Sequence record: OP172785
DNA from: Escherichia phage ECO07P2
Strand: one strand, 5' to 3'
DNA length: 64,000 nucleotides
Positions 1-64,000 of the stretch are shown piece after piece (positions within the stretch are counted from its first letter, which is position 1; every line of letters begins with the position of its first letter). The position numbers and the translations under genes were made by a program. The notes under the pieces were generated by a model. The model was not told the origin of the DNA, searched no databases, and saw only the letters and a list, made by a program, of their open reading frames with translations.

Positions 1-508
1 ATTGCTTAACATTTGGATATTTGTGAAGTTGAGTAAAGTCACCATCCGATGAAATGATTAAAATCTTATGTCCTTCTAAAGAGAACTTTTTAACAAGAAC
101 AGCAATATGGTCATCTGCTTCATACTTATCAATATCCATAACAATGTATGGCATATAAGCTTTCAATTCATCTATAACTTTATGACTGGATTCAAAATAA
201 CCTTCCCAATCCCAAGTAGATTCTTCTCGTGCTTTTCCACGGTTTTTCTTATAATAATAAGCGAAATCACGACGCCAGTATCCAGATTTCGCATTATCGA
301 TACACAGTACAATTTTAGTGTATCCAAGAGTTTTTGCTTTTTTGACATTAAACTTAATTGAGTTCAATATCAAATGACGAACCATTGATAAGTTAATTTT
401 TTCTTTATCTGGGAAGTTTACTAGAGCAGTCGAAAGTGCAATTTGACTAAAGTCAATTAAGCAGATTCCTTCTTTGTAATCTTCATCCAACATCATTTCT
501 AAATCCAT
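1..508 (-). CDS. rnh: RNase H (5' flap endonuclease), N-terminal part; CDS runs off the window start
   Basis: Minus-strand ATG at 508 translates MDLEMMLDEDYKEGICLIDFSQIALSTALVNF..., matching remembered T4 RNase H; no stop before position 1. Confidence 0.85.
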   Translation of the reverse strand, partial: MDLEMMLDEDYKEGICLIDFSQIALSTALVNFPDKEKINLSMVRHLILNSIKFNVKKAKTLGYTKIVLCIDNAKSGYWRRDFAYYYKKNRGKAREESTWDWEGYFESSHKVIDELKAYMPYIVMDIDKYEADDHIAVLVKKFSLEGHKILIISSDGDFTQLHKYPNVKQ

Positions 509-570
509 ATGAACCTCGTTCAATTAGTGAGATTTCTATTATATACCATCCGAATCTTAAAGTAAACAAG

Positions 571-578
571 TATAAATA
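571..578 (+). promoter_or_regulatory. late promoter TATAAATA upstream of gene 34
   Basis: Exact TATAAATA about 35 nt upstream of the gene 34 ATG; T4 late promoters are defined by this octamer (gp55-dependent). Confidence 0.7.
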
Positions 579-612
579 CTTATTATTGAAAACACAATAG
601 GAGCCCGGGAGA

Positions 613-3600
613 ATGGCCGAGATTAAAAGAAAGTTCAGAGCAGAAGATGGTCTGGACGCAGGTGGTGATAAAATAATCAACGTAGCTTTAGCTGATCGTA
701 CCGTAGGAACTGACGGTGTTAACGTTGATTACTTAATTCAAGAAAATACAGTTCAACAATACGATCCAACTCGTGGATATTTAAAAGATTTTGTAATCAT
801 TTATGATAACCGCTTTTGGGCTGCTATAAATGATATTCCAAAACCGGCAGGAGCTTTTAATAGCGGACGCTGGAGAGCATTACGTACCGATGCTAACTGG
901 ATTACAGTCTCATCTGGTTCATATCAATTAAAATCCGGTGAAGCTATTTCGGTTAACACTGCAGCTGGTAATGATATTACGTTTACTTTACCATCTTCCC
1001 CAATTGACGGTGATACTATCGTTCTCCAAGATATTGGAGGAAAACCTGGAGTTAACCAAGTTTTAATTGTAGCTCCAGTGCAAAGTATTGTAAACTTCAG
1101 AGGCGAACAAGTACGTTCAGTACTAATGACTCATCCAAAGTCACAGCTAGTTTTAATTTTTAGTAATCGTCTGTGGCAAATGTATGTAGCTGATTATAGT
1201 AGAGAAGCTGTAGTTGTAACACCAGCGAATACTTATCAAGCGCAATCTAACGATTTTATCGTACGTAGATTTACTTCTGCTGCACCGATTAATATTAAAC
1301 TTCCGAGATTTGCTAATCACGGCGATATTATTAATTTCGTCGATTTGGACAAATTAAATCCACTTTATCATACAATTGTTACGACATACGATGAAACTAC
1401 TTCAATACAAGAAGATGGAACTCATTCTATTGAAGGCCGCACATCGATTGACGGTTTCTTGATGTATGATGATAATGAAAAATTGTGGAGATTGTTTGAC
1501 GGGGACAGTAAAGCACGTTTACGCATTATAACGACTAATTCAAATATTCGTCCAAATGAAGAAGTTATGGTATTTGGTGCGAATAACGGAATGACTCAAA
1601 CAATTGAACTTCAGCTTCCAACTAATATTTCTGTTGGTGATACTGTTAAAATTTCCATGAATTACATGAGAAAAGGACAAACAGTTAAAATCAAAGCTGC
1701 AGGTGAAGATAAAATTGCTTCTTCAGTTCAATTGCTGCAATTCCCAAAACGTTCAGAATATCCGCCTGAAGCTGAATGGGTGACTGTTCAAGAATTAGTT
1801 TTTAACGGTGAAACTAATTATGTTCCAGTTTTACAACTTGCTTATATAGAAGATTCTGACGGAAAATACTGGGTAGTACAGCAAAACGTTCCAACCGTAG
1901 AAAGAGTCGATTCGTTAAATGATTCTACTAGAGCAAGATTAGGCGTGATTGCTTTAGCTACACAAGCTCAAGCTAATGCCGATTTAGAAAATTCTCCACA
2001 AAAAGAATTAGCAATTACTCCAGAAACATTAGCTAACCGTACTGCTACAGAAACTCGTAGAGGTATCGCAAGAATAGCAACTACTGCTCAAGTGAATCAG
2101 AACACTACATTCTCTTTTGCTGACGATATTATCATCACTCCTAAAAAGCTGAATGAAAGAACTGCCACAGAAACTCGTAGAGGTGTTGCTGAAATTGCTA
2201 CGCAGCAGGAAACTAATGCAGGTACTGATGATACTACAATCATCACTCCTAAAAAGCTTCAAGCTCGTCAAGGTTCTGAATCATTATCTGGTATTGTAAC
2301 ATTTGTATCTACTGCAGGAGCTACTCCAGCTTCTAGTCGTGAATTAAATGGTACAAACGTTTATAATAAAAACACTAATAATTTAGTTGTTTCGCCTAAA
2401 GCTCTGGATCAGTATAAAGCTACTCCAACACAACAAGGCGCAGTAATTTTAGCAGTTGAAAGTGAAGTAATTGCTGGAAAAAGTCAAGAAGGATGGGCAA
2501 ATGCGGTTGTAACGCCAGAAACGTTACATAAAAAGACATCAACTGATGGAAGAATTGGTTTAATTGAAATTGCTACGCAAAGTGAAGTTAATACGGGAAC
2601 TGATTATACTCGTGCAGTCACTCCTAAAACTTTAAATGACCGTATAGCAACTGAAAGTTTAAGTGGTATAGCTGAAATTGCTACACAAGTTGAATTCGAC
2701 GCAGGCGTCGACGATACTCGTATCTCTACACCATTAAAAATTAAAACTAGATTTAATAGTACTGATCGTACTTCTGTTGTTGCTCTATCTGGATTAGTTG
2801 AATCAGGAACTCTCTGGGACCATTATACCCTTAATATTCTTGAAGCAAATGAGACACAGCGTGGTACACTTCGTGTAGCTACACAAGTTGAAGCTGCTGC
2901 AGGAACATTGGATAATGTTTTAATAACTCCTAAAAAGCTTTTAGGTACTAAATCTACTGAAGCACAGGAAGGTGTTATTAAAGTTGCAACTCAGTCTGAA
3001 ACTGTGACTGGAACGTCAGCAAATACTGCTGTATCTCCAAAAAATTTAAAATGGATTGTGCAGAGTGAACCTACTTGGGCAGCTACTACTGCGATAAGAG
3101 GTTTTGTTAAAATGTCTGAAGGCGCAATTACTTTTGTCGGTAATGCAACTGCAGGTTCGACCCAGGCTCTTGACCTGTACGAGAAAAATAGCTATGCTAT
3201 CTCTCCGTACGAGTTAAACAAAACTCTTGGTAACTTCCTGCCGCGTTTGGCTAAAGCAGCAGACTCGGATAAACTGGATAACCTGGATAGTACACAGTTT
3301 ATTCGTCGTGATGTAGCCCAGGATATTAATGCTACTATGACATTTAAACAGCCTGCAAGAATTGAAAGTACTTTAACCGCTACAGGTGTGGTTAATTTGA
3401 GTGGTTCTGTTACTTCAAATAATACCACATTAACCGGTGCTACTGCAATCAATAGCAATTCTACTGTAGGTGCTCAGAATTACATTGAGTTCACTTCACT
3501 TTCGCAAGGCTCGGGTACTTGGACCTCTCAACATGATAGCAATGTTAAAGCTCCTGTATTTTTAAATATAACTACTCTAGCTGGCGCATCTAGATACGTT

Positions 3601-4458
3601 CCTTTAATTAAGCAACGTTATAAAGATGGAACATTTACCTTTGGTACATTGACAAATGAACCTACCTCAAATGATGAAGGTGCTTTTATTCTTCATTATA
3701 TAGATGCAGTAAAAACCCAGCGCAAATGGTCCTTTAGACGGAACGGTGATTTAGAAATATCGGCAGGTAATTTCGTTCTTGGTAATGGGACTGCTGTAAT
3801 TAATGGCGGGCTTAATGTTACTAAAGCTTCAGGTATTACAACCACCAGTCTAGTTGCTAATAGCGAATCTAGATTCGAAGGTGCCGTTACTATTAACAAC
3901 TTCCTTACGGTAAGCAACAAAGCTACCATTAACAACGGCTTAGATGTTCAGAAATATGCAAGGGTTACAGGAGATAAGACTTCTGACATCTATAGCAGAA
4001 AACCTACAATGGATAATGTTGGTTTTTGGTCTATAGACATCAACGATTCAGCCACTTATAACCAGTTCCCAGGTTATTTTAAAATGGTTGAAAAAACTAA
4101 TGAAGTGACTGGACTTCCATACTTAGAACGTGGTGAAGAAGTTAAATCTCCTGGTACATTGACTCAGTTTGGTAACACACTTGATTCGCTTTACCAAGAT
4201 TGGATTACTTATCCAACGACTCCAGAAGCACGTACCACTCGCTGGACGCGTACATGGCAGAAAACCAAAAACTCTTGGTCGAGTTTTGTTCAGGTATTTG
4301 ATGGAGGTAACCCTCCTCAGCCGTCTGATATCGGTGCTTTACCATCTGATAATGCTACAATGGGGAATCTTACTATTCGTGATTTCTTACGAATTGGTAA
4401 TGTTCGCATTGTTCCTGACCCAGTGAATAAATCTGTTAAATTTGAATGGATTGAATAG
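613..4458 (+). CDS. 34: long tail fibre proximal subunit gp34
   Basis: 1281 aa ORF (T4 gp34 about 1289 aa), position after rnh, repeated fibre shaft motifs (TPKKL, ATQ..., RGVAEIATQ). Confidence 0.9.
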   Translation: MAEIKRKFRAEDGLDAGGDKIINVALADRTVGTDGVNVDYLIQENTVQQYDPTRGYLKDFVIIYDNRFWAAINDIPKPAGAFNSGRWRALRTDANWITVSSGSYQLKSGEAISVNTAAGNDITFTLPSSPIDGDTIVLQDIGGKPGVNQVLIVAPVQSIVNFRGEQVRSVLMTHPKSQLVLIFSNRLWQMYVADYSREAVVVTPANTYQAQSNDFIVRRFTSAAPINIKLPRFANHGDIINFVDLDKLNPLYHTIVTTYDETTSIQEDGTHSIEGRTSIDGFLMYDDNEKLWRLFDGDSKARLRIITTNSNIRPNEEVMVFGANNGMTQTIELQLPTNISVGDTVKISMNYMRKGQTVKIKAAGEDKIASSVQLLQFPKRSEYPPEAEWVTVQELVFNGETNYVPVLQLAYIEDSDGKYWVVQQNVPTVERVDSLNDSTRARLGVIALATQAQANADLENSPQKELAITPETLANRTATETRRGIARIATTAQVNQNTTFSFADDIIITPKKLNERTATETRRGVAEIATQQETNAGTDDTTIITPKKLQARQGSESLSGIVTFVSTAGATPASSRELNGTNVYNKNTNNLVVSPKALDQYKATPTQQGAVILAVESEVIAGKSQEGWANAVVTPETLHKKTSTDGRIGLIEIATQSEVNTGTDYTRAVTPKTLNDRIATESLSGIAEIATQVEFDAGVDDTRISTPLKIKTRFNSTDRTSVVALSGLVESGTLWDHYTLNILEANETQRGTLRVATQVEAAAGTLDNVLITPKKLLGTKSTEAQEGVIKVATQSETVTGTSANTAVSPKNLKWIVQSEPTWAATTAIRGFVKMSEGAITFVGNATAGSTQALDLYEKNSYAISPYELNKTLGNFLPRLAKAADSDKLDNLDSTQFIRRDVAQDINATMTFKQPARIESTLTATGVVNLSGSVTSNNTTLTGATAINSNSTVGAQNYIEFTSLSQGSGTWTSQHDSNVKAPVFLNITTLAGASRYVPLIKQRYKDGTFTFGTLTNEPTSNDEGAFILHYIDAVKTQRKWSFRRNGDLEISAGNFVLGNGTAVINGGLNVTKASGITTTSLVANSESRFEGAVTINNFLTVSNKATINNGLDVQKYARVTGDKTSDIYSRKPTMDNVGFWSIDINDSATYNQFPGYFKMVEKTNEVTGLPYLERGEEVKSPGTLTQFGNTLDSLYQDWITYPTTPEARTTRWTRTWQKTKNSWSSFVQVFDGGNPPQPSDIGALPSDNATMGNLTIRDFLRIGNVRIVPDPVNKSVKFEWIE

Positions 4459-4466
4459 GAGGTATT

Positions 4467-5582
4467 ATGGAAAAATTTATGGCAGAGTTTGGACAAGGAT
4501 ATGTCCAAACGCCATTTTTATCGGAAAGTAATTCAGTAAGATACAAAATAAGCATAGCGGGTTCTTGCCCGCTTTCTACAGCAGGACCGTATGTTAAATT
4601 TCAAGATAATCCTGTTGGAAGCCAAACATTTAGCGCAGGACTTCATTTAAGAGTTTTTGACCCTTCCACCGGAGCATTAGTTGATAGTAAGTCATATGCT
4701 TTTTCGACTTCAAATGACACTACATCAGCTGCCTTTGTTAGCTTCATGAATTCTTTGACGAATAATAGACTTGTTGCTATATTAACTAACGGAAAGGTTA
4801 ATTTTCCTCCTGAAGTAGTATCTTGGTTAAGAACCGCCGGAACGTCTGCTTTTCCATCTGACTCTATATTGTCAAGATTCGACGTATCATATGCTGCTTT
4901 TTATACTTCTTCTAAAAGAGCTATTGCATTAGAGCATGTTAAATTAAGTAATAGAAAAAGCACAGATGACTATCAAACTATTTTAGATGTTGTATTTGAT
5001 AGTTTAGAAGACGTTGGAGCTACGGGATTTCCTAAAAGAACATATGAAAGTGTCGAGCAATTCATGTCAGCGGTCGGTGGAACCAATAACGAAATTGCAC
5101 GTTTTCCAACTTCATCCGCGATAAGTAAACTCTCTGATTATAATTTAGTTCCTGGTGATGTTCTTTATCTTAAAGCTCAGTTATATGCTGATGCGGATTT
5201 ACTTGCGCTTGGAACCACAAATATATCCATCCGTTTTTATAATGCATCTAATGGATATATTTCTTCAACACAAGCTGAGTTCACCGGACAAGCTGGGTCT
5301 TGGGAATTAAAGGAAGATTATGTAGTTGTTCCAGAAAACGCTGTGGGATTTACGATATACGCACAAAGAACTGCACAAGCTGGTCAAGGTGGCATGAGAA
5401 ATTTAAGCTTTTCTGAAGTGTCAAGAAATGGAGGTATTTCGAAACCTGCTGAATTTGGCGTCAATGGCATTCGTGTTAATTATATCTGTGAATCTGCTTC
5501 ACCTCCGGATATAATGGTACTTCCTACACAAGCATCGTCTAAAACTGGTAAAGTGTTTGGGCAAGAATTTAGAGAAGTTTAA
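4467..5582 (+). CDS. 35: long tail fibre hinge connector gp35
   Basis: 371 aa, GGAGG RBS 8 nt upstream, synteny 34-35-36-37. Confidence 0.85.
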   Translation: MEKFMAEFGQGYVQTPFLSESNSVRYKISIAGSCPLSTAGPYVKFQDNPVGSQTFSAGLHLRVFDPSTGALVDSKSYAFSTSNDTTSAAFVSFMNSLTNNRLVAILTNGKVNFPPEVVSWLRTAGTSAFPSDSILSRFDVSYAAFYTSSKRAIALEHVKLSNRKSTDDYQTILDVVFDSLEDVGATGFPKRTYESVEQFMSAVGGTNNEIARFPTSSAISKLSDYNLVPGDVLYLKAQLYADADLLALGTTNISIRFYNASNGYISSTQAEFTGQAGSWELKEDYVVVPENAVGFTIYAQRTAQAGQGGMRNLSFSEVSRNGGISKPAEFGVNGIRVNYICESASPPDIMVLPTQASSKTGKVFGQEFREV

Positions 5583-5585
5583 ACT

Positions 5586-5612
5586 GAGGGAGCCTTCGGG
5601 TTCCCCTTTTCT
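5586..5612 (+). terminator. hairpin plus T-run after gene 35
   Basis: GGGAGCC-TTCG-GGTTCCC stem-loop followed by TTTTCTTT. Confidence 0.45.
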
Positions 5613-5613
5613 T

Positions 5614-5621
5614 TATAAATA
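5614..5621 (+). promoter_or_regulatory. late promoter TATAAATA upstream of gene 36
   Basis: Exact TATAAATA 24 nt upstream of the gene 36 ATG. Confidence 0.65.
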
Positions 5622-5644
5622 CTATTAAAATAAAGGGGCATACA

Positions 5645-6310
5645 ATGGCTGATTTAAAAGTAGGTTCAACAACTGGAGGCTCTGTTATTTGGCATCAAGG
5701 AAATTTTCCATTGAATCCAGCCGGTGACGATGTACTCTATAAATCATTTAAAATATATTCAGAATATAATAAACCACAAGCTGCAGATAACGATTTCGTT
5801 TCTAAAGCTAATGGTGGTACTTATGCATCAAAGGTAACATTTAACGGCGGTGTTCAAGTCCCATATGCTGTAAACAACACAAACCCATGCGGTATTTATC
5901 CAGGTAATGGTGATAATGCTACTTTTGCTGTAACAAATATCGATATTGTTTCGTGGAATGGTATTGGTTTTAAATCATCACAAGGTTCAGCAGACCGAAC
6001 TGTTGTAATTAATGCACGTAATGGTGATATTAGTACAAAAGGCATTGTGATAGCAGTAGGTCAAGTAAAAAGTAACGCAGCTGCTCCTATAGAAGCTCGT
6101 GATCTTACTAGAAAGGACTACGTCGATGGAGCAATAAATACTGTTACGGCAAATGCGAACTCTAGAGTGTTACGATCTGGCGACACTATGACAGGTAACT
6201 TAACTGCGCCAAACTTTTTCTCACAGAATCCCGCATCTCAACCTTCACATGTTCCACGATTTGACCAAATCGTAATTAAGGATTCTGTTCAAGATTTCGG
6301 CTATTATTAA
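5645..6310 (+). CDS. 36: long tail fibre distal connector gp36
   Basis: 221 aa (T4 gp36 221 aa), synteny. Confidence 0.85.
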
Positions 6311-6318
6311 GAGGACTT

Positions 6319-9300
6319 ATGGCTACTTTAAAACAAATACAATTTAAAAGAAGCAAAACCGCAGGTGCTCGTCCTGCTGCTTCAGTATTAGCCGAAGGTG
6401 AATTGGCTATAAACTTAAAAGATAGAACAATTTTTACTAAAGACGATTTAGGAAATATCATTGATCTGGGTTTTGCTAAAGGCGGGCAAGTTGATGGAAA
6501 TGTGACTATCAATGGTCTTTTGAAATTAAACGGCGATTATGTACAAACTGGTGGAATGACCGTAAATGGACCTATTGGTTCTACTGAAGGCATAACTGCA
6601 AAAGTTTTCAGATCTACACAAGGTTCATTTTATACAAGAGCCTCAAATGATACTTCCAATGCCCATCTTTGGTTTGAAAATGCCGATGGCATTGAACGAG
6701 GCGTTATATATGCTCGTCCTCAAACTACAACTGACGGTGAAATACGTCTTAGAGTTAGACAAGGAACCGGAAGCACTATTAATAGCGAATTCTATTTCCG
6801 TTCTATAAACGGCGGCGAATTTCAAGCCAACCGTATTTTAGCATCAGATTCGTTAGTAACTAAACGCATTGCGGTTGATACTGTTATTCACGATGCCAAA
6901 GCCTTTGGGCAATATGATTCTCAATCTTTGGTTAACTATGTTTATCCTGGAACCGGTGAAACAAACGGTATAAACTATCTTCGTAAAGTTCGCGCTAAAG
7001 CTGCCGGAACCATGTGGCATGAAATCTGTACAGCTCAGACTGGCCAAGCAGATGAAATGTCTTGGTGGACGGGTAATACTCCATCATCTAAACAATATGG
7101 TATTCGTAACGACGGCCGAATGGCTGGGCGTAATAGCCTTGCATTAGGTACATTCACTGCAGATTTCCCGTCTAGTGATTATGGTAACGTCGGTGTAATG
7201 GGCGATAAGTATCTTGTTCTCGGTGACACTGTAACTGGCTTGTCATACAAAAAAACTGGTGTATTTGATCTAGTTGGCGGTGGATATTCTGTTGCTTCTA
7301 TTACTCCTGATAGTTTCCGTAGTACTCGCAAAGGTTTATTTGGACGTTCAGAAGACCAAGGCGCTACATGGAACATGCCTGGAAACAACGCCGCGCTTTT
7401 ATCGGTTCAAACACAAGCTGATGGAAACACTGCTGGTGACGGTCAAACCCACATTGGATATAATTCTGGCGGTAAAATGAACCATTATTTCCGTGGTACA
7501 GGTCAGATGAATATCAATACCCAGCAAGGTACGGAAATTAACCCGGGTATTTTGAAATTAGTAACTGGCTCTAATAACGTACAATTTTATGCTGACGGCA
7601 CTATTTCTTCTATCCAACCTGTTAAATTAGACAACGAATTATTTTTAAATAATTCTAATAATACTGCGGGCATTAAATTTGGCGCCCCTAGCAAAGTTGA
7701 TGGCTCGAGAACTATCCAATGGAATGCCGGGACCCGTGCAGGACAAAATAAAAATTATCTGATTATGAAAGCTTGGGGTAATGCATTCGACTCCACTGCC
7801 GGTAATCGCGAAACTGTATTTGAATTATACGATGGTCAGGGCTATCATTTTTATTCTCAACGTTTAGCTCCAACGGGTTCTGAAACTGTCGGTGCTCTTC
7901 AATTTAGAATTTCCGGCGCTTTACGTGTGGGTGGTGGTATTATATCAGCTGGTTCTATTGTTAGTGAATCAAGTTTAGTTGCAAATAATGGATTGTCTAT
8001 AAACGGCCAAGCTAAATTCGGTGGAACTGCAGATGCATTGAGAATTTGGAATGCTGAATATGGTGCTATTTTCCGTCGTTCAGAAACAGCATTGCACATT
8101 ATTCCTACTCTTAAAGACCAAGGAGAAAATGGTGAAATAGGTAATCTTCGTCCATTGAGCATCGCACTTCATAACGGTATGGTGCAAATGCGTCATTCCG
8201 TCACGTTAGGTGATGATGGTGCAGGCGGTAATATGGTTACTGTTGATAATGATAGTAAACTTGTTGTTGTTACTAGTAATAGTCGCATTTCTCCTAATTA
8301 TAATATGCAATTAGGACAAAATGCTTATATAGATATTCAGGCTTCTGACGGCGTTCGTCCAGCAGGGTGTGGTTCATTTGCATCCCAGAATGACGTAAAC
8401 GTCAGAGCTCCAATTTATATGAATATAGAGCGTACTGCTACTTCTGAATACATTCCTATTATTAAACAACGGTATGTAAAGGGTGATAGCACTTATTCTA
8501 TTGGCACCTTAATTGCCCAAGGAGACTTCCGTGTCCATTATCACCAAGGTACTAGTACTACCGGAACCGATATAAGTTGGGAATTCCGTCGTACCGGTGA
8601 CTTCCGCTTACCTGGTAAAATTATTGTAGGCAACACAACTTTAGGAACTGATGGTAATATCACCGGTGGCTCTGGTAACTTTGCTAACTTAAACAGTACG
8701 ATTGAATCACTTAAAACTGATATTGTTTCAAGTTATCCTATTGGAGCTCCAATTCCATGGCCAACGGATACTCCTCCTGACGGTTACGCTATTATGGAAG
8801 GTCAGACTTTTGATAAGTCTGCATATCCTAAGCTCGCTATCGCATATCCTACAGGTACTATTCCTGATATGCGTGGACAAACTATCAAGGGTAAACCAAG
8901 TGGTCGTGCTGTTTTGAGCGCAGAAGCAGATGGTGTTAAGGCTCATAGTCATAGTGCAAGTGCATCAAGCACAGATTTAGGTACTAAAACCACATCAAGC
9001 TTTGACTATGGTACTAAGACGACAAGTAGTTTCGACTATGGTACTAAGACCAGTAATAATACTGGTGCTCATACGCATAGTTTGAGCGGTTCCACAAACA
9101 CCGCCGGTGCGCACAGCCACACAAGCGCTCTTTATGCGGGCGATAGAGACTCTCCTGGTGGTAGTTCTGCAAGAGGATCCGCCGGTGGTGGTAATACGCT
9201 TGGAACTTCTTCTTCTGGGGCACATTCGCACTCTATATCTGGTACTGCTGCAAGCGCAGGCGCTCACGCACATACTGTTGGTATTGGTGCTCATACCCAT

Positions 9301-9435
9301 ACAGTTGGTATTGGTGCCCATACTCACTCTGTTGCGATTGGTTCGCATGATCATACTATCACTGTAAATAGTACAGGTAATACAGAAAACACGGTTAAAA
9401 ACATTGCTTTTAACTATATCGTTCGTTTAGCATAA
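6319..9435 (+). CDS. 37: long tail fibre distal subunit gp37 (receptor-binding tip with His-box repeats)
   Basis: 1038 aa; C-terminus carries HxH repeats ([33 protein letters not shown]) and ends [11 protein letters not shown] as in T4 gp37. Confidence 0.9.
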
Positions 9436-9465
9436 GGAGAGGGGCTTCGGCCCCTTCTAAATATG
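9434..9465 (+). promoter_or_regulatory. structured translation initiation region of gene 38 (SD, UUCG hairpin, AUG)
   Basis: AAGGAG then GGGGC-TTCG-GCCCC hairpin then ATG; the hairpin shortens an otherwise roughly 22 nt SD-AUG distance. Confidence 0.5.
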
Positions 9466-10014
9466 AAAATATATCATTATTATTTTGACACTAAAGAATT
9501 TTACAAAGAAGAAAATTACAAACCGGTTAAAGGTCTTGGTCTTCCCGCTCATTCAACAATTAAAAAACCTTTAGAACCTAAAGAAGGATACGCAGTTGTA
9601 TTTGATGAACGTATTCAGGATTGGATTTATGAAGAAGACCATCGCGGTAAACGGGCTTGGACTTTTAATAAAGAAGAAATCTTAATAACTGACATAGGAA
9701 GCCCGGTTGGTATAACTTTTGATGAACCCGGCGAATTTGATATATGGACTGATGATGGTTGGAAAGAAGACGAAACATATAAACGCGTTTTAATTCGTAA
9801 TAGAAAAATTGAAGAATTATATAAAGAATTCCAAGTATTGAATAATATGATCGAAGCTTCAGTTGCAAATAAAAAGGAAAAATTCTATTATCAAAACCTT
9901 AAACGGTTCTTTGCTCTTTTAGAAAAGCATGAGCATTTAGGTGGTGAATTTCCTAAATGGCCTGAAAAAGAACGGAAGCCTTGGTATAAGCGTTTATTCA
10001 GGAATTACGTATAA
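9463..10014 (+). CDS. 38: tail fibre assembly chaperone gp38 (T4 type, not T2-type adhesin)
   Basis: 183 aa, MKIYHYYFDTKEFYKEENYKPVKGLGLPAHS... matches remembered T4 gp38. Confidence 0.85.
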   Translation: MKIYHYYFDTKEFYKEENYKPVKGLGLPAHSTIKKPLEPKEGYAVVFDERIQDWIYEEDHRGKRAWTFNKEEILITDIGSPVGITFDEPGEFDIWTDDGWKEDETYKRVLIRNRKIEELYKEFQVLNNMIEASVANKKEKFYYQNLKRFFALLEKHEHLGGEFPKWPEKERKPWYKRLFRNYV

Positions 10015-10017
10015 ATA
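10010..10017 (+). promoter_or_regulatory. late promoter TATAAATA upstream of holin t
   Basis: Exact TATAAATA 19 nt upstream of the t ATG, overlapping the 3' end of gene 38. Confidence 0.65.
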
Positions 10018-10035
10018 TCCTTAAAAGGAGGGTCT

Positions 10036-10692
10036 ATGGCAGCACCTAGAATATCATTTTCGCCCTCTGATATTCTGTTGGGTGTTCTAGATCGCTTGTT
10101 CAAAGATAACGCTACCGGGAAGGTTCTTGCTTCCCGGGTAGCTGTCGTAATTCTTTTATTTATGATGGCGATTGTTTGGTATAGGGGAGATAGTTTCTTT
10201 GAGTACTATAAGCAATCAAAGTATGAAACATACCGTGAAATTATTGAAAAGGAAAGAAATGCACGCTTTGAATCTGTCGCCCTGGAACAACTCCAGATAG
10301 TTCATATATCATCTGAGGCAGACTTTAGTGCGGTGTATTCTTTCCGCCCTAAAAACTTAAACTATTTTGTTGATATTATAGCATATGAAGGAAAATTACC
10401 TTCAACAATAAGTGAAAAATCACTTGGAGGATATCCTGTTGATAAAACTATGGATGAATATACAGTTCATTTAAATGGACGTCATTATTATTCCAACTCA
10501 AAATTTGCTTTTTTACCAACTAAAAAGCCTACTCCCGAAATAAATTACATGTACAGTTGTCCATATTTTAATTTGGATAACATCTATGCTGGAACAATAA
10601 CCATGTACTGGTATAGAAATGATCATATAAGTAATGACCGCCTTGAATCAATATGTTCTCAGGCGGCCAGAATATTAGGAAGGGCTAAATAA
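10036..10692 (+). CDS. t: holin T
   Basis: 218 aa, N-terminal TM segment VAVVILLFMMAIVWY, large C-terminal domain; length and position as T4 t. Confidence 0.9.
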   Translation: MAAPRISFSPSDILLGVLDRLFKDNATGKVLASRVAVVILLFMMAIVWYRGDSFFEYYKQSKYETYREIIEKERNARFESVALEQLQIVHISSEADFSAVYSFRPKNLNYFVDIIAYEGKLPSTISEKSLGGYPVDKTMDEYTVHLNGRHYYSNSKFAFLPTKKPTPEINYMYSCPYFNLDNIYAGTITMYWYRNDHISNDRLESICSQAARILGRAK

Positions 10693-10965
10693 TTATTTGT
10701 TCGTATACATCTCTAGATATCGATATACACTCTCAAAACCCTCGTTGAATTCGTCGATGAGGGTTTTCTTATCTTCTTGGGTTAATTCAGAAACAATTTT
10801 ACGGAATGAATTCTGATTTAACTTTCTACCTTCATGCGTTACTCCAATCTCATTCAGAAATGCAATAAAATTAGCACGATTCTCAACAATATCTTCTCTG
10901 GAAAATTTAATCAAAATAGACGCAACAGTAATAATTTCACGAACTGTATCAATGTTTTTATTCAT
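10693..10965 (-). CDS. asiA: anti-sigma70 factor AsiA
   Basis: 90 aa MNKNIDTVREIITVASILIKFSREDIVENRANFIAFLNEIGVTHEG... matches remembered T4 AsiA. Confidence 0.9.
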   Translation of the reverse strand: MNKNIDTVREIITVASILIKFSREDIVENRANFIAFLNEIGVTHEGRKLNQNSFRKIVSELTQEDKKTLIDEFNEGFESVYRYLEMYTNK

Positions 10966-10977
10966 TAACTATACCAC

Positions 10978-11130
10978 TCAATTAGTTGACTTTATTATAA
11001 TATCATCAGACGTTTGATTTGTAAAATGGTCTGTGTTATTTTCTTCAAAAATTTTTTCTACGAATTCCTTGAACGACTCACGTTCCTGAGCTACATTATG
11101 CTCGATTACCTTTTCAAGATTATGACTCAT
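10978..11130 (-). CDS. hypothetical small protein (50 aa)
   Basis: ATG overlaps arn stop (ATGA); below the ORF-track length cutoff; read by hand. Confidence 0.4.
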   Translation of the reverse strand: MSHNLEKVIEHNVAQERESFKEFVEKIFEENNTDHFTNQTSDDIIIKSTN

Positions 11131-11405
11131 TCGAAATAATCTTCAATTTCGTAATCATGGACGTAAATCATTATAGTTTTTAATACATCATCAATACTTT
11201 TTCCTGGAGCTGGAATTACGTAAAAATATCCTGCTTTTGAGAGGTCTTTATAAGTTCCAACCAAGAAATCATTATTCTCGAGATGTAGTTCTTCAACTAA
11301 TTCATCGACAATTGAGTGGTATAAATTTGGTAGAAACTTATATAGCTTTTCTAGAATATCAATTTTGATTGTGTATTGAACCACAGATTGAGAATCAATA
11401 ATCAT
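11127..11405 (-). CDS. arn: anti-restriction nuclease Arn
   Basis: 92 aa MIIDSQSVVQYT.KIDILEKLYKFLPNLYHS..., acidic, matches remembered T4 Arn. Confidence 0.85.
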   Translation of the reverse strand: MIIDSQSVVQYTIKIDILEKLYKFLPNLYHSIVDELVEELHLENNDFLVGTYKDLSKAGYFYVIPAPGKSIDDVLKTIMIYVHDYEIEDYFE

Positions 11406-11488
11406 AGACCTTCCCCTTATGTTTCTGTTTGCGATTAGATTCTTTAAACGCTTTCTTCTTATCTTTATGAACAGAAGCTTTATTAAAA

Positions 11489-11707
11489 TTATGTTTTGCG
11501 ACTAAATTGTTCATAGTGCTGAATCACCTCTCTTAAACATTCGCATGTGAATGAAAACTTTTTAGCTACACCACATTCAAATATATGTTCTCTTAAATCA
11601 CGTGTGTCAGTATATCCCATCTCAACGATAAAATGCCGTATTAGGTTTTTATCTTTATCATTGAGAGAATTAAAATAATCGGATTTTGAATTAATTTCCC
11701 TGGCCAA
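11489..11707 (-). CDS. hypothetical protein (72 aa, arn-motA spacer)
   Basis: ORF in early-gene orientation. Confidence 0.45.
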   Translation of the reverse strand: MAREINSKSDYFNSLNDKDKNLIRHFIVEMGYTDTRDLREHIFECGVAKKFSFTCECLREVIQHYEQFSRKT

Positions 11708-11987
11708 ATTGAATCACCTTCAGTTGACGTTTTAGCTCTTTTATCATCTCTTCGTTCATCGCGATATAAAGATCGCGTAAAGCAGGTTTTAGCATTCCAT
11801 TTATTGGGGAACTAAATGGACATACATAATCTTTTCCTACGAGCTTTTTAGTGAATTCCATATTACAGAACTGAAATGCCGGTTCATTGGCATAAATTCC
11901 CCATTTGGTTGACATCATTTTATTGGCATATTCCAGCGCCTTGATTTGATTCATAATTCCATCAATTTGAAACTTTTTAATATTCAT
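11691..11987 (-). CDS. hypothetical protein (98 aa)
   Basis: ORF in early-gene orientation, overlaps neighbours by a few nt. Confidence 0.5.
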   Translation of the reverse strand: MNIKKFQIDGIMNQIKALEYANKMMSTKWGIYANEPAFQFCNMEFTKKLVGKDYVCPFSSPINGMLKPALRDLYIAMNEEMIKELKRQLKVIQFGQGN

Positions 11988-12448
11988 TAGTAAAGGTCCT
12001 CAGAGTAAAGTTCTTTTTCACTACCACCGCGTTCAATACGTACTTGTCCAGCGTAAGTTGCAATAATCATTGCTTCTTCACGTGTCCAATAATTACTATA
12101 TTGGTCAATAAACCCTTGGTCATCATCACAAACTTGTTGAGTAACTAATTGAGGTTTAACTACATCTAAAACTGCTGCCATATCTTTAGAATAATGACGA
12201 GCACCCGGAATAACAAGAATTCGTCCATCTTTTAATTTAAAACGGTTGGCCGCGCAAACAATCCGTCGTTGGTACTTTTGATTTTCATCCCAATATGCGG
12301 TCTGCCAACAGATTTCAGGAACTTCTTTTAAAATATCTTCTTCTGTATATTCACCGCTGTAAGAAGCTAATTTAGCAGCCAGACTTTCTGGAGTCTCACG
12401 TGACAAAGCTTTATCTAACAGAGCTAAACGTTCTTTAAAAGTTTTCAT
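11987..12448 (-). CDS. hypothetical protein (153 aa)
   Basis: ORF; stop overlaps next start. Confidence 0.5.
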
Positions 12449-12774
12449 TTAAACCATCCTTTAATACGTTGCCACAAAGTTTTCTGTTGAGCTTTGTTAA
12501 CGCCAATTGAGCGAATAACTGGTTGAGATTCCTGAAATTCTTTATAATCAGCAAGGTAAATTTCGTAAGCTGCATCCGTAAAGGAACTTATCGCTGCCAT
12601 GAAATTATTGCGAATACCTACTGGAACATCTTTACTTTCACGAATAATCATGTATTTGCCAGTCTTAATCTTTACGATAGTTCCAAGATAAGCTCCATGG
12701 TACCAGATATCCCACCCCTCTTGAGTGGGTTCTGCACAACGACGAAGTTCATTGATAATTTCTAACTTGTTCAT
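12445..12774 (-). CDS. hypothetical protein (109 aa)
   Basis: ORF; ATGA overlap with upstream gene. Confidence 0.5.
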
Positions 12775-12784
12775 TATTTATTCC

Positions 12785-13420
12785 TCACAGTTCAGATGCT
12801 ACGGTGATTACTGCTTCAATGTTTTCTGCCGAGCGTTTAATGTCAAGATACACATTACCATTTTTAGCGATTTTGCATGACATACCGATGTCAGTAAATT
12901 TCTGAATATGATGTTCCATCATTTTGTATCCAAAAATTCGCATATTTCCATTGTTGTTAATTTCAAAATTACGAATTCCGTGAGTGCGTTTTTCTAAAAT
13001 AGCGAGATAGTTACTACGATAAGTTTCAACTTTTTTAAGAACAAATCCATTTTCATCTAAAAGTTTTAACATGAAATCTTTATCTTCTTCCATATCAGAA
13101 GTAATCTCGCGAGCTTTACGAGTTGCTCGTTTTTTCAGTAGTTCCGGAGCATTTTCCTGTGCGTATAAAGTTGCCGCGTTTGAAATAATATCCTGAGCTT
13201 CACCAGTAATGATTAATCCATCACCAGATTTCTCCACCAGGCCTTTTTTAATCAATACCCCAATATTACTATTAACTACTGCATTACCTAAATCTGGATG
13301 CACCTCACGAACTTCTGCAGCTGTAATGAAATCTTTCTTAGCAATGGTAATTAAAATCGCAGCAGTTTTTTCATTCAGAACATCGTTAGAAGCTTTGATG
13401 ATGTAAGTTACTTTAGACAT
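12785..13420 (-). CDS. motA: middle-promoter transcription activator MotA
   Basis: 211 aa MSKVTYIIKASNDVLNEKTA... matches remembered T4 MotA length and sequence. Confidence 0.9.
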   Translation of the reverse strand: MSKVTYIIKASNDVLNEKTAAILITIAKKDFITAAEVREVHPDLGNAVVNSNIGVLIKKGLVEKSGDGLIITGEAQDIISNAATLYAQENAPELLKKRATRKAREITSDMEEDKDFMLKLLDENGFVLKKVETYRSNYLAILEKRTHGIRNFEINNNGNMRIFGYKMMEHHIQKFTDIGMSCKIAKNGNVYLDIKRSAENIEAVITVASEL

Positions 13421-13449
13421 TTTCTAATCTCCGTAATTCTGTATCAGCA

Positions 13450-13495
13450 GTTGATAGTTGTATAGTACCACAGTATGCTTTGGTTGTAAACCGTT
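13450..13495 (-). promoter_or_regulatory. early promoter (GTTTAC -35, TACTAT -10) upstream of motA
   Basis: Minus strand GTTTAC (13486-13491) and TACTAT (13462-13467); carries the conserved 24-nt core AGTTGATAGTTGTATAGTACCAC. Confidence 0.6.
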
Positions 13496-13518
13496 TTGTG
13501 AAAAAAATTTTAAAATAA

Positions 13519-13545
13519 AAAGGGAGAGCCAAGGCTCTCCCTAAA
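13519..13545 (-). terminator. rho-independent terminator
   Basis: GGGAGAGCC-AAGG-CTCTCCC hairpin followed on the minus strand by a T-run. Confidence 0.55.
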
Positions 13546-13546
13546 A

Positions 13547-13696
13547 TTACTGCATGACTGTGATAACTGTCATGATAACACGTTGAATGCCGAACGCAAG
13601 AAGACCTCCTGCTACAGCTGGAACAACACCTAAACCCGCTAGTAAAATGCTACCAGATACTAATGCCGCGCTTGTAATACCTATGAATGGACTCAT
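13547..13696 (-). CDS. hypothetical small membrane protein (49 aa)
   Basis: ATG overlaps gene 52 stop; hydrophobic MSPFIGITSAALVSGSILLAGLGVVPAVAGGLLAFG; below ORF-track cutoff. Confidence 0.45.
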   Translation of the reverse strand: MSPFIGITSAALVSGSILLAGLGVVPAVAGGLLAFGIQRVIMTVITVMQ

Positions 13697-15021
13697 TTGA
13701 TTTCCTCTAAATCTTTAGTGTATTCTGTAACTACATCAGTAGTTTTCCAATATTCGTTTTCTTCTTTTTTAGCTTTAGCTTCTTCAGCAAGTTTCTTTGC
13801 TTCGTCGGAAGTCATATGAAAAATGTTCATTCCAACTAGTTTATCAACATAAGAAGAATACATATCAATTTTAGAAAGTTCTTCAGTCAGTTCTTTGCGA
13901 GTTTTACATTGTACAACAATTTCACCTGAAATCACTTTCTTAATGAAATGTGCCTTGGCAAAGGCTAAACGAAATGCTGATTCAGTTTCTTTGATTTTGT
14001 TATCAATTCGCTTTTGGACATAAGTTTTACGAACTTCAACGAAGTCTTTAATTAAATCAACTACGTTATCGTAAACTTGTAGTTTTCCTTTCTCATTAAT
14101 AACGGTAATATTCTGGGAACGACGCTCAATCAACCCGAAGTCTTTCATGATTTTTGCATGGCGTTCTTCTTCGTTATCGCTCAAAGAGTATTCTTTGCGG
14201 AATTTAATTTTAAAGCCAAAACCATGCTCACCACAAGCATCATCCCATGTAATGAAGCCTTTATCTTCAAGCGGGTCTAAGATTTTACTCACATAAGTTT
14301 CACGATCATACTTATACGGAATCTCAGTGATATTCATTTGAATTCGTGAAGTAAACTTGTACGTTCCACGAATTTCATATTGACCGTCAATTTCAACGAC
14401 TTCACCACGAAATTCTGGGAATTCTACCTTCGGTTTAGTTACTTTCTTTCCTTGAAGAGCTTGTAGTACAGCTTTCTTGACAGAAGAAACACTATGAGGA
14501 AGAATGTAAGTTGCATAACCAGTTGCAATACCGGAAACACCATTAAGAAGAACAGTAGGAATAATAGGCAAATAGAAAGCAGGCGGAATGTGTTCTTTAT
14601 CTTGATGTACCGGAGCATATTCAGTATCTTTATATACGTTATAGAAATTTTTACTTACGCGAGCAAAAATATAACGACTTGCCGCTGCTTTTTGAACGGT
14701 ACGAGAACCAAAGTTTCCTTGACCATCTAACAAAGGAAAGTTATTATTCCAAGTATTAGCCATCAAAGCCCCCGCGTCTTGCGCAGAGTTTTCGCCATGA
14801 TGATATCCAAGGTCCGCTACACCGCCTGCAATAGAAGCGAGTTTGTGAAACTTATCTTTATTTCCTCGTGCCAAATCAAGAGCTCGAGCGATAACAAATC
14901 GTTGAACTGGCTTAAATCCATCAATCATATTTGGGATAGCACGATTTTCAACGGTGTACATCGCATATGCTAAGGCTTCGTTATCAATAATACTTTTTAA
15001 ATCGCGATTATTCAGTTGCAT
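13693..15021 (-). CDS. 52: DNA topoisomerase II medium subunit gp52 (GyrA-like)
   Basis: 442 aa (T4 gp52 442 aa), GyrA-like N-terminal region. Confidence 0.9.
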   Translation of the reverse strand: MQLNNRDLKSIIDNEALAYAMYTVENRAIPNMIDGFKPVQRFVIARALDLARGNKDKFHKLASIAGGVADLGYHHGENSAQDAGALMANTWNNNFPLLDGQGNFGSRTVQKAAASRYIFARVSKNFYNVYKDTEYAPVHQDKEHIPPAFYLPIIPTVLLNGVSGIATGYATYILPHSVSSVKKAVLQALQGKKVTKPKVEFPEFRGEVVEIDGQYEIRGTYKFTSRIQMNITEIPYKYDRETYVSKILDPLEDKGFITWDDACGEHGFGFKIKFRKEYSLSDNEEERHAKIMKDFGLIERRSQNITVINEKGKLQVYDNVVDLIKDFVEVRKTYVQKRIDNKIKETESAFRLAFAKAHFIKKVISGEIVVQCKTRKELTEELSKIDMYSSYVDKLVGMNIFHMTSDEAKKLAEEAKAKKEENEYWKTTDVVTEYTKDLEEIK

Positions 15022-15025
15022 AAAT

Positions 15026-15166
15026 TTACCATACTAGTGAATGTAGTGCCATAATAACATCAGAAATGAAAAGCACGACTTGAATTAATCCGAACATTAC
15101 TCCATAATATAGTGCTACCAATAAAGTAGCAAGGGCTACTGAGTAGCCCAAGATTTTCTTAATCAT
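15026..15166 (-). CDS. hypothetical small membrane protein (46 aa, 52.1-like)
   Basis: Hand-translated MIKKILGYSVALATLLVALYYGVMFGLIQVVLFISDVIMALHSLVW. Confidence 0.4.
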   Translation of the reverse strand: MIKKILGYSVALATLLVALYYGVMFGLIQVVLFISDVIMALHSLVW

Positions 15167-15317
15167 TAGTAGATAACAACACAAATGTTAAATATGCACA
15201 CATACCCTGAGCTAAAGCTTGTGAAAACACGCTGCTGGCATCAATATAGATAGTTAAAACACATGCTACTATCCAACAAATAAATGAAATAACTCCTAAT
15301 AATTTTGCAATATTCAT
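15159..15317 (-). CDS. ac: acriflavine-resistance membrane protein Ac (52 aa)
   Basis: Hand-translated MNIAKLLGVISFICWIVACVLTIYIDASSVF...; size and position of T4 ac between ndd/stp and 52. Confidence 0.6.
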   Translation of the reverse strand: MNIAKLLGVISFICWIVACVLTIYIDASSVFSQALAQGMCAYLTFVLLSTND

Positions 15318-15324
15318 ATTTTCC

Positions 15325-15405
15325 TCACTGGCGTCCGAAGACGCCTTTAGTTTTAAGATTGTTACGATAGAACTGCATCACGTGTTCGTTATGGAAATTA
15401 CTCAT
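15325..15405 (-). CDS. stp: Stp peptide (26 aa; activator of the host PrrC anticodon nuclease)
   Basis: Hand-translated [26 protein letters not shown], matches remembered T4 Stp; ATG overlaps ndd stop (TAATG). Confidence 0.8.
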
Positions 15406-15863
15406 TAATACGCCTGCAAAACAAATTTAAAGTTATCAGCCAACATACGATTCATTTCTTCAAGTGTTTGATACTCAGAATGATGATTACGGGTAAACGC
15501 CAAAGCTAACTGACCTTTTCCAAACCCCGTCGTCAGAGGTTTCATCTTAGAAGCAGGTAGATAAAATACCGTGTATGGAACATTGTTATTTGCAATAGTA
15601 CGTGCAAGCTGAGACCGACGCTGACGAATATGACTTAGAACTGCACTGAATCCTTGCTTAGAACGCTGATTACCTACATAAAATCGTGCAGACACACATG
15701 GATTACTAAATAGACGACCATCTAATTTACTTACTAAAAAGTAAAATCCAGGTTTAGATAAAATATCTTTATGTGGAACTCCCAAAAACCATTCACCGTT
15801 CTTGATTGTACCAATAACGGTAGCGCCTGCATTGTTCAGATCAGTAACAGTCATATATTTCAT
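15405..15863 (-). CDS. ndd: nucleoid disruption protein Ndd
   Basis: Start placed at internal [18 protein letters not shown] (152 aa) preceded by GAGG RBS; the ORF-track N-terminal extension is probably not translated. Confidence 0.85.
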
Positions 15864-15923
15864 ATTAATTTCCTCTAAATTATTTTCTACTCCAAGGCCG
15901 CATGAATACACACGGCCATTAAA

Positions 15924-16139
15924 TTAATCATCGCAGTCGACGCTTAATTCCCAGAACTCTTCTACAGTATAAGTTTCAGTATCATTTTCAATACAGAAAC
16001 GTTCATTGCTGTTATTTGCTAAAGTAGCGTTAACTGTCATTTTCTCGCTAGTGCTTTTAAGAGGCGAAATACGAATTAACTGATCACCATTATCTAAGCA
16101 AAAAATTTCACCAACTTTTACATCTTTAAAGATTTTCAT
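15924..16139 (-). CDS. hypothetical protein (71 aa)
   Basis: ORF in early orientation. Confidence 0.5.
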   Translation of the reverse strand: MKIFKDVKVGEIFCLDNGDQLIRISPLKSTSEKMTVNATLANNSNERFCIENDTETYTVEEFWELSVDCDD

Positions 16140-16254
16140 AATTCACCTCAAGGAGTATAAAATCCAAATGCAGTTGTTGACCATCCCATCCAATATGGGA
16201 AATTTGCACCAATGTAAAACATAAGAATATAAAACCAAATGCTTAGTAAATTCA

Positions 16255-16473
16255 TTATTTTACACCATTCCAAATTGTTTCAACCACAGATTTTAAGCCA
16301 TTTTGGTGAATATCCATTCCGACAACTGCCATCAAATAGATTCCAACTACAACTGAACCTAAGGCAAAAATCAGCATGAAAATGAATAAAGCTGGAAAAA
16401 TATTATCGAAAAACCATTCAATAAATGTAAAAGCACTGCGTTTACGCTTCATATTTTCCTCACATAAATCCAA
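16255..16473 (-). CDS. hypothetical membrane protein (72 aa)
   Basis: Two hydrophobic segments. Confidence 0.45.
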   Translation of the reverse strand: MDLCEENMKRKRSAFTFIEWFFDNIFPALFIFMLIFALGSVVVGIYLMAVVGMDIHQNGLKSVVETIWNGVK

Positions 16474-16573
16474 AGTAAGCGTTTAATACATCAATCATTA
16501 AAACGATTGGGAATATACTCAAAACTACTAGTATTATAACTACATTCCATATAGCTTTAACAATCTTTTTCAT
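16460..16573 (-). CDS. hypothetical small membrane protein (37 aa)
   Basis: MKKIVKAIWNVVIILVVLSIFPIVLMIDVLNAYFGFM directly downstream of an early promoter; the ORF-track 82 aa version reads through the promoter. Confidence 0.4.
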   Translation of the reverse strand: MKKIVKAIWNVVIILVVLSIFPIVLMIDVLNAYFGFM

Positions 16574-16579
16574 TTTCTG

Positions 16580-16631
16580 TTCCTCCGTAGTTGATAGTTG
16601 TATAGTACCACAGAGGAACAGTCTTGTAAAC
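16580..16631 (-). promoter_or_regulatory. early promoter with flanking stem-loop (PeSL-like cassette)
   Basis: GTTTAC at 16626-16631, TACTAT at 16602-16607, inverted repeat GTTCCTC...GAGGAAC brackets the -10 region. Confidence 0.6.
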
Positions 16632-16816
16632 AACTTTTTTAAAAATATTCGTAATAAATGTGAATACCAACTACTACCGCTGAAACTTGTGCAACCCACC
16701 ACGCACAAGCAATAAGTACAGAATTCAAAATTTTCATAATAACCTCATCACAAAAGTAAATACTAAACAAATCAATGGAATACTAATTAACCAAACAAAA
16801 CACCACCACAATGAAC

Positions 16817-17089
16817 TCATAGTTCAATCTCAGCGATTTTCATTTCATTACTATTAATAGCCGCTTTAAGACTATCTGAAAGAATTACATCCCAGTGGTC
16901 ATTCATATGACCATTAACTAAGCGTGTAATTTCTTCAGGAGTTGAAAAATAAGGCGTATCAGACTCCCAGTGCGATAGTCCCAAGCGAGTATAAATCATA
17001 CCTTCATCATCGCTAGAATATTCAACTGACACAAACTCATCAGTTATTTTATGTTTAGCGTAATAAAATTTAAATTTCATTTTACTCAA
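16817..17089 (-). CDS. hypothetical protein (90 aa)
   Basis: ORF. Confidence 0.5.
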   Translation of the reverse strand: MSKMKFKFYYAKHKITDEFVSVEYSSDDEGMIYTRLGLSHWESDTPYFSTPEEITRLVNGHMNDHWDVILSDSLKAAINSNEMKIAEIEL

Positions 17090-17292
17090 TAATCCGCTAA
17101 AAGATCGACGATTGCATCACGAAGACACTTATTCGCAATACGCTTAAAAGCAATTTCAGTTTCTGGAGCATTTTGAATAATCATTGAATTCAATTCAGCC
17201 TCAGCAAACTGAAGTTCTTTAACTAATTCAGCTTTATATTTTCCTTGCCCTTTCTTAGCTTTTGCTCGTTTTAATTCAGCTGTAGTAAACAT
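17086..17292 (-). CDS. hypothetical protein (68 aa)
   Basis: Start moved to MFTTAELK downstream of the early promoter. Confidence 0.45.
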   Translation of the reverse strand: MFTTAELKRAKAKKGQGKYKAELVKELQFAEAELNSMIIQNAPETEIAFKRIANKCLRDAIVDLLADY

Positions 17293-17313
17293 TTTATTCT
17301 CCAAATCCGTATC

Positions 17314-17356
17314 AGTTGATAGTTGTATAGTACCACAGTCCTTGTGGTATGTAAAC
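17314..17356 (-). promoter_or_regulatory. early promoter (PeSL-like)
   Basis: GTTTAC 17351-17356, TACTAT 17327-17332, stem-loop TACCACA-gtcct-TGTGGTA. Confidence 0.6.
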
Positions 17357-17372
17357 CGTTTTGTGAAAATTT

Positions 17373-17930
17373 TTAAATGGAAAGATACCATCCGTTGTAG
17401 TTGCTTTTTCTTACAACTTTACGAAGGTCTTCTCTATCACCAATGAACTTCGGAGTGTACTGGATGACACCTGGATGAATTTCTTTAGTGTTGAATATAA
17501 TTATACAGTCAGCGACCTGATGATTCAGAATGGGCCCTAGATTTATTCCAGAACCGTATGGATACTCTCCGCTGCATCCTGTTGTTACAGAAATCCAACG
17601 TGAGTCAGTTTGGTGTGTTTTGACTTCTACACGAAGCCCGCAATATCTTGGATGAGCCAATACATCCCATGCATATGTATACGGGTCATTAACATCCTCT
17701 TGGCCTTTGTTAACATACCCGCTCAGCCAATCTGCTACAAAAAACTCTGCATACACAGCGATACGGCATCTTTCGATGACTTCTGCTTTATCCTGATTAG
17801 GATTTTGTTTTAAAGAGTATCTTGCTGTATCAGCAATTTTGACCTTCATTTCACTAGTCAAGTCATTGTTCGATAGGGTAAATGTCGGAATCTGAAATAG
17901 TCTCTGTAAACCCGGATTCGTTTTCTGCAT
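17373..17930 (-). CDS. denB: endonuclease IV DenB
   Basis: 185 aa, position between ndd cluster and rIIB as in T4. Confidence 0.8.
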   Translation of the reverse strand: MQKTNPGLQRLFQIPTFTLSNNDLTSEMKVKIADTARYSLKQNPNQDKAEVIERCRIAVYAEFFVADWLSGYVNKGQEDVNDPYTYAWDVLAHPRYCGLRVEVKTHQTDSRWISVTTGCSGEYPYGSGINLGPILNHQVADCIIIFNTKEIHPGVIQYTPKFIGDREDLRKVVRKSNYNGWYLSI

Positions 17931-17995
17931 TAAACTTTCCTTTTACGTCGGAATCACTGATATTCATACAATAAATCATAGTTTCCCTTAAAACA

Positions 17996-18013
17996 AAAGG
18001 GCCGAAGCCCTTT
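17996..18013 (-). terminator. GC tetraloop hairpin
   Basis: AAGGGCC-GAAG-CCCTT followed by T-runs on both strands. Confidence 0.45.
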
Positions 18014-18016
18014 ATT

Positions 18017-18211
18017 TTATTTGAACTGTGCAATTCTTTTCTCTAAACAATCTGCGTAAGATTTCATTGAGATAAACTGCGAAAGCAGTAATTCTTGCTC
18101 AACTGCATTAACCGTTGAAAACTTTTCACTTTCTAAAAATTTGCTCAGTGCATTAATTTTGAGCATTAATTGATCGTATTCTTCTTTTACTCGTGCTTGA
18201 TAACCTAACAT
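18017..18211 (-). CDS. hypothetical protein (64 aa)
   Basis: ORF between rIIB and denB. Confidence 0.5.
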   Translation of the reverse strand: MLGYQARVKEEYDQLMLKINALSKFLESEKFSTVNAVEQELLLSQFISMKSYADCLEKRIAQFK

Positions 18212-18225
18212 AATTTTCCTTAGTT

Positions 18226-18241
18226 AAGGGCCGAAGCCCTT
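18226..18241 (-). terminator. GC tetraloop hairpin at rIIB 3' end
   Basis: AAGGGCC-GAAG-CCCTT overlapping the rIIB stop codon. Confidence 0.45.
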
Positions 18242-19178
18242 ATTTAAATTGTTCAGTAACGTCTTCAACTACTTCGTATTGACAGGTACGCATTTTAGCA
18301 TCGTTGTAATCAATCGGAATTGATACTACATCACGAGGATGTACTTTAACTTTTACAACTCGGCTGGTTGAACTGCCAAAGTGACGAATATAAGATTTAG
18401 AACACACATGCAGACCACGAGAACAAGTTTGTGTATCATCGTCATTCACGCGAGTACGTGGCATTTTAACTACTTTACCAGGACTGTTATCAAAGGTATT
18501 TGAGTGACAGTCAAAGTAATTGCTGCGAACTACTTTCCAAGCATAGAAGTAACCGTCTTCTGTAATTTCAATATCGTTTGCTACCAAGAAATCAAAGAGT
18601 CGAGATACCGCTTTTTGGCTCGGGTTTTCCAACAGATTTTCCAAGAACGGAAAATAAAATTCAAAGTTTTCACCTTTTTCCATCGAATCGAGAATACGAT
18701 CAACTAAACCAGACCGCAATTCAATGTTTTGATAGAACAAGCTTCCACCTTCAATTCGAACATCACCGGAAATATATTTTTCAACAGCACGACGAACGTT
18801 AATTTTTTGCGCTGCTTCTTCCAATTTATCCGCAACAAGCAGATTAAGAATTTCTTGGAAGTTTGAATGAGTATTAGGAGTTGCGTTATAAGTTACACCA
18901 TCAACAGTAATTGAAATGAATTTTTTAGATGCATTCCAAATAATGTCAGATTTAGCAACTGGAGCAATAGCTGCATCACTCTTAACTTTAACTGTAATGT
19001 CACCGCTAATGGTAACTTTGGAGCGCTCAGCTTCTTCAGCATTTTTCAAAACACGACGGATTGTGTCCACCGATACACCTTGCCAATCAGCCAATTCCTG
19101 TTGGGTGTAATTACCACTTGAATACAGTTTGACAATTTCAGCTTGTTCGTTTTTGGTCAGGCATTTAATATTGTACAT
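18240..19178 (-). CDS. rIIB: rIIB protein
   Basis: 312 aa (T4 rIIB 312 aa), adjacent to rIIA. Confidence 0.9.
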   Translation of the reverse strand: MYNIKCLTKNEQAEIVKLYSSGNYTQQELADWQGVSVDTIRRVLKNAEEAERSKVTISGDITVKVKSDAAIAPVAKSDIIWNASKKFISITVDGVTYNATPNTHSNFQEILNLLVADKLEEAAQKINVRRAVEKYISGDVRIEGGSLFYQNIELRSGLVDRILDSMEKGENFEFYFPFLENLLENPSQKAVSRLFDFLVANDIEITEDGYFYAWKVVRSNYFDCHSNTFDNSPGKVVKMPRTRVNDDDTQTCSRGLHVCSKSYIRHFGSSTSRVVKVKVHPRDVVSIPIDYNDAKMRTCQYEVVEDVTEQFK

Positions 19179-19189
19179 AATTTTCCTTA

Positions 19190-21367
19190 TTAGGCCGCAA
19201 GGGCCTTCATAGTTTTAGCGATTTGGGAAACTTCATCATCACTTAAAGAGTTGCGATAACCGATGAAGTCGGAAACAATACGGAATTTCTTGGTAAACTC
19301 AGCAACCATTTTATCACTGTTTTTTGAAGCATTACGTGATAATTCATCAAAAAGATTAGTTACTGTCCAGATGTCATGACCAATGGTATCTTTTCCACCA
19401 TTAAAATATACACCCTGTAATGAACTAACCATATTAGCGAGTCGTGTATATTCTTCAGAAACTTCATCTACACTGAAGTACTTCATCATAAAATCTAGCT
19501 CAGGATACTTGATAATTTTATCAATATATCGTTTAGCTGAACTTGAATAACCTACATACTTATCATAATCTACATCATCAAAAGCATCTACATATAAATC
19601 ACGCAAAGCTTCAAAAATACATTGGCACTGACCGAGTTCTTTTACCTTTTTCTGCAAAAGCGGACGAATAACATAAAATTCATTAATGCCAATAAGATTA
19701 GCCATACGAATCAAAATATTCATAGATGGATGACAAAGCGATGTAGTACCATCCATAGAGAAAATATCAGAACGATGCATGTATGCTACATAACCAGTAA
19801 TTTCATCTGCTTCTGATGTGAGTGTAAACAGTTCCTCTTTTTCCCAGCGCCCGTCTTTAATTTCAAACTTAAATGCAGTAGCAGCTTTAGGACGAGGAGC
19901 TGTACTTTTTACTGCCTTTGGAATATAACTTTTAACTAAAGCTTCAATTTCTGACAAATAATGAATGTTAACTTCATCACTTTCAAACATTGCCATAATA
20001 TCAGGAAGCAAATCAATCTGCGATTCTACTTCCGGATTAATAAACAGAAGACGCTCATTGTGATGAATATTTAAGGTGTTATTAAATTCACTATCATCTA
20101 ACGCACGTGCTAATCCACGGACAATATTAACACGATTTTTAGTATTATCAATAACAATATTAATTTTTGTCGTATTAATACCAAACAGACGATAGCTTGA
20201 CGCAACGGCTGAAGTTTCATGGCTTTGCTTAATGCGTTTCAGTCGAGGGTCAAGATTTACTTCATACACAACCCCTGCATTGCATAACTTACTGTCAGGT
20301 TCAAACATGCTTTGCATCTTCTTATATGACAGATTTTTAGTCGTGAATTTGACCGAATTACTAATCATATAATCTCGAGCAGAATATCCCATCTTCATCA
20401 ATTCACGGTATGTATGACGAGGAGATGTAGATTCTTTAAATCGTTTTACATCTTCATTGAATGCCTTCTCACTAAGCTCTTTAACACGCTCAATAATATT
20501 TTTACGAGTACGATCATCCAGCGAAAGAGCCTCACGCGATGGAGCAATATCAAGTGAACCCATTGGAAACTTAATATAATTCACTTCATTGCGAATGCTT
20601 AACCAGTTACGTTCTCTAATAACACCTTCGATAGGATAAACAATGCCGCCATAGATAGCATACAATCCACCACGATCTGGCCAGTATCTTTCTGGATTTA
20701 CACCGTAATAGTCATCAAAATCCGGAAAATAATCAATTTCACGGTCAAGACCATTAATGATAGCCAAATCTTTGAATGGTCGCATGATATAAGAAACTTC
20801 ATAAGCAAAGTTTCTAAAGTCTTTTTCTTCAACTGGAACTACGATTTCAATACCAGTTTTATCATCTGGACCCATTTCTTTTACGAATGTAGGTTTAATC
20901 TGTGGACCATCACCATCCATGTAAGCTACATAACCACGAATTTCACCTTTATGATATGAAGTAATACTAAATGTATCAGTATAACTAAACGGAGATTTAG
21001 AACCTAAACCAAATCCACCAATGAAATCATTAGATTCAGCCTTAGATGAACTGAAGTATGAATTATACAACCCAGGAGAATTATCATCACCTTGAATATC
21101 AAAATCGCTCATACCTGGACCAAAATCTCGACAAACAAATCGCGGATCTAATCGTCCTGGAACTTGAATGATAAATTTTTCAGGATTTCCATTGAGAGCA
21201 TGGGCATCAATCATGTTGGTAATCAATTCACGGACTACTGCGCGAATCTTGTTTGTATACAAATCAGATGACAGAATTTTGAATACTTTAGGAGATGCTG
21301 TGATGCTAAATGCTTTTGATTTAGAACCATTGCCAAGAATTGTTTCTTTTTCAGTGGTGATAATCAT
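19190..21367 (-). CDS. rIIA: rIIA protein
   Basis: 725 aa (T4 rIIA 725 aa), N-terminal GHKL-type ATPase-like motifs. Confidence 0.9.
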
Positions 21368-21377
21368 AATTTCCTCA

Positions 21378-21581
21378 TTAATTCATATTGCGTTTAATAA
21401 CTTCAGCAACTTCTAGTAATTCATCTTTAGTTGCGGTGTCGGATTGAATTTTATCTCTAATATCCTTAAAGCGGTTTTTAAACTCTTCGGCTTCTCCCAT
21501 ATCGAAAAAGCGTTGAATGATTCTATATTCTCGATGAACTGCTTTATCAAAAAGTTCTAAATTTACTTTATATGATTTCAT
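21378..21581 (-). CDS. hypothetical protein (67 aa, rIIA.1-like)
   Basis: ORF between gene 39 and rIIA. Confidence 0.55.
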
Positions 21582-21606
21582 TTCAATATCCTCATTTGCC
21601 CAATTA

Positions 21607-21636
21607 ATTATACCACATCCTTGTGGTAAAGTAAAC
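21607..21636 (-). promoter_or_regulatory. early promoter
   Basis: GTTTAC 21631-21636, TATAAT 21607-21612, stem-loop TACCACA-tcct-TGTGGTA. Confidence 0.6.
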
Positions 21637-23456
21637 TACTGACTCATCCATTCTTTACGAAGGTCAGCATTATCTCCCATGAGCATTTCAAAAAGCTCTT
21701 TCCAGTTCTCAGGAAGTTTAACAACATCATATACTGGATTTTGAATCATCTCACGATATTCAGATTTTTCCAAAGAGCCAAGTCCCTTAATATAACGGAT
21801 GCTATGTTTAGGTAGAGCATCTTTAGCACTCTCATATTCAGCGACTGTATAAAACCATTCTTGTTTTTTACCGACCTGAGCGATGATTACAGGAGTTTTG
21901 ACAAAGCGAATTCTTCCTTGTTCAAACAGTTCTGGCCAATTACTGAAAAATCCGAGCAGAGAAGGATAAATGCTTCCTAGACCATCGTGGTCAGCGTCAG
22001 TCATAATAGCAATATTATGATAATTCAAGTTTTCGGCTTTTTCACCAAGAACTAATCCAGTGATTGCGCAAATATCAAACAGTTCTTTGTTTTTAAGCAT
22101 ATCAGCATATGACATACCCCAACTGTTGAGAACTTTACCACGTAATGGATAACCACCATGAAGTTCTTTATCACGAACATCAATAAGATATCCGATAGCG
22201 GAATCACCCTCAGTCAAGAAAAGAGTAGTGTCAGCATCTTTACCACAAAGATTCGCTTTAATATGTTTATGAACCTTAGCTTTAGAAGCCTTTTTAGCTG
22301 CTTTAGTTTCTGCTGCTTTTTCTGCCGCCAATTTACGAGCCAAGGCAGCTTCAATGATTGGCATTAAAATTGCTTCATTGTTTAAAATAGCGCGTGAAAT
22401 CTTTTTAGCATCAAGCTGAATATGACTACGAATTTCACCAAAAGGAGAAGTCAAACGCTCTTTAGTTTGAGAATCAAATCGCATGTTTTTCATATCACGA
22501 ACAAACATAACGATAGTCAAACATTCTTTAACACGTGCTTTAGTTACATCAATTTTAAATTTACGTTTGATTTGTGGAATAAGGTCTTCACAAATATCAT
22601 CCATAACACAGTCAATGTGATGACCACCATTCTTAGTATGAATGTTATTGACGTATGTTAATTGACGAAAACCATCCGGTGAACGACCAACCGCAATAGA
22701 GCAATTTTCCTGTTCTTGAACGATAGCATGCTCATCATACTGGCGTGCATACTTCTTAAAATTGCCCTGAACCTTTTTACCATTAAAGGTAAATTGAATA
22801 TCAGGATAAACTACTGCAAGTGTCTGGAGACGATCTAGTGTAATGTCAAGATAAACTTGGGACAGCTCATTAGTTTCAAATGACATAAAATCAGGAATGA
22901 AAGTAACGCGAGTTCCTTTCCATTTTCCAGGAATAGTTTCCCATGATTTATTTTCCATGCCGTTTGAACAACGAACTACAATATTATTTTGACCGTCGCC
23001 AGTTTCACCGACAAACATCACAGAAAAAATGTTAGTTAAACTAGAACCAACACCGTTCATACCGCCAGTGACGCGTTCTTTGTCATCACCGAAGTTACCA
23101 CCTGCTTTTGGAATAGTCCATGCAGCAACAGGACCAGGAATTTCTTCACCGGTAGGTGTTTTAACCATCGCCTGTGGAATACCACGACCGTTATCTTCAA
23201 CTGTTACTTGATTGTTTTTAATAGTAACATTAATTTTATTCGCGAATTTAAACTTAGTACGAATACCTTCATCTACTGAGTTATCGATAATTTCATCAAT
23301 AAGCTTAACAAGACCAGGTACATACTGAACACTTTCCCATTTACCAAACAGAAAGCGCTCATGCATTTCATTAGCAGAAGAGCCAATATACATGCCGCTA
23401 CGCTTTTTGATATGTTCAATATCGCTCAGAATTTTAATTTCATTCTTAATCATCAC
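21636..23456 (-). CDS. 39: DNA topoisomerase II large subunit gp39, unsplit (GyrB-like ATPase plus Toprim in one chain)
   Basis: 606 aa continuous ORF with GHKL ATPase N-terminus and Toprim region; in T4 this is split into gene 39 plus gene 60. Confidence 0.9.
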   Translation of the reverse strand: MMIKNEIKILSDIEHIKKRSGMYIGSSANEMHERFLFGKWESVQYVPGLVKLIDEIIDNSVDEGIRTKFKFANKINVTIKNNQVTVEDNGRGIPQAMVKTPTGEEIPGPVAAWTIPKAGGNFGDDKERVTGGMNGVGSSLTNIFSVMFVGETGDGQNNIVVRCSNGMENKSWETIPGKWKGTRVTFIPDFMSFETNELSQVYLDITLDRLQTLAVVYPDIQFTFNGKKVQGNFKKYARQYDEHAIVQEQENCSIAVGRSPDGFRQLTYVNNIHTKNGGHHIDCVMDDICEDLIPQIKRKFKIDVTKARVKECLTIVMFVRDMKNMRFDSQTKERLTSPFGEIRSHIQLDAKKISRAILNNEAILMPIIEAALARKLAAEKAAETKAAKKASKAKVHKHIKANLCGKDADTTLFLTEGDSAIGYLIDVRDKELHGGYPLRGKVLNSWGMSYADMLKNKELFDICAITGLVLGEKAENLNYHNIAIMTDADHDGLGSIYPSLLGFFSNWPELFEQGRIRFVKTPVIIAQVGKKQEWFYTVAEYESAKDALPKHSIRYIKGLGSLEKSEYREMIQNPVYDVVKLPENWKELFEMLMGDNADLRKEWMSQ

Positions 23457-23480
23457 TTATCCTCGTTTGGTTTCGGGAAT

Positions 23481-23505
23481 ATTATACTCCAGTAATCATA
23501 AAGCT
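23481..23505 (-). promoter_or_regulatory. candidate MotA-dependent middle promoter for gene 39
   Basis: Minus strand AGCTTTA (one mismatch to MotA box TGCTTTA), 12 nt, TATAAT; GAGGA RBS downstream. Confidence 0.4.
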
Positions 23506-23507
23506 AA

Positions 23508-23521
23508 AGGCCCGAAGGCCT
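23508..23521 (-). terminator. GC tetraloop hairpin
   Basis: AGGCC-CGAA-GGCCT followed by T-run. Confidence 0.4.
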
Positions 23522-23522
23522 T

Positions 23523-23783
23523 TTATTTAAAGCGGATAGTCGAATCCTTGAAGAATAGACCAGAACATACGGTTCCTTCTACTTTCTGCCCGGTAGGTCC
23601 AATAGCACGAAATCCAGTATGTTGGAAATCATTTTCAGAGCAACCGAACCAATTATATCCAGTGATTTCAATATTAGTAAAACCACTTGAAGACAAAACT
23701 TTGGTTGCATTATCAGCATCAGTACATCCTACTAAAGATACTGCTAATACTAATGCCGCGATAGAACGATTAACATATTTCAT
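23523..23783 (-). CDS. putative lipoprotein (86 aa)
   Basis: MKYVNRSIAALVLAVSLVGC signal peptide with lipobox LVGC. Confidence 0.55.
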   Translation of the reverse strand: MKYVNRSIAALVLAVSLVGCTDADNATKVLSSSGFTNIEITGYNWFGCSENDFQHTGFRAIGPTGQKVEGTVCSGLFFKDSTIRFK

Positions 23784-23787
23784 AATT

Positions 23788-24159
23788 TCACTCAAATTTA
23801 ATGGCTTGAAGGAGACTAATAATTCTCAAGCGACTTCTTTCATCTTTAACTGTAAAAGAAAGAGGGTCACCAGATTTCATAGTGATGGTGCATCCAAAAT
23901 CAAAATCTTCTGTAACTTCTTCGAATAGGTCAAACTCTTCATCATAAATTAGAACATTACTCTGAAAACTGTGAAGAATTTTTCCATCATTTCCAGATGC
24001 TGTACTAATCATTGTAACATTATTACCCTTCATATCTTCAACGATAAATTCGCTTGTAGATATTACATTACTAATAGAACCATTCCTATAAATAGCAGAA
24101 AATAGATATTTCTTTTCTTCGCCTTCGCGAATACGATACTTCTTACCGATTTTAAACAT
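23788..24159 (-). CDS. hypothetical protein (123 aa)
   Basis: ORF. Confidence 0.5.
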   Translation of the reverse strand: MFKIGKKYRIREGEEKKYLFSAIYRNGSISNVISTSEFIVEDMKGNNVTMISTASGNDGKILHSFQSNVLIYDEEFDLFEEVTEDFDFGCTITMKSGDPLSFTVKDERSRLRIISLLQAIKFE

Positions 24160-24161
24160 AA

Positions 24162-24338
24162 TTACCCTTTAAGTAAGTCGTAAAAACCGCCATTCACATG
24201 CTTAGGAGCAGAAGGCCGACGAATAGACAGACGATGACATTTAGGGCAAACATCATTTTCTCGTTCAGAAATCTTTTTAATTTTTTCATATTCATGCCCG
24301 CAATCTTCGGATTGGCATTTATAATCATACATTGGCAT
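24162..24338 (-). CDS. small zinc-ribbon protein (58 aa)
   Basis: Hand-translated MPMYDYKCQSEDCGHEYE...CPKCHRLS with two CxxC pairs; below ORF-track cutoff. Confidence 0.5.
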   Translation of the reverse strand: MPMYDYKCQSEDCGHEYEKIKKISERENDVCPKCHRLSIRRPSAPKHVNGGFYDLLKG

Positions 24339-24340
24339 AA

Positions 24341-24745
24341 TTATTCCTTAAAATGTGCTTTTAACATCTGATACAAGGACCATGCATGTTCATTATTTTC
24401 AATAGTAACTTTCATTACCGGGAATTCTGTGAAATCTTCTATCTGTTCTTGCTCTTCAGAAGCTTGGTATGGATTTTCCACTTCATCAAAGAACTCAGCT
24501 TCGTTAGTAGAGAGCCAAATAAAGTTTTCGTCAAGGATATCAGCGCCGGCACAACGTTTGAGTACACCTGTGGATGTCACAATTTTAGTAGGACGACTGA
24601 GATGGTCAACATCTAAAATTTTAAAAGGTTCCATACCTAAACGTCGTGCGTAGATTCCGTTATCAGTATGGTCTTTAATAAAAGCTTCTTGAGCTTGTTT
24701 ATTTTTAAATTGATACCATTTATTAACTTCAAATCTAATAGCCAT
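24341..24745 (-). CDS. hypothetical protein (134 aa)
   Basis: ORF, acidic C-terminus. Confidence 0.5.
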
Positions 24746-24960
24746 TAATAAATTTCCTTCCAGTAAGTTGTACCGTCTTCAGTGATTTCACGGAATACAC
24801 CATAAATCGGTTGTTTATCACCAACCTTTTCATACACATAAACCGAAGTCAAGTGAGTAAACTTGATGGTGTGTTCCTTTTGAACTACTACCAAATCTGG
24901 ATCGAATAATACATCTTCAAATTCGTCATTAGTGCAATTCTGAACAATTTTATGTTTCAT
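24745..24960 (-). CDS. hypothetical protein (71 aa)
   Basis: ORF. Confidence 0.45.
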
Positions 24961-24973
24961 TACAATTTCCTCA

Positions 24974-25255
24974 TTAATTGAACAGTGGAGCGATGCGTTT
25001 CAGAAGAGTAGCAGCACCTTTGGCAAATTTTACATCATGAAAAACAGTTTCTTCTTCCGTTACAACACGAACTTTAATGTTTTCACAATCCCAATTTTTG
25101 CGAACAATCTTCAAAAGCTGCAGTAAATCTTTACATTCAGCAATATCGATAACACATCCACGAGAATCTTCCATTATCGCACGATAACCATAAGCCATAC
25201 CATAATCGTTGAAAGATTGTTCGATGATAATTAAGTTTTCCATTTTATTCTCCAA
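24974..25255 (-). CDS. hypothetical protein (93 aa)
   Basis: ORF. Confidence 0.5.
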   Translation of the reverse strand: MENKMENLIIIEQSFNDYGMAYGYRAIMEDSRGCVIDIAECKDLLQLLKIVRKNWDCENIKVRVVTEEETVFHDVKFAKGAATLLKRIAPLFN

Positions 25256-25268
25256 GTTGTTTTCTGTA

Positions 25269-25309
25269 TCAGTAGTTGATAGTTGTATAGTACCATAATC
25301 AACTACTGA
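25269..25309 (-). promoter_or_regulatory. early promoter inside perfect 13-bp inverted repeat (PeSL-like)
   Basis: ATCAGTAGTTGAT ... ATCAACTACTGAT brackets TACTAT (25287-25292). Confidence 0.5.
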
Positions 25310-25339
25310 TGTATATAGTTTTATGAAAAAATTTAAACT

Positions 25340-25837
25340 TTATGCACAACGAGCTTTGCTGTAGTGTTTAATCCAACTTTCAGGAATGACTTTGTATGTT
25401 CCTAAAAATACCGCGTTGTACAGCTTAACACCATCTTCTACCCACTGATCGGTAATGTATGCGCACATAGCACGAGTACGGTGTTTTTGAACAACCCCTT
25501 CCTCATCTTCAGTAAATTCGAATTCATAAGGAGCAACGAACTTAATAGCTTGACCGAGTTTCCACTTAAAGTCTACACCTACATGCGAAGTATCAATCGT
25601 TTCAATTCCTTTAGCAGGAACAGCTTTCAAAAACGCAGATTCAAGAAATTTCGCACGAACATAGCCAAACTGGGGTTTAGACTTTCCATCTTTAGGAATG
25701 ATACGCACTTTTACTTCAGAATCTTCATCTTTAACGCCATGTTTAAGCTGAATGCTTACAATTTCGACCAATTTTCCTGCTGCTTTAGAACGGGATTTAT
25801 CAGATACACGAGCTAATTCACCAATATTAATAATCAT
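25340..25837 (-). CDS. hypothetical protein (165 aa), paralogous C-terminus with next gene
   Basis: C-terminal ITDQWVEDGVKLYNAVFLGTYKVIPESW resembles VTDQWIEDGVELLNVVHAGEYSVVPRSA of 25911..26345. Confidence 0.55.
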   Translation of the reverse strand: MIINIGELARVSDKSRSKAAGKLVEIVSIQLKHGVKDEDSEVKVRIIPKDGKSKPQFGYVRAKFLESAFLKAVPAKGIETIDTSHVGVDFKWKLGQAIKFVAPYEFEFTEDEEGVVQKHRTRAMCAYITDQWVEDGVKLYNAVFLGTYKVIPESWIKHYSKARCA

Positions 25838-25876
25838 AGTTATCTCTCACTTGTTAAAAAGATTTTATACTCCACA

Positions 25877-25911
25877 GGACCATTATACTCTGGTCCCAAG
25901 AGTTTGTAAAC
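25877..25911 (-). promoter_or_regulatory. early promoter with stem-loop
   Basis: GTTTAC 25906-25911, TATAAT 25883-25888, GGACC...GGTCC inverted repeat. Confidence 0.55.
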
Positions 25912-26345
25912 TAGCTTACACGAACATTAATCACTGCGCTGCGAGGAACTACAGAGTATTCTCCAGCATGAACTACATTAAGAAGTTCAACGCCATCTTC
26001 AATCCATTGGTCAGTTACCCAACCACCAATCGGATTCGCAAATGGACGACGAATGTAAACCGCCTTACACAACAAATCAGTCGGATCTTCAGGTTTTTCA
26101 ATTTCTGTCAATAGATTAAAATCTTCTTCATAGATGATAAATGATGATACTGTTCCATGATAGTTTCTAATTTCCATGTACACTGTACCAATAAGAATTC
26201 CGCTATTAACGCTAATAACAGTAAAAGGATACCCATAAGTTACACCAAGAAGGTCCCAAAACTTACCATAAGTCGTATTAGACATTGTTGATAAATCAAT
26301 TTTAGGGGATTTTTTCAATTTGTAAACAGTATTAATTTTAATCAT
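25911..26345 (-). CDS. hypothetical protein (144 aa), paralog of 25340..25837
   Basis: Shared C-terminal motif. Confidence 0.55.
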   Translation of the reverse strand: MIKINTVYKLKKSPKIDLSTMSNTTYGKFWDLLGVTYGYPFTVISVNSGILIGTVYMEIRNYHGTVSSFIIYEEDFNLLTEIEKPEDPTDLLCKAVYIRRPFANPIGGWVTDQWIEDGVELLNVVHAGEYSVVPRSAVINVRVS

Positions 26346-26355
26346 GATTTTCTCT

Positions 26356-26859
26356 TTAGTCTAAAGTAATAAAGCCTTTTAATTCAGCATGCGATTTACG
26401 GAACATTACTTGGTGTCCGCCAATTATAACTTCATCTTCAGGAACTTCGTATACAGCGAGATAAAATCCTTTAGAAGATAATTCTTCACGCTCTTCTCGA
26501 GTGAACCATCTCATCATATCATATTCACTAGCGAAAGCAAAATGATAAAGAGCTATAAACCATCCTGGAATATAGTGATCTACGCCTACATATTCCTCTT
26601 TCTCAAATTTAGTATTAATTGCTATATTAGCATTTTTAACTAATAATTTGTCTTCGCGCGGAAGAGGAATTCTTTTGTTATCATTACTATGATGTGTAAA
26701 ATTAGGTCTATCATAACCTACGTGTAATAACCACTCTTCGCTCCATGAATCTATTATACTCCTGTATGGAGTTATTTGAACACAAAGATTTCGACGTATT
26801 GTTATAGCATCTTCACAATTAAGAATACTAAACGATGATTCAACACGATAAATTTTCAT
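26356..26859 (-). CDS. hypothetical protein (167 aa)
   Basis: Start placed at MKIYRVE; ORF-track extension reads through the promoter. Confidence 0.5.
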   Translation of the reverse strand: MKIYRVESSFSILNCEDAITIRRNLCVQITPYRSIIDSWSEEWLLHVGYDRPNFTHHSNDNKRIPLPREDKLLVKNANIAINTKFEKEEYVGVDHYIPGWFIALYHFAFASEYDMMRWFTREEREELSSKGFYLAVYEVPEDEVIIGGHQVMFRKSHAELKGFITLD

Positions 26860-26869
26860 TTTATTATCC

Positions 26870-26916
26870 TCAGTAGCTATGGTGTTATAATACCACAACT
26901 AACCGAGGAAGTAAAC
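26870..26916 (-). promoter_or_regulatory. early promoter
   Basis: GTTTAC 26911-26916, TATTAT about 18 nt downstream. Confidence 0.5.
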
Positions 26917-26922
26917 AACTTT

Positions 26923-27606
26923 TTATCGTTTTGTTGGAAGGGATAGAGGATCGCAATCTTCCTCTGACGGAGCATCTTCAAGACCCATAGCATATCGTAA
27001 AGCATACTTCATCATCAGGATGTCTTTCGCACAGTCATGAATAGAATCATGTGCAACGAATCCATCTAAAGTTCCCTTTGGAAGAGGACACGTGGTCATA
27101 TCACGAACAAGAAGAAGTGCTTCAATTCTGGTACGAATATCACGCTGATTCCAGAATTTACATGGTTCTAACTTAAATGTGTCAAGTTCATTCTCAGAAA
27201 CGCCATTAAGACGTTGAATATCGCGAATGAGATCGACTAAAATTGGAAAATCAAACGACATTCCACGGCACCAGCCTTGAGATTTCCAAGGATCAATATT
27301 ATGTGCATTGATGTAATCATTAAATTTTGCAATACCATCGATAGTGCTTACATCTTCATCTGATGGTGCAATATTTTTTCGAGCTTCAGGAGACTGATTT
27401 TTCCACCATTCAATAGTGCTTTTAGTAAAAAGACGATGTCCTTTTTGGCTTTTTAAATCAAATTTGATTTTAATGCCGCGCGAAACTAATTCATCAAATG
27501 TTTCAACTACTTCTGGATTAGGGTCAAAGGCAATAACAGCCAAATCAATAACAGCTGCCTTTTCACCGCTTCCCATTGTTTCAAAATCTATAATAAAATC
27601 AAACAT
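26923..27606 (-). CDS. dexA: exonuclease A DexA (DEDD 3'-5' exonuclease)
   Basis: 227 aa (T4 DexA 227 aa), N-terminal DFETMG motif. Confidence 0.85.
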   Translation of the reverse strand: MFDFIIDFETMGSGEKAAVIDLAVIAFDPNPEVVETFDELVSRGIKIKFDLKSQKGHRLFTKSTIEWWKNQSPEARKNIAPSDEDVSTIDGIAKFNDYINAHNIDPWKSQGWCRGMSFDFPILVDLIRDIQRLNGVSENELDTFKLEPCKFWNQRDIRTRIEALLLVRDMTTCPLPKGTLDGFVAHDSIHDCAKDILMMKYALRYAMGLEDAPSEEDCDPLSLPTKR

Positions 27607-27848
27607 TAAATTTTCCTCGCTAAATCGCGAATTTGACCTACAGTATAATCTTGGATATAAACTTTATTAATGGGCTCATCAATAAATTTTGCCATAGATT
27701 CAATATCTTTTTGTATCTCTTCAAGACTGTATACTATCTTTGAAGCTTTTTCGCGAATAGTAACATTATCAGGTCCTGAATTTTCTTGAATGACAGCTTT
27801 AACACTTGCCATAAGAGATTTAAACTGGTGCAAACTTAATTCAATCAT
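27606..27848 (-). CDS. hypothetical protein (80 aa)
   Basis: ORF. Confidence 0.5.
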   Translation of the reverse strand: MIELSLHQFKSLMASVKAVIQENSGPDNVTIREKASKIVYSLEEIQKDIESMAKFIDEPINKVYIQDYTVGQIRDLARKI

Positions 27849-28086
27849 TAATAACCGCCTTATAAAGATGGCTAATTTCGCCTAAAACATAATCACTGAT
27901 TGTAACAGTTTTCACTTCACCGCAAAAGAATTCTAACGCAATCAAATCTCGTTCAATTTCTTCCAATTGAAGCATTAACTTGCCTGATTCAATTTTCACG
28001 TTTTTGCGATTTTTACTATAAGCTATTTCATAAATTTCGCTTACTTTATCTTGGAGCAGATAAAACTGATCTTTAGTTATTTCCAC
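27841..28086 (-). CDS. hypothetical protein (81 aa)
   Basis: ORF. Confidence 0.5.
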   Translation of the reverse strand: MEITKDQFYLLQDKVSEIYEIAYSKNRKNVKIESGKLMLQLEEIERDLIALEFFCGEVKTVTISDYVLGEISHLYKAVIND

Positions 28087-28107
28087 GAATAGATTCCTCG
28101 AATTTAA

Positions 28108-29427
28108 TCATACGTAAAACACATCATAACGACCACGTGTTACACCAACATAAAGAAGCTGCTGAGCTAGTTCAGCATCTGCATAATGAATACAAGGCGT
28201 ATAGATAAAAGCACGGTCTACAGACATGCCCTGAGCTTTGTGGAATGTTGATGCAGGAAGTGCTTTCACTTTACTAAACTGCGATTTAGCATCCCAAAAA
28301 TCACTCCATGGAGCTTTTCCACCTTTATTCCAATTTTTATAAGTTTCTGCCGTTTTACCTAAAAATAAGTTAAACTTATACAGCTCTTCATCAGATGAAA
28401 TTATTTTAATCTTTTCACGATAATATTCATCATCGCCGTAAGTTTCTACTGTTAAATCCCAATGACGAATTAGATATTCTCCAGGAACACCACGAGCTTT
28501 AACAAATGTTGATGTATACTCTGCTTCTATAATACGAACTAATTGTCCGTTATTAAAAATAATTTCTGACACAGGCTTTCCATCAATTTTATATGTTTTA
28601 ATTAATGGTTCCTGCATTACAATAATTTCACCAACGATAAAATCTTTATCAGTTTCAAAAATCTTTTTGCGAATAATGCTATTTAACTTGTCAACAGATT
28701 TATTCGTAAATGCCATTACGCGATTTTCAAACAAATCATCTAGTGATTTTACGATTGAAAAATAATTTACCATAAAATCGCGTAAAGCGGTATCACCAGT
28801 AAATCCACGTACTCCATGCCCGTCAACAATTTTATCATAAATCCACTTACCATTACGAACATCAGTAGCTACATCAATAATAGGAGCATTACTGCGTTTA
28901 ACTTCAGTGAGTTCACACTGATAAAAATCTTTATGTGTAAAGAATGGACTGATATAAGCAGTGTTTTCTCCTGGGTCAACAGGTCTAATTTGCTTATTAT
29001 CACCTATTCCAATTATAGTACACCATGGTGGAATAGTTGAAAGCAAAATTTTAAATAGCTTTCTATCATACATTGACACTTCGTCGCAGATTAATACTCT
29101 GCATTTAGCCAAATCCGGTACTTCTTTTTGCTCAAAAAGAACGTTTTCTTCATATGTTACTGGGTTAATTTTGAGAATACTGTGAATAGTACTCGCTTCT
29201 TTCCCTGACAGTTTTGAAAGAATCTTTTTAGCTGCATGAGTAGGAGCTGCTAAAATAATGCCAGTTTCGCCAGTAGATATTAAGGCTTCAATGATGAACT
29301 TAGTAAGAGTAGTCTTACCAGTACCAGCAGGTCCATTAATAGTTACATGATGTTTCTTTTCTTTGATAGCCCTCATAACGATGTTAAAGGCATTTTTCTG
29401 GCCTTCAGTCAAATCATCAAATGTCAT
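28108..29427 (-). CDS. dda: Dda DNA helicase (SF1)
   Basis: 439 aa (T4 Dda 439 aa), Walker A GPAGTGKTT. Confidence 0.9.
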   Translation of the reverse strand: MTFDDLTEGQKNAFNIVMRAIKEKKHHVTINGPAGTGKTTLTKFIIEALISTGETGIILAAPTHAAKKILSKLSGKEASTIHSILKINPVTYEENVLFEQKEVPDLAKCRVLICDEVSMYDRKLFKILLSTIPPWCTIIGIGDNKQIRPVDPGENTAYISPFFTHKDFYQCELTEVKRSNAPIIDVATDVRNGKWIYDKIVDGHGVRGFTGDTALRDFMVNYFSIVKSLDDLFENRVMAFTNKSVDKLNSIIRKKIFETDKDFIVGEIIVMQEPLIKTYKIDGKPVSEIIFNNGQLVRIIEAEYTSTFVKARGVPGEYLIRHWDLTVETYGDDEYYREKIKIISSDEELYKFNLFLGKTAETYKNWNKGGKAPWSDFWDAKSQFSKVKALPASTFHKAQGMSVDRAFIYTPCIHYADAELAQQLLYVGVTRGRYDVFYV

Positions 29428-29735
29428 CGTAAATTCCCTGCAATTGGTATACTAACAATACGCCCAGTATCTAAAATTCGCCGATATAATCTTTGCGTGT
29501 CTACATCAGGCTTAACGTGTTTAACTTCTATTTTATTAAACCAAAACTTGCGTGGAGTCTCAACTAATCTCGGAATTCCCATACCTAAAGCTAGTCGATA
29601 CTGCTCTTTAAGAGTTGTAAAAACTTTATCAGCAATCTCCCTTTCAAAAAATACAGCAGGACGATGTTCATCAAGCGGAACAGGCACCGCAAATCCATCT
29701 TTATCTCTATACACTATCGCATATACATAAAACAT
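29424..29735 (-). CDS. hypothetical protein (103 aa)
   Basis: ORF; ATGA overlap with dda. Confidence 0.5.
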   Translation of the reverse strand: MFYVYAIVYRDKDGFAVPVPLDEHRPAVFFEREIADKVFTTLKEQYRLALGMGIPRLVETPRKFWFNKIEVKHVKPDVDTQRLYRRILDTGRIVSIPIAGNLR

Positions 29736-29736
29736 A

Positions 29737-30483
29737 TTATCCTCGGATAAGTTTAAAAATTGAACAATTTAGCGGGTATCCTCTTTTCAGTTTAAGTTTA
29801 TCAATAAAAGACAAGTTTTGATACCGCTCTACACCTTGAATAATTTTATCACACATATCATATTGCATTTCTGCTTCTGACAACTTTTTCACGGTTTTCC
29901 AATCCGAGCCTTTAAGAAGAACGTTCAATTTAACAACTTCAGCGCCTTCTGCTATACGAGAACCATCAATACGAGCTTTGAGTGCTATAATCGTTAGCTT
30001 AACGTCAGAAGTTTGTTTTGATTTAGAAAGCTGAGAAATGTGCTCAATTCGGTTTTCACGTTTTTTCTGTATAGCTTTAATTTGATTATAAGTCTTTTTG
30101 ATTTTAGCCCATTTCTTTTCATCTAAATTTAGTTTATGAACTTTTTTCGCAGATGAACGACCAATTCGCAAAGCAAATAAATCACGCTTTTCAATCAACT
30201 CTTCTAAAGTATAATCAGAACGAAATGTATTATACTTTTTCTTTACTGCAATAACATTCCCTTTAATGTATCCAACGTTATTATCAAAACGTTCTAATGA
30301 TAATTTCTCTCCTTCAATACGATTATCAAAAGGTTCTCCTGAGTAAGCGCAAACTTTCTGATCTAAAATGTTCTTAATGTAATTGAAGTCTAAGTTAAAA
30401 TCTTTAGAACGTCTTTTGGCAGATGCCTGAGTGTGCTCTAGACGACGTGTAATTTTACGAATTTGATTATTAGACAGTTTCAT
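29737..30483 (-). CDS. srd: Srd, sigma-like early protein
   Basis: 248 aa basic protein between dda and modA as in T4. Confidence 0.7.
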   Translation of the reverse strand: MKLSNNQIRKITRRLEHTQASAKRRSKDFNLDFNYIKNILDQKVCAYSGEPFDNRIEGEKLSLERFDNNVGYIKGNVIAVKKKYNTFRSDYTLEELIEKRDLFALRIGRSSAKKVHKLNLDEKKWAKIKKTYNQIKAIQKKRENRIEHISQLSKSKQTSDVKLTIIALKARIDGSRIAEGAEVVKLNVLLKGSDWKTVKKLSEAEMQYDMCDKIIQGVERYQNLSFIDKLKLKRGYPLNCSIFKLIRG

Positions 30484-30512
30484 ATTTTTCTCACGGACGG
30501 TTAACTACTTAT

Positions 30513-30542
30513 ACTATAACATTTTTACTTCAGCTTGTAAAC
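30513..30542 (-). promoter_or_regulatory. early promoter upstream of srd
   Basis: GTTTAC 30537-30542, TATAGT 30513-30518. Confidence 0.55.
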
Positions 30543-30556
30543 AACTTTATGAAAAA

Positions 30557-30581
30557 TGCTTTAAAACTTTCATGGTATAAT
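30557..30581 (+). promoter_or_regulatory. MotA-box middle-promoter-like element on the plus strand, antisense to modA/modB
   Basis: Plus strand TGCTTTA (30557-30563), 12 nt, TATAAT (30576-30581); perfect match to middle-promoter architecture but opposite to all neighbouring genes. Confidence 0.4.
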
Positions 30582-30598
30582 GAATCTAAGTCCTTCCA

Positions 30599-31201
30599 TT
30601 ATAGATTAAATCCTTCAAAATCAAGAGTATAGATAGTGTATGTTGAATACTTTTTATACTCGTATCTATCAGCAATTCTAAATACACTTCCAGCTGGTAT
30701 CATTACTTCTTGTTCATCTGAAACTAATTCCATATTACGATAACGGTGGCTATCTGGAAACTTAAAACTTGGACTATATTCTTTACAACGTAAAGCTTTT
30801 ATAGCATACTCCTGGAAATTAAACACCATAGGAGCTTTGAATTCAAAAATAACTTGCGTGTTGTATTCTAATCCAGAAGCAAAATGTAGAGCTATATTTT
30901 TATCATATGAAGCTGATACTACTTTATCAAATGTAATAATATCAATTCCTTGATTTAACACCTGCTTAGTCTCAACTGGAACACCTCTCCAAAGAGGTTT
31001 ATCGTTTGGAACCAAACGAGATTTGATTATTTCATTTAACCAAGAATGATCGTCTGGCTTATTAGTAATACAATGAATTAAAAGTTCAATTTCGGATAAA
31101 TTAAATCCTTCAGAAAGTAATTCTTCACGAATAGAAGCACGCACAGATGCATCCATTGATTTGATTTTAAAATCTTTTAATTGCATTGCTGAATATTTCA
31201 T
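30599..31201 (-). CDS. modA: ADP-ribosyltransferase ModA
   Basis: 200 aa (T4 ModA 200 aa), paralog of adjacent ModB. Confidence 0.8.
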   Translation of the reverse strand: MKYSAMQLKDFKIKSMDASVRASIREELLSEGFNLSEIELLIHCITNKPDDHSWLNEIIKSRLVPNDKPLWRGVPVETKQVLNQGIDIITFDKVVSASYDKNIALHFASGLEYNTQVIFEFKAPMVFNFQEYAIKALRCKEYSPSFKFPDSHRYRNMELVSDEQEVMIPAGSVFRIADRYEYKKYSTYTIYTLDFEGFNL

Positions 31202-31821
31202 TCAACTACCTCAATATCATACACTTTAAATGTTCCAAATGAATCGTGTAATTTTTCTTTTGAAATAGAAGTTATTTTATACTTTCCAATTGGAATCATC
31301 CATTCTTGTTCACGTACAATCATCATTAAGTTATCAGTACGTTCTGAATCTAATCCATCAGTATCTTCATATGTATACTTAAACTCAGTATTAGGAGAAG
31401 AAAGTATAATATCGCTGATATGGTCAGAGTAATTAAAAGCTTTATCAGTTTTTAAGCGAAGTATTGTGTCAGTGAAATATTCGGCATAAGAAAAAGAACA
31501 CGCTGTATGCAAACTAGTAGTAAATGAATCTACTCTGTTCGTTGAAAACACTTCTCCGACTTGTAAATCTTTAATGAGTTCTTTTGTCGATTTTGATATA
31601 CCACGATATAGCTGATAAGGCGATTTAGTTAAATGCTTTTTAACGATTTTATTCAACTGCTGATGAAGAGCTTCATTCTTTTTGGCTTCCATACATTGCC
31701 AAAGAACTGACTGTTCAAAGTCAGTAAATTTTTCACAGACCTTTTTATACATATCATATTGAAAATCGACACTTTCAGCTTTTATAGATAACTGTTCAAC
31801 ATCTGCAAGATTAATAATCAT
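31198..31821 (-). CDS. modB: ADP-ribosyltransferase ModB
   Basis: 207 aa (T4 ModB 207 aa), ATGA overlap with modA. Confidence 0.8.
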   Translation of the reverse strand: MIINLADVEQLSIKAESVDFQYDMYKKVCEKFTDFEQSVLWQCMEAKKNEALHQQLNKIVKKHLTKSPYQLYRGISKSTKELIKDLQVGEVFSTNRVDSFTTSLHTACSFSYAEYFTDTILRLKTDKAFNYSDHISDIILSSPNTEFKYTYEDTDGLDSERTDNLMMIVREQEWMIPIGKYKITSISKEKLHDSFGTFKVYDIEVVE

Positions 31822-31847
31822 GATAGCCTCCGTATACTTCAGAAGCT

Positions 31848-31877
31848 ATCATATCATTGTTAGGAAGGAAAGTAAAC
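31848..31877 (-). promoter_or_regulatory. early promoter upstream of modB
   Basis: GTTTAC 31872-31877, TATGAT 31848-31853. Confidence 0.5.
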
Positions 31878-31888
31878 AACTTTTTGAA

Positions 31889-32071
31889 TTATTTTGCCCA
31901 GGGAGCCCAGGGCGGAGGGTCAAGATGGTATGAAGCTAGTTCTTCTAGAAGAGCATCTGGGGCTTCAATTCCATAATTCTGTAATACTATACGGTACTCT
32001 TTCTTATAATCACTAGAATCATTCTGGATATTCGTAGAATGATTATCTTCTAACATCTCAAATAAATCCAT
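31889..32071 (-). CDS. hypothetical protein (60 aa)
   Basis: ORF. Confidence 0.4.
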   Translation of the reverse strand: MDLFEMLEDNHSTNIQNDSSDYKKEYRIVLQNYGIEAPDALLEELASYHLDPPPWAPWAK

Positions 32072-32079
32072 ATTAATTC

Positions 32080-32550
32080 CTAGCGATAAAAACCAAAATA
32101 ACGATTAGCTTCAATAATTTTTCTTTCTTCTTCGGACATTCTCCAGCGCAGTCCAACATCAAAATGAGCCCAGACCATCTTAACAAATGCATTTATATCT
32201 TTAATATCTTCAATAATGAATGTTTTACTTTTAGAAGGTTGACTCGCTAATTTAACTTTATCATCTTCAAACAGGTCAAAAAGACCATATTCATGAGCTC
32301 TTTTATAGCCTTTAATAGTTAAAGCTTCAGAAGAAGAAAATGGTGAATCAGTATTCTGCAAAATATCTTCAGTATGCTTTATAATTAGAATAACATTTTC
32401 TGGATATTTTCTTTCTTTTATATCTTTAATTAAAATATCCGGATTTTCTGCTAAAGGAATAATTAATGAGCACTTTTTGTCAAGTGTATTTACCGATTTA
32501 CCTTCTTTAGACATAAATTCTATTGAATAATGTTTTGCTACTTCAATCAT
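32080..32550 (-). CDS. hypothetical protein (156 aa)
   Basis: ORF. Confidence 0.5.
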
Positions 32551-32695
32551 GTGATTTCCTCTTGCCTACTAATGGGCCGTCAGGAATTTTGTTTTCCTGG
32601 ATATATTTCTCATTTTCTTCCATCATTTTACTACCGACTTTAAGAAGCAAATCTAGTGCTTCATTTGCTTTAGCTTTAGCCTCTTCTAACGTCAT
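32543..32695 (-). CDS. hypothetical small protein (50 aa)
   Basis: Hand-translated [31 protein letters not shown]...; below ORF-track cutoff. Confidence 0.35.
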
Positions 32696-32703
32696 ATCTC
32701 TGT

Positions 32704-32907
32704 TCACGATTTATCCCCATAGATGTCTCTCATCAATTTAAGCGCTGAGCGTTCTAATTTCTTTTCTTTCTCAGCACTAATCATTGATTTCATCCATTCT
32801 TCTGATTCGTTTTGCATTTCTTTATTTGCCTGTTCAACCCAACCATCGTCAATGTACATTGAGTTTGGTCTACTGAACCATTCAAGCATTTTCTTCAGAA
32901 CTTTCAT
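32704..32907 (-). CDS. hypothetical protein (67 aa)
   Basis: ORF, charged. Confidence 0.4.
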
Positions 32908-33367
32908 TTGTTTTACCTAAAACAACAGTAGGAGCATCGTCAAATTTATGAATTTTTAGCAATTTTGGATTTAAATTATTCCATACATAATAAATGAAGT
33001 ATGATAAAGCATCTTCACTCGCAATTATAAATTTATTTCCTTTATCTATTTTCCAGTCATATACTGAATCGTACGAATAAAAAGATAAAGGGTTATCATT
33101 ATATTGTTCTGCGCTAACATTGATGTATTCGGATTTAGTAAATGCTTCAATTGCTCTAAACGGACTATTTGGCACAGTTTCAATAATTCCGATCTTTTTA
33201 AGTTTTATTTCAGCATCTTCTGGAACTGGCATTGAAACAAAATTTTCTACGAGATACATTGGGTCACAATAACCCTTATCAATCATTACTGCTACGGTAA
33301 TTGGAACGTCTTTAGCAAACGACATACTATTACTGCTAATATACATTTCAAACAAAATCGCTTCCAT
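32882..33367 (-). CDS. hypothetical protein (161 aa from MEAILF), possibly Mrh
   Basis: Length and position match T4 mrh; sequence identity not verified. Confidence 0.4.
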
Positions 33368-33375
33368 AATTTTCC

Positions 33376-33717
33376 TCAATCACAAGATGTAGATGAACAA
33401 CTAGAATCGCAAGAACTTCCACACGAATCGCCCGTCCATACATGAACAGGAACATTAGTGTCATATGAATCAGAACTAGACTGTGTATTCTGTGTATTAG
33501 ATGATGCAGTAGGTGTTGACCAGCGCCAAGGATTTTTATAATATTCTTGGGCTTCTTCATAAGTCATAGTAACTGCTTCTACTGTTCCATCTCCCATATA
33601 AACATATTCAACTACAGTTAAAGGAAGGTAGTCATTTGAAATAGGAACTACACCTTCTCCAGGAGCTGTAGAGAAAAAATCCGTAAAGAAACTTTTAAAC
33701 CAATTAAAGATAAACAT
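33376..33717 (-). CDS. hypothetical protein with Cys/Ser-rich C-terminal tail (113 aa)
   Basis: C-terminus [20 protein letters not shown]. Confidence 0.5.
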
Positions 33718-33923
33718 TACAAAAAGCCTCTTTTGAATTCAACTTGCTTCTCGCCATAATCATATCGAATCTCTGCATTAAATTCGACAGAACCATCTGC
33801 GTACATCATAAATGAATGCACAACAACTTCTGTAGACCATGGCTGTAATTCATATTTCTTCATTACATGCCGTGAAATGATAATATCTAAATCTTCATTT
33901 GGTTTAATCCAACGATTTAACAT
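33717..33923 (-). CDS. hypothetical protein (68 aa)
   Basis: ORF downstream of early promoter. Confidence 0.5.
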   Translation of the reverse strand: MLNRWIKPNEDLDIIISRHVMKKYELQPWSTEVVVHSFMMYADGSVEFNAEIRYDYGEKQVEFKRGFL

Positions 33924-33949
33924 AGTGCTCTCCTCTATAAGATAATTTT

Positions 33950-33979
33950 ATTATACCATACTCATTTTGGAAAGTAAAC
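33950..33979 (-). promoter_or_regulatory. early promoter
   Basis: GTTTAC 33974-33979, TATAAT 33950-33955. Confidence 0.55.
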
Positions 33980-33994
33980 CAGTAAAATGAAAAA

Positions 33995-34014
33995 AGGACT
34001 CCCGGAGGAGTCCT
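33995..34014 (-). terminator. terminator hairpin after soc
   Basis: AGGACTCC-CGGA-GGAGTCCT directly 3' of the soc stop. Confidence 0.5.
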
Positions 34015-34021
34015 TGAATTA

Positions 34022-34258
34022 TTAACCACCTATTTGTGTAGGCGTAAACATTGCAGCATTCTTAGTTTTCCAATCAGCTGCATCAGAAACTACAGTAGAA
34101 TATGCTGCCTTTTCTGACGGAAAGATTTGATAATGAGAATCTGCGATACGATGCTCGTTAGAATAAATTTCAAACGGAACAGAAACTTCCATACCTTTAA
34201 CTTCTTTGCCTTCACCTGCTGGATGAGTAAAGGTCTTGATGTTAACGAAACCACCCAT
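34022..34258 (-). CDS. soc: small outer capsid protein Soc
   Basis: 78 aa, YVNIKTF...HYQ.FPSEKAAYSTV resembles T4 Soc; own late promoter. Confidence 0.85.
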   Translation of the reverse strand: MGGFVNIKTFTHPAGEGKEVKGMEVSVPFEIYSNEHRIADSHYQIFPSEKAAYSTVVSDAADWKTKNAAMFTPTQIGG

Positions 34259-34289
34259 AATAAACTCCTTTATTGTTTAATTACAGGTG

Positions 34290-34297
34290 TATTTATA
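34290..34297 (-). promoter_or_regulatory. late promoter TATAAATA for soc
   Basis: Minus-strand TATAAATA about 32 nt upstream of the soc ATG. Confidence 0.65.
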
Positions 34298-34467
34298 TCA
34301 GTTTTCAATGAAAACTTGTGCCATGAATTCATGTTCATCTTGAATTTGTTTATATAAAGCCATTACAGCATTTATATTAGAGCTATCTACTTTAAGTTGA
34401 TAAGCATACAGCTCATGTAAATTAATTAAAGCTTTTTGACGTTTAATAAATTCTTCTTTGGATATTT

Positions 34468-34671
34468 TCATTTTGAATGCTCTATAATTAATTTTAAGGC
34501 TTCTTCGCTGACAAAAATTTCATCAGGACCTTCTTCTACAACCCAATCAGCCATACGAAGCTGATTAGATAAGAGCTCACATACGAGCTCCTTATCATAA
34601 TTTTTAAATAGCTGGTCAATACGTTTCTTGCGGGCTTTCTTAAGCTGGCGTTTATTTAAACGAGCCATCAA
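34468..34671 (-). CDS. hypothetical protein (67 aa)
   Basis: Basic N-terminus; sits where T4 carries segF. Confidence 0.45.
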   Translation of the reverse strand: MMARLNKRQLKKARKKRIDQLFKNYDKELVCELLSNQLRMADWVVEEGPDEIFVSEEALKLIIEHSK

Positions 34672-35186
34672 TAACCTCGGTCTTGACGAGCGAAGTTTTC
34701 AGCATTTTTCAGATAATAAAGTTTAAAGATTTCTTCAGCCGTAAGACCAAGACCTTGGAACATGTTCAGAACGAAATGAAGAATATCAATCATTTCGAAT
34801 TTAATTTCCAACTGATCTTGCGGAGACAAATCAGTAATTAGAGTTTCACGGCGTTCACCATGTTGAGCTTTCCAAGGCTTCCATACAGCAGATGCATCTT
34901 TTTCACCATTGCTCATGCCGCCAAGAGAAGTCAGAAGTTCACGGAATTCATCGTCAATATAATCTTTTTGATTACGCAGCCAATCAACAACTTCGCCTGC
35001 AGTAGCCAAATCATCAGGATGACGGTTATATTCAGGTTTATCTTTAGCTAAACGAACCTGCAAAGATTTCTGCATATCAAGCATAACCTGTAGTGGGTCT
35101 TTTTCATCACCGAGAATATCCCAGTATTCATTTTGAGCTTTATCAGCGCCTTCGATCAGTTGTGAACATTCATTAAAGTATGCCAT
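34668..35186 (-). CDS. 56: dCTPase/dCDPase gp56 (MazG-like)
   Basis: Start placed at MAYFNECSQLIEGADKAQNEYWDILGDEKDP (172 aa) with AAGGA RBS; the ORF-track upstream extension begins at GTG. Confidence 0.85.
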   Translation of the reverse strand: MAYFNECSQLIEGADKAQNEYWDILGDEKDPLQVMLDMQKSLQVRLAKDKPEYNRHPDDLATAGEVVDWLRNQKDYIDDEFRELLTSLGGMSNGEKDASAVWKPWKAQHGERRETLITDLSPQDQLEIKFEMIDILHFVLNMFQGLGLTAEEIFKLYYLKNAENFARQDRGY

Positions 35187-35220
35187 TATTTTTCCTTTCA
35201 ATTCATGGGTTAGTAGATTA

Positions 35221-35244
35221 ATTATACAATAAATATATAAAGCA
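35221..35244 (-). promoter_or_regulatory. MotA-dependent middle promoter for gene 56
   Basis: Minus strand TGCTTTA (35238-35244), 11 nt, TATAAT (35221-35226). Confidence 0.6.
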
Positions 35245-35257
35245 ATAAGGAGGACAT

Positions 35258-35458
35258 ATGGTACAAAAATTAATGGCACTTGTTAATGCCATAAAAGGTA
35301 ATAAAAAACGTATAGCTTTTACTATTTCTGCTATGGTAGGAATTTTACTTTGGAATTTTGTTTTATCGCCAATTGCTATTGCTCATGGCGTTAATATTCC
35401 AGTAATTACTCTTGATACATTCGTAGATTTAGCATTTGCTTTAGTTGGGTTAATTTAA
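35258..35458 (+). CDS. hypothetical two-TM membrane protein (66 aa) on the opposite strand
   Basis: TAAGGAGGA RBS 4 nt before ATG; two hydrophobic segments; fills the 56-61 intergenic space. Confidence 0.4.
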   Translation: MVQKLMALVNAIKGNKKRIAFTISAMVGILLWNFVLSPIAIAHGVNIPVITLDTFVDLAFALVGLI

Positions 35459-36483
35459 ATCTTAGCATATTTAGATAGCCGCATTTTAGCCATCAACCCC
35501 TGCGCAATATTATTTTTCATATATTCCATAATTTGTTCAGGGGTTGCACCTTCCTTTCTAATCATATCATTAACATCTTTTGATTTCCAGGGAGATTTGT
35601 CCCAAAACATAACCCTTTCTCCTGCATCAACCAATTTAGTCATTCGTTTAATAGTGTCAGGATGACGAGGTTCATTATCTAAAACCCATACACGTCTATC
35701 TTTAAATGGAACAATTTCTAGGTCTAATTGACCACCTGTAATAGCTATACCATTTTCAATAAAAAGTGAATCTATAGGTCCTTCTAGAACATATACATCA
35801 CCATCTTTGACCCGTTCAACGCCATAGATTTTTGTTGCCTCAGGATAAGCTTTGATGGTGATATATTTTTGGGGAGCATCTTTCTTTAACGCACGTCCTT
35901 GAAAAGACTCAGCTTTTCCATTAGCATTATAAATTGGAATAACAAGACGAGGCTCAGGTATTTCCTTTTTGTATGTTCCTGGTGCTATACTATTAACTAA
36001 TTTAGGCCATTCGGTTGTAAACCAAAGATATTTCCATTTGTCCTTTGGAATACAACGAGCTTTTACGTATTTTATAATTGGATGGTCTTCCGCCAGTTTA
36101 TCTAATCTAACACATGACGGAAGAGATTTAATTATTTTCTTCTCAGGTTGTTTAGGAAGTTCTTTAGGTTTTTCTACTGGACGACTTTTACCTTTTTCTT
36201 TTCTTATTTCAAAGATATACTCACGATATAAATCGGGTTCAAACTCCTTTAAATATATTCCGATTGGTGCATGATAGTTACAGTTATAACAATGAATATT
36301 TCCTTCATTATTATCGCCATAATACCATCCACGAGCTTTATTTTGGTCGGTTTTTGAATCTCCACAAACAGGGCATCTAAACCGCAATTTAAAAGTTGAA
36401 CTATTATTTACTTGTGTAAATTTAGGTAAATGAGCTAATGCACGATATGCAAACTCATTATCAATCCAAGGTATTGATGACAT
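35455..36483 (-). CDS. 61: DNA primase gp61
   Basis: 342 aa (T4 gp61 342 aa), N-terminal zinc ribbon CPVCGDS...CYNC, Toprim-like core. Confidence 0.9.
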   Translation of the reverse strand: MSSIPWIDNEFAYRALAHLPKFTQVNNSSTFKLRFRCPVCGDSKTDQNKARGWYYGDNNEGNIHCYNCNYHAPIGIYLKEFEPDLYREYIFEIRKEKGKSRPVEKPKELPKQPEKKIIKSLPSCVRLDKLAEDHPIIKYVKARCIPKDKWKYLWFTTEWPKLVNSIAPGTYKKEIPEPRLVIPIYNANGKAESFQGRALKKDAPQKYITIKAYPEATKIYGVERVKDGDVYVLEGPIDSLFIENGIAITGGQLDLEIVPFKDRRVWVLDNEPRHPDTIKRMTKLVDAGERVMFWDKSPWKSKDVNDMIRKEGATPEQIMEYMKNNIAQGLMAKMRLSKYAKI

Positions 36484-36485
36484 TT

Positions 36486-36650
36486 TTACTCTTCTTTTTC
36501 TTTAGATTCCTCTTTTTTCTTTTTAGGAATCTGTTCAGGGCCTTTATTTACTACAGCGCCTGACGTTGTTCCAGTAGAGATATTTTCAGGATTACTACCC
36601 GAATCTCCAGCTACCATATCTTCTTTGATAAATTCTTTATATGTTTTCAT
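36486..36650 (-). CDS. hypothetical small protein (54 aa)
   Basis: Hand-translated MKTYKEFIKEDMVAGDSGSNPENI...; below ORF-track cutoff. Confidence 0.35.
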   Translation of the reverse strand: MKTYKEFIKEDMVAGDSGSNPENISTGTTSGAVVNKGPEQIPKKKKEESKEKEE

Positions 36651-36651
36651 A

Positions 36652-37008
36652 TTAACCTCTATTCATAAAAGCATTAAAAATTTGGTCATCAATCGATGGA
36701 ACAGCAACCTTTTCTACATCATTTAGCAAATCATTAATTTCATCAGATAGCATAACACATGTACCTTTATTTCCTGTAATTGTTACTGCACAATTACGAA
36801 CGTTTTCTTTATCAAATTTTAGGTTAATATTTTCGTAGTGAAAATCCTTTAATGCCGAATATATCTTTAAAATGAAATTGTCTTTTACTACAATAAACCC
36901 AACCTCACTATTAAAACGCGGTTCATGGAAACTGTAATAAACCTTTTCATCTATAAAATCGTATGAAATTTTTTCCATTTTTAAATATGAAAATTCAGAA
37001 CTATACAT
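36652..37008 (-). CDS. hypothetical protein (118 aa) sharing C-terminal tail with next gene
   Basis: Ends SIDDQIFNAFMNRG; its 3' about 45 nt are duplicated at the end of 37010..37642. Confidence 0.55.
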   Translation of the reverse strand: MYSSEFSYLKMEKISYDFIDEKVYYSFHEPRFNSEVGFIVVKDNFILKIYSALKDFHYENINLKFDKENVRNCAVTITGNKGTCVMLSDEINDLLNDVEKVAVPSIDDQIFNAFMNRG

Positions 37009-37009
37009 A

Positions 37010-37642
37010 TTAACCTTTATTCATAAAAGCATTAAAAATTTGATCGTCAATAGAAACTTTTACTTTAGGCTGTTCTTCAAACGGTAATTCATATCCACAT
37101 ATTACAATTTTGTGATCGATACCAAAATACACAGAAGCAATATTATTAATATTATTTTCAGTGAAATCTAAATCAACATCAATATCTTTTTGACTAACGC
37201 TCAAAGGATAATTAATACGAATAATTCGATTATCTTTAACAAAGATTCCACCGACATACTCTGTGCTGCGTTTAAAGTTTACACGTTTCCTAAATGAAAA
37301 ATATTCAGGTTCTTTATGGGCTCGACTCATAGGGCTTAAAGTGTATTCCGAATATGAAATATCAAATCCTACACCTTCAATATGAGCCAAAGTATCATGA
37401 TTAAACCAATTATAATCGTATGCCAAATCCATTAAATTGTAATATGTGAAAGGCACCGGATTAACATCATATGTTGTACCTTTAAAATCTGCCCAGGCAA
37501 CGATTTCGTTATCTTTAACAATTACAAAAATTGTGCCAATAAGATATCCACGGTTATTTTCATTAGGTGTTATATTATAACATTGTGCATCAGGAAATTT
37601 ACCGTATTTAAACGGTGGATTTTTGTGCATATAATAAATCAT
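37010..37642 (-). CDS. hypothetical protein (210 aa), 61.2-position gene
   Basis: Ends SIDDQIFNAFMNKG; occupies the 61.x region between primase and sp. Confidence 0.55.
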   Translation of the reverse strand: MIYYMHKNPPFKYGKFPDAQCYNITPNENNRGYLIGTIFVIVKDNEIVAWADFKGTTYDVNPVPFTYYNLMDLAYDYNWFNHDTLAHIEGVGFDISYSEYTLSPMSRAHKEPEYFSFRKRVNFKRSTEYVGGIFVKDNRIIRINYPLSVSQKDIDVDLDFTENNINNIASVYFGIDHKIVICGYELPFEEQPKVKVSIDDQIFNAFMNKG

Positions 37643-37643
37643 A

Positions 37644-37937
37644 TTATTCGCCTGTGATTTCGGTTACGATATTTTTATTATTAAAGTTTTTATCGCAATA
37701 CAGAACATAATTATACTGCATTACACCACCAGACTTAAGTTGTTTTTGCACTTCAGCTTTCATTTCAGGACGATCACGCTCAACGATATTCATAATATCG
37801 GCTTCAATCTGAGTTTCAACCTCAGTCTGATCTGCAGTCATAGACCACTCACACAAATCTTTGTCATAACCCGCCATAGCAGGCTGAGCAGCGCAAGAAG
37901 ATAAAGCAAAAATTGCAGCAAAGATAAATTTTTTCAT
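37644..37937 (-). CDS. sp: Spackle periplasmic protein Sp
   Basis: 97 aa with signal peptide MKKFIFAAIFALSSCAAQPAMA; T4 Sp is 97 aa at this position. Confidence 0.8.
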   Translation of the reverse strand: MKKFIFAAIFALSSCAAQPAMAGYDKDLCEWSMTADQTEVETQIEADIMNIVERDRPEMKAEVQKQLKSGGVMQYNYVLYCDKNFNNKNIVTEITGE

Positions 37938-37963
37938 GATAATCTCCTCAGTAGTTTATGTTT

Positions 37964-37993
37964 ATAGTATCTCAATTTTCAACAAAAGTAAAC
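37964..37993 (-). promoter_or_regulatory. early promoter upstream of sp
   Basis: GTTTAC 37988-37993, TACTAT 37964-37969. Confidence 0.55.
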
Positions 37994-38040
37994 ACTAGTA
38001 GAAGCAAACAGACAAATTACAATAATTGGTGATTTCAGTT

Positions 38041-38232
38041 TCATTCTTCTCCTCCATGTTGATGAACATATTCTTTTTCAAGTCTAGAGCACAAGTTTTC
38101 ATATTCAACTAATAAAAATGAATCAAGTGCGTTATTTCTATGCTGACACCGTTCTTGTAAAGAATCCATCTCTGAACGTTGTTCTTGTGTTAATAATTGA
38201 TAACCTGATACTTTAGACATTTTATTCTCCAT
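38041..38232 (-). CDS. hypothetical protein (63 aa)
   Basis: ORF. Confidence 0.45.
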   Translation of the reverse strand: MENKMSKVSGYQLLTQEQRSEMDSLQERCQHRNNALDSFLLVEYENLCSRLEKEYVHQHGGEE

Positions 38233-38284
38233 TTACTCGTTTGTTTTGATAGGTCTATAATAACATGTTTAAAACAAAAGTAAA

Positions 38285-38539
38285 CTATTTTATTTCCTCA
38301 AGTTCGTTAATCAATAAAAGTTCTCTGACGCTAAAAACAAAGAAAAATGTGTTCCCATCAACCAGAGCATGACCGCTAATAGAACACCCTCTGCGGAATT
38401 TAGAAACTTCACAATCTAGAACTGTAAAGGGTTTTAATCCTATGACTTTAACTGTGCGTCTATTCAGTTCACAACCACTCGCGAATTTTTCCAAATCTTC
38501 TTCTGATTTAAACTGATATTCTCTATTAACTAGCATCAT
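38285..38539 (-). CDS. hypothetical protein (84 aa)
   Basis: ORF. Confidence 0.5.
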   Translation of the reverse strand: MMLVNREYQFKSEEDLEKFASGCELNRRTVKVIGLKPFTVLDCEVSKFRRGCSISGHALVDGNTFFFVFSVRELLLINELEEIK

Positions 38540-38558
38540 TTTCTTTTCTCCGCGATTA

Positions 38559-38600
38559 GCTGATAGAATTACTATAACACAACTCTATCAGCTTGTAAAC
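38559..38600 (-). promoter_or_regulatory. early promoter with stem-loop
   Basis: GTTTAC 38595-38600, TATAGT 38571-38576, inverted repeat AGCTGATAG...CTATCAGCT. Confidence 0.55.
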
Positions 38601-38602
38601 TA

Positions 38603-38902
38603 CTATTTTAAAACTTCTGTATAATCACATGTTACAAACTGTTTCTCTAACTTGACGATTTTACGAAAGTATCTTTTGCATTGGCGAATCTGCCGCTTTG
38701 TAGGGCGCACAGCAAACTTAATAAATTCCACTCGACCAAATGGAGGGCTTTCTTCTGCTGGAATATCTAATACCAATTCCCACGTATCTGCGATAAGTGC
38801 TTTGAATTGAGTATTTTTCCTTACGTTATACGGAGTAGGTTTAAATAAAACAATATGCATATTATCCTCGGCAATCCACTTCGCATACTTTCTTGTCATC
38901 AA
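38603..38902 (-). CDS. hypothetical protein (99 aa)
   Basis: ORF. Confidence 0.5.
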   Translation of the reverse strand: MMTRKYAKWIAEDNMHIVLFKPTPYNVRKNTQFKALIADTWELVLDIPAEESPPFGRVEFIKFAVRPTKRQIRQCKRYFRKIVKLEKQFVTCDYTEVLK

Positions 38903-39044
38903 TGAAAGCTTTAACTAGCGCTTTATTAACTTCAGCATATTGAGTAGTAGCCCATTGAACGTCATCTTTCATCATTGTGATTTCTTTAGTAAACATGCTT
39001 TCATTCTTAAACCACCCCATAAAAACTACCTTTACCAATTCCAT
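38862..39044 (-). CDS. dmd: Dmd, discriminator of mRNA degradation (antitoxin against host RnlA/LsoA)
   Basis: 60 aa MELVKVVFMGWFKNESMFTKEITMMKDD..., matches remembered T4 Dmd; directly downstream of gene 41. Confidence 0.8.
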   Translation of the reverse strand: MELVKVVFMGWFKNESMFTKEITMMKDDVQWATTQYAEVNKALVKAFIDDKKVCEVDCRG

Positions 39045-39062
39045 AAAAATCTCCTCATTTAA

Positions 39063-39103
39063 CCGACAAGACTACTATACCATAGTCTTGTCGGCTTGTA
39101 AAC
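39063..39103 (-). promoter_or_regulatory. early promoter with 12-bp stem-loop
   Basis: GTTTAC 39098-39103, TATAGT 39074-39079, inverted repeat CCGACAAGACTA...TAGTCTTGTCGG. Confidence 0.55.
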
Positions 39104-40530
39104 TAAAATTTTAATTCATTTGCCAAAGCATCTAACTGAGCTCGAGCGGATTCGTTTCTTTGATAGCGATTCTGTTCAGCCTGAATCTGCTGTGAACCTG
39201 CTACTTCGTTCACTTCAGTTGGAGTAGAATCTTGTTCAATTTCTACCCATTTCTGATTTCCTTTTTGAACACCCATCAAAAACTTATTCCATTTATTCTT
39301 ATCACCGTATCGTGATTTGATTTGCTTAATGAGTTGTTGTTCAGCAGCTGCTAACTCCTCAGTTTCAATGACCGCAAGCATAAAATCGGCTGTTGCTGGA
39401 AGACCGGCAGATTCTGCAATATCGCTCATGTTAACATCAGAAGAATCCCAAGCTTGCTTACCAACCTGTGCTGCAGTCCAAAGAACAGTTTCGGTTTCAA
39501 CAGCCAGAGCACGCAATTCTTCTGCGATGGCTTTAACAGTTGTGTAACTATTTTCTGAGTAAACTCTGATGCGGCAAGATTTACAAATACCTAGATAGTC
39601 GACAATAATGATTGTTGGAACAAAATTCTTCTTGAGCTTTAATTCATTTAAAAGCGACCGAAATGTATTAGCGTCTGCTCCACCAGTAGGATACTGTTTA
39701 ACGATTAAACGACCGAGAGTAGATTTCTCACGCCATTTTTCCATTTTTCCTTTATACTCAGCGTAAGAAATATGCCCATCATCAATGTCATCAAGAGAAA
39801 CATCAAGCATATTAGCGTCAATACGCTTAGCACAGACTTCTTCTGCCATTTCCATGGAAATGTAAAGAACATTATGTCCGAGCTGCAAATAATCTGCTGC
39901 CAATGAACATAGACCTAATGACTTACCAACGTTAACACCAGCCATTAAAACGTTCAGTGTTCCAGTCTCAGCTCCGCCTTTAGTAATTTTATTTAGAATT
40001 TTGAGTTTAAATGGAACCTTACGAGCTTTATTCATATAAGATAGCCAACGTGCTTCGTAGTCATCCATCCAATCATGGCCAACGTAGCTATCAAATGAAA
40101 TTGATAATGCTTGGCGCATGATGTCAGGAATAGCACCTACATCTGGCATTTTCTTATTTCGTTTTTCTGGAGGAAGCTCAGCATTAGTTTGAATTTCAAT
40201 TATTTTAGATGTGGCGTTAAACATCGCCCTTTGCTGAACGTATTTTTCTGTTTCTTTTACTAACCAGCTATGGTCTTCTGGAGAATCGGTTAGTTTCGAA
40301 ATAAGTGTTTTTACACCAGAATATTCTGTTTCAGTAAATGAACTATTTTCTAATGCAACATTTAACGCATTAATAGATGGAACGCTATGGTACTCATTGA
40401 CATGAGATTTAATTAATTTGAATGTATTTTTAGCTGGACCACTTTCAAAATATTCTGAATCCATATATGGCCAAACTTTTGAAAAATAAGCTTGATCAAA
40501 TATGAGATGAGAAAGAATAATTTCTACCAC
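39103..40530 (-). CDS. 41: replicative DNA helicase gp41 (DnaB-like)
   Basis: 475 aa (T4 gp41 475 aa), Walker A GVNVGKS. Confidence 0.9.
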   Translation of the reverse strand: MVEIILSHLIFDQAYFSKVWPYMDSEYFESGPAKNTFKLIKSHVNEYHSVPSINALNVALENSSFTETEYSGVKTLISKLTDSPEDHSWLVKETEKYVQQRAMFNATSKIIEIQTNAELPPEKRNKKMPDVGAIPDIMRQALSISFDSYVGHDWMDDYEARWLSYMNKARKVPFKLKILNKITKGGAETGTLNVLMAGVNVGKSLGLCSLAADYLQLGHNVLYISMEMAEEVCAKRIDANMLDVSLDDIDDGHISYAEYKGKMEKWREKSTLGRLIVKQYPTGGADANTFRSLLNELKLKKNFVPTIIIVDYLGICKSCRIRVYSENSYTTVKAIAEELRALAVETETVLWTAAQVGKQAWDSSDVNMSDIAESAGLPATADFMLAVIETEELAAAEQQLIKQIKSRYGDKNKWNKFLMGVQKGNQKWVEIEQDSTPTEVNEVAGSQQIQAEQNRYQRNESARAQLDALANELKF

Positions 40531-40539
40531 ACTTACTCC

Positions 40540-40902
40540 TTAAAAGAATTTAAATTTTTTCTTTGACCTTTTATTAAATGCATCTTGTAGTTGCATTGTA
40601 ATACATTTTTCTACATGAGGAGCTAACTCAGCTTTTCTTTCTTGGTCAAGAATAGCAAAGTCCATTACGACTTTTCCATCAACCCAATCTAATTTTGTCA
40701 CATACACAATGTGTGTAGAACCGTCTTCTAGTTTAATGACAATCTCCTGGATAACATTTTCCATAGCAGATTTAATTATCTTAAGAGATTCATTAAAAAG
40801 ACGTTCTTTTCTTTCTTCTTCCCCCTCCGAAGAGGGGGATTCATCGATAATTTCTAGATCTAAATCTAAATCATCTTTATTCATTAAATTCTTCCATATC
40901 AC
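40540..40902 (-). CDS. 40: gp40 head vertex assembly chaperone
   Basis: About 120 aa ORF between 41 and uvsX; precise start uncertain. Confidence 0.65.
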   Translation of the reverse strand: MIWKNLMNKDDLDLDLEIIDESPSSEGEEERKERLFNESLKIIKSAMENVIQEIVIKLEDGSTHIVYVTKLDWVDGKVVMDFAILDQERKAELAPHVEKCITMQLQDAFNKRSKKKFKFF

Positions 40903-42058
40903 TTAACTGGTCTAGGTCAGTTTCTAAATCAGCTGCTGATTTACTTTTACTTTCTGGAGATTTAAATTTTTCAACCTTTGAGTTAATCAATTCGTCAACT
41001 TCAGCTTCAACAATTTCATTACTATCAATAGCACCTAACTGATAAGCGCGTTTAATAGCATCTCGGAATGGTTGATGCTTAAATAAAGGACCCCAGAATG
41101 TAGTACAGTTGGTATCTTTTGCACGCCAAGATTTTTCTTCGCGAATCATCTCGCCAGTTTCTTCATCAAGAAATTCACGAGCATACCAACCGTTTTTAGG
41201 TTTTACTACAAATCCTAATTCAAGAGCCATATCTAACAATCCAGAATAAGGATCGATGCCACCGTCAAATTTAACATCAATGAAGAATTTACTTTTTTCT
41301 TTAACGGTACGAGATTTTTCTACATTTAGAACAAATTGATACCCCTGAAGATCAGAACCATCTTTAATCTGGCGCTTACCGATAATGAATACAGTATCAG
41401 CCGAATACATTACGCCTGTACCACCTGTCATCACGGTTTTACTAAACATCTCAATTGTTTCAATTGTATGGTTAACCGCAACACATGGAATGTTTTTAAT
41501 ACTAAAATAAGGAGTAACAATACGGAATAATGACTTCAGCGATTTAGCACGAGTCATATCTGCCACAGATTTTTCATTCAAGGCATCTTCCGTTTCTTTC
41601 TTAGAAGCCATATTACCGATTGAGTCGATGAATACAATAACTTTTTCACCGCGCTCAATAGCTTCAAGCTGATTCACCATATCAATTTTCAGTTGTTCAA
41701 CTGACTGGATTGGTGTATGAATTACTCGTTCCGGGTCAACTCCCATAGATCGCAAATAAGCTGGAGTGATACCAAATTCGCTATCATAGAATAAACAAAC
41801 CGCATCAGGATATTTGTTCAAATACGCCGCAACCATAGTCAAAGACATATTTGATTTAAAGTGTTTAGAAGGACCTGCAAAAATAGTTAAACCAGACTGC
41901 ATACCACCGTCAATCGCACCTGAAATAGCGATATTAAGCATTGGGATTTTTGTACGGATTACATCCTTTTCATTAAAGAATTTAGATGTAGTCAGTTCAG
42001 CAGTCATTTTAGAAGTGGAAGCTTTAATCAAACGGGATTTTAAATCTGCAATAGACAT
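40877..42058 (-). CDS. uvsX: UvsX recombinase (RecA-like)
   Basis: 393 aa (T4 UvsX about 391 aa), RecA-fold ATPase, acidic C-terminus. Confidence 0.9.
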   Translation of the reverse strand: MSIADLKSRLIKASTSKMTAELTTSKFFNEKDVIRTKIPMLNIAISGAIDGGMQSGLTIFAGPSKHFKSNMSLTMVAAYLNKYPDAVCLFYDSEFGITPAYLRSMGVDPERVIHTPIQSVEQLKIDMVNQLEAIERGEKVIVFIDSIGNMASKKETEDALNEKSVADMTRAKSLKSLFRIVTPYFSIKNIPCVAVNHTIETIEMFSKTVMTGGTGVMYSADTVFIIGKRQIKDGSDLQGYQFVLNVEKSRTVKEKSKFFIDVKFDGGIDPYSGLLDMALELGFVVKPKNGWYAREFLDEETGEMIREEKSWRAKDTNCTTFWGPLFKHQPFRDAIKRAYQLGAIDSNEIVEAEVDELINSKVEKFKSPESKSKSAADLETDLDQLSDMEEFNE

Positions 42059-42135
42059 TCATTTTTTCCATAGGCATCATTATATTTTCCTCACTGGTTA
42101 AAGATAGAGTAATTATAACACAATAAATTTAGGCA

Positions 42136-42984
42136 TTAATCAACTGCTATTGGATGAATAGCATTAAACTTATGAAATGCTTCTGACTTTTCTTTGCGCG
42201 AAACACACATGCGAAGAACCTTTAATGGCTCGTCTTCTTCACCCAACGATTTTCGTTTTTCAATATTAGAAGTTTTCCAACGAGCTTGCTCTGGAAACTC
42301 TCTATTGATTTGCTCAAGCGCTCTATTATGTTTAGAATTACTACGAATTGAACTGCACCCGCCAGGAGCTTGTGCTTTTCCAGATACAACCAGATATTTG
42401 AACAAGGCCAAATGCGGATAACCTTGATTAATTAAATTGAGAAATGCATACATATCTTCGCACAAATCAATTTTTCCATACCCAATTTGTTCTGTCGTAA
42501 GTTTTCCAAGGTCATACCATGTATTCGTGAATCCATATGAATTTTCACGATAATTACCCCAAGATGAAGTAATTTTAAAAATTGGTAGGCGAGCATGGCC
42601 GTGATAATACCCGCAATCCATGGCATCTTCCACGTATTGAATCAATTCATAGAACTGTTCACGAGTTAATTGATTAATTTTATCTACACAGCGACGATCA
42701 TCTTTCTTTCGCATTGAACTCATACGAATAGTAGTATCATCATCAATCATCCAGATTCGTTGACCTGCATACATATCAGTAATTGCTTTACGAGTACCAG
42801 CAATTCCATTAACATCATCAGGAATAGTTATAATTTTAGCTCTAGACCCGTAAGCGTCATAATAAGCTTTTTCTTCGTGTTCACGTACTACAATATGAGG
42901 TTCATAATCAGTCGGAAACATATCAAGGGCAGAAACTGCCCCTACGCGTTGATAGCTTGGAATTACGAATTGAATCATTTCCAC
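42136..42984 (-). CDS. putative DNA glycosyltransferase, GT-A-like with DXD motif, at the beta-gt locus
   Basis: 282 aa; N-terminal QFVIPSYQR and WMIDDDT motif typical of GT-A folds; not the 351 aa T4 beta-gt. Confidence 0.6.
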   Translation of the reverse strand: MEMIQFVIPSYQRVGAVSALDMFPTDYEPHIVVREHEEKAYYDAYGSRAKIITIPDDVNGIAGTRKAITDMYAGQRIWMIDDDTTIRMSSMRKKDDRRCVDKINQLTREQFYELIQYVEDAMDCGYYHGHARLPIFKITSSWGNYRENSYGFTNTWYDLGKLTTEQIGYGKIDLCEDMYAFLNLINQGYPHLALFKYLVVSGKAQAPGGCSSIRSNSKHNRALEQINREFPEQARWKTSNIEKRKSLGEEDEPLKVLRMCVSRKEKSEAFHKFNAIHPIAVD

Positions 42985-43715
42985 TCACCGTTATAATCTT
43001 TTTTCGCAATATGAGTTTCGCCAGTTTTCCACCAATGGTCAACCAAATAAAAATGACGGGAATACACATGAAGGCTCCCGACATTCCATATAATGGAACC
43101 TGCTTTATACTGACGAGTTGAATCACCTGCATTCAAATCAGATACTAATTTATCTAGTACGTATTTTTGCCATGCATAATCATTACGGAATCCGAAGACC
43201 ACGTCATTTGAACGCATGTTAACCACTGCATTGACTTTCTTATCACGAATCAGGTACTGCACTGTATTCGTACACATGAAATCTGACATGCCATCTTTAT
43301 TGTAGTCAAACTGCATGGATGGACGAGTATAAATCATGATACCGCGGCGAGAATCAGGATTTTGACCAAGTTCAGCTAAACACATATCATACTGGGCATA
43401 GTTATCTTCTGACCAGATGGCCCAACCATAATTCGAGTTAATTTCGCCTTTAGAAGATGCTACCTGCTGCCAAATCTTCGGCGTTTCACCTGGAATATCT
43501 TTAACAAACAGACTTTGAGACTTATACCATTCAAGTTCACGCTGAATGTATTCATCATTAAGAGCGCCAAAAATAAAAGGTTCATCTGCTACAAATGATG
43601 CACCAATAATTTCAATAGTTTTAGCCCCGGTTTTATCAATTACGAAATCTTTTTCCTTTAATGCAAGACCCAAATCAAGACGGATTTCTTCAACTGTCAT
43701 ATAATCGTTAATCAT
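42975..43715 (-). CDS. 42: dCMP hydroxymethylase gp42
   Basis: 246 aa (T4 gp42 246 aa), thymidylate-synthase-like. Confidence 0.85.
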   Translation of the reverse strand: MINDYMTVEEIRLDLGLALKEKDFVIDKTGAKTIEIIGASFVADEPFIFGALNDEYIQRELEWYKSQSLFVKDIPGETPKIWQQVASSKGEINSNYGWAIWSEDNYAQYDMCLAELGQNPDSRRGIMIYTRPSMQFDYNKDGMSDFMCTNTVQYLIRDKKVNAVVNMRSNDVVFGFRNDYAWQKYVLDKLVSDLNAGDSTRQYKAGSIIWNVGSLHVYSRHFYLVDHWWKTGETHIAKKDYNGEWK

Positions 43716-43868
43716 TTAAACCTCAATTGATGCATTCATATTTAACTTGTAACAGTAATAAACTCCACCCTATAATAAGCGTTGGAATCATACAAGGAAC
43801 TGCTACGCTATAGTATATACTTATTATAATCATCAAGATTAAAAGCAATACTGCTAAAATTTTGCTTT

Positions 43869-44120
43869 TCATTCCTTCTCTCTGATGATAATTACTTGAT
43901 TTTGCTGTACAGATTTTTTAGTTTCACCTGCAATTGACCAAATAAATGTAATAAACCAACCAATGATTGACCAGTTAAACAGTAAAGATGTGAAAAAGAT
44001 TCCTACTGTCGATTTTGACCCACGCATCAAGGCGATGAACCATGGAAGCATGTATATAATAATAGCCAACACGCCTGAAACTAAAACCATAAAAATTGAA
44101 CCTGCTACTAAAGTTTCCAT
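43869..44120 (-). CDS. imm: superinfection immunity protein Imm
   Basis: 83 aa, two TM segments, T4 Imm length and position. Confidence 0.8.
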   Translation of the reverse strand: METLVAGSIFMVLVSGVLAIIIYMLPWFIALMRGSKSTVGIFFTSLLFNWSIIGWFITFIWSIAGETKKSVQQNQVIIIREKE

Positions 44121-44127
44121 GTTTTCC

Positions 44128-44508
44128 TCACTTAGTCAAATTTTTTACACATGAATTATAAGAATTCACTACATACTCCATCGGAGCATTTTTACCAGTA
44201 CGCCATTGGTAATTATTAGCCCAATTAGCCCAAAGCTCAGCGCAGTAGTTTTCAATTTTTTCTTCGCGTGTAATCACATCTGAATTACGATATGCTTGTG
44301 CAGATTCATCTGGACGAATAGCTTCGTCAAAATTCGCCTGCATTTGTTCTACTGTCTGTTTTGGAGCTTCTTTATAACACTTAACATTAGGATTATAAAA
44401 TTTGCTTGAACAGTTTACAATTTTTCCTACATCAGACTGATTTACTACCGGTCCTTGAGCTACACAACCAGTAAGACCCAATGCAATAACCAAAATAGCG
44501 ATTTTCAT
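44128..44508 (-). CDS. putative lipoprotein (126 aa)
   Basis: Signal peptide MKIAILVIALGLTGC with lipobox LTGC. Confidence 0.55.
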   Translation of the reverse strand: MKIAILVIALGLTGCVAQGPVVNQSDVGKIVNCSSKFYNPNVKCYKEAPKQTVEQMQANFDEAIRPDESAQAYRNSDVITREEKIENYCAELWANWANNYQWRTGKNAPMEYVVNSYNSCVKNLTK

Positions 44509-44520
44509 AATAATTTCCTC

Positions 44521-44772
44521 TTAAAACTTAACAAATAACTTTAAAGCATCTTCAGTTTTAATTCCTTTTCTTACACCCATAACAGAAATTGGCTGTGACT
44601 GAAATTTTCCTTTACCATTATAAATTTCCAATCCTGTCACCATTCCATTTTGTTCTATAATACCGTAAGTATTACCTTCATTTTCAAATTCTTTAACTTT
44701 AAAGAGTTTATTAGCTTTTTCTGCATTAACAACTTTTAAATTTTGAATAAAATTAGTTTGAATATTTTTCAT
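44521..44772 (-). CDS. hypothetical protein (83 aa)
   Basis: Start placed at MKNIQTNF downstream of the early promoter. Confidence 0.5.
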   Translation of the reverse strand: MKNIQTNFIQNLKVVNAEKANKLFKVKEFENEGNTYGIIEQNGMVTGLEIYNGKGKFQSQPISVMGVRKGIKTEDALKLFVKF

Positions 44773-44779
44773 TTTGTGT

Positions 44780-44830
44780 TCCTCCGTAGTTGATAGTTGT
44801 ATAGTACCATGGAAGAACAGGGATGTAAAC
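44780..44830 (-). promoter_or_regulatory. early promoter (PeSL-like, near-identical to 16580..16631)
   Basis: GTTTAC 44825-44830, TACTAT 44801-44806; about 50 nt nearly identical to the copy at 16570-16620, including RBS and start codon. Confidence 0.6.
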
Positions 44831-44918
44831 AGTTTTGTGAAAAAATTTTTAATGAATTCCAGAGGTCCAGAATCATCTATTTTTCCTAAGTATAGATTTA
44901 TATTACTTGTATGAAAAA

Positions 44919-44934
44919 GGGACCCGGAGGTCCC
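44919..44934 (-). terminator. hairpin after gene 43
   Basis: GGGACC-CGGA-GGTCCC. Confidence 0.45.
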
Positions 44935-44947
44935 CAGATTTATTCTA

Positions 44948-47644
44948 TCAGCCAAACAGGAAGTCTAACGAAGCTTTTTCCTCATAGTCCATACCTGCCG
45001 ATTCACACATACCCGCAAGCGGTTTAACAAACGATTTTTGGAACAAAGTTGAGTAGTCAATCCAAGCCAGTACATCAGAACGAATTTCTTTTGGAAGTTC
45101 CGTACCCGATGGCCAAGCAATGCACTTGTCACCAAATGGATTTCCCTCACGTAACGGAAGAACCATTACCTTATTTCCATCCAAAATTGGAGCTACACCT
45201 AAACCACTAACAGCTCGACGATAAGTTAGCACACCGCGAATGTGGAACGGGCATTTAAATCCTGGCCAACCTTTATCATCATATTTCGCTATATCATTCG
45301 CAGTTTTTACTTCAGCAATAACTTTATAGTCAAGTTGACGATATTCTTTCTCAAAGTTCTTGTAGTATTCTTGGACAGACTCTTCGCCTTCCTGAAGAAT
45401 GCGACGAATACTTTCTTCGAGAGCTTCTTGTACTGCTTTTGGTGTTGAACTCTGCTGAGTTTCCATACCCATGATTTTTAGATGTGGTTCAGCAAATCGC
45501 TTATCTTCCATATCATAAACGTTCAGAGCATAACGTTTTTTCGCTTTCCAAAATCCACCAACACCCTTTGAACCAAGTGGAGGGCAAGAAATAGCTTCAC
45601 GGTCCATATGCATCAGATGCTCGCGGTTATTCATATAATCACATAACTCACGATATGCAACATCAATCATAGGTTCCATCTTTTTCTTACCGAACTGATT
45701 CATGAATTCAACTAAATCGTTCTGCTCTTTGAATCGGTCAAGACCTACTTTTTCAATTACTTTATCTACACAAACATATACAGAATCAGTGTCACCCGCT
45801 GCGATGAAATCTTCACCATCAGTTCCACACACTTTATTTAGATATTCATTAATTTTACGAGCAATCCACTGAATACCAACTTGTCCAAAAATCGTGATAG
45901 CAGTAGCATTTCGCAAATCATAGTAGCGGAAATGAATATTACCAAGAGCACCATAAAGACTGTTGATAAGAATTTTACGGTTCAGCTGATTTGTGTTAGC
46001 AAGTGTAGCTGCTTTTTCACATTCTTCGATCAGACTATTAAGAACAGATTCAGTGTAATTCGATAATTCATTTAAGAAATCATCGCTGAACTTAACATAT
46101 CGTTCAACTTCTGGTTTAGTTGAGCAAGACCCTGCACCTTTCATAATAATCTTTTTAATAGCTTCGGCATTCATTTCTTCGGCGAACATTTTCTTTTTCC
46201 AATCTTTACGCTGGAAAAATACTTTAGCGATTTCCTTTGGAATGATACCTTCTTGATGCTTATCATACATCCATCCATTCGGAGAACAAGAATATTCATC
46301 ACTTGGCTTAGGAGCTGTTCCTGCGATATATTCATGAATTGGATGAACTTTAAACTGTCCACGAATAGTCTCAGGACTAATGTTAACCTGACGAATAATG
46401 CTAGGATACAGAGACGTCAAGTCAAAACTCATAATGTATCGACGAGCAATAGGTTTAGGTTCAAACACAAATGCACCTGGAAAACTTTGTTTAACGTGCG
46501 AACCTTGCTGAGGAATAACCTTATGTTCACTTTTCAACGAGTTAAAAATAATAGCATCCCAAGTTTTAATAGGACTCATTACACCAGAAAAAGGCATTTT
46601 AGCATAATAAGACATACTTAAAACTAGATCGATAAACCCACGAATTTTATCAATTGCTTGAACTGATTCTACGTCAATGATGTTATAACTAATGTATCGT
46701 TGATGATTAGTCTCACGAAGTTTATTAATAGGACCATCGTACGGTAATTTACCCTTTTTGGTTTCATGCTGAGCAACTGATTCCAAAGAGAATGATGGCA
46801 AATTAGTAAATGCGAACTTCTTGTACAAATCTAAATAATCAAGAATAGATACGCCATCAATAGAATAAATTTCTTTGCTACCGTACATATTTTGAATTAG
46901 TTTAGATTTTACTCGACCGATTGGAGAGAAGCGTTTCATACTGCGTTCGCCCAGAACCATTTTAACACGATTCATGATATACGGAACGTCAAATCCCTCA
47001 ATATTCCAACCGGTAAAAATAGCAGGTCGTTTCTGTTCCCAGAGATTAATATATTCCATGAGCATATCACGCTCATTATCAAATGGCATATAAATTACTC
47101 GGTCAAGAATTTCTTGAGGAACTTCATCACCACCTTCACAGTCAAGCTTAGCAGCTAACTTTGCATCCCATTTTGATACTGAACCGTACATTGAATTCAA
47201 CAAATCAAAGACGTAAAAACGGTCGTCAATTGAATCATAATGAGTGATAGCATCAATTTCATATTCTGCTTTCATTGGGTCAGGAAATTTATCGCCAGTA
47301 ACCTCAATGTCACAGTTAGCTACACGAACAAATTTTCGGTCATAAACAATTTCTGAACCATATGTATCACTGATATAAGCGAGTTTAAAATCGTTCATAC
47401 CGAGAGCTTCGAGACCGATGTCTTCCATTCGTTTCATCCAATCTCGGGCATCTTTCATTGATGGAAATTTTTGAGGAGCACAGTTTTTACCATAAATGTC
47501 TTTGTATTTTGACTCTTCCTTACAATGCCTAAACATAGTCGGAAGATATTCTACTTCGCGAGTACGTTCCTTTCCGTTTTCATCAATATAACGTTCAACA
47601 ATGCTATTTCCGACTGTTTCAATAGAGATATAAAATTCTTTCAT
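44948..47644 (-). CDS. 43: DNA polymerase gp43 (family B)
   Basis: 898 aa (T4 gp43 898 aa), exonuclease and polymerase motifs including GDTDS. Confidence 0.95.
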   Translation of the reverse strand: MKEFYISIETVGNSIVERYIDENGKERTREVEYLPTMFRHCKEESKYKDIYGKNCAPQKFPSMKDARDWMKRMEDIGLEALGMNDFKLAYISDTYGSEIVYDRKFVRVANCDIEVTGDKFPDPMKAEYEIDAITHYDSIDDRFYVFDLLNSMYGSVSKWDAKLAAKLDCEGGDEVPQEILDRVIYMPFDNERDMLMEYINLWEQKRPAIFTGWNIEGFDVPYIMNRVKMVLGERSMKRFSPIGRVKSKLIQNMYGSKEIYSIDGVSILDYLDLYKKFAFTNLPSFSLESVAQHETKKGKLPYDGPINKLRETNHQRYISYNIIDVESVQAIDKIRGFIDLVLSMSYYAKMPFSGVMSPIKTWDAIIFNSLKSEHKVIPQQGSHVKQSFPGAFVFEPKPIARRYIMSFDLTSLYPSIIRQVNISPETIRGQFKVHPIHEYIAGTAPKPSDEYSCSPNGWMYDKHQEGIIPKEIAKVFFQRKDWKKKMFAEEMNAEAIKKIIMKGAGSCSTKPEVERYVKFSDDFLNELSNYTESVLNSLIEECEKAATLANTNQLNRKILINSLYGALGNIHFRYYDLRNATAITIFGQVGIQWIARKINEYLNKVCGTDGEDFIAAGDTDSVYVCVDKVIEKVGLDRFKEQNDLVEFMNQFGKKKMEPMIDVAYRELCDYMNNREHLMHMDREAISCPPLGSKGVGGFWKAKKRYALNVYDMEDKRFAEPHLKIMGMETQQSSTPKAVQEALEESIRRILQEGEESVQEYYKNFEKEYRQLDYKVIAEVKTANDIAKYDDKGWPGFKCPFHIRGVLTYRRAVSGLGVAPILDGNKVMVLPLREGNPFGDKCIAWPSGTELPKEIRSDVLAWIDYSTLFQKSFVKPLAGMCESAGMDYEEKASLDFLFG

Positions 47645-47650
47645 AGATAT

Positions 47651-47685
47651 TCCTTAGTTTATAGCCCGAGTTATTAGGCTCTTGA
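47651..47685 (-). promoter_or_regulatory. candidate gp43 translational operator (hairpin next to SD)
   Basis: AGCC-loop-GGCU hairpin immediately 5' of the AAGGA RBS of gene 43; T4 gp43 autoregulates via such a site. Confidence 0.4.
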
Positions 47686-47702
47686 TATATTATACTCCAA
47701 AT

Positions 47703-47720
47703 AAGGGGCCGAAGCCCCTT
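47703..47720 (-). terminator. GC tetraloop hairpin
   Basis: AAGGGGCC-GAAG-CCCCTT. Confidence 0.45.
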
Positions 47721-47722
47721 GC

Positions 47723-47944
47723 TTAAATTAATACCATTTGTCGGTGAAAAATTGTCAATCCATCTGCATTAATTGACTTAACCACTGCGGTAAAGTGTTT
47801 TTGTTCTGGGTGAACTAATTTTTGAAATTCTACCTGAAATTTTAGTTGGAGATTTTCTGGTAAATCAAAAAGTGTTTCTGTTGCAGAAAGATTATATTTT
47901 TCTTTAAGAGACACCATGTATTCTTGCGGGGTTATAGCAGTCAT
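47723..47944 (-). CDS. hypothetical protein (73 aa) translationally coupled to regA
   Basis: ATG 1 nt after regA stop; MTAITPQEYMVSLKEKYNLSATE... Confidence 0.45.
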   Translation of the reverse strand: MTAITPQEYMVSLKEKYNLSATETLFDLPENLQLKFQVEFQKLVHPEQKHFTAVVKSINADGLTIFHRQMVLI

Positions 47945-47945
47945 A

Positions 47946-48314
47946 TTAATTACCAATCGTATATTTTGGAACGAGTTTCCATTCATGTTTTTGTTTAAAA
48001 GAAATAACTCGGAAGTTATTGGTTAAATCTTTCATAAAAGTTCTTTGACCAGGAACGATTTCAATCAGCCCCCAATCTTCTAACAGCCATGCAATCGAAT
48101 CACGACGAACTTCATCTTCTTCTGTCATTTCAACCTGGCGACCATCCATACGAAGCATTTCTTTAAAATGAACGATATAGTATAGTCCTTTTTTCTGAAG
48201 AATATGACAGGACTGATACAGAACTTTATCTTTATTATTAGCAATTCCCATGCGAGTCAAAGTTTCTTTTACTTTCAGAAAATCTTCAGGTTTTTTAAGA
48301 GTAATTTCAATCAT
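47946..48314 (-). CDS. regA: translational repressor RegA
   Basis: 122 aa (T4 RegA 122 aa), position between 62 and 43. Confidence 0.85.
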   Translation of the reverse strand: MIEITLKKPEDFLKVKETLTRMGIANNKDKVLYQSCHILQKKGLYYIVHFKEMLRMDGRQVEMTEEDEVRRDSIAWLLEDWGLIEIVPGQRTFMKDLTNNFRVISFKQKHEWKLVPKYTIGN

Positions 48315-48315
48315 T

Positions 48316-48879
48316 TTACCATTCCAATGCTAGTTTTTTGAGTTGTTTCTGTTCTTTTACGTTCTTAGTCACTTCTTTCAAAAAATCATCCGTGACTAAA
48401 CCTTTTAGTTCTTTTAATACTAAAGGAAGTTTTCCATTTTTAGTAAGAATTGATTTATAGTTAATTGCATCATTTGTATTAACTTGATACCGCTTAGCAA
48501 GTAACTTAATAATCAATACTTCAGTAGAATCTTCGACCAGTTTTGCCCATTTACCATATCTTTTACCCCGAGGAACAGCAGCCATCAGGTAATTAAAATG
48601 GGCTTCATCGCTTAAACCTGATCCAATTAAATTCATAGCATATACAGCTGGCATGCATTCAGGAAATTGTGATAATGCATTCTCAACCATGTATTTTGAA
48701 TAATCTTTTTGAGCAATAGAGCATTTAGTTTTATTATTAATAGCTCCAATTATTTCAAAAAATTCATTTTCAGCTTTTTCTTTAAAAGAATCAGCAGCAG
48801 ATTGGACAGCTGTCCAATCTTTTGAATACCAAGCAACTTGATGCTCGTTTAATTGAATATCATCTTCAAATAAGCTCAT
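48316..48879 (-). CDS. 62: clamp loader small subunit gp62
   Basis: Start placed at [22 protein letters not shown] (187 aa), 1 nt after gp44 stop. Confidence 0.85.
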
Positions 48880-48880
48880 A

Positions 48881-49855
48881 TCACTTCCACTGCATTTCAC
48901 ATGCCAATTGAATGAAAAGATATGCTAAATGTAATTCAGTATTAGCCGCAATTCCATGATACTGGTTATTTTCACCAACAATTTCATACATACGAATAAT
49001 ACTTTGCGGAGTTACGCGTGTATAGATTTCTTCGACAAGTTTACCAACGAACCACGAATAATCAGCCGCATATTTTGGTGCTAAAGCTCTGAGTTGTTTA
49101 ACATCTTTATTTTTGAGAGACTCAAGAACATCATCAATAGCACCACGATCGTTAGTAACCAGTGATAAAATACCAGCATCCAAAACACCTTTAGATGAAT
49201 AACTATCGAGCTCACCAATAGTTTTACGAAAATCAGGAAAATTCTTTTTAACCAAAGCTGCTACAACTTTCATATCAGCTATAGCAATTCCTTCATGCTT
49301 ACAGATTTCAGTCAATCGACGAATCATCTGCTTCATCATTTCAATTTTATCTTCATCGGTCGGTTGACCGAACGTAATAACTCGGCAGCGTGACTGAAGC
49401 GGTTTAATAATACCATCAATATTGTTAGCAGTAATAATAATACTACAGTTTGAACTATAAGCTTCCATAAAGGAACGAAGATGTCGCTGAGACTCTGCTA
49501 ACCCTGAACGGTCAAATTCATCAATAACAATTACTTTTTGACGACCATCAAATGAAGCTGCACTAGCAAAATTAGTCAAAGGACCACGAACGAAATCAAT
49601 TTTACAATCTGACCCATTCACAAACATCATATCAGCATTTACATCATGACACAATGCTTTTGCTACAGTTGTTTTACCTGTTCCTGGAGAAGGAGAATGA
49701 AGAATAATATGTGGAATCTTACCTTTACTTGTAATAGATTTAAAGGTTTCTTTATCAAAGGCGGGAAGAATACATTCATCGATAGTAGATGGACGATATT
49801 TCTGTTCAAGAATGTGTTCTTTTTCATTTACAGTAATCATAATTTCCTCATTCAA
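48881..49855 (-). CDS. 44: clamp loader large subunit gp44 (AAA+)
   Basis: 324 aa, Walker [11 protein letters not shown]. Confidence 0.9.
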
Positions 49856-49874
49856 GTTTTAGTGTAAATTATAA

Positions 49875-49888
49875 AGGGCCGAAGCCCT
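49875..49888 (-). terminator. hairpin between genes 45 and 44
   Basis: AGGGCC-GAAG-CCCT just 3' of the gp45 stop. Confidence 0.4.
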
Positions 49889-49891
49889 CTA

Positions 49892-50578
49892 TTAAAAATC
49901 GTGGGTAGAATCAGCTTCAAGAGCTACTACATAATTCGCATGTTCACCTTCAAATTTAGCAGCGCCTTGTTTACCTTTTGCCCAGAGAAGAAGTTTATAA
50001 TTTCCTGGTTGCATTTTCATATTTGCCATATTGATAATGAAATTAAATGTATTTTCACCATCATAATCACCAAGAGTCAAAGAATATTTAACACGGGTCA
50101 AAGCAGAATCTTCTACTTTGTTAAAACCGTTAATTACAATTTTACCTTCTTTTACTGTGATAGCAATTGTATCAATCTGCAGACCGCGAGATACACGCAA
50201 CAGCTGTTGAAGGTCTTCAGCTTTAATTTCAGTAACAACAGATGCTACCGGGAATGGAATTGGTTTATTAGGAGCAACTACTGTACTCGGATCGGCTGCT
50301 GGCCAAAAAATTGTTGAACGGGCATCAGCAATTTTAATATTTCCATCTTCTGACTGGGAAATTTCTGCATCGTCATTAACTAGAGACAGAATACCGAGAA
50401 AACCGTTCAAATCGTAAATCGCTACATCAAAATCAATAGTGTCAGAAATATTTGCTTCTGCATAAGTTGTACCATTAACCGCGCGAGTCATAATAAATTG
50501 ACCGGATTTAAGCATAATACCGGAGTTAATAGTAGCGAAATTTTTAAGCAGAGCAGTAGTATCTTTAGACAGTTTCAT
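49892..50578 (-). CDS. 45: sliding clamp gp45
   Basis: 228 aa (T4 gp45 228 aa). Confidence 0.9.
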   Translation of the reverse strand: MKLSKDTTALLKNFATINSGIMLKSGQFIMTRAVNGTTYAEANISDTIDFDVAIYDLNGFLGILSLVNDDAEISQSEDGNIKIADARSTIFWPAADPSTVVAPNKPIPFPVASVVTEIKAEDLQQLLRVSRGLQIDTIAITVKEGKIVINGFNKVEDSALTRVKYSLTLGDYDGENTFNFIINMANMKMQPGNYKLLLWAKGKQGAAKFEGEHANYVVALEADSTHDF

Positions 50579-50633
50579 GTAATTTCCTTCAATTCAAATG
50601 AGATTTAATTTTATAACTAATTTAATAAAGCAA

Positions 50634-51023
50634 TTAACGATTAAAATCAGCAGCAATTGTTTCCGCAACAATTTGAGCAGCAACAATTAGACGTTCATCT
50701 GCATTACCGCAATAATCATCTTCAAGGCGTTCACCGCATGAAGTCATAATAAATTTAGCACCAGCATTTAGAGATTCTGTCGTATGTTTGCGCATTAGTT
50801 CAATCCATTTATCACTCACTTCACGATCGATAGCTTCATAATACGCATGACGAGCAGGTGCAGATTTAATTTTATTCTGAATAACTTCCATTGCGTTATC
50901 AGAAAGAGACAAAACCCATGCTCGACGAATTTTATTTTGGTTTTGCGGATTTGATTCAGAACGCACATGTTTTGGCTGAATATCTTTTACATCAACAGTA
51001 TAATTCACAGTAATTTTAGTCAT
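50634..51023 (-). CDS. rpbA: RNA polymerase-binding protein RpbA
   Basis: 129 aa (T4 RpbA 129 aa) adjacent to gene 45. Confidence 0.75.
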
Positions 51024-51032
51024 AATACACCT

Positions 51033-51221
51033 TTAGTCATAATAATCAGTAACAGTCCAAGCTTCATTCCTGTTGGACATTATTTTCGTATATTCTGATT
51101 TAAATGCATTCTTAAGCATAGATTCAGTAACTATATGCTCTTCATTAGAAAAATTATTTCTCAGAATATATCGTTTTATTTCAGGAATAGTTAATAGATG
51201 CTGTCCAGTTGAATATTCCAT
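51033..51221 (-). CDS. hypothetical protein (62 aa)
   Basis: ORF. Confidence 0.45.
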   Translation of the reverse strand: MEYSTGQHLLTIPEIKRYILRNNFSNEEHIVTESMLKNAFKSEYTKIMSNRNEAWTVTDYYD

Positions 51222-51276
51222 GTTTTTCCTCCATAGAGATTATACTCTAATAAATTAAAGCATAATCTCTTATAAA

Positions 51277-52959
51277 TTAAACCATTACAGTAAACCGACC
51301 AACTTTCTTCATTTGGAGATGCTGACCATATGTTTGTGGGTCATGGTCTCTATGCGAAATAACAAAAACGTTAGTATTTTTTAAACTATCTAAAATAGTT
51401 GAAATAGCTTTTACACCTTCAACATCAGTTGCTGAATCAAAAACTTCATCGAGAATTAGTGTGTTTATTTTAACACCTGAAACTTTTTCAGCAATATCAC
51501 GCCAAGTAAATAAAAGAGCAATATCAATTCGTGCTTTTTCACCTTGACTAAATGAAGCATAACTAAAATCTTCACGACCACGGGATTTAATTGTTTCATT
51601 AAATTCTTCATCTAATGTAAACACATAATCCGCTTCCATTATTTTAAGATAATGGTTAATCTGCTTATTAAATAATGGAATGTACTTTTTAATAATAGCA
51701 CCTTTAATACCAGAATCTTTGAGCATATCAGTCAAAATTCCTCTGTGGTATTTTTCCATTACTAAATTAGTTTTTGTCTTAACAATTTTATCAAGTTCTT
51801 CTTGAAGCAGTGCTATTTCATCAGCATGGTCAATAAACTCAGATGATGCTTTTTCTATAGCTGCTTTAACTTTTTTAGCTTTATCTACAGTCGTGATTAG
51901 AGATTGCTTTTTATTGCGAATATCATTTGCCAACGTCTGCTGGGTTTTAATATTATCTCGGTATTCATCAACAAGAACTTTTAAATTATCACGATGTGTT
52001 GAAAGCTGTTCAAACGAATGCGTGCATTCAGAAACTTTATCTTTAATTTTAGAAACAACTTTATCACCGGAACTTAATTGTGACAAACAGGTTGGACATA
52101 ATCCACCTTCGTGATACATATTAATGACTTTATTATACGAGTCAATTTTTGATTTAATTAAAAATGCTTCTTGACCGATTTTATTAAATGCATCAGTCGG
52201 GTCTTCATCCAAAACAATATTAACTAATCTTTCATTAGCTTCTTCTATTTCCGATTTTAACGTTCTAGCTTCTTTTGCCAAATCATCATACATGTTCTGC
52301 AGACGAGTAAGGTTATCACCAGTTAATTTTTTCTGGCGTTCAACGTTATCATTATATATTTTAATTTGTTGGATAATACTATCTTTTTTAACATCAAGCA
52401 CTTGGTTTTGTGAATTTAATTCACGTATTAGTGCTTTATTAAGCTTATCCATTTCAGCTAATGTTCCTACCTCGAGCAGGTCTTCCACAAGCTTTCTTCG
52501 CGCAGGGGTCGACAAACCCATGAAAGGGGTATACCCTGCTGTACCAAGGACAACAATCTGCTTGAAACTGGCATATGACATTCCGATAAGCTGTTCAAAT
52601 TCTGCTTGGAAATCTTTACTGCTGGCAGATTCATTAAGACGTGTACCGTTAACGGTGATTTCGAAAACGTTTGGTTTTTGTCCTCTTTTGATATAGTACT
52701 TTTTCTCATCATATTCCATCCACAGTTCAACTAAAAGTTCTTTCTTATTTGTGCTGTTTATTAATTGACCTTTCTTTACATCACGAAATGGCTTGCCAAA
52801 AAGCCCAAATGTGATGGCTTCTAACATAGTAGACTTACCACCACCATTTCGCCCAGTAATAAGAGTTTTTTGAACCTTATCTAGTTGAATGTCAATAGGA
52901 TTTCCACCTACTGACATTATATTTTGATACCTAACTCGGTTTAGTTTAAAATTCTTCAC
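51277..52959 (-). CDS. 46: recombination endonuclease subunit gp46 (Rad50/SbcC-like)
   Basis: 560 aa (T4 gp46 560 aa), Walker A GRNGGGKST, coiled coils. Confidence 0.9.
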   Translation of the reverse strand: MKNFKLNRVRYQNIMSVGGNPIDIQLDKVQKTLITGRNGGGKSTMLEAITFGLFGKPFRDVKKGQLINSTNKKELLVELWMEYDEKKYYIKRGQKPNVFEITVNGTRLNESASSKDFQAEFEQLIGMSYASFKQIVVLGTAGYTPFMGLSTPARRKLVEDLLEVGTLAEMDKLNKALIRELNSQNQVLDVKKDSIIQQIKIYNDNVERQKKLTGDNLTRLQNMYDDLAKEARTLKSEIEEANERLVNIVLDEDPTDAFNKIGQEAFLIKSKIDSYNKVINMYHEGGLCPTCLSQLSSGDKVVSKIKDKVSECTHSFEQLSTHRDNLKVLVDEYRDNIKTQQTLANDIRNKKQSLITTVDKAKKVKAAIEKASSEFIDHADEIALLQEELDKIVKTKTNLVMEKYHRGILTDMLKDSGIKGAIIKKYIPLFNKQINHYLKIMEADYVFTLDEEFNETIKSRGREDFSYASFSQGEKARIDIALLFTWRDIAEKVSGVKINTLILDEVFDSATDVEGVKAISTILDSLKNTNVFVISHRDHDPQTYGQHLQMKKVGRFTVMV

Positions 52960-53219
52960 AAAAGATTCCTTTTAATGTATCTTTTAGACCATTCTATCAT
53001 ATCATCATAATCTAAAAAGTATTCATCAAATTCAGCCATGCAAACAACACCTTGTGCTGCTTTTGATGTGATATAAATTATTCCAACATATCTAGAATCT
53101 TCTTCGGTGTAATCAATATTTGCTATGAATTCATCGTTAATGTCAAATGTCGAAAACTTCACAATATGCATCCTTAATACAAGATACAGCCATATCTTGT
53201 AATGATTTAGGTGTGTCAT
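52956..53219 (-). CDS. hypothetical protein (87 aa)
   Basis: ORF between 46 and 47. Confidence 0.5.
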   Translation of the reverse strand: MTHLNHYKIWLYLVLRMHIVKFSTFDINDEFIANIDYTEEDSRYVGIIYITSKAAQGVVCMAEFDEYFLDYDDMIEWSKRYIKRNLL

Positions 53220-53406
53220 TATCTAAAATGTTGAAGTTAAAAGATACAGCCCAGTCAGTGCAGACCGTGACCTTTTTAATACAATTATCTTCAACCTCTA
53301 GTGGTTCAAACCAGTATTCAATAATTTCTTTATGGCCAATATCATCTTTTACTTCGCATTCAAAATGCTGACTCATCATAACATTTTTAAATTCATCAAA
53401 AGTCAT
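53143..53406 (-). CDS. hypothetical protein (87 aa)
   Basis: ORF between 46 and 47; start may be internal. Confidence 0.5.
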   Translation of the reverse strand: MTFDEFKNVMMSQHFECEVKDDIGHKEIIEYWFEPLEVEDNCIKKVTVCTDWAVSFNFNILDNDTPKSLQDMAVSCIKDAYCEVFDI

Positions 53407-54422
53407 TGTGTTGCCTCTACATATAACTGATTTGCATATTGAATAAGTGCTTCACGGTCAGAATCAGTGATGTCTGGAATTGCATTAATGTATTCTTCCA
53501 TCAACGTCTGAAGAGATTGAACTTCAACTTCTTCACTATCATCTGACTCGACAGAGTTATCAATCTTTGATACAACTCGTAATGAATGCACAACTTTTTC
53601 TAGTTCAGATTCGAACTTCGTTAGATTTTTGTCTACCTCAGTTACTATAACACGTACTGATAGATTTGTAAAATCTTTATAGTCAATTTTTCCCTTAAAT
53701 GGATATTGAATTCGACGATGCCAGGTAGTGTTGTTTGGAATAAATTCCATTCGTTCTGTTTCTGTATCAAACATCCAGAACCCACGAGGGTCATTCTCGT
53801 CACCTGCAGTTAGTGTCCATGGTGTCCCAATATATCTGACGTTAGCAGCCTCAGAGATAGTATGGAAGTGACCAGACCACACTTCTTTATAAGTCTTAAG
53901 GAAATCAGGTTCAAGACCGTGAGATTTCATTCCTTTATAAAAATAAAATCCATTCAGTTCCCAGTGACCAACACAAAAAGAAGCAGATGAAGTTTTGATA
54001 TGTTCAAGAATTTCACCAGTATTTTCTTCGCACATCCAAGGAATTAAATCAATCAAACATCCGTCAAAATCTACTGTAGTAGGCTTATCATATACTTTAA
54101 CATTAGGATATTTAGCCAAAAGCTCAGTAGAAGCATTTGGAGTTAAAGTATTTTTAAAGTGCATATCATGGTTTCCTACAACAGTATGCAGGGTAATACC
54201 AGCATCATCAAGCATTTGAACTATTTCACGAGCGAACTCCATAGTTTTATGCGTGATTGCTTTTCGCACATCAAAAATATCGCCGTATTGAATCCATGTA
54301 GTAATTCCATTTTTCTTAGAATATTCTATTGCTTGTTTAATTCCATCCAACTGAATGGATTGAATCCACTCATCATCGGCTTTAACACCTAAATGCCAAT
54401 CACCTAAATTTAAAATTTTCAT
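53403..54422 (-). CDS. 47: recombination nuclease subunit gp47 (Mre11/SbcD-like)
   Basis: 339 aa (T4 gp47 339 aa), phosphoesterase motifs LGDWHLG, GNHD. Confidence 0.9.
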   Translation of the reverse strand: MKILNLGDWHLGVKADDEWIQSIQLDGIKQAIEYSKKNGITTWIQYGDIFDVRKAITHKTMEFAREIVQMLDDAGITLHTVVGNHDMHFKNTLTPNASTELLAKYPNVKVYDKPTTVDFDGCLIDLIPWMCEENTGEILEHIKTSSASFCVGHWELNGFYFYKGMKSHGLEPDFLKTYKEVWSGHFHTISEAANVRYIGTPWTLTAGDENDPRGFWMFDTETERMEFIPNNTTWHRRIQYPFKGKIDYKDFTNLSVRVIVTEVDKNLTKFESELEKVVHSLRVVSKIDNSVESDDSEEVEVQSLQTLMEEYINAIPDITDSDREALIQYANQLYVEATQ

Positions 54423-54557
54423 ATATCAAGAACCGTCATTGAAATGCAAAATAAAATTATTGAAATAAATCCATCTGGAGTGCTAAAGAACCCAATCCAA
54501 CACGCTCTAGTGAATAGATAAAACGCTAGAAAAAGTATCACATATCCAAGAAATATC

Positions 54558-54582
54558 ATTATATCAAACTCCGTATAAAGCT
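54558..54582 (-). promoter_or_regulatory. candidate MotA-type middle promoter (same module as 23481..23505)
   Basis: Minus strand AGCTTTA, 12 nt, TATAAT; followed upstream by the GGGCCGAAGCCC hairpin. Confidence 0.4.
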
Positions 54583-54600
54583 AAAGGGCCGAAGCCCTTT
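54583..54600 (-). terminator. GC tetraloop hairpin at a-gt 3' end
   Basis: AAAGGGCC-GAAG-CCCTTT overlapping the a-gt stop. Confidence 0.45.
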
Positions 54601-55801
54601 ATTTTGTAATAATGTCAAACTGTTCTTTAAAGCAGAAGCTTGAATCTTGATGCTGATACAAAAATTCATAAGCTTTTTCGCGTTCACGGTCATAAAGAGC
54701 TCGGTCAGATGACAGTTCTTTAATACGCTCAAATGTTGATTCCATGTCATTTTCATCAAACCAAACGATACCGCTATCATGAGAAATTAACGGAGTATTA
54801 TCAACACGGAATTTTAAATTTTCACCAGTAGATTTCCAAAATACTGGAATTGTTCCGCATGCACCAAGCTCGAGATGAGTGTATTCTAAAGAACGTTGTA
54901 GATATTTTTTATCTAATTTACTCAGCTGATAACCAAATCCGGATTTACTCATACGTTCAAGCATTTCGCTATTTACATAACGGTCGAGAATTTGCGTTGG
55001 CAAATTAGGAGCAATTTTAATTTGGTCTACCTGATGAAGACGATAATACTCGTATGGAATTCCTTTTTCTTTAATAGGAATGAATGCTGGAGAACGTTCC
55101 AGACCTTCCATAATAGTACTTAGTCCTGCAGGTTTAAGATGTTTTTCATGAAAATCAAACATCTGATAAAAGCCTTTCCATGTAGTAGTACGACCAATCC
55201 AACGGTTGATATTCATGTTAATTTCAGAAACATCTTTCCAGTAGGTTGATCGAACCTTCGCAATATCCATAGGAGGCTGAAAGTTGTATACGGTCGGTGC
55301 TTCTTCAATATCATCAAACAGAGAAACTGTTTCTGGATACCATTCTTTCATCAGAACTTTATTAAAGTCACCATTATCAGAATGGCTAAAAATAACATCA
55401 GCTCGACGAACAGTTTCTTCTAATCCCAAATTTCGGCGTAAAGAAAGAGAAGAATGGTCATGCTGGTAAACTACAACACGAACCGAAGGTTTAATGTTAT
55501 CAATAATTTTTTTATAGTTATTAATGGTGTCTTCTTCTACTGAAGTAGCAGGAACTGAATTGATAATTAGAATATCACAATCATTTACCAGCTTAAGGGT
55601 TTTATCGTATTCTTTTGCCAATAAAACCGGAATTGAAAATGATTTATAATCATGCGCGCAATTACGAGTAAATGATTTATCTTTAGCATAAACCAAAGTT
55701 ACTTCATGACCATTTTTAATAAACCAATCACGTTGCTCAAGAGAAAATTTAGTTACGCCACAACCTTCAAGACCTCGAGCCATAAAAATGCATACTTTCA
55801 T
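54599..55801 (-). CDS. a-gt: alpha-glucosyltransferase (hmC DNA alpha-glucosylation)
   Basis: 400 aa (T4 alpha-gt 400 aa), N-terminus MKVCIFMARGLEGCGVTKFSLEQRDWF resembles remembered T4 alpha-gt. Confidence 0.85.
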   Translation of the reverse strand: MKVCIFMARGLEGCGVTKFSLEQRDWFIKNGHEVTLVYAKDKSFTRNCAHDYKSFSIPVLLAKEYDKTLKLVNDCDILIINSVPATSVEEDTINNYKKIIDNIKPSVRVVVYQHDHSSLSLRRNLGLEETVRRADVIFSHSDNGDFNKVLMKEWYPETVSLFDDIEEAPTVYNFQPPMDIAKVRSTYWKDVSEINMNINRWIGRTTTWKGFYQMFDFHEKHLKPAGLSTIMEGLERSPAFIPIKEKGIPYEYYRLHQVDQIKIAPNLPTQILDRYVNSEMLERMSKSGFGYQLSKLDKKYLQRSLEYTHLELGACGTIPVFWKSTGENLKFRVDNTPLISHDSGIVWFDENDMESTFERIKELSSDRALYDREREKAYEFLYQHQDSSFCFKEQFDIITK

Positions 55802-55851
55802 TTAATATCCTCATTGTTTTGGTTTATTTTACCAAAAATTTATAAAGCAAT

Positions 55852-55871
55852 ATAGGAGCCGAAGCTCCTAT
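55852..55871 (-). terminator. hairpin
   Basis: ATAGGAGCC-GAAG-CTCCTAT. Confidence 0.4.
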
Positions 55872-56040
55872 CCGCATAATACACCATACAGAGGCTCATT
55901 AGAGCTTCTAAATTTTATACGTTTATATGTTATAGTTCCTTCTGCTTTAGCTTTATCATGAGACTCTTTAAAGCGCCTCATCATTTCTACTTTAGAGGAA
56001 CGAATTTTATTATAATCTATTTCAGAAGTCTGGGTGTTCA
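55871..56040 (-). CDS. hypothetical small protein (57 aa)
   Basis: Hand-translated MNTQTSEIDYNKIRSSKVEMMRRFKESHDKAKAEG...; ends at the hairpin. Confidence 0.35.
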
Positions 56041-56216
56041 TCTTTCACAGTTGCCACCATTTTTTGACTTGATAAGAATCAACCAACACTTTCATATTAG
56101 GGTCTGCTCTTACAATAGGAGGATTAACTTCTTTAATTGAACTATCATGGTATTCTTTTTCAGAAATTTTCACACAAAGATGACCGTTCAAAGATTCAGT
56201 AAATCCTGCATTAATT

Positions 56217-56534
56217 TTAAGACGCTTGAATTTTACGCGTGTAAGCATCAATCATATCCTCAATCTGCGATCTAGTAGTCTTCCAAAGAATACTAATAAG
56301 TTCATCGTTATATGGCTGTTTTAGAATATCCCGACTTTTCTTGATAGCATATTCGTATTGAGCAAAATTATTGTTTTCAGCTGCAATCTGAGCGTGTTTA
56401 TAAAGACGGTTCAGTTCGCGTTTGTTTTTAGACAATAACTTATTTGCTTTTCTTTCTGCTTCAAGACGGTTCTTTTCTTCAATAGAAGAAATAAGCTTTT
56501 CCACTTCATCATTAATTTCGGGTTTATCAGTCAT
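56217..56534 (-). CDS. hypothetical protein (105 aa)
   Basis: ORF, coiled-coil-like. Confidence 0.5.
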   Translation of the reverse strand: MTDKPEINDEVEKLISSIEEKNRLEAERKANKLLSKNKRELNRLYKHAQIAAENNNFAQYEYAIKKSRDILKQPYNDELISILWKTTRSQIEDMIDAYTRKIQAS

Positions 56535-56535
56535 A

Positions 56536-56754
56536 TTATTTCTCTAATATAAAATAAAAATCATCATCTGTTAAATGATACCGATAGTTTAATTCTACAC
56601 CATTAGATTTAAAAGCGGTATCATACGGATTTTCTGGATCAATATCAATGTCAAGAGCTAAAACTTCCCTGAGATACATTTTAAGTAAATAGGGAATAGC
56701 TTCAACTTCAGGTATTTCTTCCAAGAATCCGGAGAGGTTAATCGTTAGCCTCAT
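56536..56754 (-). CDS. hypothetical protein (72 aa)
   Basis: ORF downstream of gene 55. Confidence 0.5.
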
Positions 56755-57301
56755 ATAAAAAATCCAAACTAGGAGAATCGTCTACAACACTTTTCTTTTC
56801 AGCCCCCGGTGTTCTATAGGTTGATTCTTCGTAATGCGTCATTTTATCGTAGATGTCTTGAATAAAAGTTTCATCTACTAACGCAACCATATCGTCGTCA
56901 CGACTGTCATAGACATTGTGAACGAAGTAACTATATTTCTTTGCAACTTCCTTACGTTCTTTTTTAATACGTTGGACGAATGCATTAAAACAAGCTTGAG
57001 TTATATATGCATGTGGGTTTTTATATTTCGTTTCGTCAAAATTATGAAGCCCCTTAATAGAAGCTTCTATACCATCTGCAATCATTTCTTGTTTCCAGGA
57101 TTGGGTGTATCCTGAAAAGTTGAAACGTTTAGATAAGCCTTCTGCAATAAGCATAATGGCTAATCCGATAGTATCATTCTGACGAACTACTTTATTTGGG
57201 TCTTTATTATTTGCTAATTCTGTTTTCCAATCAATAATAGCTTGTAAAAGCTCTTTATTGTTTACGTAATTATATTTAGGCTTAGTTTCTGACATTTTCA
57301 C
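56738..57301 (-). CDS. 55: late sigma factor gp55
   Basis: 187 aa (T4 gp55 185 aa), position between a-gt and nrd genes. Confidence 0.85.
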
Positions 57302-57373
57302 CTCTTAGCTCAATTCATAGATCTATTATATCATAATATTTGAAGATCTATCTTAAAGCATAGAGGATATCAG

Positions 57374-57643
57374 TTATCTAAGTAAGCAGTATGCTTGGAA
57401 TACTTTCTCCATCATCTTTTTAAATTCATGAATATCTATGTAATGACTAGTTAAATCAGCATGATATAAAAAGTCTAAAAACTTTTCATGTGTGCTAACA
57501 TATTCGCTTTCATTTAATTCAGAAACATGGCTTTCCCAATATCCAACACCAGTCTTATTTGGGAAAAATGAAATTTTCATGTATTGGTCAACATAGAAAA
57601 TTCCATAATTTTCAATAGTAATAGAAATATTAATAAATTTCAT
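57374..57643 (-). CDS. hypothetical protein (89 aa)
   Basis: ORF. Confidence 0.45.
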   Translation of the reverse strand: MKFINISITIENYGIFYVDQYMKISFFPNKTGVGYWESHVSELNESEYVSTHEKFLDFLYHADLTSHYIDIHEFKKMMEKVFQAYCLLR

Positions 57644-57855
57644 GCATTCATCAACTTAGCCGCTTCAAGAGCTGCATCTAGTGAATCAAACTGGTCAACA
57701 TATTCAATCAGTTTACCGTAATTGGCATATAACCACCATTGGCTAAATTCATACTCAAGGATGAATCCGTTTCCTTCAATTTGAGTTAAACCAATGCCGT
57801 TTGTATTTACTTCATATCCGGCAAGACGTAAATCGTTAATAAGAGCTTCGTTCAT
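57640..57855 (-). CDS. hypothetical protein (71 aa)
   Basis: ORF, ATGA overlap. Confidence 0.45.
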   Translation of the reverse strand: MNEALINDLRLAGYEVNTNGIGLTQIEGNGFILEYEFSQWWLYANYGKLIEYVDQFDSLDAALEAAKLMNA

Positions 57856-57857
57856 AA

Positions 57858-58184
57858 TTATGCCTTAGTAATTTTCAGGTCAGCAAATTTTTTCTTGCGT
57901 TGATTTTTCATACGACGAATAGTTTTATCAGAAATTTCATGCTTTTGATAAGCTTTAGATTCTACACCAAAAGCTTTAACATCAAATTCTGACAGGATAT
58001 ATTGAACCAACAATTCACGGATAGTATTTCGTCCAATTTTTTGATCATTCTGTTTCATCGTCTGATGAAGCTCTTTTTCCCATTTATCCAAAATTTGAGG
58101 AGTAACAATATCGCCTTTTTCTAGCAGAGAAACTACTTTATCATATGCATAAGAATTGATGGCGTTTTTAATTTGAATAGTCAT
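57858..58184 (-). CDS. hypothetical protein (108 aa)
   Basis: ORF. Confidence 0.5.
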   Translation of the reverse strand: MTIQIKNAINSYAYDKVVSLLEKGDIVTPQILDKWEKELHQTMKQNDQKIGRNTIRELLVQYILSEFDVKAFGVESKAYQKHEISDKTIRRMKNQRKKKFADLKITKA

Positions 58185-58222
58185 ACATTATCCTCAATTA
58201 CATTAAAATTTTATTATCCAAA

Positions 58223-58238
58223 AAGGGCCGAAGCCCTT
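58223..58238 (-). terminator. GC tetraloop hairpin
   Basis: AAGGGCC-GAAG-CCCTT. Confidence 0.4.
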
Positions 58239-58437
58239 AGCTAAACTTTTTGGCACCCTTCCAGCCTTCGTACATCATTGCAGCTGATATTAATATTGCT
58301 CCTGCGCATTTTGAATATTTGTGATTCCAAAACCAGTTCAGAAAAACTTCGTCATCAATACCTTGGGCTATCATATTTTCAAAGAACTGACGACGAGCTT
58401 CGGCAATTCGTTGTGATAATTTAGATTCAGGATTCAT
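58237..58437 (-). CDS. hypothetical protein (66 aa)
   Basis: ORF. Confidence 0.45.
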   Translation of the reverse strand: MNPESKLSQRIAEARRQFFENMIAQGIDDEVFLNWFWNHKYSKCAGAILISAAMMYEGWKGAKKFS

Positions 58438-58576
58438 TTAAATTTTCCAGTTACCGTTTTCATCAATGAATTTAATCCAGTCATTTACTGACCACTTGGT
58501 CGTATCGCCTTTTGGAGCAATATTTAAAGTGTATAATCCTTGTTTAAAAAGCATGCGTTTAATATTCATATTTTCC

Positions 58577-58915
58577 TCAGCTGTAACGATAGCACTCGTT
58601 TGATTTACGCTTAGCAACTCGTTGAGAAGTATTATAATCAAAATCGTCATCAATGTAAACTGATTTTTTCAACTTTCTTACTTCACTACGTAATTGACGA
58701 TTTAACTCATCTTTAACTTCTGAATCAATGCCTTTCATTCTACGCCATTTATCAGAGCGAAAAATGTTTTCAACCATATCTTTATGACTTACGCCATCAG
58801 GAGCTTTACGCTTTCCGAAATAGTCATAATCACGTACTTTTAAATCTTTACGACGATACGTTTTACCCATGGAGTTTAATTTCCTTAGCAACTGAACTAA
58901 ATACAGCACGATCAC
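58577..58915 (-). CDS. hypothetical basic protein (start uncertain)
   Basis: Lys/Arg-rich ORF. Confidence 0.45.
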   Translation of the reverse strand: MIVLYLVQLLRKLNSMGKTYRRKDLKVRDYDYFGKRKAPDGVSHKDMVENIFRSDKWRRMKGIDSEVKDELNRQLRSEVRKLKKSVYIDDDFDYNTSQRVAKRKSNECYRYS

Positions 58916-59045
58916 AAATCATCTGTTTATGTAACTTGAGTATAAGATAATAAACTTCAAAACCGTTTACATAAGTAACACGAACAACATTACCATTAAT
59001 AAAATAATATTGCCCCTTTTTAATTTCTTTATCAACCACAACCAT
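58863..59045 (-). CDS. hypothetical protein (60 aa)
   Basis: ORF. Confidence 0.4.
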   Translation of the reverse strand: MVVVDKEIKKGQYYFINGNVVRVTYVNGFEVYYLILKLHKQMICDRAVFSSVAKEIKLHG

Positions 59046-59186
59046 ATCAAATCCTCAAAGGCAATTCATATGTTAATAATACCACAGTTTGAACTTCTTG
59101 TAAACAACTTTGTGAAAATTATTTTAGGGAACGATAAGAAGGGAACGATAGCTTAGAATGGTAATATACAGAATGTGAGAAAGAAA

Positions 59187-59199
59187 GGCCCAGAGGGCC
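59187..59199 (-). terminator. hairpin
   Basis: GGCCC-AGA-GGGCC just 3' of the redoxin ORF. Confidence 0.4.
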
Positions 59200-59203
59200 C
59201 GTC

Positions 59204-59527
59204 TTAGTCTTCTATGATATCTCTATCATATCCAAGTGAAATGAGAGTTTCTTTGAAGTGTTTAATGTTCTTTTGTCTAGAATCATTAATGAAAATGACT
59301 GGATAACGAATGTTAAGAGATGTGAATCCAGCGCGTTTAGCAAGAGATACAATCAATGGACGATCATACTCGATCTTACCATTATTTGTAAGAACTTTAT
59401 AGAAAGTAAAAGGAGCATTGAGCTCCTTTAGAAGTTTTGTAACTGATTGACATCCAGGACAACGACCTACTTCATCTGGAATTCCATAGACTTCAATCTT
59501 ATTCTTTAAGTTCGAGTTTTGTTCCAC
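59204..59527 (-). CDS. glutaredoxin/thioredoxin-fold redoxin (NrdH-like), start uncertain (possibly GTG)
   Basis: CPGC active-site motif in KIEVYGIPDEVGRCPGCQS; adjacent to nrdG/nrdD. Confidence 0.5.
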   Translation of the reverse strand: MEQNSNLKNKIEVYGIPDEVGRCPGCQSVTKLLKELNAPFTFYKVLTNNGKIEYDRPLIVSLAKRAGFTSLNIRYPVIFINDSRQKNIKHFKETLISLGYDRDIIED

Positions 59528-59810
59528 GAGAAATAATTCCTTGATAAGCCCAATATGGCGGGTTAACAGAATCCTCACCAGAGTTTTCTTCAGGAAAATA
59601 AACCTGGATAACAAATCCAGATGCATCAAAGGTAAAATAAACCGTAGGCAGTTCACCTAACAATTCGGCACGAGCATTAATTTCTTCGAGATCTCGTTCA
59701 CGTCCAGCCCAAAAACTAGGATTTAGATTACATTCGTAAAAATAATAGTCATTACCGAACATATCAAACCCCTTCCAACTCTCTACCACATACCGCTCAA
59801 AACTAATCAT
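59499..59810 (-). CDS. hypothetical protein (103 aa)
   Basis: ORF. Confidence 0.5.
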   Translation of the reverse strand: MISFERYVVESWKGFDMFGNDYYFYECNLNPSFWAGRERDLEEINARAELLGELPTVYFTFDASGFVIQVYFPEENSGEDSVNPPYWAYQGIISRGTKLELKE

Positions 59811-59812
59811 AA

Positions 59813-60052
59813 TTAAGCCTTTTTATCAAGAACATCATTCAGTTTGTTAGTAATTTTATCCAGACGCTCATTGAATTCGCTAGAAGATAAGCCTTTTTCT
59901 GGAGAAATTAAGCTAATCACGAAAAATATAGCAATAAAAGGAATAAGGAAAATAGCTCCAACTGCCATAAACAAAAAGAACGTTACAGTTGTAAGAAAAT
60001 CAGCTAAACCTTTACGAAATTTATACATATTTACCCTTAATTGATTAACCAA
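59813..60052 (-). CDS. hypothetical membrane protein (79 aa)
   Basis: TM segment FLTTVTFFLFMAVGAIFLIPFIAIFFVISLI. Confidence 0.5.
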   Translation of the reverse strand: MVNQLRVNMYKFRKGLADFLTTVTFFLFMAVGAIFLIPFIAIFFVISLISPEKGLSSSEFNERLDKITNKLNDVLDKKA

Positions 60053-60142
60053 GCATTGATAAGTACTAAACTATACTGCGAATAAAATTCTGGACCAAAA
60101 TGAAAAATCATATCATTTATAGTATCAATAATATAATTCAAT

Positions 60143-60613
60143 TTAATCATGTTTCCACACCCCATCGGTATTTGACCAAAGTCGCTGATTATCTGAACCT
60201 CGCCACAGCTTTTTGGTCGGAAGATTTTTCTCATACTTCCCATCAATAATAACATCAACATATTTAAGCATTTCTAGTTGTTTAATATCTTCAAACTTAT
60301 ATCCTGTCCACAACCAAATGCTTTTATTCGGATAAAGATTTTTTACTGTTTGAACAATGCAATGAATAACATCTCGGTTATCAGGATAAAGAGGGTCACC
60401 TCCAGTTATAGTTAATCCTTCTATATAATCATTATTCAAACATTCAATTAATTGTTCCAGTGTTTCACCAGTGAATGGAACGCCATTTCTAGCATTCCAT
60501 GTTGATTTATTATAACAACCTTCGCATTTATGCAAACAACCTGTAACGAAAAGAACGACCCTGCAACCAGGGCCATTCACAAAATCACAGGGATAAAATC
60601 TATCGTAATTCAT
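60143..60613 (-). CDS. nrdG: anaerobic ribonucleotide reductase activating protein NrdG (radical SAM)
   Basis: 156 aa, CxxxCxxC cluster in GCLHKCEGCYN. Confidence 0.9.
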   Translation of the reverse strand: MNYDRFYPCDFVNGPGCRVVLFVTGCLHKCEGCYNKSTWNARNGVPFTGETLEQLIECLNNDYIEGLTITGGDPLYPDNRDVIHCIVQTVKNLYPNKSIWLWTGYKFEDIKQLEMLKYVDVIIDGKYEKNLPTKKLWRGSDNQRLWSNTDGVWKHD

Positions 60614-62427
60614 TGGTGTTTAACCCTATGCATAATTTCTTTATTTTTGCCGAGATTAAATCCGCGTTCATTCGGATTTCCCAAATAACCACAAGTTCTT
60701 CTTATTGTGTTCATCTTTTTAGGATCAGTTTCTCCACAAATAGAACAAACAAATCCGTTTTCAGTAGGAGTCATTTCATGGGTACTTCCACACGTAAAAC
60801 ATTTATCTACTGGCATGTTAACACCAAAATAATCTAAATGTTGTGCAGCATAATCCCATACAGCCTCAAGACCTTTTAGGTTATTTTTCATATCAGGAAG
60901 TTCAACATAAGAAATGTGACCACCTGTCGCAATGAAATGATATGGGGCTTCTCGAGAAATCTTTTCAAACGGAGTGATATTTTCTTCTACTGAAACGTGG
61001 AAACTATTAGTGTACCATCCTTTATCAGTAACATCCTTTACACTTCCATATTTCTCGGTATCAAGTTTACAGAAGCGATAACAAAGGTTTTCAGCAGGTG
61101 TAGAATACAAGCTAAAAGCAAAACCAGTTCTTTCAGTCCACTGCTTAAGACGAGCATTCATTTTAGTTAAAATTTCCTGTCCAATATCACGACCGACAAG
61201 AATATTCAATTCGTGAATACCGATGTATCCTAGGGACACTGAACTTCTACCATTTTTAAATAACTCAATTATGTCATCATCAGGTTTAAGACGAACCCCG
61301 AATGCACCTTCTTGGTAAAGAATAGGAGCAACAGTCGCTTTAACTCCTTTTAAGGAACTAATTCTACACATCAAAGCTTCAAAACACAAATCCATTCGTT
61401 CATTGAACAATTCGGCAAATTTCTGTTCATTGAACTGTGTTCCAATATAAGAATCTAACGCAATACGAGGAAGATTCAGTGTTACAACACCAAGATTATT
61501 ACGTCCATCAAGAATTTCATTACCAGTCGAATCTTTCCATACGCCCAAGAAACTACGACAACCCATTGGAGAAACAGGAATAGATGAACCTGTGATAGCT
61601 TTATTATTCTTAACTGAAATAATATCAGGATACATTCTTTTACTTGCACACTCTAGAGCAAGCAGCTTAATATCATAGTTCGGATCGTCTTTATAAAGAT
61701 TAACACCTTCTTCAACGAACATAACAAGTTTAGGGAAAATAGGAGTTATCCCATCACGACCGAGACCTTTAATACGATTTTTCAGAATTGCTTTCTGAAT
61801 CATTCGTTCAGTCCAGTCAGTTCCCGTGCCAAATGTAATTGTTACAAAAGGCGTTTGTCCGTTTGAACTAAAGAGAGTATTTACTTCATACTCATAAGCT
61901 TGGAATGCATCGTATACGTCTTTTTCTGTTTTAGATTGGGCATAATTCAACGCATCAGTGATTTGCCATTTTTCCGCGTCCTCAATATGTTTTGCGTAGG
62001 TGCGTTTAACATAAGGAGAAAGTACTTTATCTACATTCGCAAAAGTCGTTCCGCCATATTGATGAGAAGCAACCTGCGCAGTAATTTGTGCCATAATTGC
62101 AGTAGCAACACCGATTGATTTAGGAGTTTCAATCTGTGCATTACCGAGCTTAAATCCATTCTCAAGCATTCCTTTTAAATCTACTAAACAGCAATTAGTA
62201 AATGGAAGAGCAGGAGAATAATCAATATCATGGAAATGGATAATTCCGCTTTCATGTGCTTTCATAATAAAAGACGGGACCATATTTTTGGCAATGTGTT
62301 TAGACACAATACCAGCCATAAGGTCCCGTTGAGTTGGAAAAACACGAGAATCTTTATTAGCATTCTCGTTTAAAAGGTCTTTATTAGTTTTATGAATTAA
62401 TCCTTCAATTTCTTTTTCAATTGTCAT
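60610..62427 (-). CDS. nrdD: anaerobic ribonucleoside-triphosphate reductase NrdD, intronless
   Basis: 605 aa continuous ORF, C-terminal glycyl-radical motif RTCGYLG and Zn-ribbon cysteines. Confidence 0.9.
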   Translation of the reverse strand: MTIEKEIEGLIHKTNKDLLNENANKDSRVFPTQRDLMAGIVSKHIAKNMVPSFIMKAHESGIIHFHDIDYSPALPFTNCCLVDLKGMLENGFKLGNAQIETPKSIGVATAIMAQITAQVASHQYGGTTFANVDKVLSPYVKRTYAKHIEDAEKWQITDALNYAQSKTEKDVYDAFQAYEYEVNTLFSSNGQTPFVTITFGTGTDWTERMIQKAILKNRIKGLGRDGITPIFPKLVMFVEEGVNLYKDDPNYDIKLLALECASKRMYPDIISVKNNKAITGSSIPVSPMGCRSFLGVWKDSTGNEILDGRNNLGVVTLNLPRIALDSYIGTQFNEQKFAELFNERMDLCFEALMCRISSLKGVKATVAPILYQEGAFGVRLKPDDDIIELFKNGRSSVSLGYIGIHELNILVGRDIGQEILTKMNARLKQWTERTGFAFSLYSTPAENLCYRFCKLDTEKYGSVKDVTDKGWYTNSFHVSVEENITPFEKISREAPYHFIATGGHISYVELPDMKNNLKGLEAVWDYAAQHLDYFGVNMPVDKCFTCGSTHEMTPTENGFVCSICGETDPKKMNTIRRTCGYLGNPNERGFNLGKNKEIMHRVKHQ

Positions 62428-62897
62428 TTTAAACTCTTTCTAAGCTGCTTCTTAAATGAAGCTATTAATTGTGTTTTAGTGTCAGATTCATTATATTCAA
62501 ATCCTCTTTGAAGCATCTCAGCCATCATTTCCTCTTTTCCTAAACGAGAAAATTCCTTTGATTTATCTCCAACGAAGTTAGGGTGAATATTATTTTGGGT
62601 GTAATCGGATTTTAAATAAGTAAGTAAATTTTCTAGCCATTCAAGATAATCAACACCTTGTCCCTTTAAGCCAGAACGATTGAATTTATGCTTCATTTGA
62701 CCTTCTGCAGCATTACAGAGATTACATAGCAACCCACGTACCTTTCCTGCTTTTGGTCCATTTAATTCATGGTCATGGTCAAGGTGATTAGCTTGAACAT
62801 CAGGATTTAGTTCTCGTTGGCAAATTAAGCATTTACCGTTTTGTGCATTATAAAATTTCTGTTTTTCTTCTTTGTACAATTTGCCAGTCAATAACAT
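62424..62897 (-). CDS. 49: endonuclease VII (Holliday junction resolvase) gp49
   Basis: 157 aa MLLTGKLYKEEKQKFYNAQNGKCLICQRELNPDVQANHLDHDHELNG..., matches remembered T4 endo VII. Confidence 0.9.
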   Translation of the reverse strand: MLLTGKLYKEEKQKFYNAQNGKCLICQRELNPDVQANHLDHDHELNGPKAGKVRGLLCNLCNAAEGQMKHKFNRSGLKGQGVDYLEWLENLLTYLKSDYTQNNIHPNFVGDKSKEFSRLGKEEMMAEMLQRGFEYNESDTKTQLIASFKKQLRKSLK

Positions 62898-62939
62898 AAT
62901 AAAACCCTTACCTTGAATAGATAAGGGTATTTATTATTT

Positions 62940-63425
62940 TCATGTATTGTAAAACATTTGATTCAATCGCTTATATTGCCGAATCTTTTGGTCAGAAAAA
63001 GAAATTTGAGTTTCAAGCCATTCAATATATTCTGCTGCAGCTTGCATCAAATTTCCTTCATAGCCATCGTTATTTTCTTGTGCAGCTAATTTAGCTAATG
63101 CATATGAAATACGTTCACCCTGAAAAGCGGCTTTAGGTTTATGAATAGCTTGATCAACTCGTTCTACAACTTCTTCAATTTCGCCATTTTCTACTGATTC
63201 AGTATTCCACAAGCACCAATACGTAATTGGCTTATCATAGATGTTAATAACCTTTCCATCAGAAAGTTCAATTTCAATAATTCCAGTATCAGGTTCTATA
63301 TCATCTTCACATTCTTCTGCAAGTTCACGAACTTTAAAGACAGTACCTGCACTAAGTTCCGGCCAGTAATTACACAGCCCTTTATCAGCACGATTAATTC
63401 TAAACCACTTATCTACTGTAATCAT
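62940..63425 (-). CDS. pin: Pin-like protein (inhibitor of host Lon protease), 161 aa from MITVDKW
   Basis: Length and position after gene 49 match T4 pin; sequence identity not verified. Confidence 0.55.
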   Translation of the reverse strand: MITVDKWFRINRADKGLCNYWPELSAGTVFKVRELAEECEDDIEPDTGIIEIELSDGKVINIYDKPITYWCLWNTESVENGEIEEVVERVDQAIHKPKAAFQGERISYALAKLAAQENNDGYEGNLMQAAAEYIEWLETQISFSDQKIRQYKRLNQMFYNT

Positions 63426-63548
63426 GTCCCATCTCCATATCAATTATGTCATTTATTGTAGGTTCATTATATACTGTTTCTTCATCAGTGTAAACCGGTT
63501 CTTCCGGCTCTGGCTCTACTGTTTCCCATCTAGCCGCCCACCAAGGTT

Positions 63549-63869
63549 TTATAGCGTAATCCATTCTCGTATTGTCTGAGTTACTACACGTTCACGGGGC
63601 TCGACTAGTTCAACAGTCGGAACTGCATAATACCAGTCAGAATGGTAAGAACCTGAGCGAGATTCATTTACAGACACATGTACGTTATGTTTTGGACTAA
63701 AATAAACGCACTGCCGATATTGGCATTTGCCATCTTGTACCCAATCTTCTATTTCGACAGGTTTAAGATAATCCGAAAAATCGAAATCATAATTTTCTGA
63801 AAATGCATCATGGTCTTCGATGATTTCACTCAGAACTGCATCAACATCTAATTTATTTTCAATAGTCAT
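63549..63869 (-). CDS. hypothetical protein (106 aa)
   Basis: ORF. Confidence 0.5.
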   Translation of the reverse strand: MTIENKLDVDAVLSEIIEDHDAFSENYDFDFSDYLKPVEIEDWVQDGKCQYRQCVYFSPKHNVHVSVNESRSGSYHSDWYYAVPTVELVEPRERVVTQTIREWITL

Positions 63870-63881
63870 TTGTCACCACTT

Positions 63882-64000
63882 AATTTCGCAATTTATTAAG
63901 TTCTTCATAATCAATCCAGGATTCTAATCCTGATGGCAAATCAGATTCAATTTCCCAAAGAAGCTCTTCAATTTTCTGAAGACGATCTAATTCTTCAGCT
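63882..64000 (-). CDS. hypothetical protein, C-terminal part only (gene starts beyond window end)
   Basis: Minus-strand frame open to the window edge, ends ...IDYEELNKLRN at stop 63882-63884. Confidence 0.4.

Follow-up and report, generated by a model that had tools for sequence, protein, structure and literature searches.

The tandem repeats in the final 170 codons of gene 37 in the 64,000-nt stretch of Escherichia phage ECO07P2 analysed here (OP172785; the window) very probably belong to the receptor-binding needle at the C-terminus of a T4-type gp37 with a two-rung stem allele, an old structural module. The window encodes a normal T4-type gp37 that carries a common stem-length allele under a head of a type already present in deposited phages. 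The only point that may merit follow-up is a family-wide rule that couples the unit numbers on the two arms of the needle, and this rule may be more interesting than the repeats themselves.

Gene 37 lies in a tail-fibre locus whose ORFs, gene 37 included, are colinear with T4 genes 34, 35, 36, 37, 38 and t (synteny 34-35-36-37-38-t):

613-4458: ORF of 1281 aa
4467-5582: ORF
5645-6310: ORF
6319..9435, + strand: gene 37, long tail fibre distal subunit, 1038 aa plus stop (ORF list; T4 homology; synteny)
9463..10014, + strand: gene 38, T4-type tail-fibre assembly chaperone, 183 aa (T4 gp38 match; PHROG 105)
10036-10692: ORF

The gp37 of the window was 78% identical to T4 gp37 in amino acid sequence over its full length. 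The original prediction had set 1038 aa against about 1026 aa for T4, and both lengths were confirmed, the former from the ORF and the latter from the T4 record (1026 aa; coordinates L001:6543-9623). Directly downstream of gene 37, the window encodes a gp38 with 95.6% amino acid identity to T4 gp38, which also matched PHROG 105 tail fiber assembly (E=1.2e-43). A gp38-type chaperone after gene 37 is as expected for a T4-type fibre. A separate 24 kb of the window was 95-97% identical to several Tequatrovirus genomes, with no record identical to it, and the phage belongs to Tequatrovirus. Two overlapping ORFs, 8995-9354 (- strand) and 9107-9367 (+ strand, other frame), lie entirely within the conserved gp37 frame.

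The end of gp37 contains eight HxH motifs (aa 876, 918, 932, 969, 983, 992, 1001 and 1010; between nt 8944 and 9354), with spacings of 42, 14, 37, 14, 9, 9 and 9. We infer the assignment of segments to an up-strand and a down-strand in the window gp37 from homology together with the coupling rule described below. The features are as follows:

8743..8886, + strand: collar domain, aa 809-856 (Pfam PF07484 Collar)
8944..8952, + strand: HxH motif 1 (AHSH), base of the strand running tipward (aligns with the counterpart motif of 2XGF)
8980..9009, + strand: up-strand unit U1, 10 aa (Tandem Repeats Finder; in-frame reading)
9010..9039, + strand: up-strand unit U2, 10 aa, the copy missing from T4 (alignments with T4 and 2XGF)
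9040..9066, + strand: partial up-strand unit U3, GTKTSNNTG, running into HxH2 (in-frame reading)
9070..9120, + strand: up-strand distal 14-aa module with HxH2 (9070-9078) and HxH3 (9112-9120)
9121..9222, + strand: head or tip segment, HxH3 to HxH4, 34 aa (T4 alignment)
9223..9261, + strand: down-strand distal 14-aa module, beginning with HxH4 (9223-9231) (in-frame reading; symmetric 14/14 spacing about the tip, as throughout the homologues)
9262..9369, + strand: down-strand 9-aa units D1-D4 with HxH5-8, 36 aa (Tandem Repeats Finder; alignments)
9262-9288, + strand: D1, AHAHTVGIG (in-frame reading)
9289-9315, + strand: D2, AHTHTVGIG (in-frame reading)
9316-9342, + strand: D3, AHTHSVAIG (in-frame reading)
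9343-9369, + strand: D4, SHDHTITVN (in-frame reading)
9370..9432, + strand: conserved C-terminal segment, 21 aa, returning to the collar (T4 identity)

The collar, which immediately precedes the needle, matched PF07484 with E=8.9e-12 and 45.2 bits against a cutoff of 24. A second Pfam match, to the 14-residue PF03335 Phage_fiber repeat at aa 913-926 (23.2 bits against a gathering cutoff of 20), covers the distal 14-aa module and not the 10-aa or 9-aa units. At the other end, the C-terminal segment was 100% identical to T4 in nucleotide sequence over 9393-9435, and the C-terminus of the protein is identical to that of T4, in which domain D10 includes residues 1010-1026 (PMC6957217). The head segment at 9121..9222 is presumed to be the receptor-contacting part and is unlike that of T4. 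Because the head differs, the OmpC and LPS specificity of T4 should not be assumed for the phage of the window.

Both repeat arrays were recovered by repeat searches. In Tandem Repeats Finder, the first array had a 30-nt period and covered 8980-9052 (2.4 copies, 81% matches, score 97), and the second came out as 27-nt arrays that together span 9262-9342 (scores 84-92). A second repeat search recovered both array families, and both arrays were evident on in-frame reading. The tandem repeats predicted in C-terminal gp37 were thereby confirmed, as was their location, predicted as 8935-9360 and close to the span of the eight HxH motifs at 8944-9354. U1 and U2 encode two identical 10-aa peptides and are followed by the partial third unit U3, in agreement with a predicted first array of 30-nt units encoding 10 aa twice and then a diverged third copy (units at 8980-9066). 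By simple counting, we infer that chance would almost never (order 1e-10) place two exact 10-aa copies in tandem in a protein of 1038 aa. The second array had been described as a 10-aa peptide present twice and then as a variant; the array is there, but it repeats every 27 nt (9 aa) instead of every 30 nt, and a 10-aa peptide is found twice only if both copies share one His. Tandem repeats are well known for causing assembly errors, and their number could in principle have been miscounted during sequencing or assembly. Such an artefact is extremely improbable here, because units of only 27-30 nt that differ from one another by 19-23% allow reads to be placed uniquely, many independently sequenced genomes have an equal count, and both arrays obey the family-wide coupling with the reading frame intact. 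The repeat units were conserved across hundreds of homologues.

The window gp37 was aligned with T4 gp37 and its crystal structure. The last 260 aa (779-1038) matched residues 2-242 of the 2XGF chain (phmmer E=1.4e-99). The HMMER alignment to 2XGF opened two clean gaps in T4, of 10 aa and of 9 aa (the second after SVGIGA), and a full-length MAFFT alignment of the two gp37 proteins gave identical gaps. Compared with T4, the window has exactly one extra copy each of the 10-aa and the 9-aa unit (+10 and +9 aa), in frame, and eight HxH motifs as opposed to seven. The nucleotides of U1 are identical to those of the single up-strand unit of T4, indicating that the copy missing from T4 is the second one, U2. 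These alignments place both arrays in the metal-binding needle domain, as predicted. The further claim of an in-frame repeat expansion relative to T4 was correct in that each array has one extra unit, but the net difference of +12 aa on which it was based hides a loss in the shaft: the repeats contribute +19 aa, and shaft indels (-1, -11, -1, +11 and -5) contribute -7.

The architecture of the window was shared by many other phages. The C-terminal 786 nt gave colinear matches to GiZh, JQD51, ECCR664, PNJ-9 and S1P5QW, and a match to AV117 at 95.6% identity. Nine T4-like tips were retrieved (GiZh, F2, AV117, AV116, 212, AV122, ZQ3, F31 and JQD51), and in all nine the 10-aa unit occurs twice and four HxH motifs follow one another at a spacing of 9; four of these phages (AV117, GiZh, F2 and JQD51) also share the head type of the window. 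In a blastn search, the HxH1-to-HxH2 interval matched 341 phage records, 183 of which were colinear over at least 80% of the interval, while T4, RB55 and EP01 matched only its first 56%. Among ~200 distinct homologous tails, which are mutually related and were partly picked by similarity to the query so that the frequency is approximate, ~45% carry the 2+3 architecture of the window. An expansion peculiar to this phage is not supported, since the same 2+3 architecture is found in lambda, in TuIb and in the nine T4-like phages. Alignment with T4 and its relatives, the check proposed at the outset, therefore gave a divided answer: the copy number is unlike that of T4 but identical to that of many other relatives. 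T4 carries the shorter of two common alleles, and the two-rung allele of the window is at least as common. The repeat architecture is already known and has been in the databases since lambda and TuIb, whose gp37 was sequenced in 1990 and deposited in the early 1990s. T4 is thus a poor standard for how long this domain "normally" is, and a length difference from T4 does not by itself indicate an expansion.

The divergence between copies was used to examine their age. Between U1 and U2, 7 of 30 nt are different (77% nt identity); these changes fall in five codons, one of them a serine codon switched between TCA and AGT, and every change is synonymous. For D1 and D2 the count is 4 of 27 nt (85% nt identity). 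The 10-aa peptide is under purifying selection. Identity between U1 and U2 within the same genome averages 0.74 over 24 distinct loci of this class. When copies were compared across genomes, D1 of the window had identities of 0.82, 0.75 and 0.69 to D1, D2 and D3 of other genomes, respectively, and the same-position identity of U1 was 0.76, versus 0.70 for the other unit. The purely synonymous divergence of U1 and U2, together with greater likeness at the same position, shows that the duplication is older than the divergence of these fibres. The hallmarks of a recent tandem duplication, near-identical DNA copies and an extra copy missing in close relatives, were not seen for these repeats; lambda, TuIb and each of the nine closest T4-like tips carry the extra copies.

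These observations bear directly on the possibility that slippage or unequal crossing-over produced a recent in-frame expansion in the lineage of this phage, possibly changing its host range. The exact one-copy excess of each unit over T4 and the nucleotide identity of U1 to the single T4 unit are consistent with such an event, and laboratory host-range mutants of T4 reportedly carry duplications in the gp37 adhesin domain. However, the DNA of U1 and U2 has diverged to 77% identity without a single amino acid change, within-genome identity of the two units averages 0.74 across the 24 loci, and two independent slippage events would have been needed together. Copy numbers equal to those of the window in lambda, TuIb, AV117, GiZh, F2, JQD51, AV116, 212, AV122, ZQ3 and F31, and in nearly half of the distinct tails, likewise argue against it. 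A recent expansion is therefore very unlikely and is largely refuted. The extra rung would instead be an old stem module, inherited or acquired by recombination, rather than a product of recent slippage.

To test the prediction that the two arrays change together, 263 proteins and 90 loci, from a family of roughly 2000 homologues, were reduced to 192-201 distinct tails. For each tail we measured the HxH1-to-HxH2 distance and counted the 9-spaced HxH motifs in the run at its C-terminus. The tails fell into four classes, with frequencies that are approximate for the reason given above:

HxH1-to-HxH2 of 22 aa, terminal run of 2 HxH: n=2 tails
HxH1-to-HxH2 of 32 aa, terminal run of 3 HxH: n=94 tails (e.g., T4)
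HxH1-to-HxH2 of 41/42 aa, terminal run of 4 HxH: n=86 tails (e.g., window, lambda and TuIb)
HxH1-to-HxH2 of 52 aa, terminal run of 5 HxH: n=7 tails

Across the ~200 distinct tails, up-strand and down-strand unit counts were always coupled (0/1, 1/2, 2/3 or 3/4), and in the same tails the distal 14-aa modules around the head were matched as well (0/0, 1/1 or 2/2). Four to five apparent exceptions to the coupling (P0022, P0096, P0216, P0238 and P0241) were inspected and found to have matched unit numbers; mutated, lost or additional HxH motifs, or distal modules of 12 aa instead of 14 aa, accounted for their appearance. No unmatched unit numbers were found among the ~200 natural tails surveyed, which implies that the needle does not tolerate a change confined to one arm. 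On the common stem units, 83 head types (tip clusters) were distinguished, six of which occur on two rung classes each and are always coupled. This shows independent assortment of head and stem length. The head types found on two classes were also considered as proof of repeated independent paired duplications, an argument that was rejected because cassette exchange of heads gives the same pattern.

The coupling fits the known architecture of the needle. PMC9659904 describes the T4 needle as a six-stranded antiparallel beta structure in which each of the three chains extends to the head and then returns, and PMC6957217 and PMC11705849 describe seven irons on its axis, bound by histidines of the three chains, and delimit domain D11 as residues 882-1009. 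In T4, each HxH motif, contributed by all three chains, holds one iron. A needle of this kind would have to lengthen on both arms together. In the proximal stem, the outgoing strand would carry the 10-aa units and the returning strand the 9-aa AH(x)H(T/S)V(G/A)IG units, such that one outgoing and one returning unit would make up one "rung" with one more HxH site. The two-rung allele would then be one of four quantised length classes. An eighth HxH layer would probably raise the number of irons to 8 per trimer, and the stem is estimated to be ~3 nm longer than that of T4, corresponding to about nine residues of extended strand. The extra rung is predicted to set the length and stability of the needle with no direct receptor contact, and the head segment from HxH3 to HxH4 would determine which receptor is chosen. 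An AlphaFold2 monomer model of aa 779-1038, built on a 55-sequence alignment, had a pLDDT of 60.4 and a pTM of 0.29 and rendered the proximal repeats as coil; Foldseek with this low-confidence model returned 2xgf_A as the top match (E=1.4e-16, TM 0.34-0.40, rmsd 16).

The repeats had originally been assigned to the receptor-determining tip, and this assignment was not upheld, as they sit in the proximal stem, outside the HxH3-HxH4 head. Contact of the repeat units themselves with a receptor (LPS or porin), their copy number tuning specificity or avidity, would be in keeping with their richness in exposed Thr, Ser and Lys, and duplications in the gp37 adhesin domain are said to expand the host range of T4. 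This is nevertheless unlikely, since the units are nearly invariant beneath the 83 clusters of unrelated tips, the pattern of a scaffold rather than a specificity determinant, and adjoin the collar, at the opposite end of the stem from the head. Further, loss-of-function and binding mutations of T4 map to tip residues 929-953, and the head of T4 contains the residues required to bind LPS and OmpC (PMC6957217).

If the repeats are a stem module, as we favor, needle length could evolve as a quantised trait, perhaps in adjustment to how deep the host surface layer is, with unmatched rungs acting as a hidden incompatibility between alleles; we consider this broader proposal possible but doubtful. 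Were it true, an unmatched rung number would prevent alleles of different class from recombining by a single crossover within the needle, and rung matching would have to be respected in engineered chimeric fibres. For tip swaps between T4-like or lambda-like fibres, the numbers of up-strand and down-strand units should be kept matched.

Comparison with characterized fibres sets the window allele in context. The T4 gp37 needle (PDB 2XGF; Bartual et al. 2010) and that of the window have in common the collar, the up-and-down HxH needle and the head, as well as the conserved C-terminal segment and the downstream gp38 chaperone, and the T4 collar and first unit are ~99% identical in protein sequence to those of the window. 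The 10-aa up-strand unit is single in T4 and double in the window, and the terminal run has three HxH motifs in T4 and four in the window. The T4 head has the same spacing (37 aa) as the window head, but its sequence is largely unrelated.

In contrast, the gp37 of the Mosigvirus AV117 (OR352947) agrees exactly with that of the window in repeat architecture and shares its head type. Its 190-aa tail differs from that of the window at 2 residues (DRDSPGG and SHDH in the window, DRNSPGG and SHGH in AV117) and is 95.6% identical in nucleotide sequence, with a patch of synonymous differences in D3-D4. The remainder of gp37 and the genome backbone of AV117, GiZh, F2 and JQD51 differ from those of the window.

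More distant fibres carry the same stem. Lambda Stf (orf-314 is its C-terminal part) and lambdoid prophage fibres have two GTKTT(S/G)SFDY units and eight HxH motifs, and lambda Stf shares with the window the 4-HxH terminal run, the C-terminal segment and a downstream chaperone of the Tfa/gp38 type. Lambda is a siphovirus, however, and the head of its Stf is longer and unrelated (49-aa spacing); its N-terminal shaft is unrelated to T4 gp37. In the T-even phage TuIb, gp37 (X55191, "receptor-recognizing protein 37") has the 10-aa unit twice, exactly the repeat units of the window, and a down-strand of two AHxHTVGIG units followed by AHTHTVAIG and SHGH, beneath a longer head (55-aa spacing) of a different type from that of the window.

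Finally, the mutants of Tetart et al. 1996 resemble the window in having in-frame duplications in the His-box region of gp37. Those duplications, in the adhesin domain of T4 gp37, reportedly can expand host range, and they are said to have been fresh, laboratory-made and selected on a new host. By that precedent, stem length may have a role in host range. The copies in the window differ from these duplications in being old, diverged and part of a standing polymorphism.

The gp37 gene (long tail fibre distal subunit) is related to its T4 counterpart to very different degrees along its length. Nucleotide identity was 83-95% up to about 7668, fell to 45-69% between about 7816 and 8664, where compensating 11-aa indels were present, and rose again to 82-87% in the collar. 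The shaft (window 7669-8664) is thus a mosaic relative to T4.

The annotated gp37 CDS of Escherichia phage F2 (MN864145) is 3615 nt long (about 1204 aa), and the last 786 nt of the window gene matched it in two pieces spread over 1212 nt, indicating an insertion of roughly 140 aa in F2, upstream of the needle. The F2 up-strand repeat region was 100% identical to its window counterpart. When the interval from HxH1 to HxH2 was used as a query, its distal half (query 55-134) had 76-81% nucleotide identity to tail-fibre genes of Felixounavirus and related Salmonella and Escherichia phages of about 85 kb (matches H137-H150). These matches indicate that phages far outside the T4-like and lambdoid groups share the needle stem module.

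Phage AV117 matches the window at every nucleotide but one across 8930 to about 9317. Between 9310 and 9350, mostly synonymous differences cluster in the down-strand units D3 and D4, upstream of the invariant C-terminal segment. From the sequence comparison, this distribution suggests a very short recombination patch. Two further entries in the ORF list overlap the repeat region within the gp37 frame:

8995-9354, (-) strand, ORF of 119 aa
9107-9367, (+) strand in another frame, ORF of 86 aa

Both are probably by-products of repetitive, stop-poor sequence.

The final HxH motif, HxH8 (window 9346-9354, aa 1010-1012), reads SHDH, while T4, lambda, TuIb and nine other T4-like tips have SHGH. Among the roughly 200 distinct homologous tails surveyed, SHGHT was the most frequent form of the last motif (71 tails). 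An Asp in this place is uncommon, but the window is not the only case: AHDHT occurs in two survey tails, the T4-like P0127 and P0129 among them.

Between the gp37 stop codon (9433-9435) and the start of the chaperone gene gp38 (9463) lies a tetraloop hairpin, GGGGC-UUCG-GCCCC (9441-9454), immediately preceded by a Shine-Dalgarno-like run, GGAGA. The minimum free energy of 9430-9470 was -15.6 kcal/mol (z = -2.9 versus shuffles). T4 carries the same intergenic hairpin, but with one C fewer.

Follow-up and report, generated by a model that had tools for sequence, protein, structure and literature searches.

The near-identical cassettes that recur in the 64,000-nucleotide stretch of DNA analysed here (hereafter the window) are very probably T4-type early-promoter cassettes, whose conserved blocks would support a shuffling of small genes of the PeSL (promoter-early stem-loop) type and whose hairpins would form in read-through transcripts. 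The cassette finding is real, and the PeSL phenomenon is already known: PeSLs were defined in phi1/RB49 (Arbiol et al. 2010, PMC2839356) and extended to the T4/PST pair with the consensus TTTACW-N17-TAYWAT (Comeau et al. 2014, PMC4122927), Fig. 6A of the latter paper presenting a PeSL-associated ndd.4/.5 exchange in the region of the present finding. The likeness to PeSLs drawn in the earlier note on this DNA is accurate and valid for this phage group (PMC2839356; PMC4122927).

The cassettes were recognized through five exact copies of the 22-mer AGTTGATAGTTGTATAGTACCA (plus strand), at 13449, 16589, 17314, 25274 and 44788, all of which read TGGTACTATACAACTATCAACT on the minus strand. The chance expectation for this core is 0 (100 shuffles), and no other match with up to three mismatches was found in the 64,000-nt window. 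The earlier claim of a core recurring always on the minus strand therefore holds; its sites were right and its positions off by 0-3 nt. In terms of a T4-type early sigma-70 promoter, the 22-mer runs from TGn through the -10 box (TACTAT) and the discriminator into the transcribed region, of which it includes the first ~7 bases, and represents the -16 to about +7 portion of one sequence subfamily. All five copies have the 17-nt spacer, the TG and TACTAT, as well as a GGAG-type Shine-Dalgarno sequence (SD) located 5-8 nt before an ATG. The -35 hexamer is TTTACA in four of them, which fit the T4/PST form, and TATACA at 25315, one mismatch from TTTACW; further upstream, a AAAAATTTTTTCACAAAAC-type sequence precedes four copies and ATATTTTTAAAAAAGTT is present at 16630. 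The promoters carrying the core are PmotA, Pndd.4, the post-denB promoter, one upstream of the cef region (in the motB-cef interval) and the post-gene-43 promoter, with the following features:

13418..13542, minus strand: PmotA cassette, with UP region, -35 at 13490-13485, -10 at 13467-13462 and core at 13470-13449.
13542-13521, minus strand: intrinsic terminator of the PmotA cassette, called by the terminator scan.
13420-13418, minus strand: motA ATG, preceded by a leader with SD GGAG; no bracketing inverted repeat (z -0.04).
16571..16650, minus strand: Pndd.4 cassette, with A/T-rich UP region, -35 TTTACA at 16630-16625, and TGn followed by -10 TACTAT at 16607-16602.
16610-16589, minus strand: core 22-mer of Pndd.4.
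16621-16577, minus strand: Pndd.4 hairpin, with a 15-bp stem (-23.2 kcal/mol, z -4.4) and SD GGAGG at 16586-16582 in its 3' arm.
16573-16571, minus strand: ATG of the Pndd.4 cargo, a 37-aa Ndd.4-like membrane peptide (phrog_3098; T4 ortholog and variants).
17290..17375, minus strand: post-denB cassette, with -35 at 17355-17350, -10 at 17332-17327 and core at 17335-17314.
Promoter 17355, minus strand: post-denB structure, a small 7-bp spacer hairpin only.
17292-17290, minus strand: ATG following the post-denB leader, in which GATACGGATTTGGAGAATAAAATG is SD plus RegB consensus.
16849-17290, minus strand: post-denB cargo, a 440-nt two-ORF insert absent from T4.
25241..25335, minus strand: motB-cef interval cassette, with -35-like TATACA at 25315-25310, -10 at 25292-25287 and core at 25295-25274.
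25310-25268, minus strand: perfect 13-bp inverted repeat of the motB-cef cassette (z -4.6), with the SD outside the repeat.
25243-25241, minus strand: ATG of the motB-cef cassette cargo, an 89-aa ORF.
44770..44935, minus strand: post-gene-43 cassette, with UP region, -35 at 44829-44824, -10 at 44806-44801 and core at 44809-44788.
44935-44918, minus strand: gene 43 intrinsic terminator, forming the upstream part of the post-gene-43 cassette.
44819-44777, minus strand: post-gene-43 hairpin (z -2.9), containing the SD.
44521-44772, minus strand: post-gene-43 cargo, an 83-aa ORF (ATG 44772-44770) that most relatives lack.

An independent repeat search returned these cassettes as the largest direct-repeat families of the region, the 84-nt family D2 (16562-16645 versus 44761-44844) being 86% identical. 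As for the two copies at 16570 and 44770, previously described as sharing about 50 identical nt, their near-identity stands with an actual figure of 44 out of 45 nt: 33 identical nt, one G/C mismatch, and 11 identical nt through AAAATGAAAAA, a stretch that spans the SD, the ATG and codon 2. The peptide GTIQLSTTEE is an ORF-calling artefact, as the earlier note stated: it results from translating GGTACTATACAACTATCAACTACGGAGGAA in two mechanical ORFs, 16460..16708 and 44521..44955, ahead of the real starts (MKKIV... and MKNIQ...). In gene calling, ORFs should not be extended across the cassettes, and the artefact is probably also present in public protein families. Besides, the T6 record bears an 'attL' feature on one cassette, and repeat-based tools can mislabel such sequences.

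Sequence comparison identifies the window as early-region DNA of a Tequatrovirus, a T4-like phage, with 95-98% identity to Tequatrovirus genomes across gp52-ndd-denB-rIIB. The T4 record U76612 carries annotated -35 and -10 signals on an identical nrdC.8 cassette, and the core is also found in T4, at motA and post-denB. Hinton 2010 (PMC2988021) describes the early promoters of T4 as composed of UP, -35, TGn and -10 elements, with further consensus regions. The copies described here are very probably T4-type early promoters with their leaders, belonging to a Tequatrovirus early region. Each cassette consists, in this order, of an A/T-rich UP region, the -35 GTTTAC(A/T), a 17-nt spacer, and TGn with the -10 TACTAT, then a conserved discriminator and initial transcribed sequence (ACAACT / ATCAACT), and finally a short leader ending in a GGAG-type SD and the ATG of a small early gene. 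In many copies, this SD is at the same time the RegB/S1 cleavage consensus GGAGAAUAAAA, which is published for T4 early mRNAs (Durand et al. 2006, PMC1702504) and which the leader GGAGAATAAAATG (SD-ATG) equals; RegB was tested at the motB.2 and nrdC.8 sites, and both were cut (PMC1702504). By homology with T4, in which this is established, the host sigma-70 RNA polymerase would fire these promoters immediately after infection.

Since a generic sigma-70 promoter scan gave no excess over shuffles in such A/T-rich DNA (54 versus 54.9 expected; 73 versus 61), promoters were defined by the T4-type pattern together with a downstream SD and ATG. An Rfam scan of the whole window returned no family at its gathering score. 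Scans of sequence collections with the core motif recovered 20 loci in IMG/VR and 11 in metagenomes, which come from a handful of T4-like genomes, so that their contexts are visible but too few for statistics. Further early promoters of the window are the following:

21581..21635, minus strand: PrIIA.1 early promoter, with a 7-bp hairpin in the spacer only (ACCACAAGGATGTGGT; z -1.0).
25866..25910, minus strand: early promoter TTTACA-17-TATAAT, whose -10 box is enclosed by a stem (z -2.7).
26857..26915, minus strand: PmotB.2 early promoter, with a hairpin at 26909-26867 (z -6.9) whose 5' arm falls within the spacer and whose 3' arm contains SD GAGGA, the -10 box being part of the loop.
37930..38605, minus strand: three tandem early-promoter modules of T4-type pattern, from 61.4 to sp.
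38593-38558, minus strand: hairpin of P38599, the module that drives an 84-aa ORF.
Within 37930..38605, minus strand: P38284, with a 59-aa ORF.
Within 37930..38605, minus strand: P37992, with sp.
39061..39102, minus strand: Pdmd early promoter, with a 15-bp hairpin around the -10 box TATAGT (z -6.2).

In related phages, the promoters are kept at the same sites and the small ORFs downstream differ. The earlier note held that identical positions with identical cargo in all relatives would argue against mobility; positions are indeed conserved, but cargo is not. Its description of mobile cassettes shuffling small genes is thus borne out as far as gene change is concerned, the cassettes themselves being fixed landmarks. 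Cargo is polymorphic post-denB, post-43, between sp and 61.4 and in the motB-cef interval, with PmotA as an exception whose cargo is conserved. More precisely, the 83-aa gene after gene 43 occurs in ~30 of 533 phage records, the post-denB insert of two genes in 64 of 506, and the two modules between 61.4 and sp in 16 of 514, the segment 37994-38595 missing in most relatives. One promoter context can precede different ORFs depending on the phage, with three states after denB and three after gene 43; in other phages, the post-gene-43 promoter drives imm.1 or a 78-85-aa ORF, and RB69 has imm.1 and imm in the sp-61.4 slot, not after gene 43. As regards the 89-aa ORF, 200 nt are missing in T4, F1, PST and T6, with a junction 5 nt past the ATG. 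The cargo ORFs fall in PHROG families of unknown function, except for the 84-aa ORF of P38599, which matches the 'goF mRNA metabolism modulator' PHROG.

The breakpoints lie inside conserved cassette motifs, namely the -35 GTTTAC (7-13 nt shared) or the SD-ATG/RegB site GGAGAATAAAATG. At sp-61.4, the T4 and Lutter junction is at the -35 GTTTAC, that of G28 at the -35 GTTTACTTTTGTT, and that of IsaacDaniel at the SD-ATG. Moreover, the variants of spacer, discriminator (ACAA or TACC) and leader are combined semi-independently from locus to locus and from genome to genome, an indication of patchwise exchange between cassettes. In some genomes, ndd.4 and nrdC.8 show 0-1 difference in about 62 nt from the -35 to the ATG, and their upstream flanks are unrelated. 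The same 60-100 nt recur in one orientation at many gene starts, so that the -35 block and the SD-ATG block could serve as short homologies, at which recombination would insert, delete or swap small ORFs with correct expression kept. From the observed junction positions we infer a recombination pathway of the modular PeSL type and, possibly, a mini-circle intermediate. With 6-15 nt, the junction homologies are very short; illegitimate recombination mediated by microhomology would explain them as well as homologous recombination would.

The contribution of the cassettes is partial. Against T4, F1, PST and T6, a cassette adjoins only 4 of about 11 small-ORF indels, and about 15 of the ~95 genes of the region have such a promoter (a rough count), so that the enrichment over any gene boundary is modest to weak. 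The remaining indels are found at ordinary gene boundaries or are bordered by a direct repeat of 49 nt (family D11), and the T4-specific insertions are mostly homing-endonuclease genes. The cassettes are hence one contributor among several to small-ORF indels and explain only part of them. What the mapped breakpoints add to the published picture is its refinement to two short exchange blocks, the -35 GTTTAC and the SD-ATG/RegB site.

A stronger form of mobility, in which the cassettes would be autonomous elements, excised as mini-circles of promoter plus ORF and reinserted at other cassettes, is regarded as somewhat unlikely. Such circles were detected experimentally in phi1/RB49 (PMC2839356), and the window contains tandem same-orientation cassettes 290-725 nt apart (38599/38284/37992 and 17355/16630), between which -35 GTTTAC junctions are compatible with excision; the G28 and T4 states are exactly those that cassette-to-cassette excision would leave, and the different slots of imm.1 and imm in RB69 and T4 point in the same direction. 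However, several inserts are bordered by a cassette at just one end, with a junction at a bare ATG at the other (44508, 16849), and no recombinase is associated with the cassettes.

The inverted repeats call for a more nuanced statement. That the core is usually bracketed by such a repeat is true for three of the five copies (16630, 25315 and 44829) but not for PmotA (13490) and post-denB (17355), where z is about 0; among the other promoters for which stem-loops had been proposed, they are found at 39102, 25910 and 38599 (z -2.1, or -4.3 under a simpler mononucleotide shuffle), the one at 21635 being weak. At seven promoters, with folding z-scores of -2.7 to -6.9, the repeat has the -10 box in its loop, its 5' arm within the -35/-10 spacer and its 3' arm within the leader. 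The stem-loops expected for PeSLs are therefore present, but since they straddle the -10 box and have no U-tail, they differ from the canonical terminators that the name PeSL suggests.

It could nevertheless be proposed that the embedded repeats are terminators or attenuators of upstream transcription, insulating each small-gene module, in line with the strong termination measured for one phi1 PeSL stem-loop (Arbiol 2010, PMC2839356), with the stability of the hairpins (-14 to -24 kcal/mol) and with the evidence for action at the RNA level, on the sense strand. This reading is unlikely: the terminator scan calls none of the embedded hairpins, whereas the same scan detects canonical terminators ahead of PmotA, of P33978 and of the post-43 promoter, and the loops measure 6-15 nt. 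In addition, the motB.2 helix, which covaries across three lineages (the T4 group, RB69 and a third T-even lineage), has the SD as its anchor, a sign of a role in translation rather than in termination. Its pairs were tabulated by hand from the anti-SD:SD anchor, as MAFFT alignments put the arms out of register.

Two further readings are less probable. The similarity of the cassettes might reflect functional convergence or conservation of very strong promoters without any role in recombination, their proximity to variable genes resulting only from the location of both in intergenic stretches of the plastic early region. A long consensus common to T4 early promoters is known (PMC2988021), even RB69 promoters retain the initial transcribed sequence CTATCAACT, and the modest indel enrichment given above would suit this reading. 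It is quite improbable in view of the breakpoints inside conserved blocks, all three independent sp-61.4 junctions falling in the -35 or the SD-ATG, of the discriminator and leader variants swapped between non-orthologous promoters, and of the ndd.4/nrdC.8 near-identity next to unrelated flanks. Least probable of all is an action of the repeats as DNA, either as a cruciform or protein-binding palindrome modulating promoter opening or as a substrate cut (e.g. by endonuclease VII) for recombination: the -10 box inside the loop at seven promoters, the speculation of Arbiol 2010 (PMC2839356) on a DNA-binding recombination protein, and the perfect 13-bp palindrome at 25315, equally stable on both strands, would suit it, but natural variants keep pairing via G.U, which are mismatches in DNA and C.A in the antisense strand, the sense RNA is 3-12 kcal/mol more stable than the antisense at Pndd.4, Pdmd, PmotB.2 (T4 group) and P38599, and the arm sequences are unrelated between promoters, leaving no common protein site.

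Most likely, the repeats are RNA hairpins formed only in transcripts that read through from upstream, because the promoter's own start site sits between the two arms. In the Pdmd hairpin, variants retain pairing from G-C to G.U to A-U. Within Tequatrovirus, the type-A hairpin (cassettes 16630 and 44829) has six variable stem sites, four of which keep pairing via G.U and two of which break terminal pairs, its sequences being too similar for the covariation to be significant alone. In the type-A cassettes and in PmotB.2, which have the same architecture with unrelated arm sequences, the SD forms the 3' arm of the hairpin. Read-through RNA would thereby be untranslatable for the gene concerned and shielded from RegB, the RNA from the promoter itself being open.

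For 16630, 44829 and 26915, the in silico probability that the SD is unpaired is 0.00-0.01 in the read-through RNA versus 0.64-0.78 in the own-start RNA, and it is below that of 98-100% of shuffled-upstream controls in a constraint-based calculation covering 14 promoters. A general SD masking by promoter spacers was rejected, as only these 3 of the 14 promoters beat their controls; no such masking was found at the other 11. Folding and covariation would suggest, tentatively, that the hairpins in a subset of T-even early promoters (Pndd.4, PnrdC.8, the post-gene-43 promoter of this phage and PmotB.2) may be selected RNA elements acting as 'promoter-of-origin' gates. Only RNA from the own early promoter would expose the SD, which is also the RegB site, and the SD would stay paired in RNA reading through from upstream early or middle promoters; under such a gate, the first gene would be translated during the immediate-early minutes only. 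Support for it comes from the covariation of the motB.2 helix, from the G.U-preserving variants with their sense-strand bias and from SD masking beyond controls. SD masking restricted to read-through transcripts may, on these predictions, be new at the three promoters, and an early-promoter gate is not described in the T4 reviews and PeSL papers cited here. If right, this reading would provide a simple, testable layer of temporal control on T4 early gene expression.

Compared with known systems, the cassettes show no essential difference from the T4 early promoters (PMC2988021): they share the UP, -35 GTTTAC, TGn and -10 architecture with its additional conserved positions, and include orthologs of the T4 PmotA, ndd.4 and nrdC.8 promoters, among others. 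The ACAA discriminator is found at ndd.4 and at the motB-cef promoter in this phage, whereas T4 has other variants there. Type-B and type-C cassettes have the leader GGAGAAUAAAA(UG), identical to the RegB/S1 consensus (PMC1702504). RegB accounts for the conservation of the SD block but not for the promoter core or the hairpins.

With PeSLs, the likeness extends to the early sigma-70-type promoter, the A/T-rich upstream region, the stem-loop, and a small ORF of unknown function with its SD and start codon, to the many same-orientation copies in plastic early regions, and to the neighbouring gene insertions, deletions and replacements between close relatives. What is re-identified here is an already published mechanism for the gain, loss and exchange of small early genes in T4-like phages with proper expression kept. 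Stem-loops are represented by the embedded hairpins at 16630, 25315 and 44829 (z -2.9 to -4.6) and by the terminators upstream of 13490 and 44829. In the PST PeSLs (PMC4122927), the stem-loop lies just upstream of the promoter as a terminator, whereas here the repeats straddle the -10 box, which is the commonest position in phi1/RB49; with no U-tail, the terminator role that defines the phi1/RB49 PeSLs is not supported in silico. Other differences are that junctions here are often at the SD-ATG and not between two full cassettes, and that only about a third of small-ORF indels abut a cassette. The conserved elements of early promoter and stem-loop that flank T-even internal-protein (IP) genes (Repoila et al. 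1994, as cited in PMC2839356 and PMC4122927) are presented there with the same basis of repeated T4 early promoters, A/T-rich stem-loops and proposed small-gene swapping, but at IP loci, outside the present window.

Finally, T4 has inhibitory translation-initiation hairpins that include an internal promoter, described for the genes e, soc, 49 and I-TevI (McPheeters et al. 1986; PMC3014915). The same geometry is found at 16630, 44829 and 26915, with the SD in the 3' arm and the 5' arm upstream of the start site. In those genes, only transcripts begun at the internal promoter are translatable, which is predicted here from folding. As modelled, the SD-masking promoters work like this class without being members of the described set: the internal promoter of e, soc, 49 and I-TevI is late (gp55, TATAAATA) and delays expression, whereas the present ones are early sigma-70 promoters that would restrict it to the immediate-early phase, and the gate, if true, would be the early-promoter mirror image of that late-promoter device.

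Many Tequatrovirus (T4-like) genomes match the region at 95-98% identity, and its minus-strand genes follow the T4 order (motA, 52, ac, ndd, denB, rIIB, rIIA, 39 ... 43). A 22-mer core, AGTTGATAGTTGTATAGTACCA on the + strand, occurs there in five exact copies (at 13449, 16589, 17314, 25274 and 44788), all reading TGGTACTATACAACTATCAACT on the minus strand as the earlier note had stated; allowing up to three mismatches added no match in the window, and 100 dinucleotide shuffles gave none. In an unbiased repeat search, no direct-repeat families of the region were larger than those formed by the core sites. The copies, located by the start of their -35 element, are:

13490, minus strand, core copy upstream of motA (PmotA)
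16630, minus strand, core copy upstream of a 37-aa Ndd.4-like peptide (Pndd.4)
17355, minus strand, core copy directly after denB
25315, minus strand, core copy in the motB-cef interval
44829, minus strand, core copy directly after gene 43

The 22-mer extends from about -16 to +7 of a layout made of an A/T-rich UP region, a -35 element, a 17-nt spacer, TGn and the -10 box TACTAT, the -35 hexamer lying 15 nt upstream of each core (TTTACA in four of the five, TATACA at 25315). Judged by this geometry, the five copies are early promoters of the T4 type, for which UP, -35, TGn and -10 elements plus further consensus regions are described (Hinton review, PMC2988021). The cassette 3' block is in many copies GGAGAATAAAATG, the same as the RegB/S1 cleavage consensus GGAGAAUAAAA that occurs in Shine-Dalgarno (SD) regions of early mRNAs (PMC1702504). 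Each conserved cassette block thus has a known T4 function. T4 itself carries the exact core at motA and after denB, and its nrdC.8 is preceded by a near-identical cassette whose -35 and -10 signals are annotated in GenBank U76612. Besides, the repeat search found 86% identity across 84 nt between 16562-16645 and 44761-44844; the identity of about 50 nt claimed for the copies at 16570 and 44770 comes down to 44 of 45 nt in common, from the extended -10 TGG through AAAATGAAAAA.

Translation of the core plus SD gives the peptide GTIQLSTTEE, which two mechanically called ORFs, 16460..16708 and 44521..44955, contain; it precedes the real start in both and was rightly read as an artefactual N-terminal extension. 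The 37-aa Ndd.4-like peptide (ORF 16460-16708) aligns to positions 44-80 of the 80-aa PHROG profile phrog_28140, and database proteins probably carry the same extension through the promoter cassette. In the T6 record AP018814, an 'attL' feature (24507-24546) is annotated on the post-gene-43 promoter cassette, presumably a prophage-finder artefact due to the repeated cassette.

The core-motif scan of IMG/VR and metagenomes yielded 31 loci, which belong to a handful of T4-like genomes. Comparing cassette sites in relatives, the check proposed in the earlier note, revealed the same promoter contexts followed by different genes after denB, after gene 43 and between sp and 61.4:

After denB, T4: ndd.6 directly
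After denB, several phages: 87-aa ORF (MKFKF...)
After denB, window and phage vB_SsoM_113: 68-aa ORF, then the same 87-aa ORF
After gene 43, T4, PST and T6: imm.1 directly
After gene 43, second state: 78-85-aa ORF
After gene 43, window: 83-aa ORF

The eight-codon 'ORF' of T4 after the post-denB promoter is the leftover 3' end of the 87-aa gene. The cargo of the window is rare among phage records, the post-denB pair being present in 64 of 506, the post-43 83-aa ORF in about 30 of 533, and the two extra promoter-plus-ORF modules between 61.4 and sp (37994-38595) in 16 of 514. In RB69 (locus L044, 19011-19750), this slot holds imm.1 and imm, both genes having an early promoter of their own; T4-group phages carry these two genes after gene 43 (43869-44508 in the window). 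Three independent junctions were mapped at the sp-61.4 site: at the -35 GTTTAC in T4 and Lutter, at GTTTACTTTTGTT, from the -35 regions of a tandem promoter pair, in G28, and at SD-ATG in IsaacDaniel. At the post-denB, post-43 and 25315 sites, the upstream junction lies at or a few nt from the cassette ATG, or inside the core and leader, and the sequence shared at junctions amounts to 6-15 nt. In addition, spacer variants, discriminator variants (ACAA, TACC) and four types of leader combine semi-independently from locus to locus and from genome to genome, and ndd.4 and nrdC.8 show, in some genomes, 0-1 difference in about 62 nt from -35 to ATG, with unrelated upstream flanks. Taken together, the different cargo, the junction sites, the variant assortment and the RB69 imm placement fit recombination at conserved cassette blocks.

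The cassette phenomenon is already known, and the earlier note, in naming promoter-early stem-loop (PeSL) cassettes, is accurate as to phenomenon and host group (PMC2839356, PMC4122927). The PeSL definition, made in phi1/RB49, combines an early promoter with a stem-loop, an SD and a start codon, and the stem-loop mostly overlaps -10 or falls in the -35/-10 interval; terminator activity was measured and mini-circles were detected (PMC2839356). The concept was later applied to T4/PST, the consensus there being TTTACW-N17-TAYWAT and Fig. 6A representing the ndd.4/.5 exchange (PMC4122927); as cited in both papers, the idea originates from Repoila et al. 1994 on T-even internal-protein loci. The observation is hence confirmed and the PeSL interpretation supported, with three qualifications: the cassettes mark positions and do not themselves move, their embedded hairpins lack the features of canonical terminators, and they account for only part of the gene turnover.

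Comparison of the window with T4, F1, PST and T6 gives about 19 indel or replacement events, the T4-specific insertions being mainly homing-endonuclease genes (mobA/gene 60, segF, segA, mobB, mobC, I-TevII), plus dam. A promoter-cassette junction is present in 4 of the ~11 small-ORF events, the remaining ones lying at plain stop/start overlaps or, for 36696-37006, between 49-nt direct repeats; as a cassette-type promoter stands, by a rough count, at about 15 of roughly 95 genes in the region, the enrichment is therefore modest. The 49-nt repeat (36648-36696 and 37006-37054, 92% identical) comprises a duplication of the preceding gene's 3' end together with GGTTAATATG; it brackets a 310-nt insert absent from T4, PST and T6, an indel that arose without a promoter cassette. 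The window is also devoid of the T4 gene 60/mobA insertion, segF, dam, mobB, mobC and the I-TevII intron, its gene 39 being intact (606 aa). The sites differing from T4 are 21636-23456, 34297-34705, 35226-35247, 42046-42993, 55792-55817, 60593-60613 and 61889-61890. In place of T4 segA and beta-gt, the window has another segment, of 947 nt; the gene annotated at this position in F1 and PST is a beta-glucosyl-HMC-alpha-glucosyltransferase.

The cores had been described as usually bracketed by an inverted repeat. Folding against shuffles supports this in three of the five copies (16630, 25315 and 44829), but not at PmotA and post-denB, where no significant inverted repeat was detected (z about 0). 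Among the further stem-loop promoters proposed, those at 39102, 38599 and 25910 hold, and 21635 is weak:

16630, minus strand, hairpin of 15 bp, -23.2 kcal/mol, z -4.4
25315, minus strand, perfect 13-bp hairpin, z -4.6
44829, minus strand, hairpin, z -2.9
39102 (Pdmd), minus strand, hairpin, z -6.2
38599, minus strand, hairpin, z -2.1 (-4.3 with a simpler shuffle)
25910, minus strand, hairpin, z -2.7
21635, minus strand, small hairpin in the spacer only, z -1.0
26915 (PmotB.2), minus strand, strongest hairpin, z -6.9, absent from the earlier note

The geometry is constant: the spacer between -35 and -10 contributes the 5' arm, the leader contributes the 3' arm, and the -10 box falls in the loop or the upper part of the stem. 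None of these embedded hairpins is followed by a U-tract or called by the terminator scan, which does pick up canonical terminators a short distance upstream of PmotA (13542-13521), P33978 (34015-33994) and the post-43 promoter (44935-44918); by these sequence features, the hairpins embedded in promoters do not qualify as canonical terminators. The window has a second repeated regulatory element, the intergenic hairpin family AAAGGGCCGAAGCCCTTT (+ strand; UUCG tetraloop on the minus strand), which we take to be T4-type terminator or stabiliser stem-loops, at:

17989-18018, intergenic
18226-18253, intergenic
23499-23528, intergenic
47696-47725, intergenic
49866-49895, intergenic
54576-54605, intergenic
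58215-58244, intergenic

Elsewhere, a strong hairpin at 31820-31876 (minus strand; -18 kcal/mol, z about -4), also found at the equivalent position in T4, pairs the SD and ATG of a modB-like gene (MIINLADVEQ...) with the adjacent upstream sequence.

With transcription predicted to start between the two arms, the embedded hairpin is possible only in read-through RNA from upstream. The SD forms the 3' arm at 16630, 44829 and 26915, and its predicted probability of being unpaired is 0.00-0.01 in read-through RNA vs 0.64-0.78 in own-start RNA; in only these 3 of 14 promoters does the native upstream sequence mask the SD better than 98-100% of shuffled ones. The motB.2 hairpin (15-17 bp; the spacer provides the 5' arm, the loop contains the -10 box and the 3' arm includes the SD) is kept with differing arm sequences in three lineages, with covariation at three helix positions beside a CCUC:GAGG (anti-SD:SD) anchor:

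T4 group (window 26857-26915, minus strand): G.U, G-C, U-A
RB69 (L044, about 7373-7428): U-A, G-C, G-C
Third lineage (loci L049-L054, about 540-600): A-U, U-A, G-C

In the same line, Pndd.4 and Pdmd variants retain pairing via G.U, with one path from G-C through G.U to A-U, and where G.U pairs occur, the sense RNA is 3-12 kcal/mol more stable than the antisense. Because of this retained pairing and sense-strand folding advantage, the data point to hairpins acting at the RNA level on early-strand transcripts rather than as a DNA cruciform. In a metagenomic T4-like contig (L029, 2716-2765), the post-denB promoter has TACCGCAAGGACCGT as its spacer and ACGGAGGAGCGG as its leader, and the changes from A to G in the spacer and from AACAG to AGCGG in the leader jointly give CCGC:GCGG pairing; this cassette may be a hybrid whose bracket has evolved anew.

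A minority of cassettes could thereby form an SD-masking gate, of which no description was found in the T4 and PeSL literature examined. If an early promoter sits in such a hairpin, only immediate-early transcripts begun at the gene's own promoter would be translated, and RegB, known to be inhibited by structure (PMC3014915), would then inactivate these transcripts. The geometry at 16630, 44829 and 26915 equals that of e, soc, 49 and I-TevI, where a late promoter lies within an SD-masking hairpin and late transcripts alone are translated (PMC3014915), the difference being that the promoter is early here and late there.

Follow-up and report, generated by a model that had tools for sequence, protein, structure and literature searches.

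A conserved, probable MotA-type middle promoter predicted to fire antisense into modA and modB of T4-like phages

The srd-modA spacer and its surroundings

The window, by which we mean the whole stretch of DNA analysed here (64,000 nucleotides from Escherichia phage ECO07P2, record OP172785), is a segment of a Tequatrovirus genome. It is 98.8% identical to phage ECO07P1 and, in the modA/srd region, ~94–97% identical to T4. The genes of interest all lie on the minus strand: dda (28108–29427), dda.1 (29424–29735), srd (29737–30483), modA (30599–31201) and modB (31198–31821). ModA is the RNA polymerase alpha ADP-ribosyltransferase, and its gene is the presumed target of the element described below; modB, which also encodes an ADP-ribosyltransferase, is a possible further target. 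An early promoter upstream of modB (31848–31876, minus strand), with its −35 and −10 annotated in X98695, is the source of the sense transcripts that would converge on the element. An earlier note on this DNA had stated that all surrounding genes are on the minus strand. This holds, as the nearest plus-strand gene, the holin gene t, ends at position 10692, ~20 kb away. The activator expected at a middle promoter, MotA, is represented by a 211-aa open reading frame (12785–13420, minus strand) whose homologues are annotated as MotA in other phages, and the co-activator AsiA by a 90-aa open reading frame at the T4 asiA position (10693–10965, minus strand).

The 115-nt spacer between srd and modA contains, on the plus strand at 30557–30581, the sequence TGCTTTA-AAACTTTCATGG-TATAAT. 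This is the motif that the earlier note had described (TGCTTTA, 12 nt, TATAAT), and the sequence is as claimed; the TGn at T30573-G30574 comes in addition. According to two published accounts (PMC2988021; PMC1524935), T4 middle promoters share the consensus (a/t)(a/t)(a/t)TGCTT(t/c)A at −30, followed by a gap of 11–13 bp and a sigma-70 −10 element with an optional TGn. The putative MotA box, AAATGCTTTA (30554–30563, plus strand), fits this consensus at 10 of 10 positions and is centred near −30 of the predicted start. The −10 hexamer TATAAT (30576–30581, plus strand) is perfect and lies 12 nt past the box. It is preceded by the extended −10 trinucleotide TGG (30573–30575, plus strand), which is invariant in 13 Tequatrovirus sequences, and only some of the other genera have a TGn. 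By the rule that transcription starts at the 7th nucleotide after the −10, the predicted start is A30588 on the plus strand (±1 nt; T4 equivalent ~11897, plus strand), which is 11 nt outside the modA stop codon (30599–30601) on the opposite strand.

A sigma-70 −35 hexamer was not found at 16–18 bp from the −10, where AAAATG, AAATGC and AAAAAT agree with TTGACA at only 0–1 of 6 positions, and the site was not returned by a sigma-70 promoter scan of the window. All sequence features of a middle promoter are present, including the box, the 11–13 bp gap to a TAnnnT −10, the lack of a −35 element, and the presence of motA and asiA in the same genome.

The same spacer holds the early promoter of srd (30513–30541, minus strand), which consists of TTTACA (30541–30536), 17 nt, a TGn and TATAGT (30518–30513), with a start near A30506. 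It is annotated in the T4 record X98695 and predicted in phage fPS-90, and it stands back to back with the candidate antisense promoter. The predicted A start agrees with a study that ranks srd with the most abundant NAD-capped RNAs of T4 (bioRxiv 10.1101/2024.04.04.588121). A further TATAAT, on the sense strand, overlaps the modA stop codon (30598–30603, minus strand) at 16 bp from the antisense −10 and has a poor −35 (TTGATT at 15 bp). Perhaps it is what remains of an early promoter facing the antisense element, as found in Karamvirus and Gelderlandvirus.

Chance expectation, calibration in T4 and conservation

By chance, the exact pattern would occur 0.01 times per window, both strands taken together, and only 1 of 100 shuffled sequences had a match. 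A relaxed version of the pattern gave 9 matches in the window against 1.6 expected, mostly on the gene strand. In a graded scan of both strands of the 64 kb the site ranked first. It was also the sole full-consensus match on the plus strand, and the remaining full-consensus sites were all on the gene strand.

How well the motif predicts promoters was calibrated in T4, using a stringent rule (perfect TGCTT[TC]A, a gap of 11–13 nt, and a −10 correct at 5 or more of 6 positions) and 66 kb of the genome (1–46000 and 149000–168903). Seven sites were recovered, namely the present one, which is identical in T4, and six on the minus strand. These six are PmobB, P46i(2), P45.2, P45, PrIIB2 and P34i, and their predicted starts are within 0–1 nt of the mapped starts (Table 1 of PMC2988021). 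The positive predictive value of the rule was thus 6/6 on every other T4 match.

Within Tequatrovirus, the element is far less variable than its surroundings. Among 13 sequences, variation affects a single one of the 15 positions of the element (box core, TG and −10), namely the T/C position that is degenerate in the consensus (the box of phiD1 reads TGCTTCA). Outside the element 35 of 111 columns vary, spacer and indel columns included; of the 9 spacer positions, 2 vary. A search of IMG/VR for relatives with ModA yielded only six near-identical loci, which are of little use beyond Tequatrovirus.

In other genera the mod-srd spacer is too diverged for blastn, and the spacer sequence and flanks are unalignable. 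Nonetheless, ten lineages keep TGCTTT, 12–13 nt and (G)GTATAATG just 3′ of the mod gene, directed into mod. Outside Tequatrovirus, and in every case on the strand antisense to mod, the boxes, gaps and −10 regions with the bases that follow are AAATGCTTTA, 13 nt, TATAATGG in Mosigvirus; TAACGCTTTT, 12 nt, TATAATGG in Gaprivervirus TH57; TTTTGCTTTA, 12 nt, TATAATGA in Dhakavirus QL01; ATATGCTTTT, 13 nt, TATAATGG in Karamvirus CC31; CTGTGCTTTA, 13 nt, TATAATGA in Winklervirus Virsaitis27; ATTTGCTTTT, 13 nt, TATAATGG in Gelderlandvirus S16; AAATGCTTTC, 13 nt, TATAATGG in Klebsiella phage Roth01; and ATTTGCTTTA, 13 nt, TATAATGG in both Klebsiella phage kv_tblp2 and Citrobacter phage Ursula. The TGCTTT core is found in 9 of the 10 lineages, Gaprivervirus having CGCTTT, and a perfect TATAAT followed by G in all 10. 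A single match, counting both strands, was present in each ~3.5-kb locus, every time at the same syntenic place and in the same orientation, against a background for the relaxed cross-genus pattern of 2 per 128,000 strand-bases of the window. The earlier note had proposed a comparison with related phages as a check on its claim, and had named a lack of conservation as one outcome that would refute it; the element proved to be identical in T4 and kept in ten lineages, and the claim thus survives this check.

Information per column peaks at (T)GCTTT and at (G)GTATAATG, while the spacer between them is fixed in length (12–13 nt) and free in sequence. This is the signature of a putative two-part protein-binding site, and not of general conservation or of an RNA helix. 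Only three things are constant across the genera: the promoter elements, their direction toward mod and their location right behind its stop codon. Conservation also runs 4–10 nt past the −10, with the pattern G[GA][TA]T[CT].AAGG. These bases go beyond the needs of a simple promoter model and may point to an extra or different constraint.

The element appears to travel with mod. In kv_tblp2, where srd is set apart from the element by an inserted dmd, the element remains immediately 3′ of the mod gene. In Krischvirus Ec_Makalu_002 the modB-srd synteny is present and the element is absent. For its relative RB49, one study reports that neither a motA orthologue nor a middle-promoter consensus was found (PMC1524935). 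Together, the absence from Krischvirus and the lack of motA in RB49 are in line with MotA dependence. Acinetobacter phage 133, Pseudomonas phage PspYZU05 and Morganella phage Rgz1, in which srd has no mod gene next to it, likewise lack the element. As ModA homologues are confined to enterobacterial T4-like phages, the MotA-positive phages of Aeromonas and Acinetobacter are uninformative about linkage to mod as distinct from linkage to srd.

One look-alike was not counted. Upstream of srd in Acinetobacter phage Mokit we found TGCTTTA, 14 nt, TATAATGG, with a spacer outside the 11–13 nt range and no adjoining mod gene. At ~1205–1247 of its locus this site reads ACTTGCTTTA, 14 nt, TATAATGGTTCTAC, in antisense orientation, and the neighbouring gene is annotated as a potential ADP-ribose glycohydrolase. 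Among the sampled enterobacterial phages, TH57 combines the most deviant box (CGCTTTT) with the most divergent MotA (32% identity to the protein of the window), a pairing that hints at co-variation of activator and box.

The position of the element relative to the srd early promoter differs among genera. The two promoters stand back to back in Tequatrovirus, Mosigvirus, Dhakavirus and Gaprivervirus, where the MotA box is ~14–15 bp upstream of the early −35. In Karamvirus, Winklervirus, Gelderlandvirus and Ursula, by contrast, the early promoter (TTTACA, 17 nt, TAGAAT or TAAACT) lies upstream of the element, and the two promoters are face to face with their −10 elements ~13 bp apart. In Gelderlandvirus S16 both predicted starts fall on the same base pair, as they do, with equal −10 spacing, in Ursula.

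The srd leader itself shows several further features. A hairpin-forming 13-mer, CGTCCGTAAGA(C/T)G, immediately precedes the srd Shine-Dalgarno sequence in Tequatrovirus, Mosigvirus, Gaprivervirus and Dhakavirus (30484–30512, minus strand, in the window). Compared to T4, the window phage has a 7-nt deletion in this 13-mer (TCTCACGGACGG against TCTCACATCTTACGGACGG). In Roth01 the 13-mer forms the spacer of the antisense promoter. In Karamvirus, Winklervirus, Gelderlandvirus and Ursula, the srd leader has a 5′ AAUCCUU that is complementary to the srd Shine-Dalgarno sequence AAGGAUU ~45 nt downstream. Possibly, these two sequences form a stem that sequesters the Shine-Dalgarno sequence, with the complement of the antisense promoter in its loop.

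The predicted antisense transcript and alternative readings

A transcript starting at A30588 would run across modA and possibly modB (30588–31821, plus strand), a span given by the geometry only. The geometry is that of a cis-antisense regulator, as the predicted transcript is complementary to the mRNA of its target, with the same arrangement in ten lineages. Among the lineages examined, no antisense open reading frame kept its position, frame, start codon or length. A search of Rfam with the window segment 29500–32500 gave no match at E ≤ 1, and the first 173 nt of the transcript are predicted to fold no better than shuffled sequence (z = −0.8). The transcript is best regarded as a putative non-coding antisense RNA. 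Its path revealed no convincing terminator, only weak hairpins embedded in coding sequence at 30983–31019 and 31706–31725. Unless stopped by Rho, it would meet the early promoter of modB ~1.3 kb away.

The earlier note had read the motif as a MotA-type middle promoter aimed antisense into modA and modB. Our results strongly support this reading: all sequence features of the class are present, the calibration in T4 was 6/6, and the element is conserved at the 3′ end of mod in ten lineages. The note's further suggestion, an antisense RNA that would damp the Mod enzymes at middle times, is plausible. We consider it probable (roughly 0.6) that the element, here called P_as(mod), is a genuine and maintained MotA/AsiA middle promoter that starts near A30588 on the plus strand, is convergent with early transcription of modB-modA and likely downregulates mod. 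From the sequence we infer that it fires in vivo, that firing depends on MotA, and that it affects modA and modB.

The proposed course of events would begin a minute or two after infection, when AsiA would remodel region 4 of sigma-70. MotA would bind AAATGCTTTA at about −30, and region 2 of sigma-70 would open TATAAT. The TGn of Tequatrovirus might permit some MotA-independent firing. Since TGn/−10 promoters are immune to inhibition by AsiA (PMC2988021), the Tequatrovirus version may already fire weakly before MotA accumulates. The resulting non-coding transcript from ~A30588 would be the full complement of the modA mRNA from its 3′ end onward. At middle times, the host-toxic mod genes would then be downregulated through collision of RNA polymerases, degradation of the sense-antisense duplex, or both. 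ModA has been described as highly toxic to E. coli (PMC2988021), which offers a rationale for limiting the expression of modA. Since the srd early promoter adjoins or overlaps the element in most lineages examined, occupation of the element should weaken that promoter as well. Conversely, the adjacent strong srd early promoter or strong convergent early transcription could each occlude P_as(mod).

More tentatively, these steps could be parts of a feedback or timing circuit. ModA and Alt would ADP-ribosylate both alpha C-terminal domains, which would free the UP element of srd. MotA/AsiA-RNA polymerase would then take the box, the antisense RNA would shut down modA and modB by collision and duplex decay, and the early promoter would be occluded. 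We regard this circuit as possible, although doubtful. If true, it would give T-even phages their first defined functional cis-antisense regulator. It would also provide a concrete shut-off mechanism for at least one early unit, and a self-limiting control on a toxic ADP-ribosyltransferase.

An alternative explanation, compatible with the antisense reading, might be that MotA/AsiA-RNA polymerase at the element serves to shut the srd early promoter at middle times, and that production of a useful RNA is not its main job. The shut-off mechanism of T4 early promoters has been described as unknown (PMC2988021), and both geometries lend themselves to such a switch. In the face-to-face genera, where the −10 elements are ~13 bp apart and the start base pair can be shared, the two open complexes would be mutually exclusive; in the back-to-back genera, the box falls within the UP-element zone at −51 to −57, ~14–15 bp upstream of the early −35. 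However, two geometries would be needed for one function, and the sole invariant is the orientation toward mod. Moreover, in kv_tblp2 the inserted dmd separates the element from the srd early promoter, and the element stays by mod. We therefore think occlusion rather unlikely to be the main role. The same geometry bears on the objection, raised in the earlier note, that the motif might lie inside a known minus-strand regulatory element. In the window this is partly so, in that the box occupies the UP-element zone of the srd early promoter. Yet an UP-element role cannot explain the conservation, since the element is downstream of the srd early promoter in Karamvirus, Winklervirus, Gelderlandvirus and Ursula. 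A broader form of this objection is that the conserved bases serve the sense strand, as an UP element of srd, a signal in the modA 3′-UTR or srd 5′-UTR, or a hairpin that sequesters the Shine-Dalgarno sequence, and that the resemblance to a promoter is coincidental. The Tequatrovirus box indeed overlaps a reasonable UP-element match, and the AAUCCUU/AAGGAUU complementarity in srd leaders of the Karamvirus, Gelderlandvirus and Ursula type could explain the conserved bases past the −10. Nevertheless, relative to the early promoter the element is on the upstream side in four genera and on the downstream side in others, so that it cannot be an UP element throughout. TATAAT and TGCTTT would fall in the loop of the hairpin, and TGCTTT and (G)GTATAATG with a free spacer of fixed length suggest a two-part protein site. 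Together with the 6/6 other matches to the motif that are real promoters, this makes a sense-strand function improbable.

Two other roles would retain the promoter but assign a different purpose to its transcript. It might act as an R-loop replication origin or primer promoter of the oriF/oriG type, where a MotA-dependent transcript annealed in an A+T-rich unwinding element would prime rightward leading-strand synthesis. Both oriF and oriG consist of a middle promoter with a downstream unwinding element (PMC3016281), oriG (P34i) is also antisense to its resident gene, and the region downstream of the predicted start is A+T-rich. However, all T4 DNA is A+T-rich, so that this feature does not discriminate, and the strict linkage to mod would be unexpected for an origin. 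Furthermore, the mapped T4 origins are oriA (16763, leftward), oriC, oriE, oriF and oriG (152947), with none at 11.9 kb; a connection with oriA was rejected, as oriA is ~4.9 kb off and leftward. An origin is thus very improbable. Alternatively, the promoter might serve a small protein encoded antisense within modA. A GTG-initiated open reading frame of 35 codons (30636–30743) begins 49 nt past the predicted start, but it has no Shine-Dalgarno sequence at a suitable spacing, no such frame is conserved, and phage ESCO47 has no antisense frame of at least 25 codons there, so that we give this explanation hardly any credence.

Relation to known promoters and antisense RNAs

The candidate antisense promoter shares its architecture with T4 middle promoters such as P45, P45.2, PrIIB2, PmobB and PuvsX, and its sequence is as good as or better than these mapped examples. 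It differs from them in that it lies on the strand opposite to all surrounding early and middle genes, with no gene downstream, and in that its activity is predicted only. The closest functional analogue within T4 is P34i/oriG, likewise a consensus middle promoter antisense to the gene it faces, and recovered by the same rule. Yet P34i lies inside the late gene 34, points in the usual direction of early and middle transcription and is part of an R-loop origin, whereas the present element points against that direction, lies at the 3′ end of an early gene and coincides with no mapped origin.

The site is not among the 58 mapped T4 middle promoters in the table of 2010 (PMC2988021), which has no entry between Pdda.1 (11138) and P56/69 (16813). 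Its absence, despite motif-guided searches by others, may mean that the site was tested and found silent, or that it was never examined because of its strand. The RB69 (Mosigvirus) genome does have a listed orthologue, Pm:12081 (plus strand), with AAATGCTTTA, 13 nt and TATAAT in the srd-modA spacer. It was given as an HMM prediction with a low score of 7.9 and the remark '1 bp ins', without comment (Nolan et al., 2006; PMC1524935, Additional file 4), and the accessible part of the article text contains no discussion of it, no experiment and no cross-genus comparison. In view of this listing, the bare prediction of such a site is not entirely new. Our full-text literature search returned no report of a plus-strand promoter or antisense RNA at modA, of the T4 site, or of its conservation across genera. 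The T4 site is very probably a real middle promoter that has so far escaped mapping, an addition to a known promoter class in a conserved and unusual antisense position.

Cis-antisense RNAs and convergent promoters that fire back into their target from near its 3′ end are familiar from other phages, for example OOP and paQ of lambda and sar of P22. In comparison with these phage RNAs, the predicted switch would here be the phage's own middle-stage activator and the targets would be ADP-ribosyltransferase genes, and the antisense RNA is a predicted one. Within T4, the antisense transcripts of gene 32 (PMC2988021; PMC3014915) are alike in that their promoter near the 3′ end of the target fires back into it. 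A dRNA-seq study of T4 reported 150 transcription starts, of which 22 were antisense (bioRxiv 10.1101/2024.04.04.588121). As of 2010, according to a review, T4 had no functionally characterised trans-acting regulatory RNA or riboswitch (PMC3014915).

Work on sigma appropriation takes T4 as its reference system, and the catalogue of T4 middle promoters has been built up over decades; an unlisted, conserved promoter running counter to the usual direction would extend this catalogue. Antisense control in T-even phages would gain its first strong candidate in the element. It might offer a handle on two open points, namely how the toxic ModA and ModB are limited and how particular early promoters are switched off. 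It is also relevant to the engineering and annotation of T4-like therapeutic phages, where the srd-modA spacer is treated as empty.

Three minor observations concern the gene strand of the neighbourhood. Near-consensus MotA-type sites are found inside modA (30773–30800, minus strand; AAAAGCTTTA, 12 nt, TATAGT) and in the srh/mrh area (32987–33014, minus strand; AGATGCTTTA, 12 nt, TATTAT), and neither has a matching entry in the published table of T4 middle promoters. Just upstream of modB, a 14-bp hairpin (31819–31853, minus strand) includes the Shine-Dalgarno sequence GGAGG and the ATG start codon, and appears to be a sequestering structure for the translation initiation region of this gene.

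Follow-up and report, generated by a model that had tools for sequence, protein, structure and literature searches.

The dam.1 reading frame between genes 56 and 61 of Escherichia phage ECO07P2

The closest described counterpart of this locus is that of phage T4, for which the reference record (NC_000866) gives the gene order soc-segF-56-dam-61. T4, T4T, and T2 also have a small ORF on the far side of dam, so that the full order is 56-dam-ORF-61. This ORF is named dam.1 in the T4T record (HM137666; T4Tp032, ADJ39749.1) and “RB32ORF030w” in RB51 and vB_SsoM_113, and hundreds of Tequatrovirus records annotate it as “hypothetical protein.” NC_000866 itself carries no annotation of it; we mapped the T4 copy to ca. 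17738-17938 of that record. There, flanked by dam and gene 61, it is 112 nt away from the start codon of dam and overlaps the end of gene 61, stop codon included, by 4 nt. The gene is therefore already catalogued in the T4 family. Our searches of the literature on dam.1/RB32ORF030w, T4 small proteins, ribosome profiling, and late-promoter, TSS, and antisense mapping found nothing on dam.1.

The gene 56-gene 61 junction with and without dam

The DNA analyzed here (the window, a stretch of 64,000 nucleotides from record OP172785) is a segment of a Tequatrovirus (T4-like) genome. The ca. 2 kb around the ORF is 97 to 98.6% identical to many Escherichia and Shigella T4-like phages, and a 24-kb stretch of the window is 95 to 97% identical to phages such as Ozark, GEP001, and PhiZZ6. 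The junction comprises the following genes:

34668..35186, minus strand: gene 56 (dCTPase/dUTPase), 74% amino acid identity to T4 gp56
35258..35458, plus strand: dam.1-family ORF (PHROG 2024), 66 aa, MVQKLMALVNAIKGNKKRIAFTISAMVGILLWNFVLSPIAIAHGVNIPVITLDTFVDLAFALVGLI, with its ATG at 35258 and its TAA at 35456-35458
35455..36483, minus strand: gene 61 (DNA primase), convergent with the ORF

The interval between genes 56 and 61, put at ca. 270 bp in the earlier note, measures 268 bp and holds the plus-strand ORF. Gene 56 starts with an ATG complementary to 35184-35186; the intergenic DNA therefore begins at 35187, which lies outside gene 56. Gene 56 and the ORF point away from each other, their start codons 71 bp apart, and at the other end the stop codons of the ORF and gene 61 overlap by 4 nt (35455-35458).

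The earlier note placed dam and oriA of T4 between genes 56 and 61; the T4 record has dam in that position and annotates oriA at the 5' end of gene 56. The note also saw no methylase in the window, and this is borne out, as tblastn with T4 Dam found no homolog there (best E = 0.59). The same search found none in positions 1 to 150 kb of Ozark (E ≤ 1), where no methyltransferase is annotated; the remainder of Ozark, beyond 150 kb, is homologous to the window and is hence covered by the window search. A diverged methylase located elsewhere was considered as well, and a scan for the motif [DNS]PP[YFW] gave unrelated proteins only.

The implication that the small ORF takes the place of dam did not survive the comparison with T4. 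A lineage-specific ORF that had replaced dam would agree with the missing methylase gene and with the fact that the ORF occupies most of the gap. However, T4, T4T, and T2 carry the same ORF (92 to 95% amino acid identity in T4 and T2) alongside dam, which refutes replacement, and we give it practically no chance; wherever dam is present, the ORF accompanies it. In the alignment of T4 with the window, homology is lost at the -10 element of the promoter of gene 56 and picks up again 11 nt short of the ORF ATG; ca. 900 bp of T4 (dam plus ca. 100 bp upstream) correspond to 20 bp in the window, and the ORF lies outside the swapped part. In addition, the ORF occurs in genera in which dam was never seen at the 56-61 locus. 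T4-type Dam at ≥90% identity was found in 182 phage records versus 499 with the T4-type ORF, so that dam behaves as a variable cassette whose absence is a common polymorphism. The ORF is thus what stays constant at the junction, and dam is among several optional inserts on its gene 56 side. The lack of dam has to be considered on its own: this lineage simply does not have the cassette. In T4 and T2, the Dam cassette takes up the slot between gene 56 and dam.1; it is absent from the window and from the examined part of Ozark, and it is better regarded as an optional cassette in an insertion-prone slot than as a fixed landmark of the 56-61 region.

The wider comparison supports the same picture. 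All seven enterobacterial T4-like groups examined have the ORF and the primase gene tail-to-tail: it is found beside gene 61 in T4, T2, Mosigvirus SF, Klebsiella phage RCIP0102, Gelderlandvirus S16, Kanagawavirus KLB31, and Karamvirus CkP1, and the 4-nt overlap with gene 61 recurs in T4, T2, SF, S16, KLB31, and CkP1. On the gene 56 side, the arrangement is a dam-less 56-ORF-61 in SF, RCIP0102, and S16, and the Ozark junction is 56-ORF-61 like that of the window. KLB31 has a mazG-like gene in the gap, CkP1 a 101-aa ORF, and in T2 this gap is filled by dam together with a 181-aa ORF. The gene 56-dam.1 gap (35187-35257 in the window and its equivalents in loci L001, L011, L022, and L023) is an insertion hot spot. 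T4 dam.1 and the window ORF are alike in sequence (92 to 100% amino acid identity), length, tail-to-tail position with gene 61, and Shine-Dalgarno sequence. They differ in that dam (plus the 181-aa ORF in T2) stands between dam.1 and gene 56 in T4 and T2, while the window ORF abuts the gene 56 promoter.

The 181-aa ORF of T2 (locus L011, 1865-2410, minus strand) lies between dam and dam.1, and it is also found upstream of the dam.1 homolog in loci L019 and L008; its 5'-end sequence appears, in addition, upstream of the dam.1 homolog in a Klebsiella-phage-like contig. Its match to the Pfam DpnII restriction endonuclease family is below threshold (E = 0.0096, 15.7 bits, cutoff 23), and the Shinka record annotates a “putative restriction endonuclease” beside dam. 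The dam cassette may have descended from a GATC restriction-modification pair.

Gene 56 of the window has only 74% amino acid (77% nucleotide) identity to that of T4, against 96% in the flanks (window 34298-35186 compared). segF is absent here, and the stretch between soc and gene 56 has two small ORFs, one of which is soc.2 in related records. This arrangement would presumably be like the T2-type allele that takes part in marker exclusion by SegF.

Conservation and coding constraint

The length of the ORF is not significant by itself, because the AT-rich window contains many spurious plus-strand ORFs of 50 to 100 aa. Conservation in relatives and codon-level constraint, the properties by which the earlier note proposed to judge it, are both present. 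Searches by tblastn with the ORF retrieved 850 phage records, of which 693 cover ≥80% of the query and 499 pass 90% identity, the latter (the T4-type ORF) being 92 to 100% identical. The exact window protein is already public, on 100 contigs. Pairwise dN/dS values are mostly 0.07 to 0.39 in four clades (Tequatrovirus, Mosigvirus, a third group of E. coli phages, and Klebsiella phages), or roughly 0.1 to 0.35, which indicates purifying selection, although within-clade values come from few substitutions, and the value of 1.2 for the window against locus L007 reflects one synonymous and four nonsynonymous changes. Summed by codon position, the variable sites number 19, 4, and 29. In family alignments, M1, K13, W32, N33, P38, G44, and V56 are invariant down to 27 to 30% identity. 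The family is 57 to 70 aa long and shares the pattern K-G...W-N-[FY]...P...G...P...[DE], which the window ORF also displays.

The protein matches the PHROG 2024 profile (E = 5.4e-31, ORF residues 2 to 66 against profile positions 1 to 65 of 65), whose category is “unknown function.” An exhaustive profile search of 1.84 billion representative proteins gave only 13 matches, all 45 to 70 aa long, nine of them at or near full length (57 to 70 aa). Four representatives of these (P0050, P0052, P0054, and P0056) were used as tblastn queries and matched almost exclusively enterobacterial T4-like phages, which gives no tie to a characterized family, and scans of IMG/VR added few loci (five and eight). 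The ORF protein had no match in Pfam (E ≤ 10), NCBIfam, or PADLOC. A profile search of the PDB gave chance matches to transmembrane segments only, and Foldseek against viral models (BFVD) retrieved its own orthologs followed by noise.

We consider it very probable that the ORF is a real, conserved gene for a small membrane protein, orthologous to T4 dam.1 and independent of dam. A different view is that the ORF is incidental and that the DNA or RNA is conserved as a cis element, be it a gene 61 terminator, promoters of gene 56 or dam, or oriA. It draws on the gene 56 promoter elements that abut the ORF, on the lack of annotation in RefSeq T4, on the frequency of spurious plus-strand ORFs of similar size in the window, and on a minus-strand structure within the coding sequence:

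35263..35292, minus strand: terminator-like hairpin ATGGCATTAACAAGTGCCAT followed by TAATTTTTGT, inside ORF codons 6 to 12

The stop codon of gene 61 lies 163 nt upstream of this hairpin with its T-run. T4 has the identical hairpin, and some related records list it as a terminator. Placed as it is, it would keep transcripts of gene 61 apart from the middle promoter of gene 56. It is not recognizably conserved, however, in the Mosigvirus, Klebsiella, KLB31, and CkP1 phages, and the gene 61 terminator was ruled out as the cause of the conservation of the ORF, the hairpin being confined to Tequatrovirus. The substitutions moreover follow codon positions, with low dN/dS in four clades, and the frame, length, and residue motif persist at 27 to 30% identity, where the DNA is unalignable. 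The Shine-Dalgarno sequence is conserved too, in an (A)GGAG(G)-type form at all 12 homologous loci, and a search of Rfam produced subthreshold snoRNA noise without any family match. A purely cis-acting origin of the conservation is therefore highly implausible. With dam.1 taken as a protein-coding gene, its omission from NC_000866 is an annotation gap in which a clearly real, conserved gene is missing. The omission concerns a conserved and probably late small membrane protein, in a phage that is the best studied of all.

Predicted promoters, translation signal, and transcript

The region between the start codons of gene 56 and the ORF contains overlapping signals on the two strands:

35221..35226, minus strand: -10 hexamer TATAAT, 11 nt downstream of the MotA box and 34 nt before the gene 56 ATG
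35228..35235, plus strand: late-promoter-like motif AATAAATA, 30 nt before the ORF ATG
35238..35246, minus strand: MotA-box-like ATTGCTTTA, predicted -30 element of the gene 56 middle promoter
35246..35254, plus strand: Shine-Dalgarno sequence TAAGGAGGA, with GGAGG 5 nt upstream of the ORF ATG

The consensus for MotA is (a/t)(a/t)TGCTT(t/c)A, ca. 11 to 13 bp upstream of a TAnnnT -10 element. The MotA-box/-10 pair of the window fits this consensus, as a sequence match, and its T4 counterpart is the annotated P(M) 16.53 mot box (X01416), found in T4 at the 3' end of dam. The plus-strand late motif falls wholly within the 11-nt spacer of the pair, so that two divergent promoters of different temporal classes would be nested in 26 bp, the putative dam.1 late promoter sitting inside the spacer of the predicted gene 56 middle promoter, which would depend on MotA and points the other way. 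The earlier note had the ORF overlapping that middle promoter region; this holds for the promoter and ribosome-binding region of the ORF, which overlaps the MotA-box/-10 pair, but the coding sequence starts 12 nt beyond the box.

Late promoters of T4 have the sequence TATAAATA from -13 to -6; T4 relatives have T or, often, A at -13 (PMC1524935). The motif of the window matches it at seven of eight positions, and it reads AATAAATA here versus GATAAATA in T4. Its position predicts a transcription start near 35241 and a 17-nt leader. Motifs of the form WATAAATA are depleted in the window (9 observed versus 22.5 ± 5 in shuffles), and six of the nine stand 26 to 42 nt upstream of a start codon on the same strand, namely, those of genes 34, 36, t, soc, and 49 and of this ORF. 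Among loci of diverged lineages, NATAAATA occurs 20 to 30 nt before the ATG in 10 of 12, with ATTAAATA standing in its position in the remaining two; the late motif is thus retained across lineages though the upstream flanks are otherwise unalignable. Counting against a late promoter are the base at -13, which is A, G, or C instead of T, and the ATTAAATA variant of the two lineages. In the first 50 kb of Ozark, which hold early and middle genes, only two CDS are on the plus strand, dam.1 and a homing endonuclease. We think that dam.1 is probably expressed late: its own gp55-type late promoter at 35228-35235 would drive it clockwise. What residual interest the gene has lies in this apparent late gene embedded in an early region and absent from the T4 reference annotation.

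The remaining three of the nine late-like motifs, at 24087-24094 (plus strand), 6133-6140 (plus strand), and 12775-12782 (minus strand), have no suitably placed downstream ORF. The one at 24087, a perfect TATAAATA, is on the plus strand within the early region, and late transcription from it could yield antisense RNA.

As the earlier note reported, the 66-codon plus-strand ORF is preceded by a strong ribosome-binding site. The combination AAGGAGG-N3-7-ATG occurs at only two sites in the 64-kb window (0.46 expected), the holin gene t (10025-10038, plus strand) and dam.1 (35247-35260, plus strand). Translation of dam.1 from this near-perfect Shine-Dalgarno sequence would be efficient. Both holin t and dam.1 are membrane proteins, and both genes have a late-promoter motif upstream.

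Downstream of the ORF, a simple scan found no intrinsic plus-strand terminator for 3.5 kb, so that a late transcript may, speculatively, run antisense into gene 61. One could go further and suppose that this transcript is the main product, which as an antisense to primase mRNA would damp late primase synthesis, the peptide being secondary. The 4-nt convergent overlap conserved in six of seven lineages and the terminator-free 3.5 kb are both in keeping with this, and in the KLB31 record a plus-strand terminator is found only past the far end of the primase gene. However, the scan covered intrinsic terminators, and Rho or other structures could end the transcript. Besides, the protein sequence itself is under selection, which excludes a role of the RNA only. 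We regard the antisense transcript as improbable as the main product, and it is in any case compatible with dam.1 being a gene for a small membrane protein, the explanation that we favor.

Membrane topology, possible function, and neighboring reading frames

The 66-aa product has an N-terminal amphipathic helix, a basic cluster, a transmembrane helix at ca. 19 to 42, a short loop, and a C-terminal hydrophobic helix. AlphaFold (AF2), run with a 13-sequence alignment, predicted helices at residues 2 to 12, 16 to 42, and 52 to 63 (mean pLDDT of 79). Of the two transmembrane helices described in the earlier note, the first is robust, with Kyte-Doolittle values of 1.7 to 2.7 in all members of the family, while the second is weak. 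The C-terminal segment exceeds the threshold here (1.87) but not in the Klebsiella, S16, KLB31, and CkP1 homologs (1.08 to 1.38), it is transmembrane-like by hydropathy only in Tequatrovirus and Mosigvirus, and the helix predicted there has only 12 residues. The N-terminal side is basic, with four to eight K+R in 10 of 11 members examined and two in the other (P0054), which points to an N-in orientation. The product would therefore insert in the inner membrane by one transmembrane helix, with its basic N terminus in the cytoplasm, and the short C-terminal hydrophobic helix would lie on or in the periplasmic leaflet or, in the window ortholog, form a second span. Most likely, judging from these sequence features, dam.1 encodes a late-expressed inner-membrane protein with a cytoplasmic N terminus.

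The invariant W32-N33 and P38 sit in the transmembrane helix. Polar residues in transmembrane helices are associated with helix-helix association, and the invariant mid-membrane Trp-Asn and Pro suggest the same here. Our best guess is that the Trp-Asn pair, the Pro, and a conserved acidic residue after an (L)PP motif would serve self-association or docking on a membrane partner. The protein would then act late in the envelope, for example, in lysis timing, lysis inhibition, superinfection, or membrane-linked assembly. Any such specific envelope or lysis role can only be put forward tentatively. The fuller proposal of a late membrane component shared by the enterobacterial T-even-like phages, either oligomerizing and viroporin-like or partner-binding, that would tune lysis timing, lysis inhibition, or envelope integrity, the overlap with gene 61 perhaps adding an antisense shutdown of primase, is more doubtful still.

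The UniProt entry A0A482MZV5 (phage OE5505) labels an ortholog “Holin,” which raises the question of whether dam.1 is a holin or another protein of the lysis cassette. It is small, membrane embedded, and probably late, has a polar Asn within its transmembrane helix, and has a Shine-Dalgarno sequence equaled in strength within the window only by that of holin gene t. Class II holins, which have two transmembrane segments, share its size range and its one or two hydrophobic helices. They differ in their charged C-terminal tail and in the holin-family match that dam.1 lacks: its last 25 residues contain no K or R and two D and end in LVGLI, with no charged hydrophilic tail, no Pfam holin family was matched at E ≤ 10, and fold matches to holins were insignificant (E > 6). 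The UniProt label appears to be automatic. Furthermore, the window contains the canonical T4 holin t (218 aa, ATG near 10036), which makes a holin role for dam.1 unnecessary, and Ozark has spanins, RI, and RIII. Overall, a holin or lysis-cassette identity seems very unlikely.

By analogy, dam.1 may be compared with Imm, Sp (spackle), RI, and Ac, small T-even products located in the membrane or periplasm and acting on the envelope; their genes are on the early (minus) strand, whereas dam.1 is on the late strand. No sequence kinship of dam.1 to these four was detected, the exhaustive profile search having given tiny family members only. The Sp gene lies 2 kb from dam.1 in the window. Nothing in our analysis of dam.1 contradicts current understanding; should a phenotype be found, dam.1 would join the known components of the envelope or lysis biology of T4.

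Upstream of gene 61.1, the window has two adjacent minus-strand ORFs of 118 and 210 aa (36652-37008 and 37010-37642), whose C-terminal ends are nearly alike (...SIDDQIFNAFMNRG and ...SIDDQIFNAFMNKG). This likeness points to partial duplication, in tandem, of an ORF resembling gene 61.2, which T4 has in a single copy.
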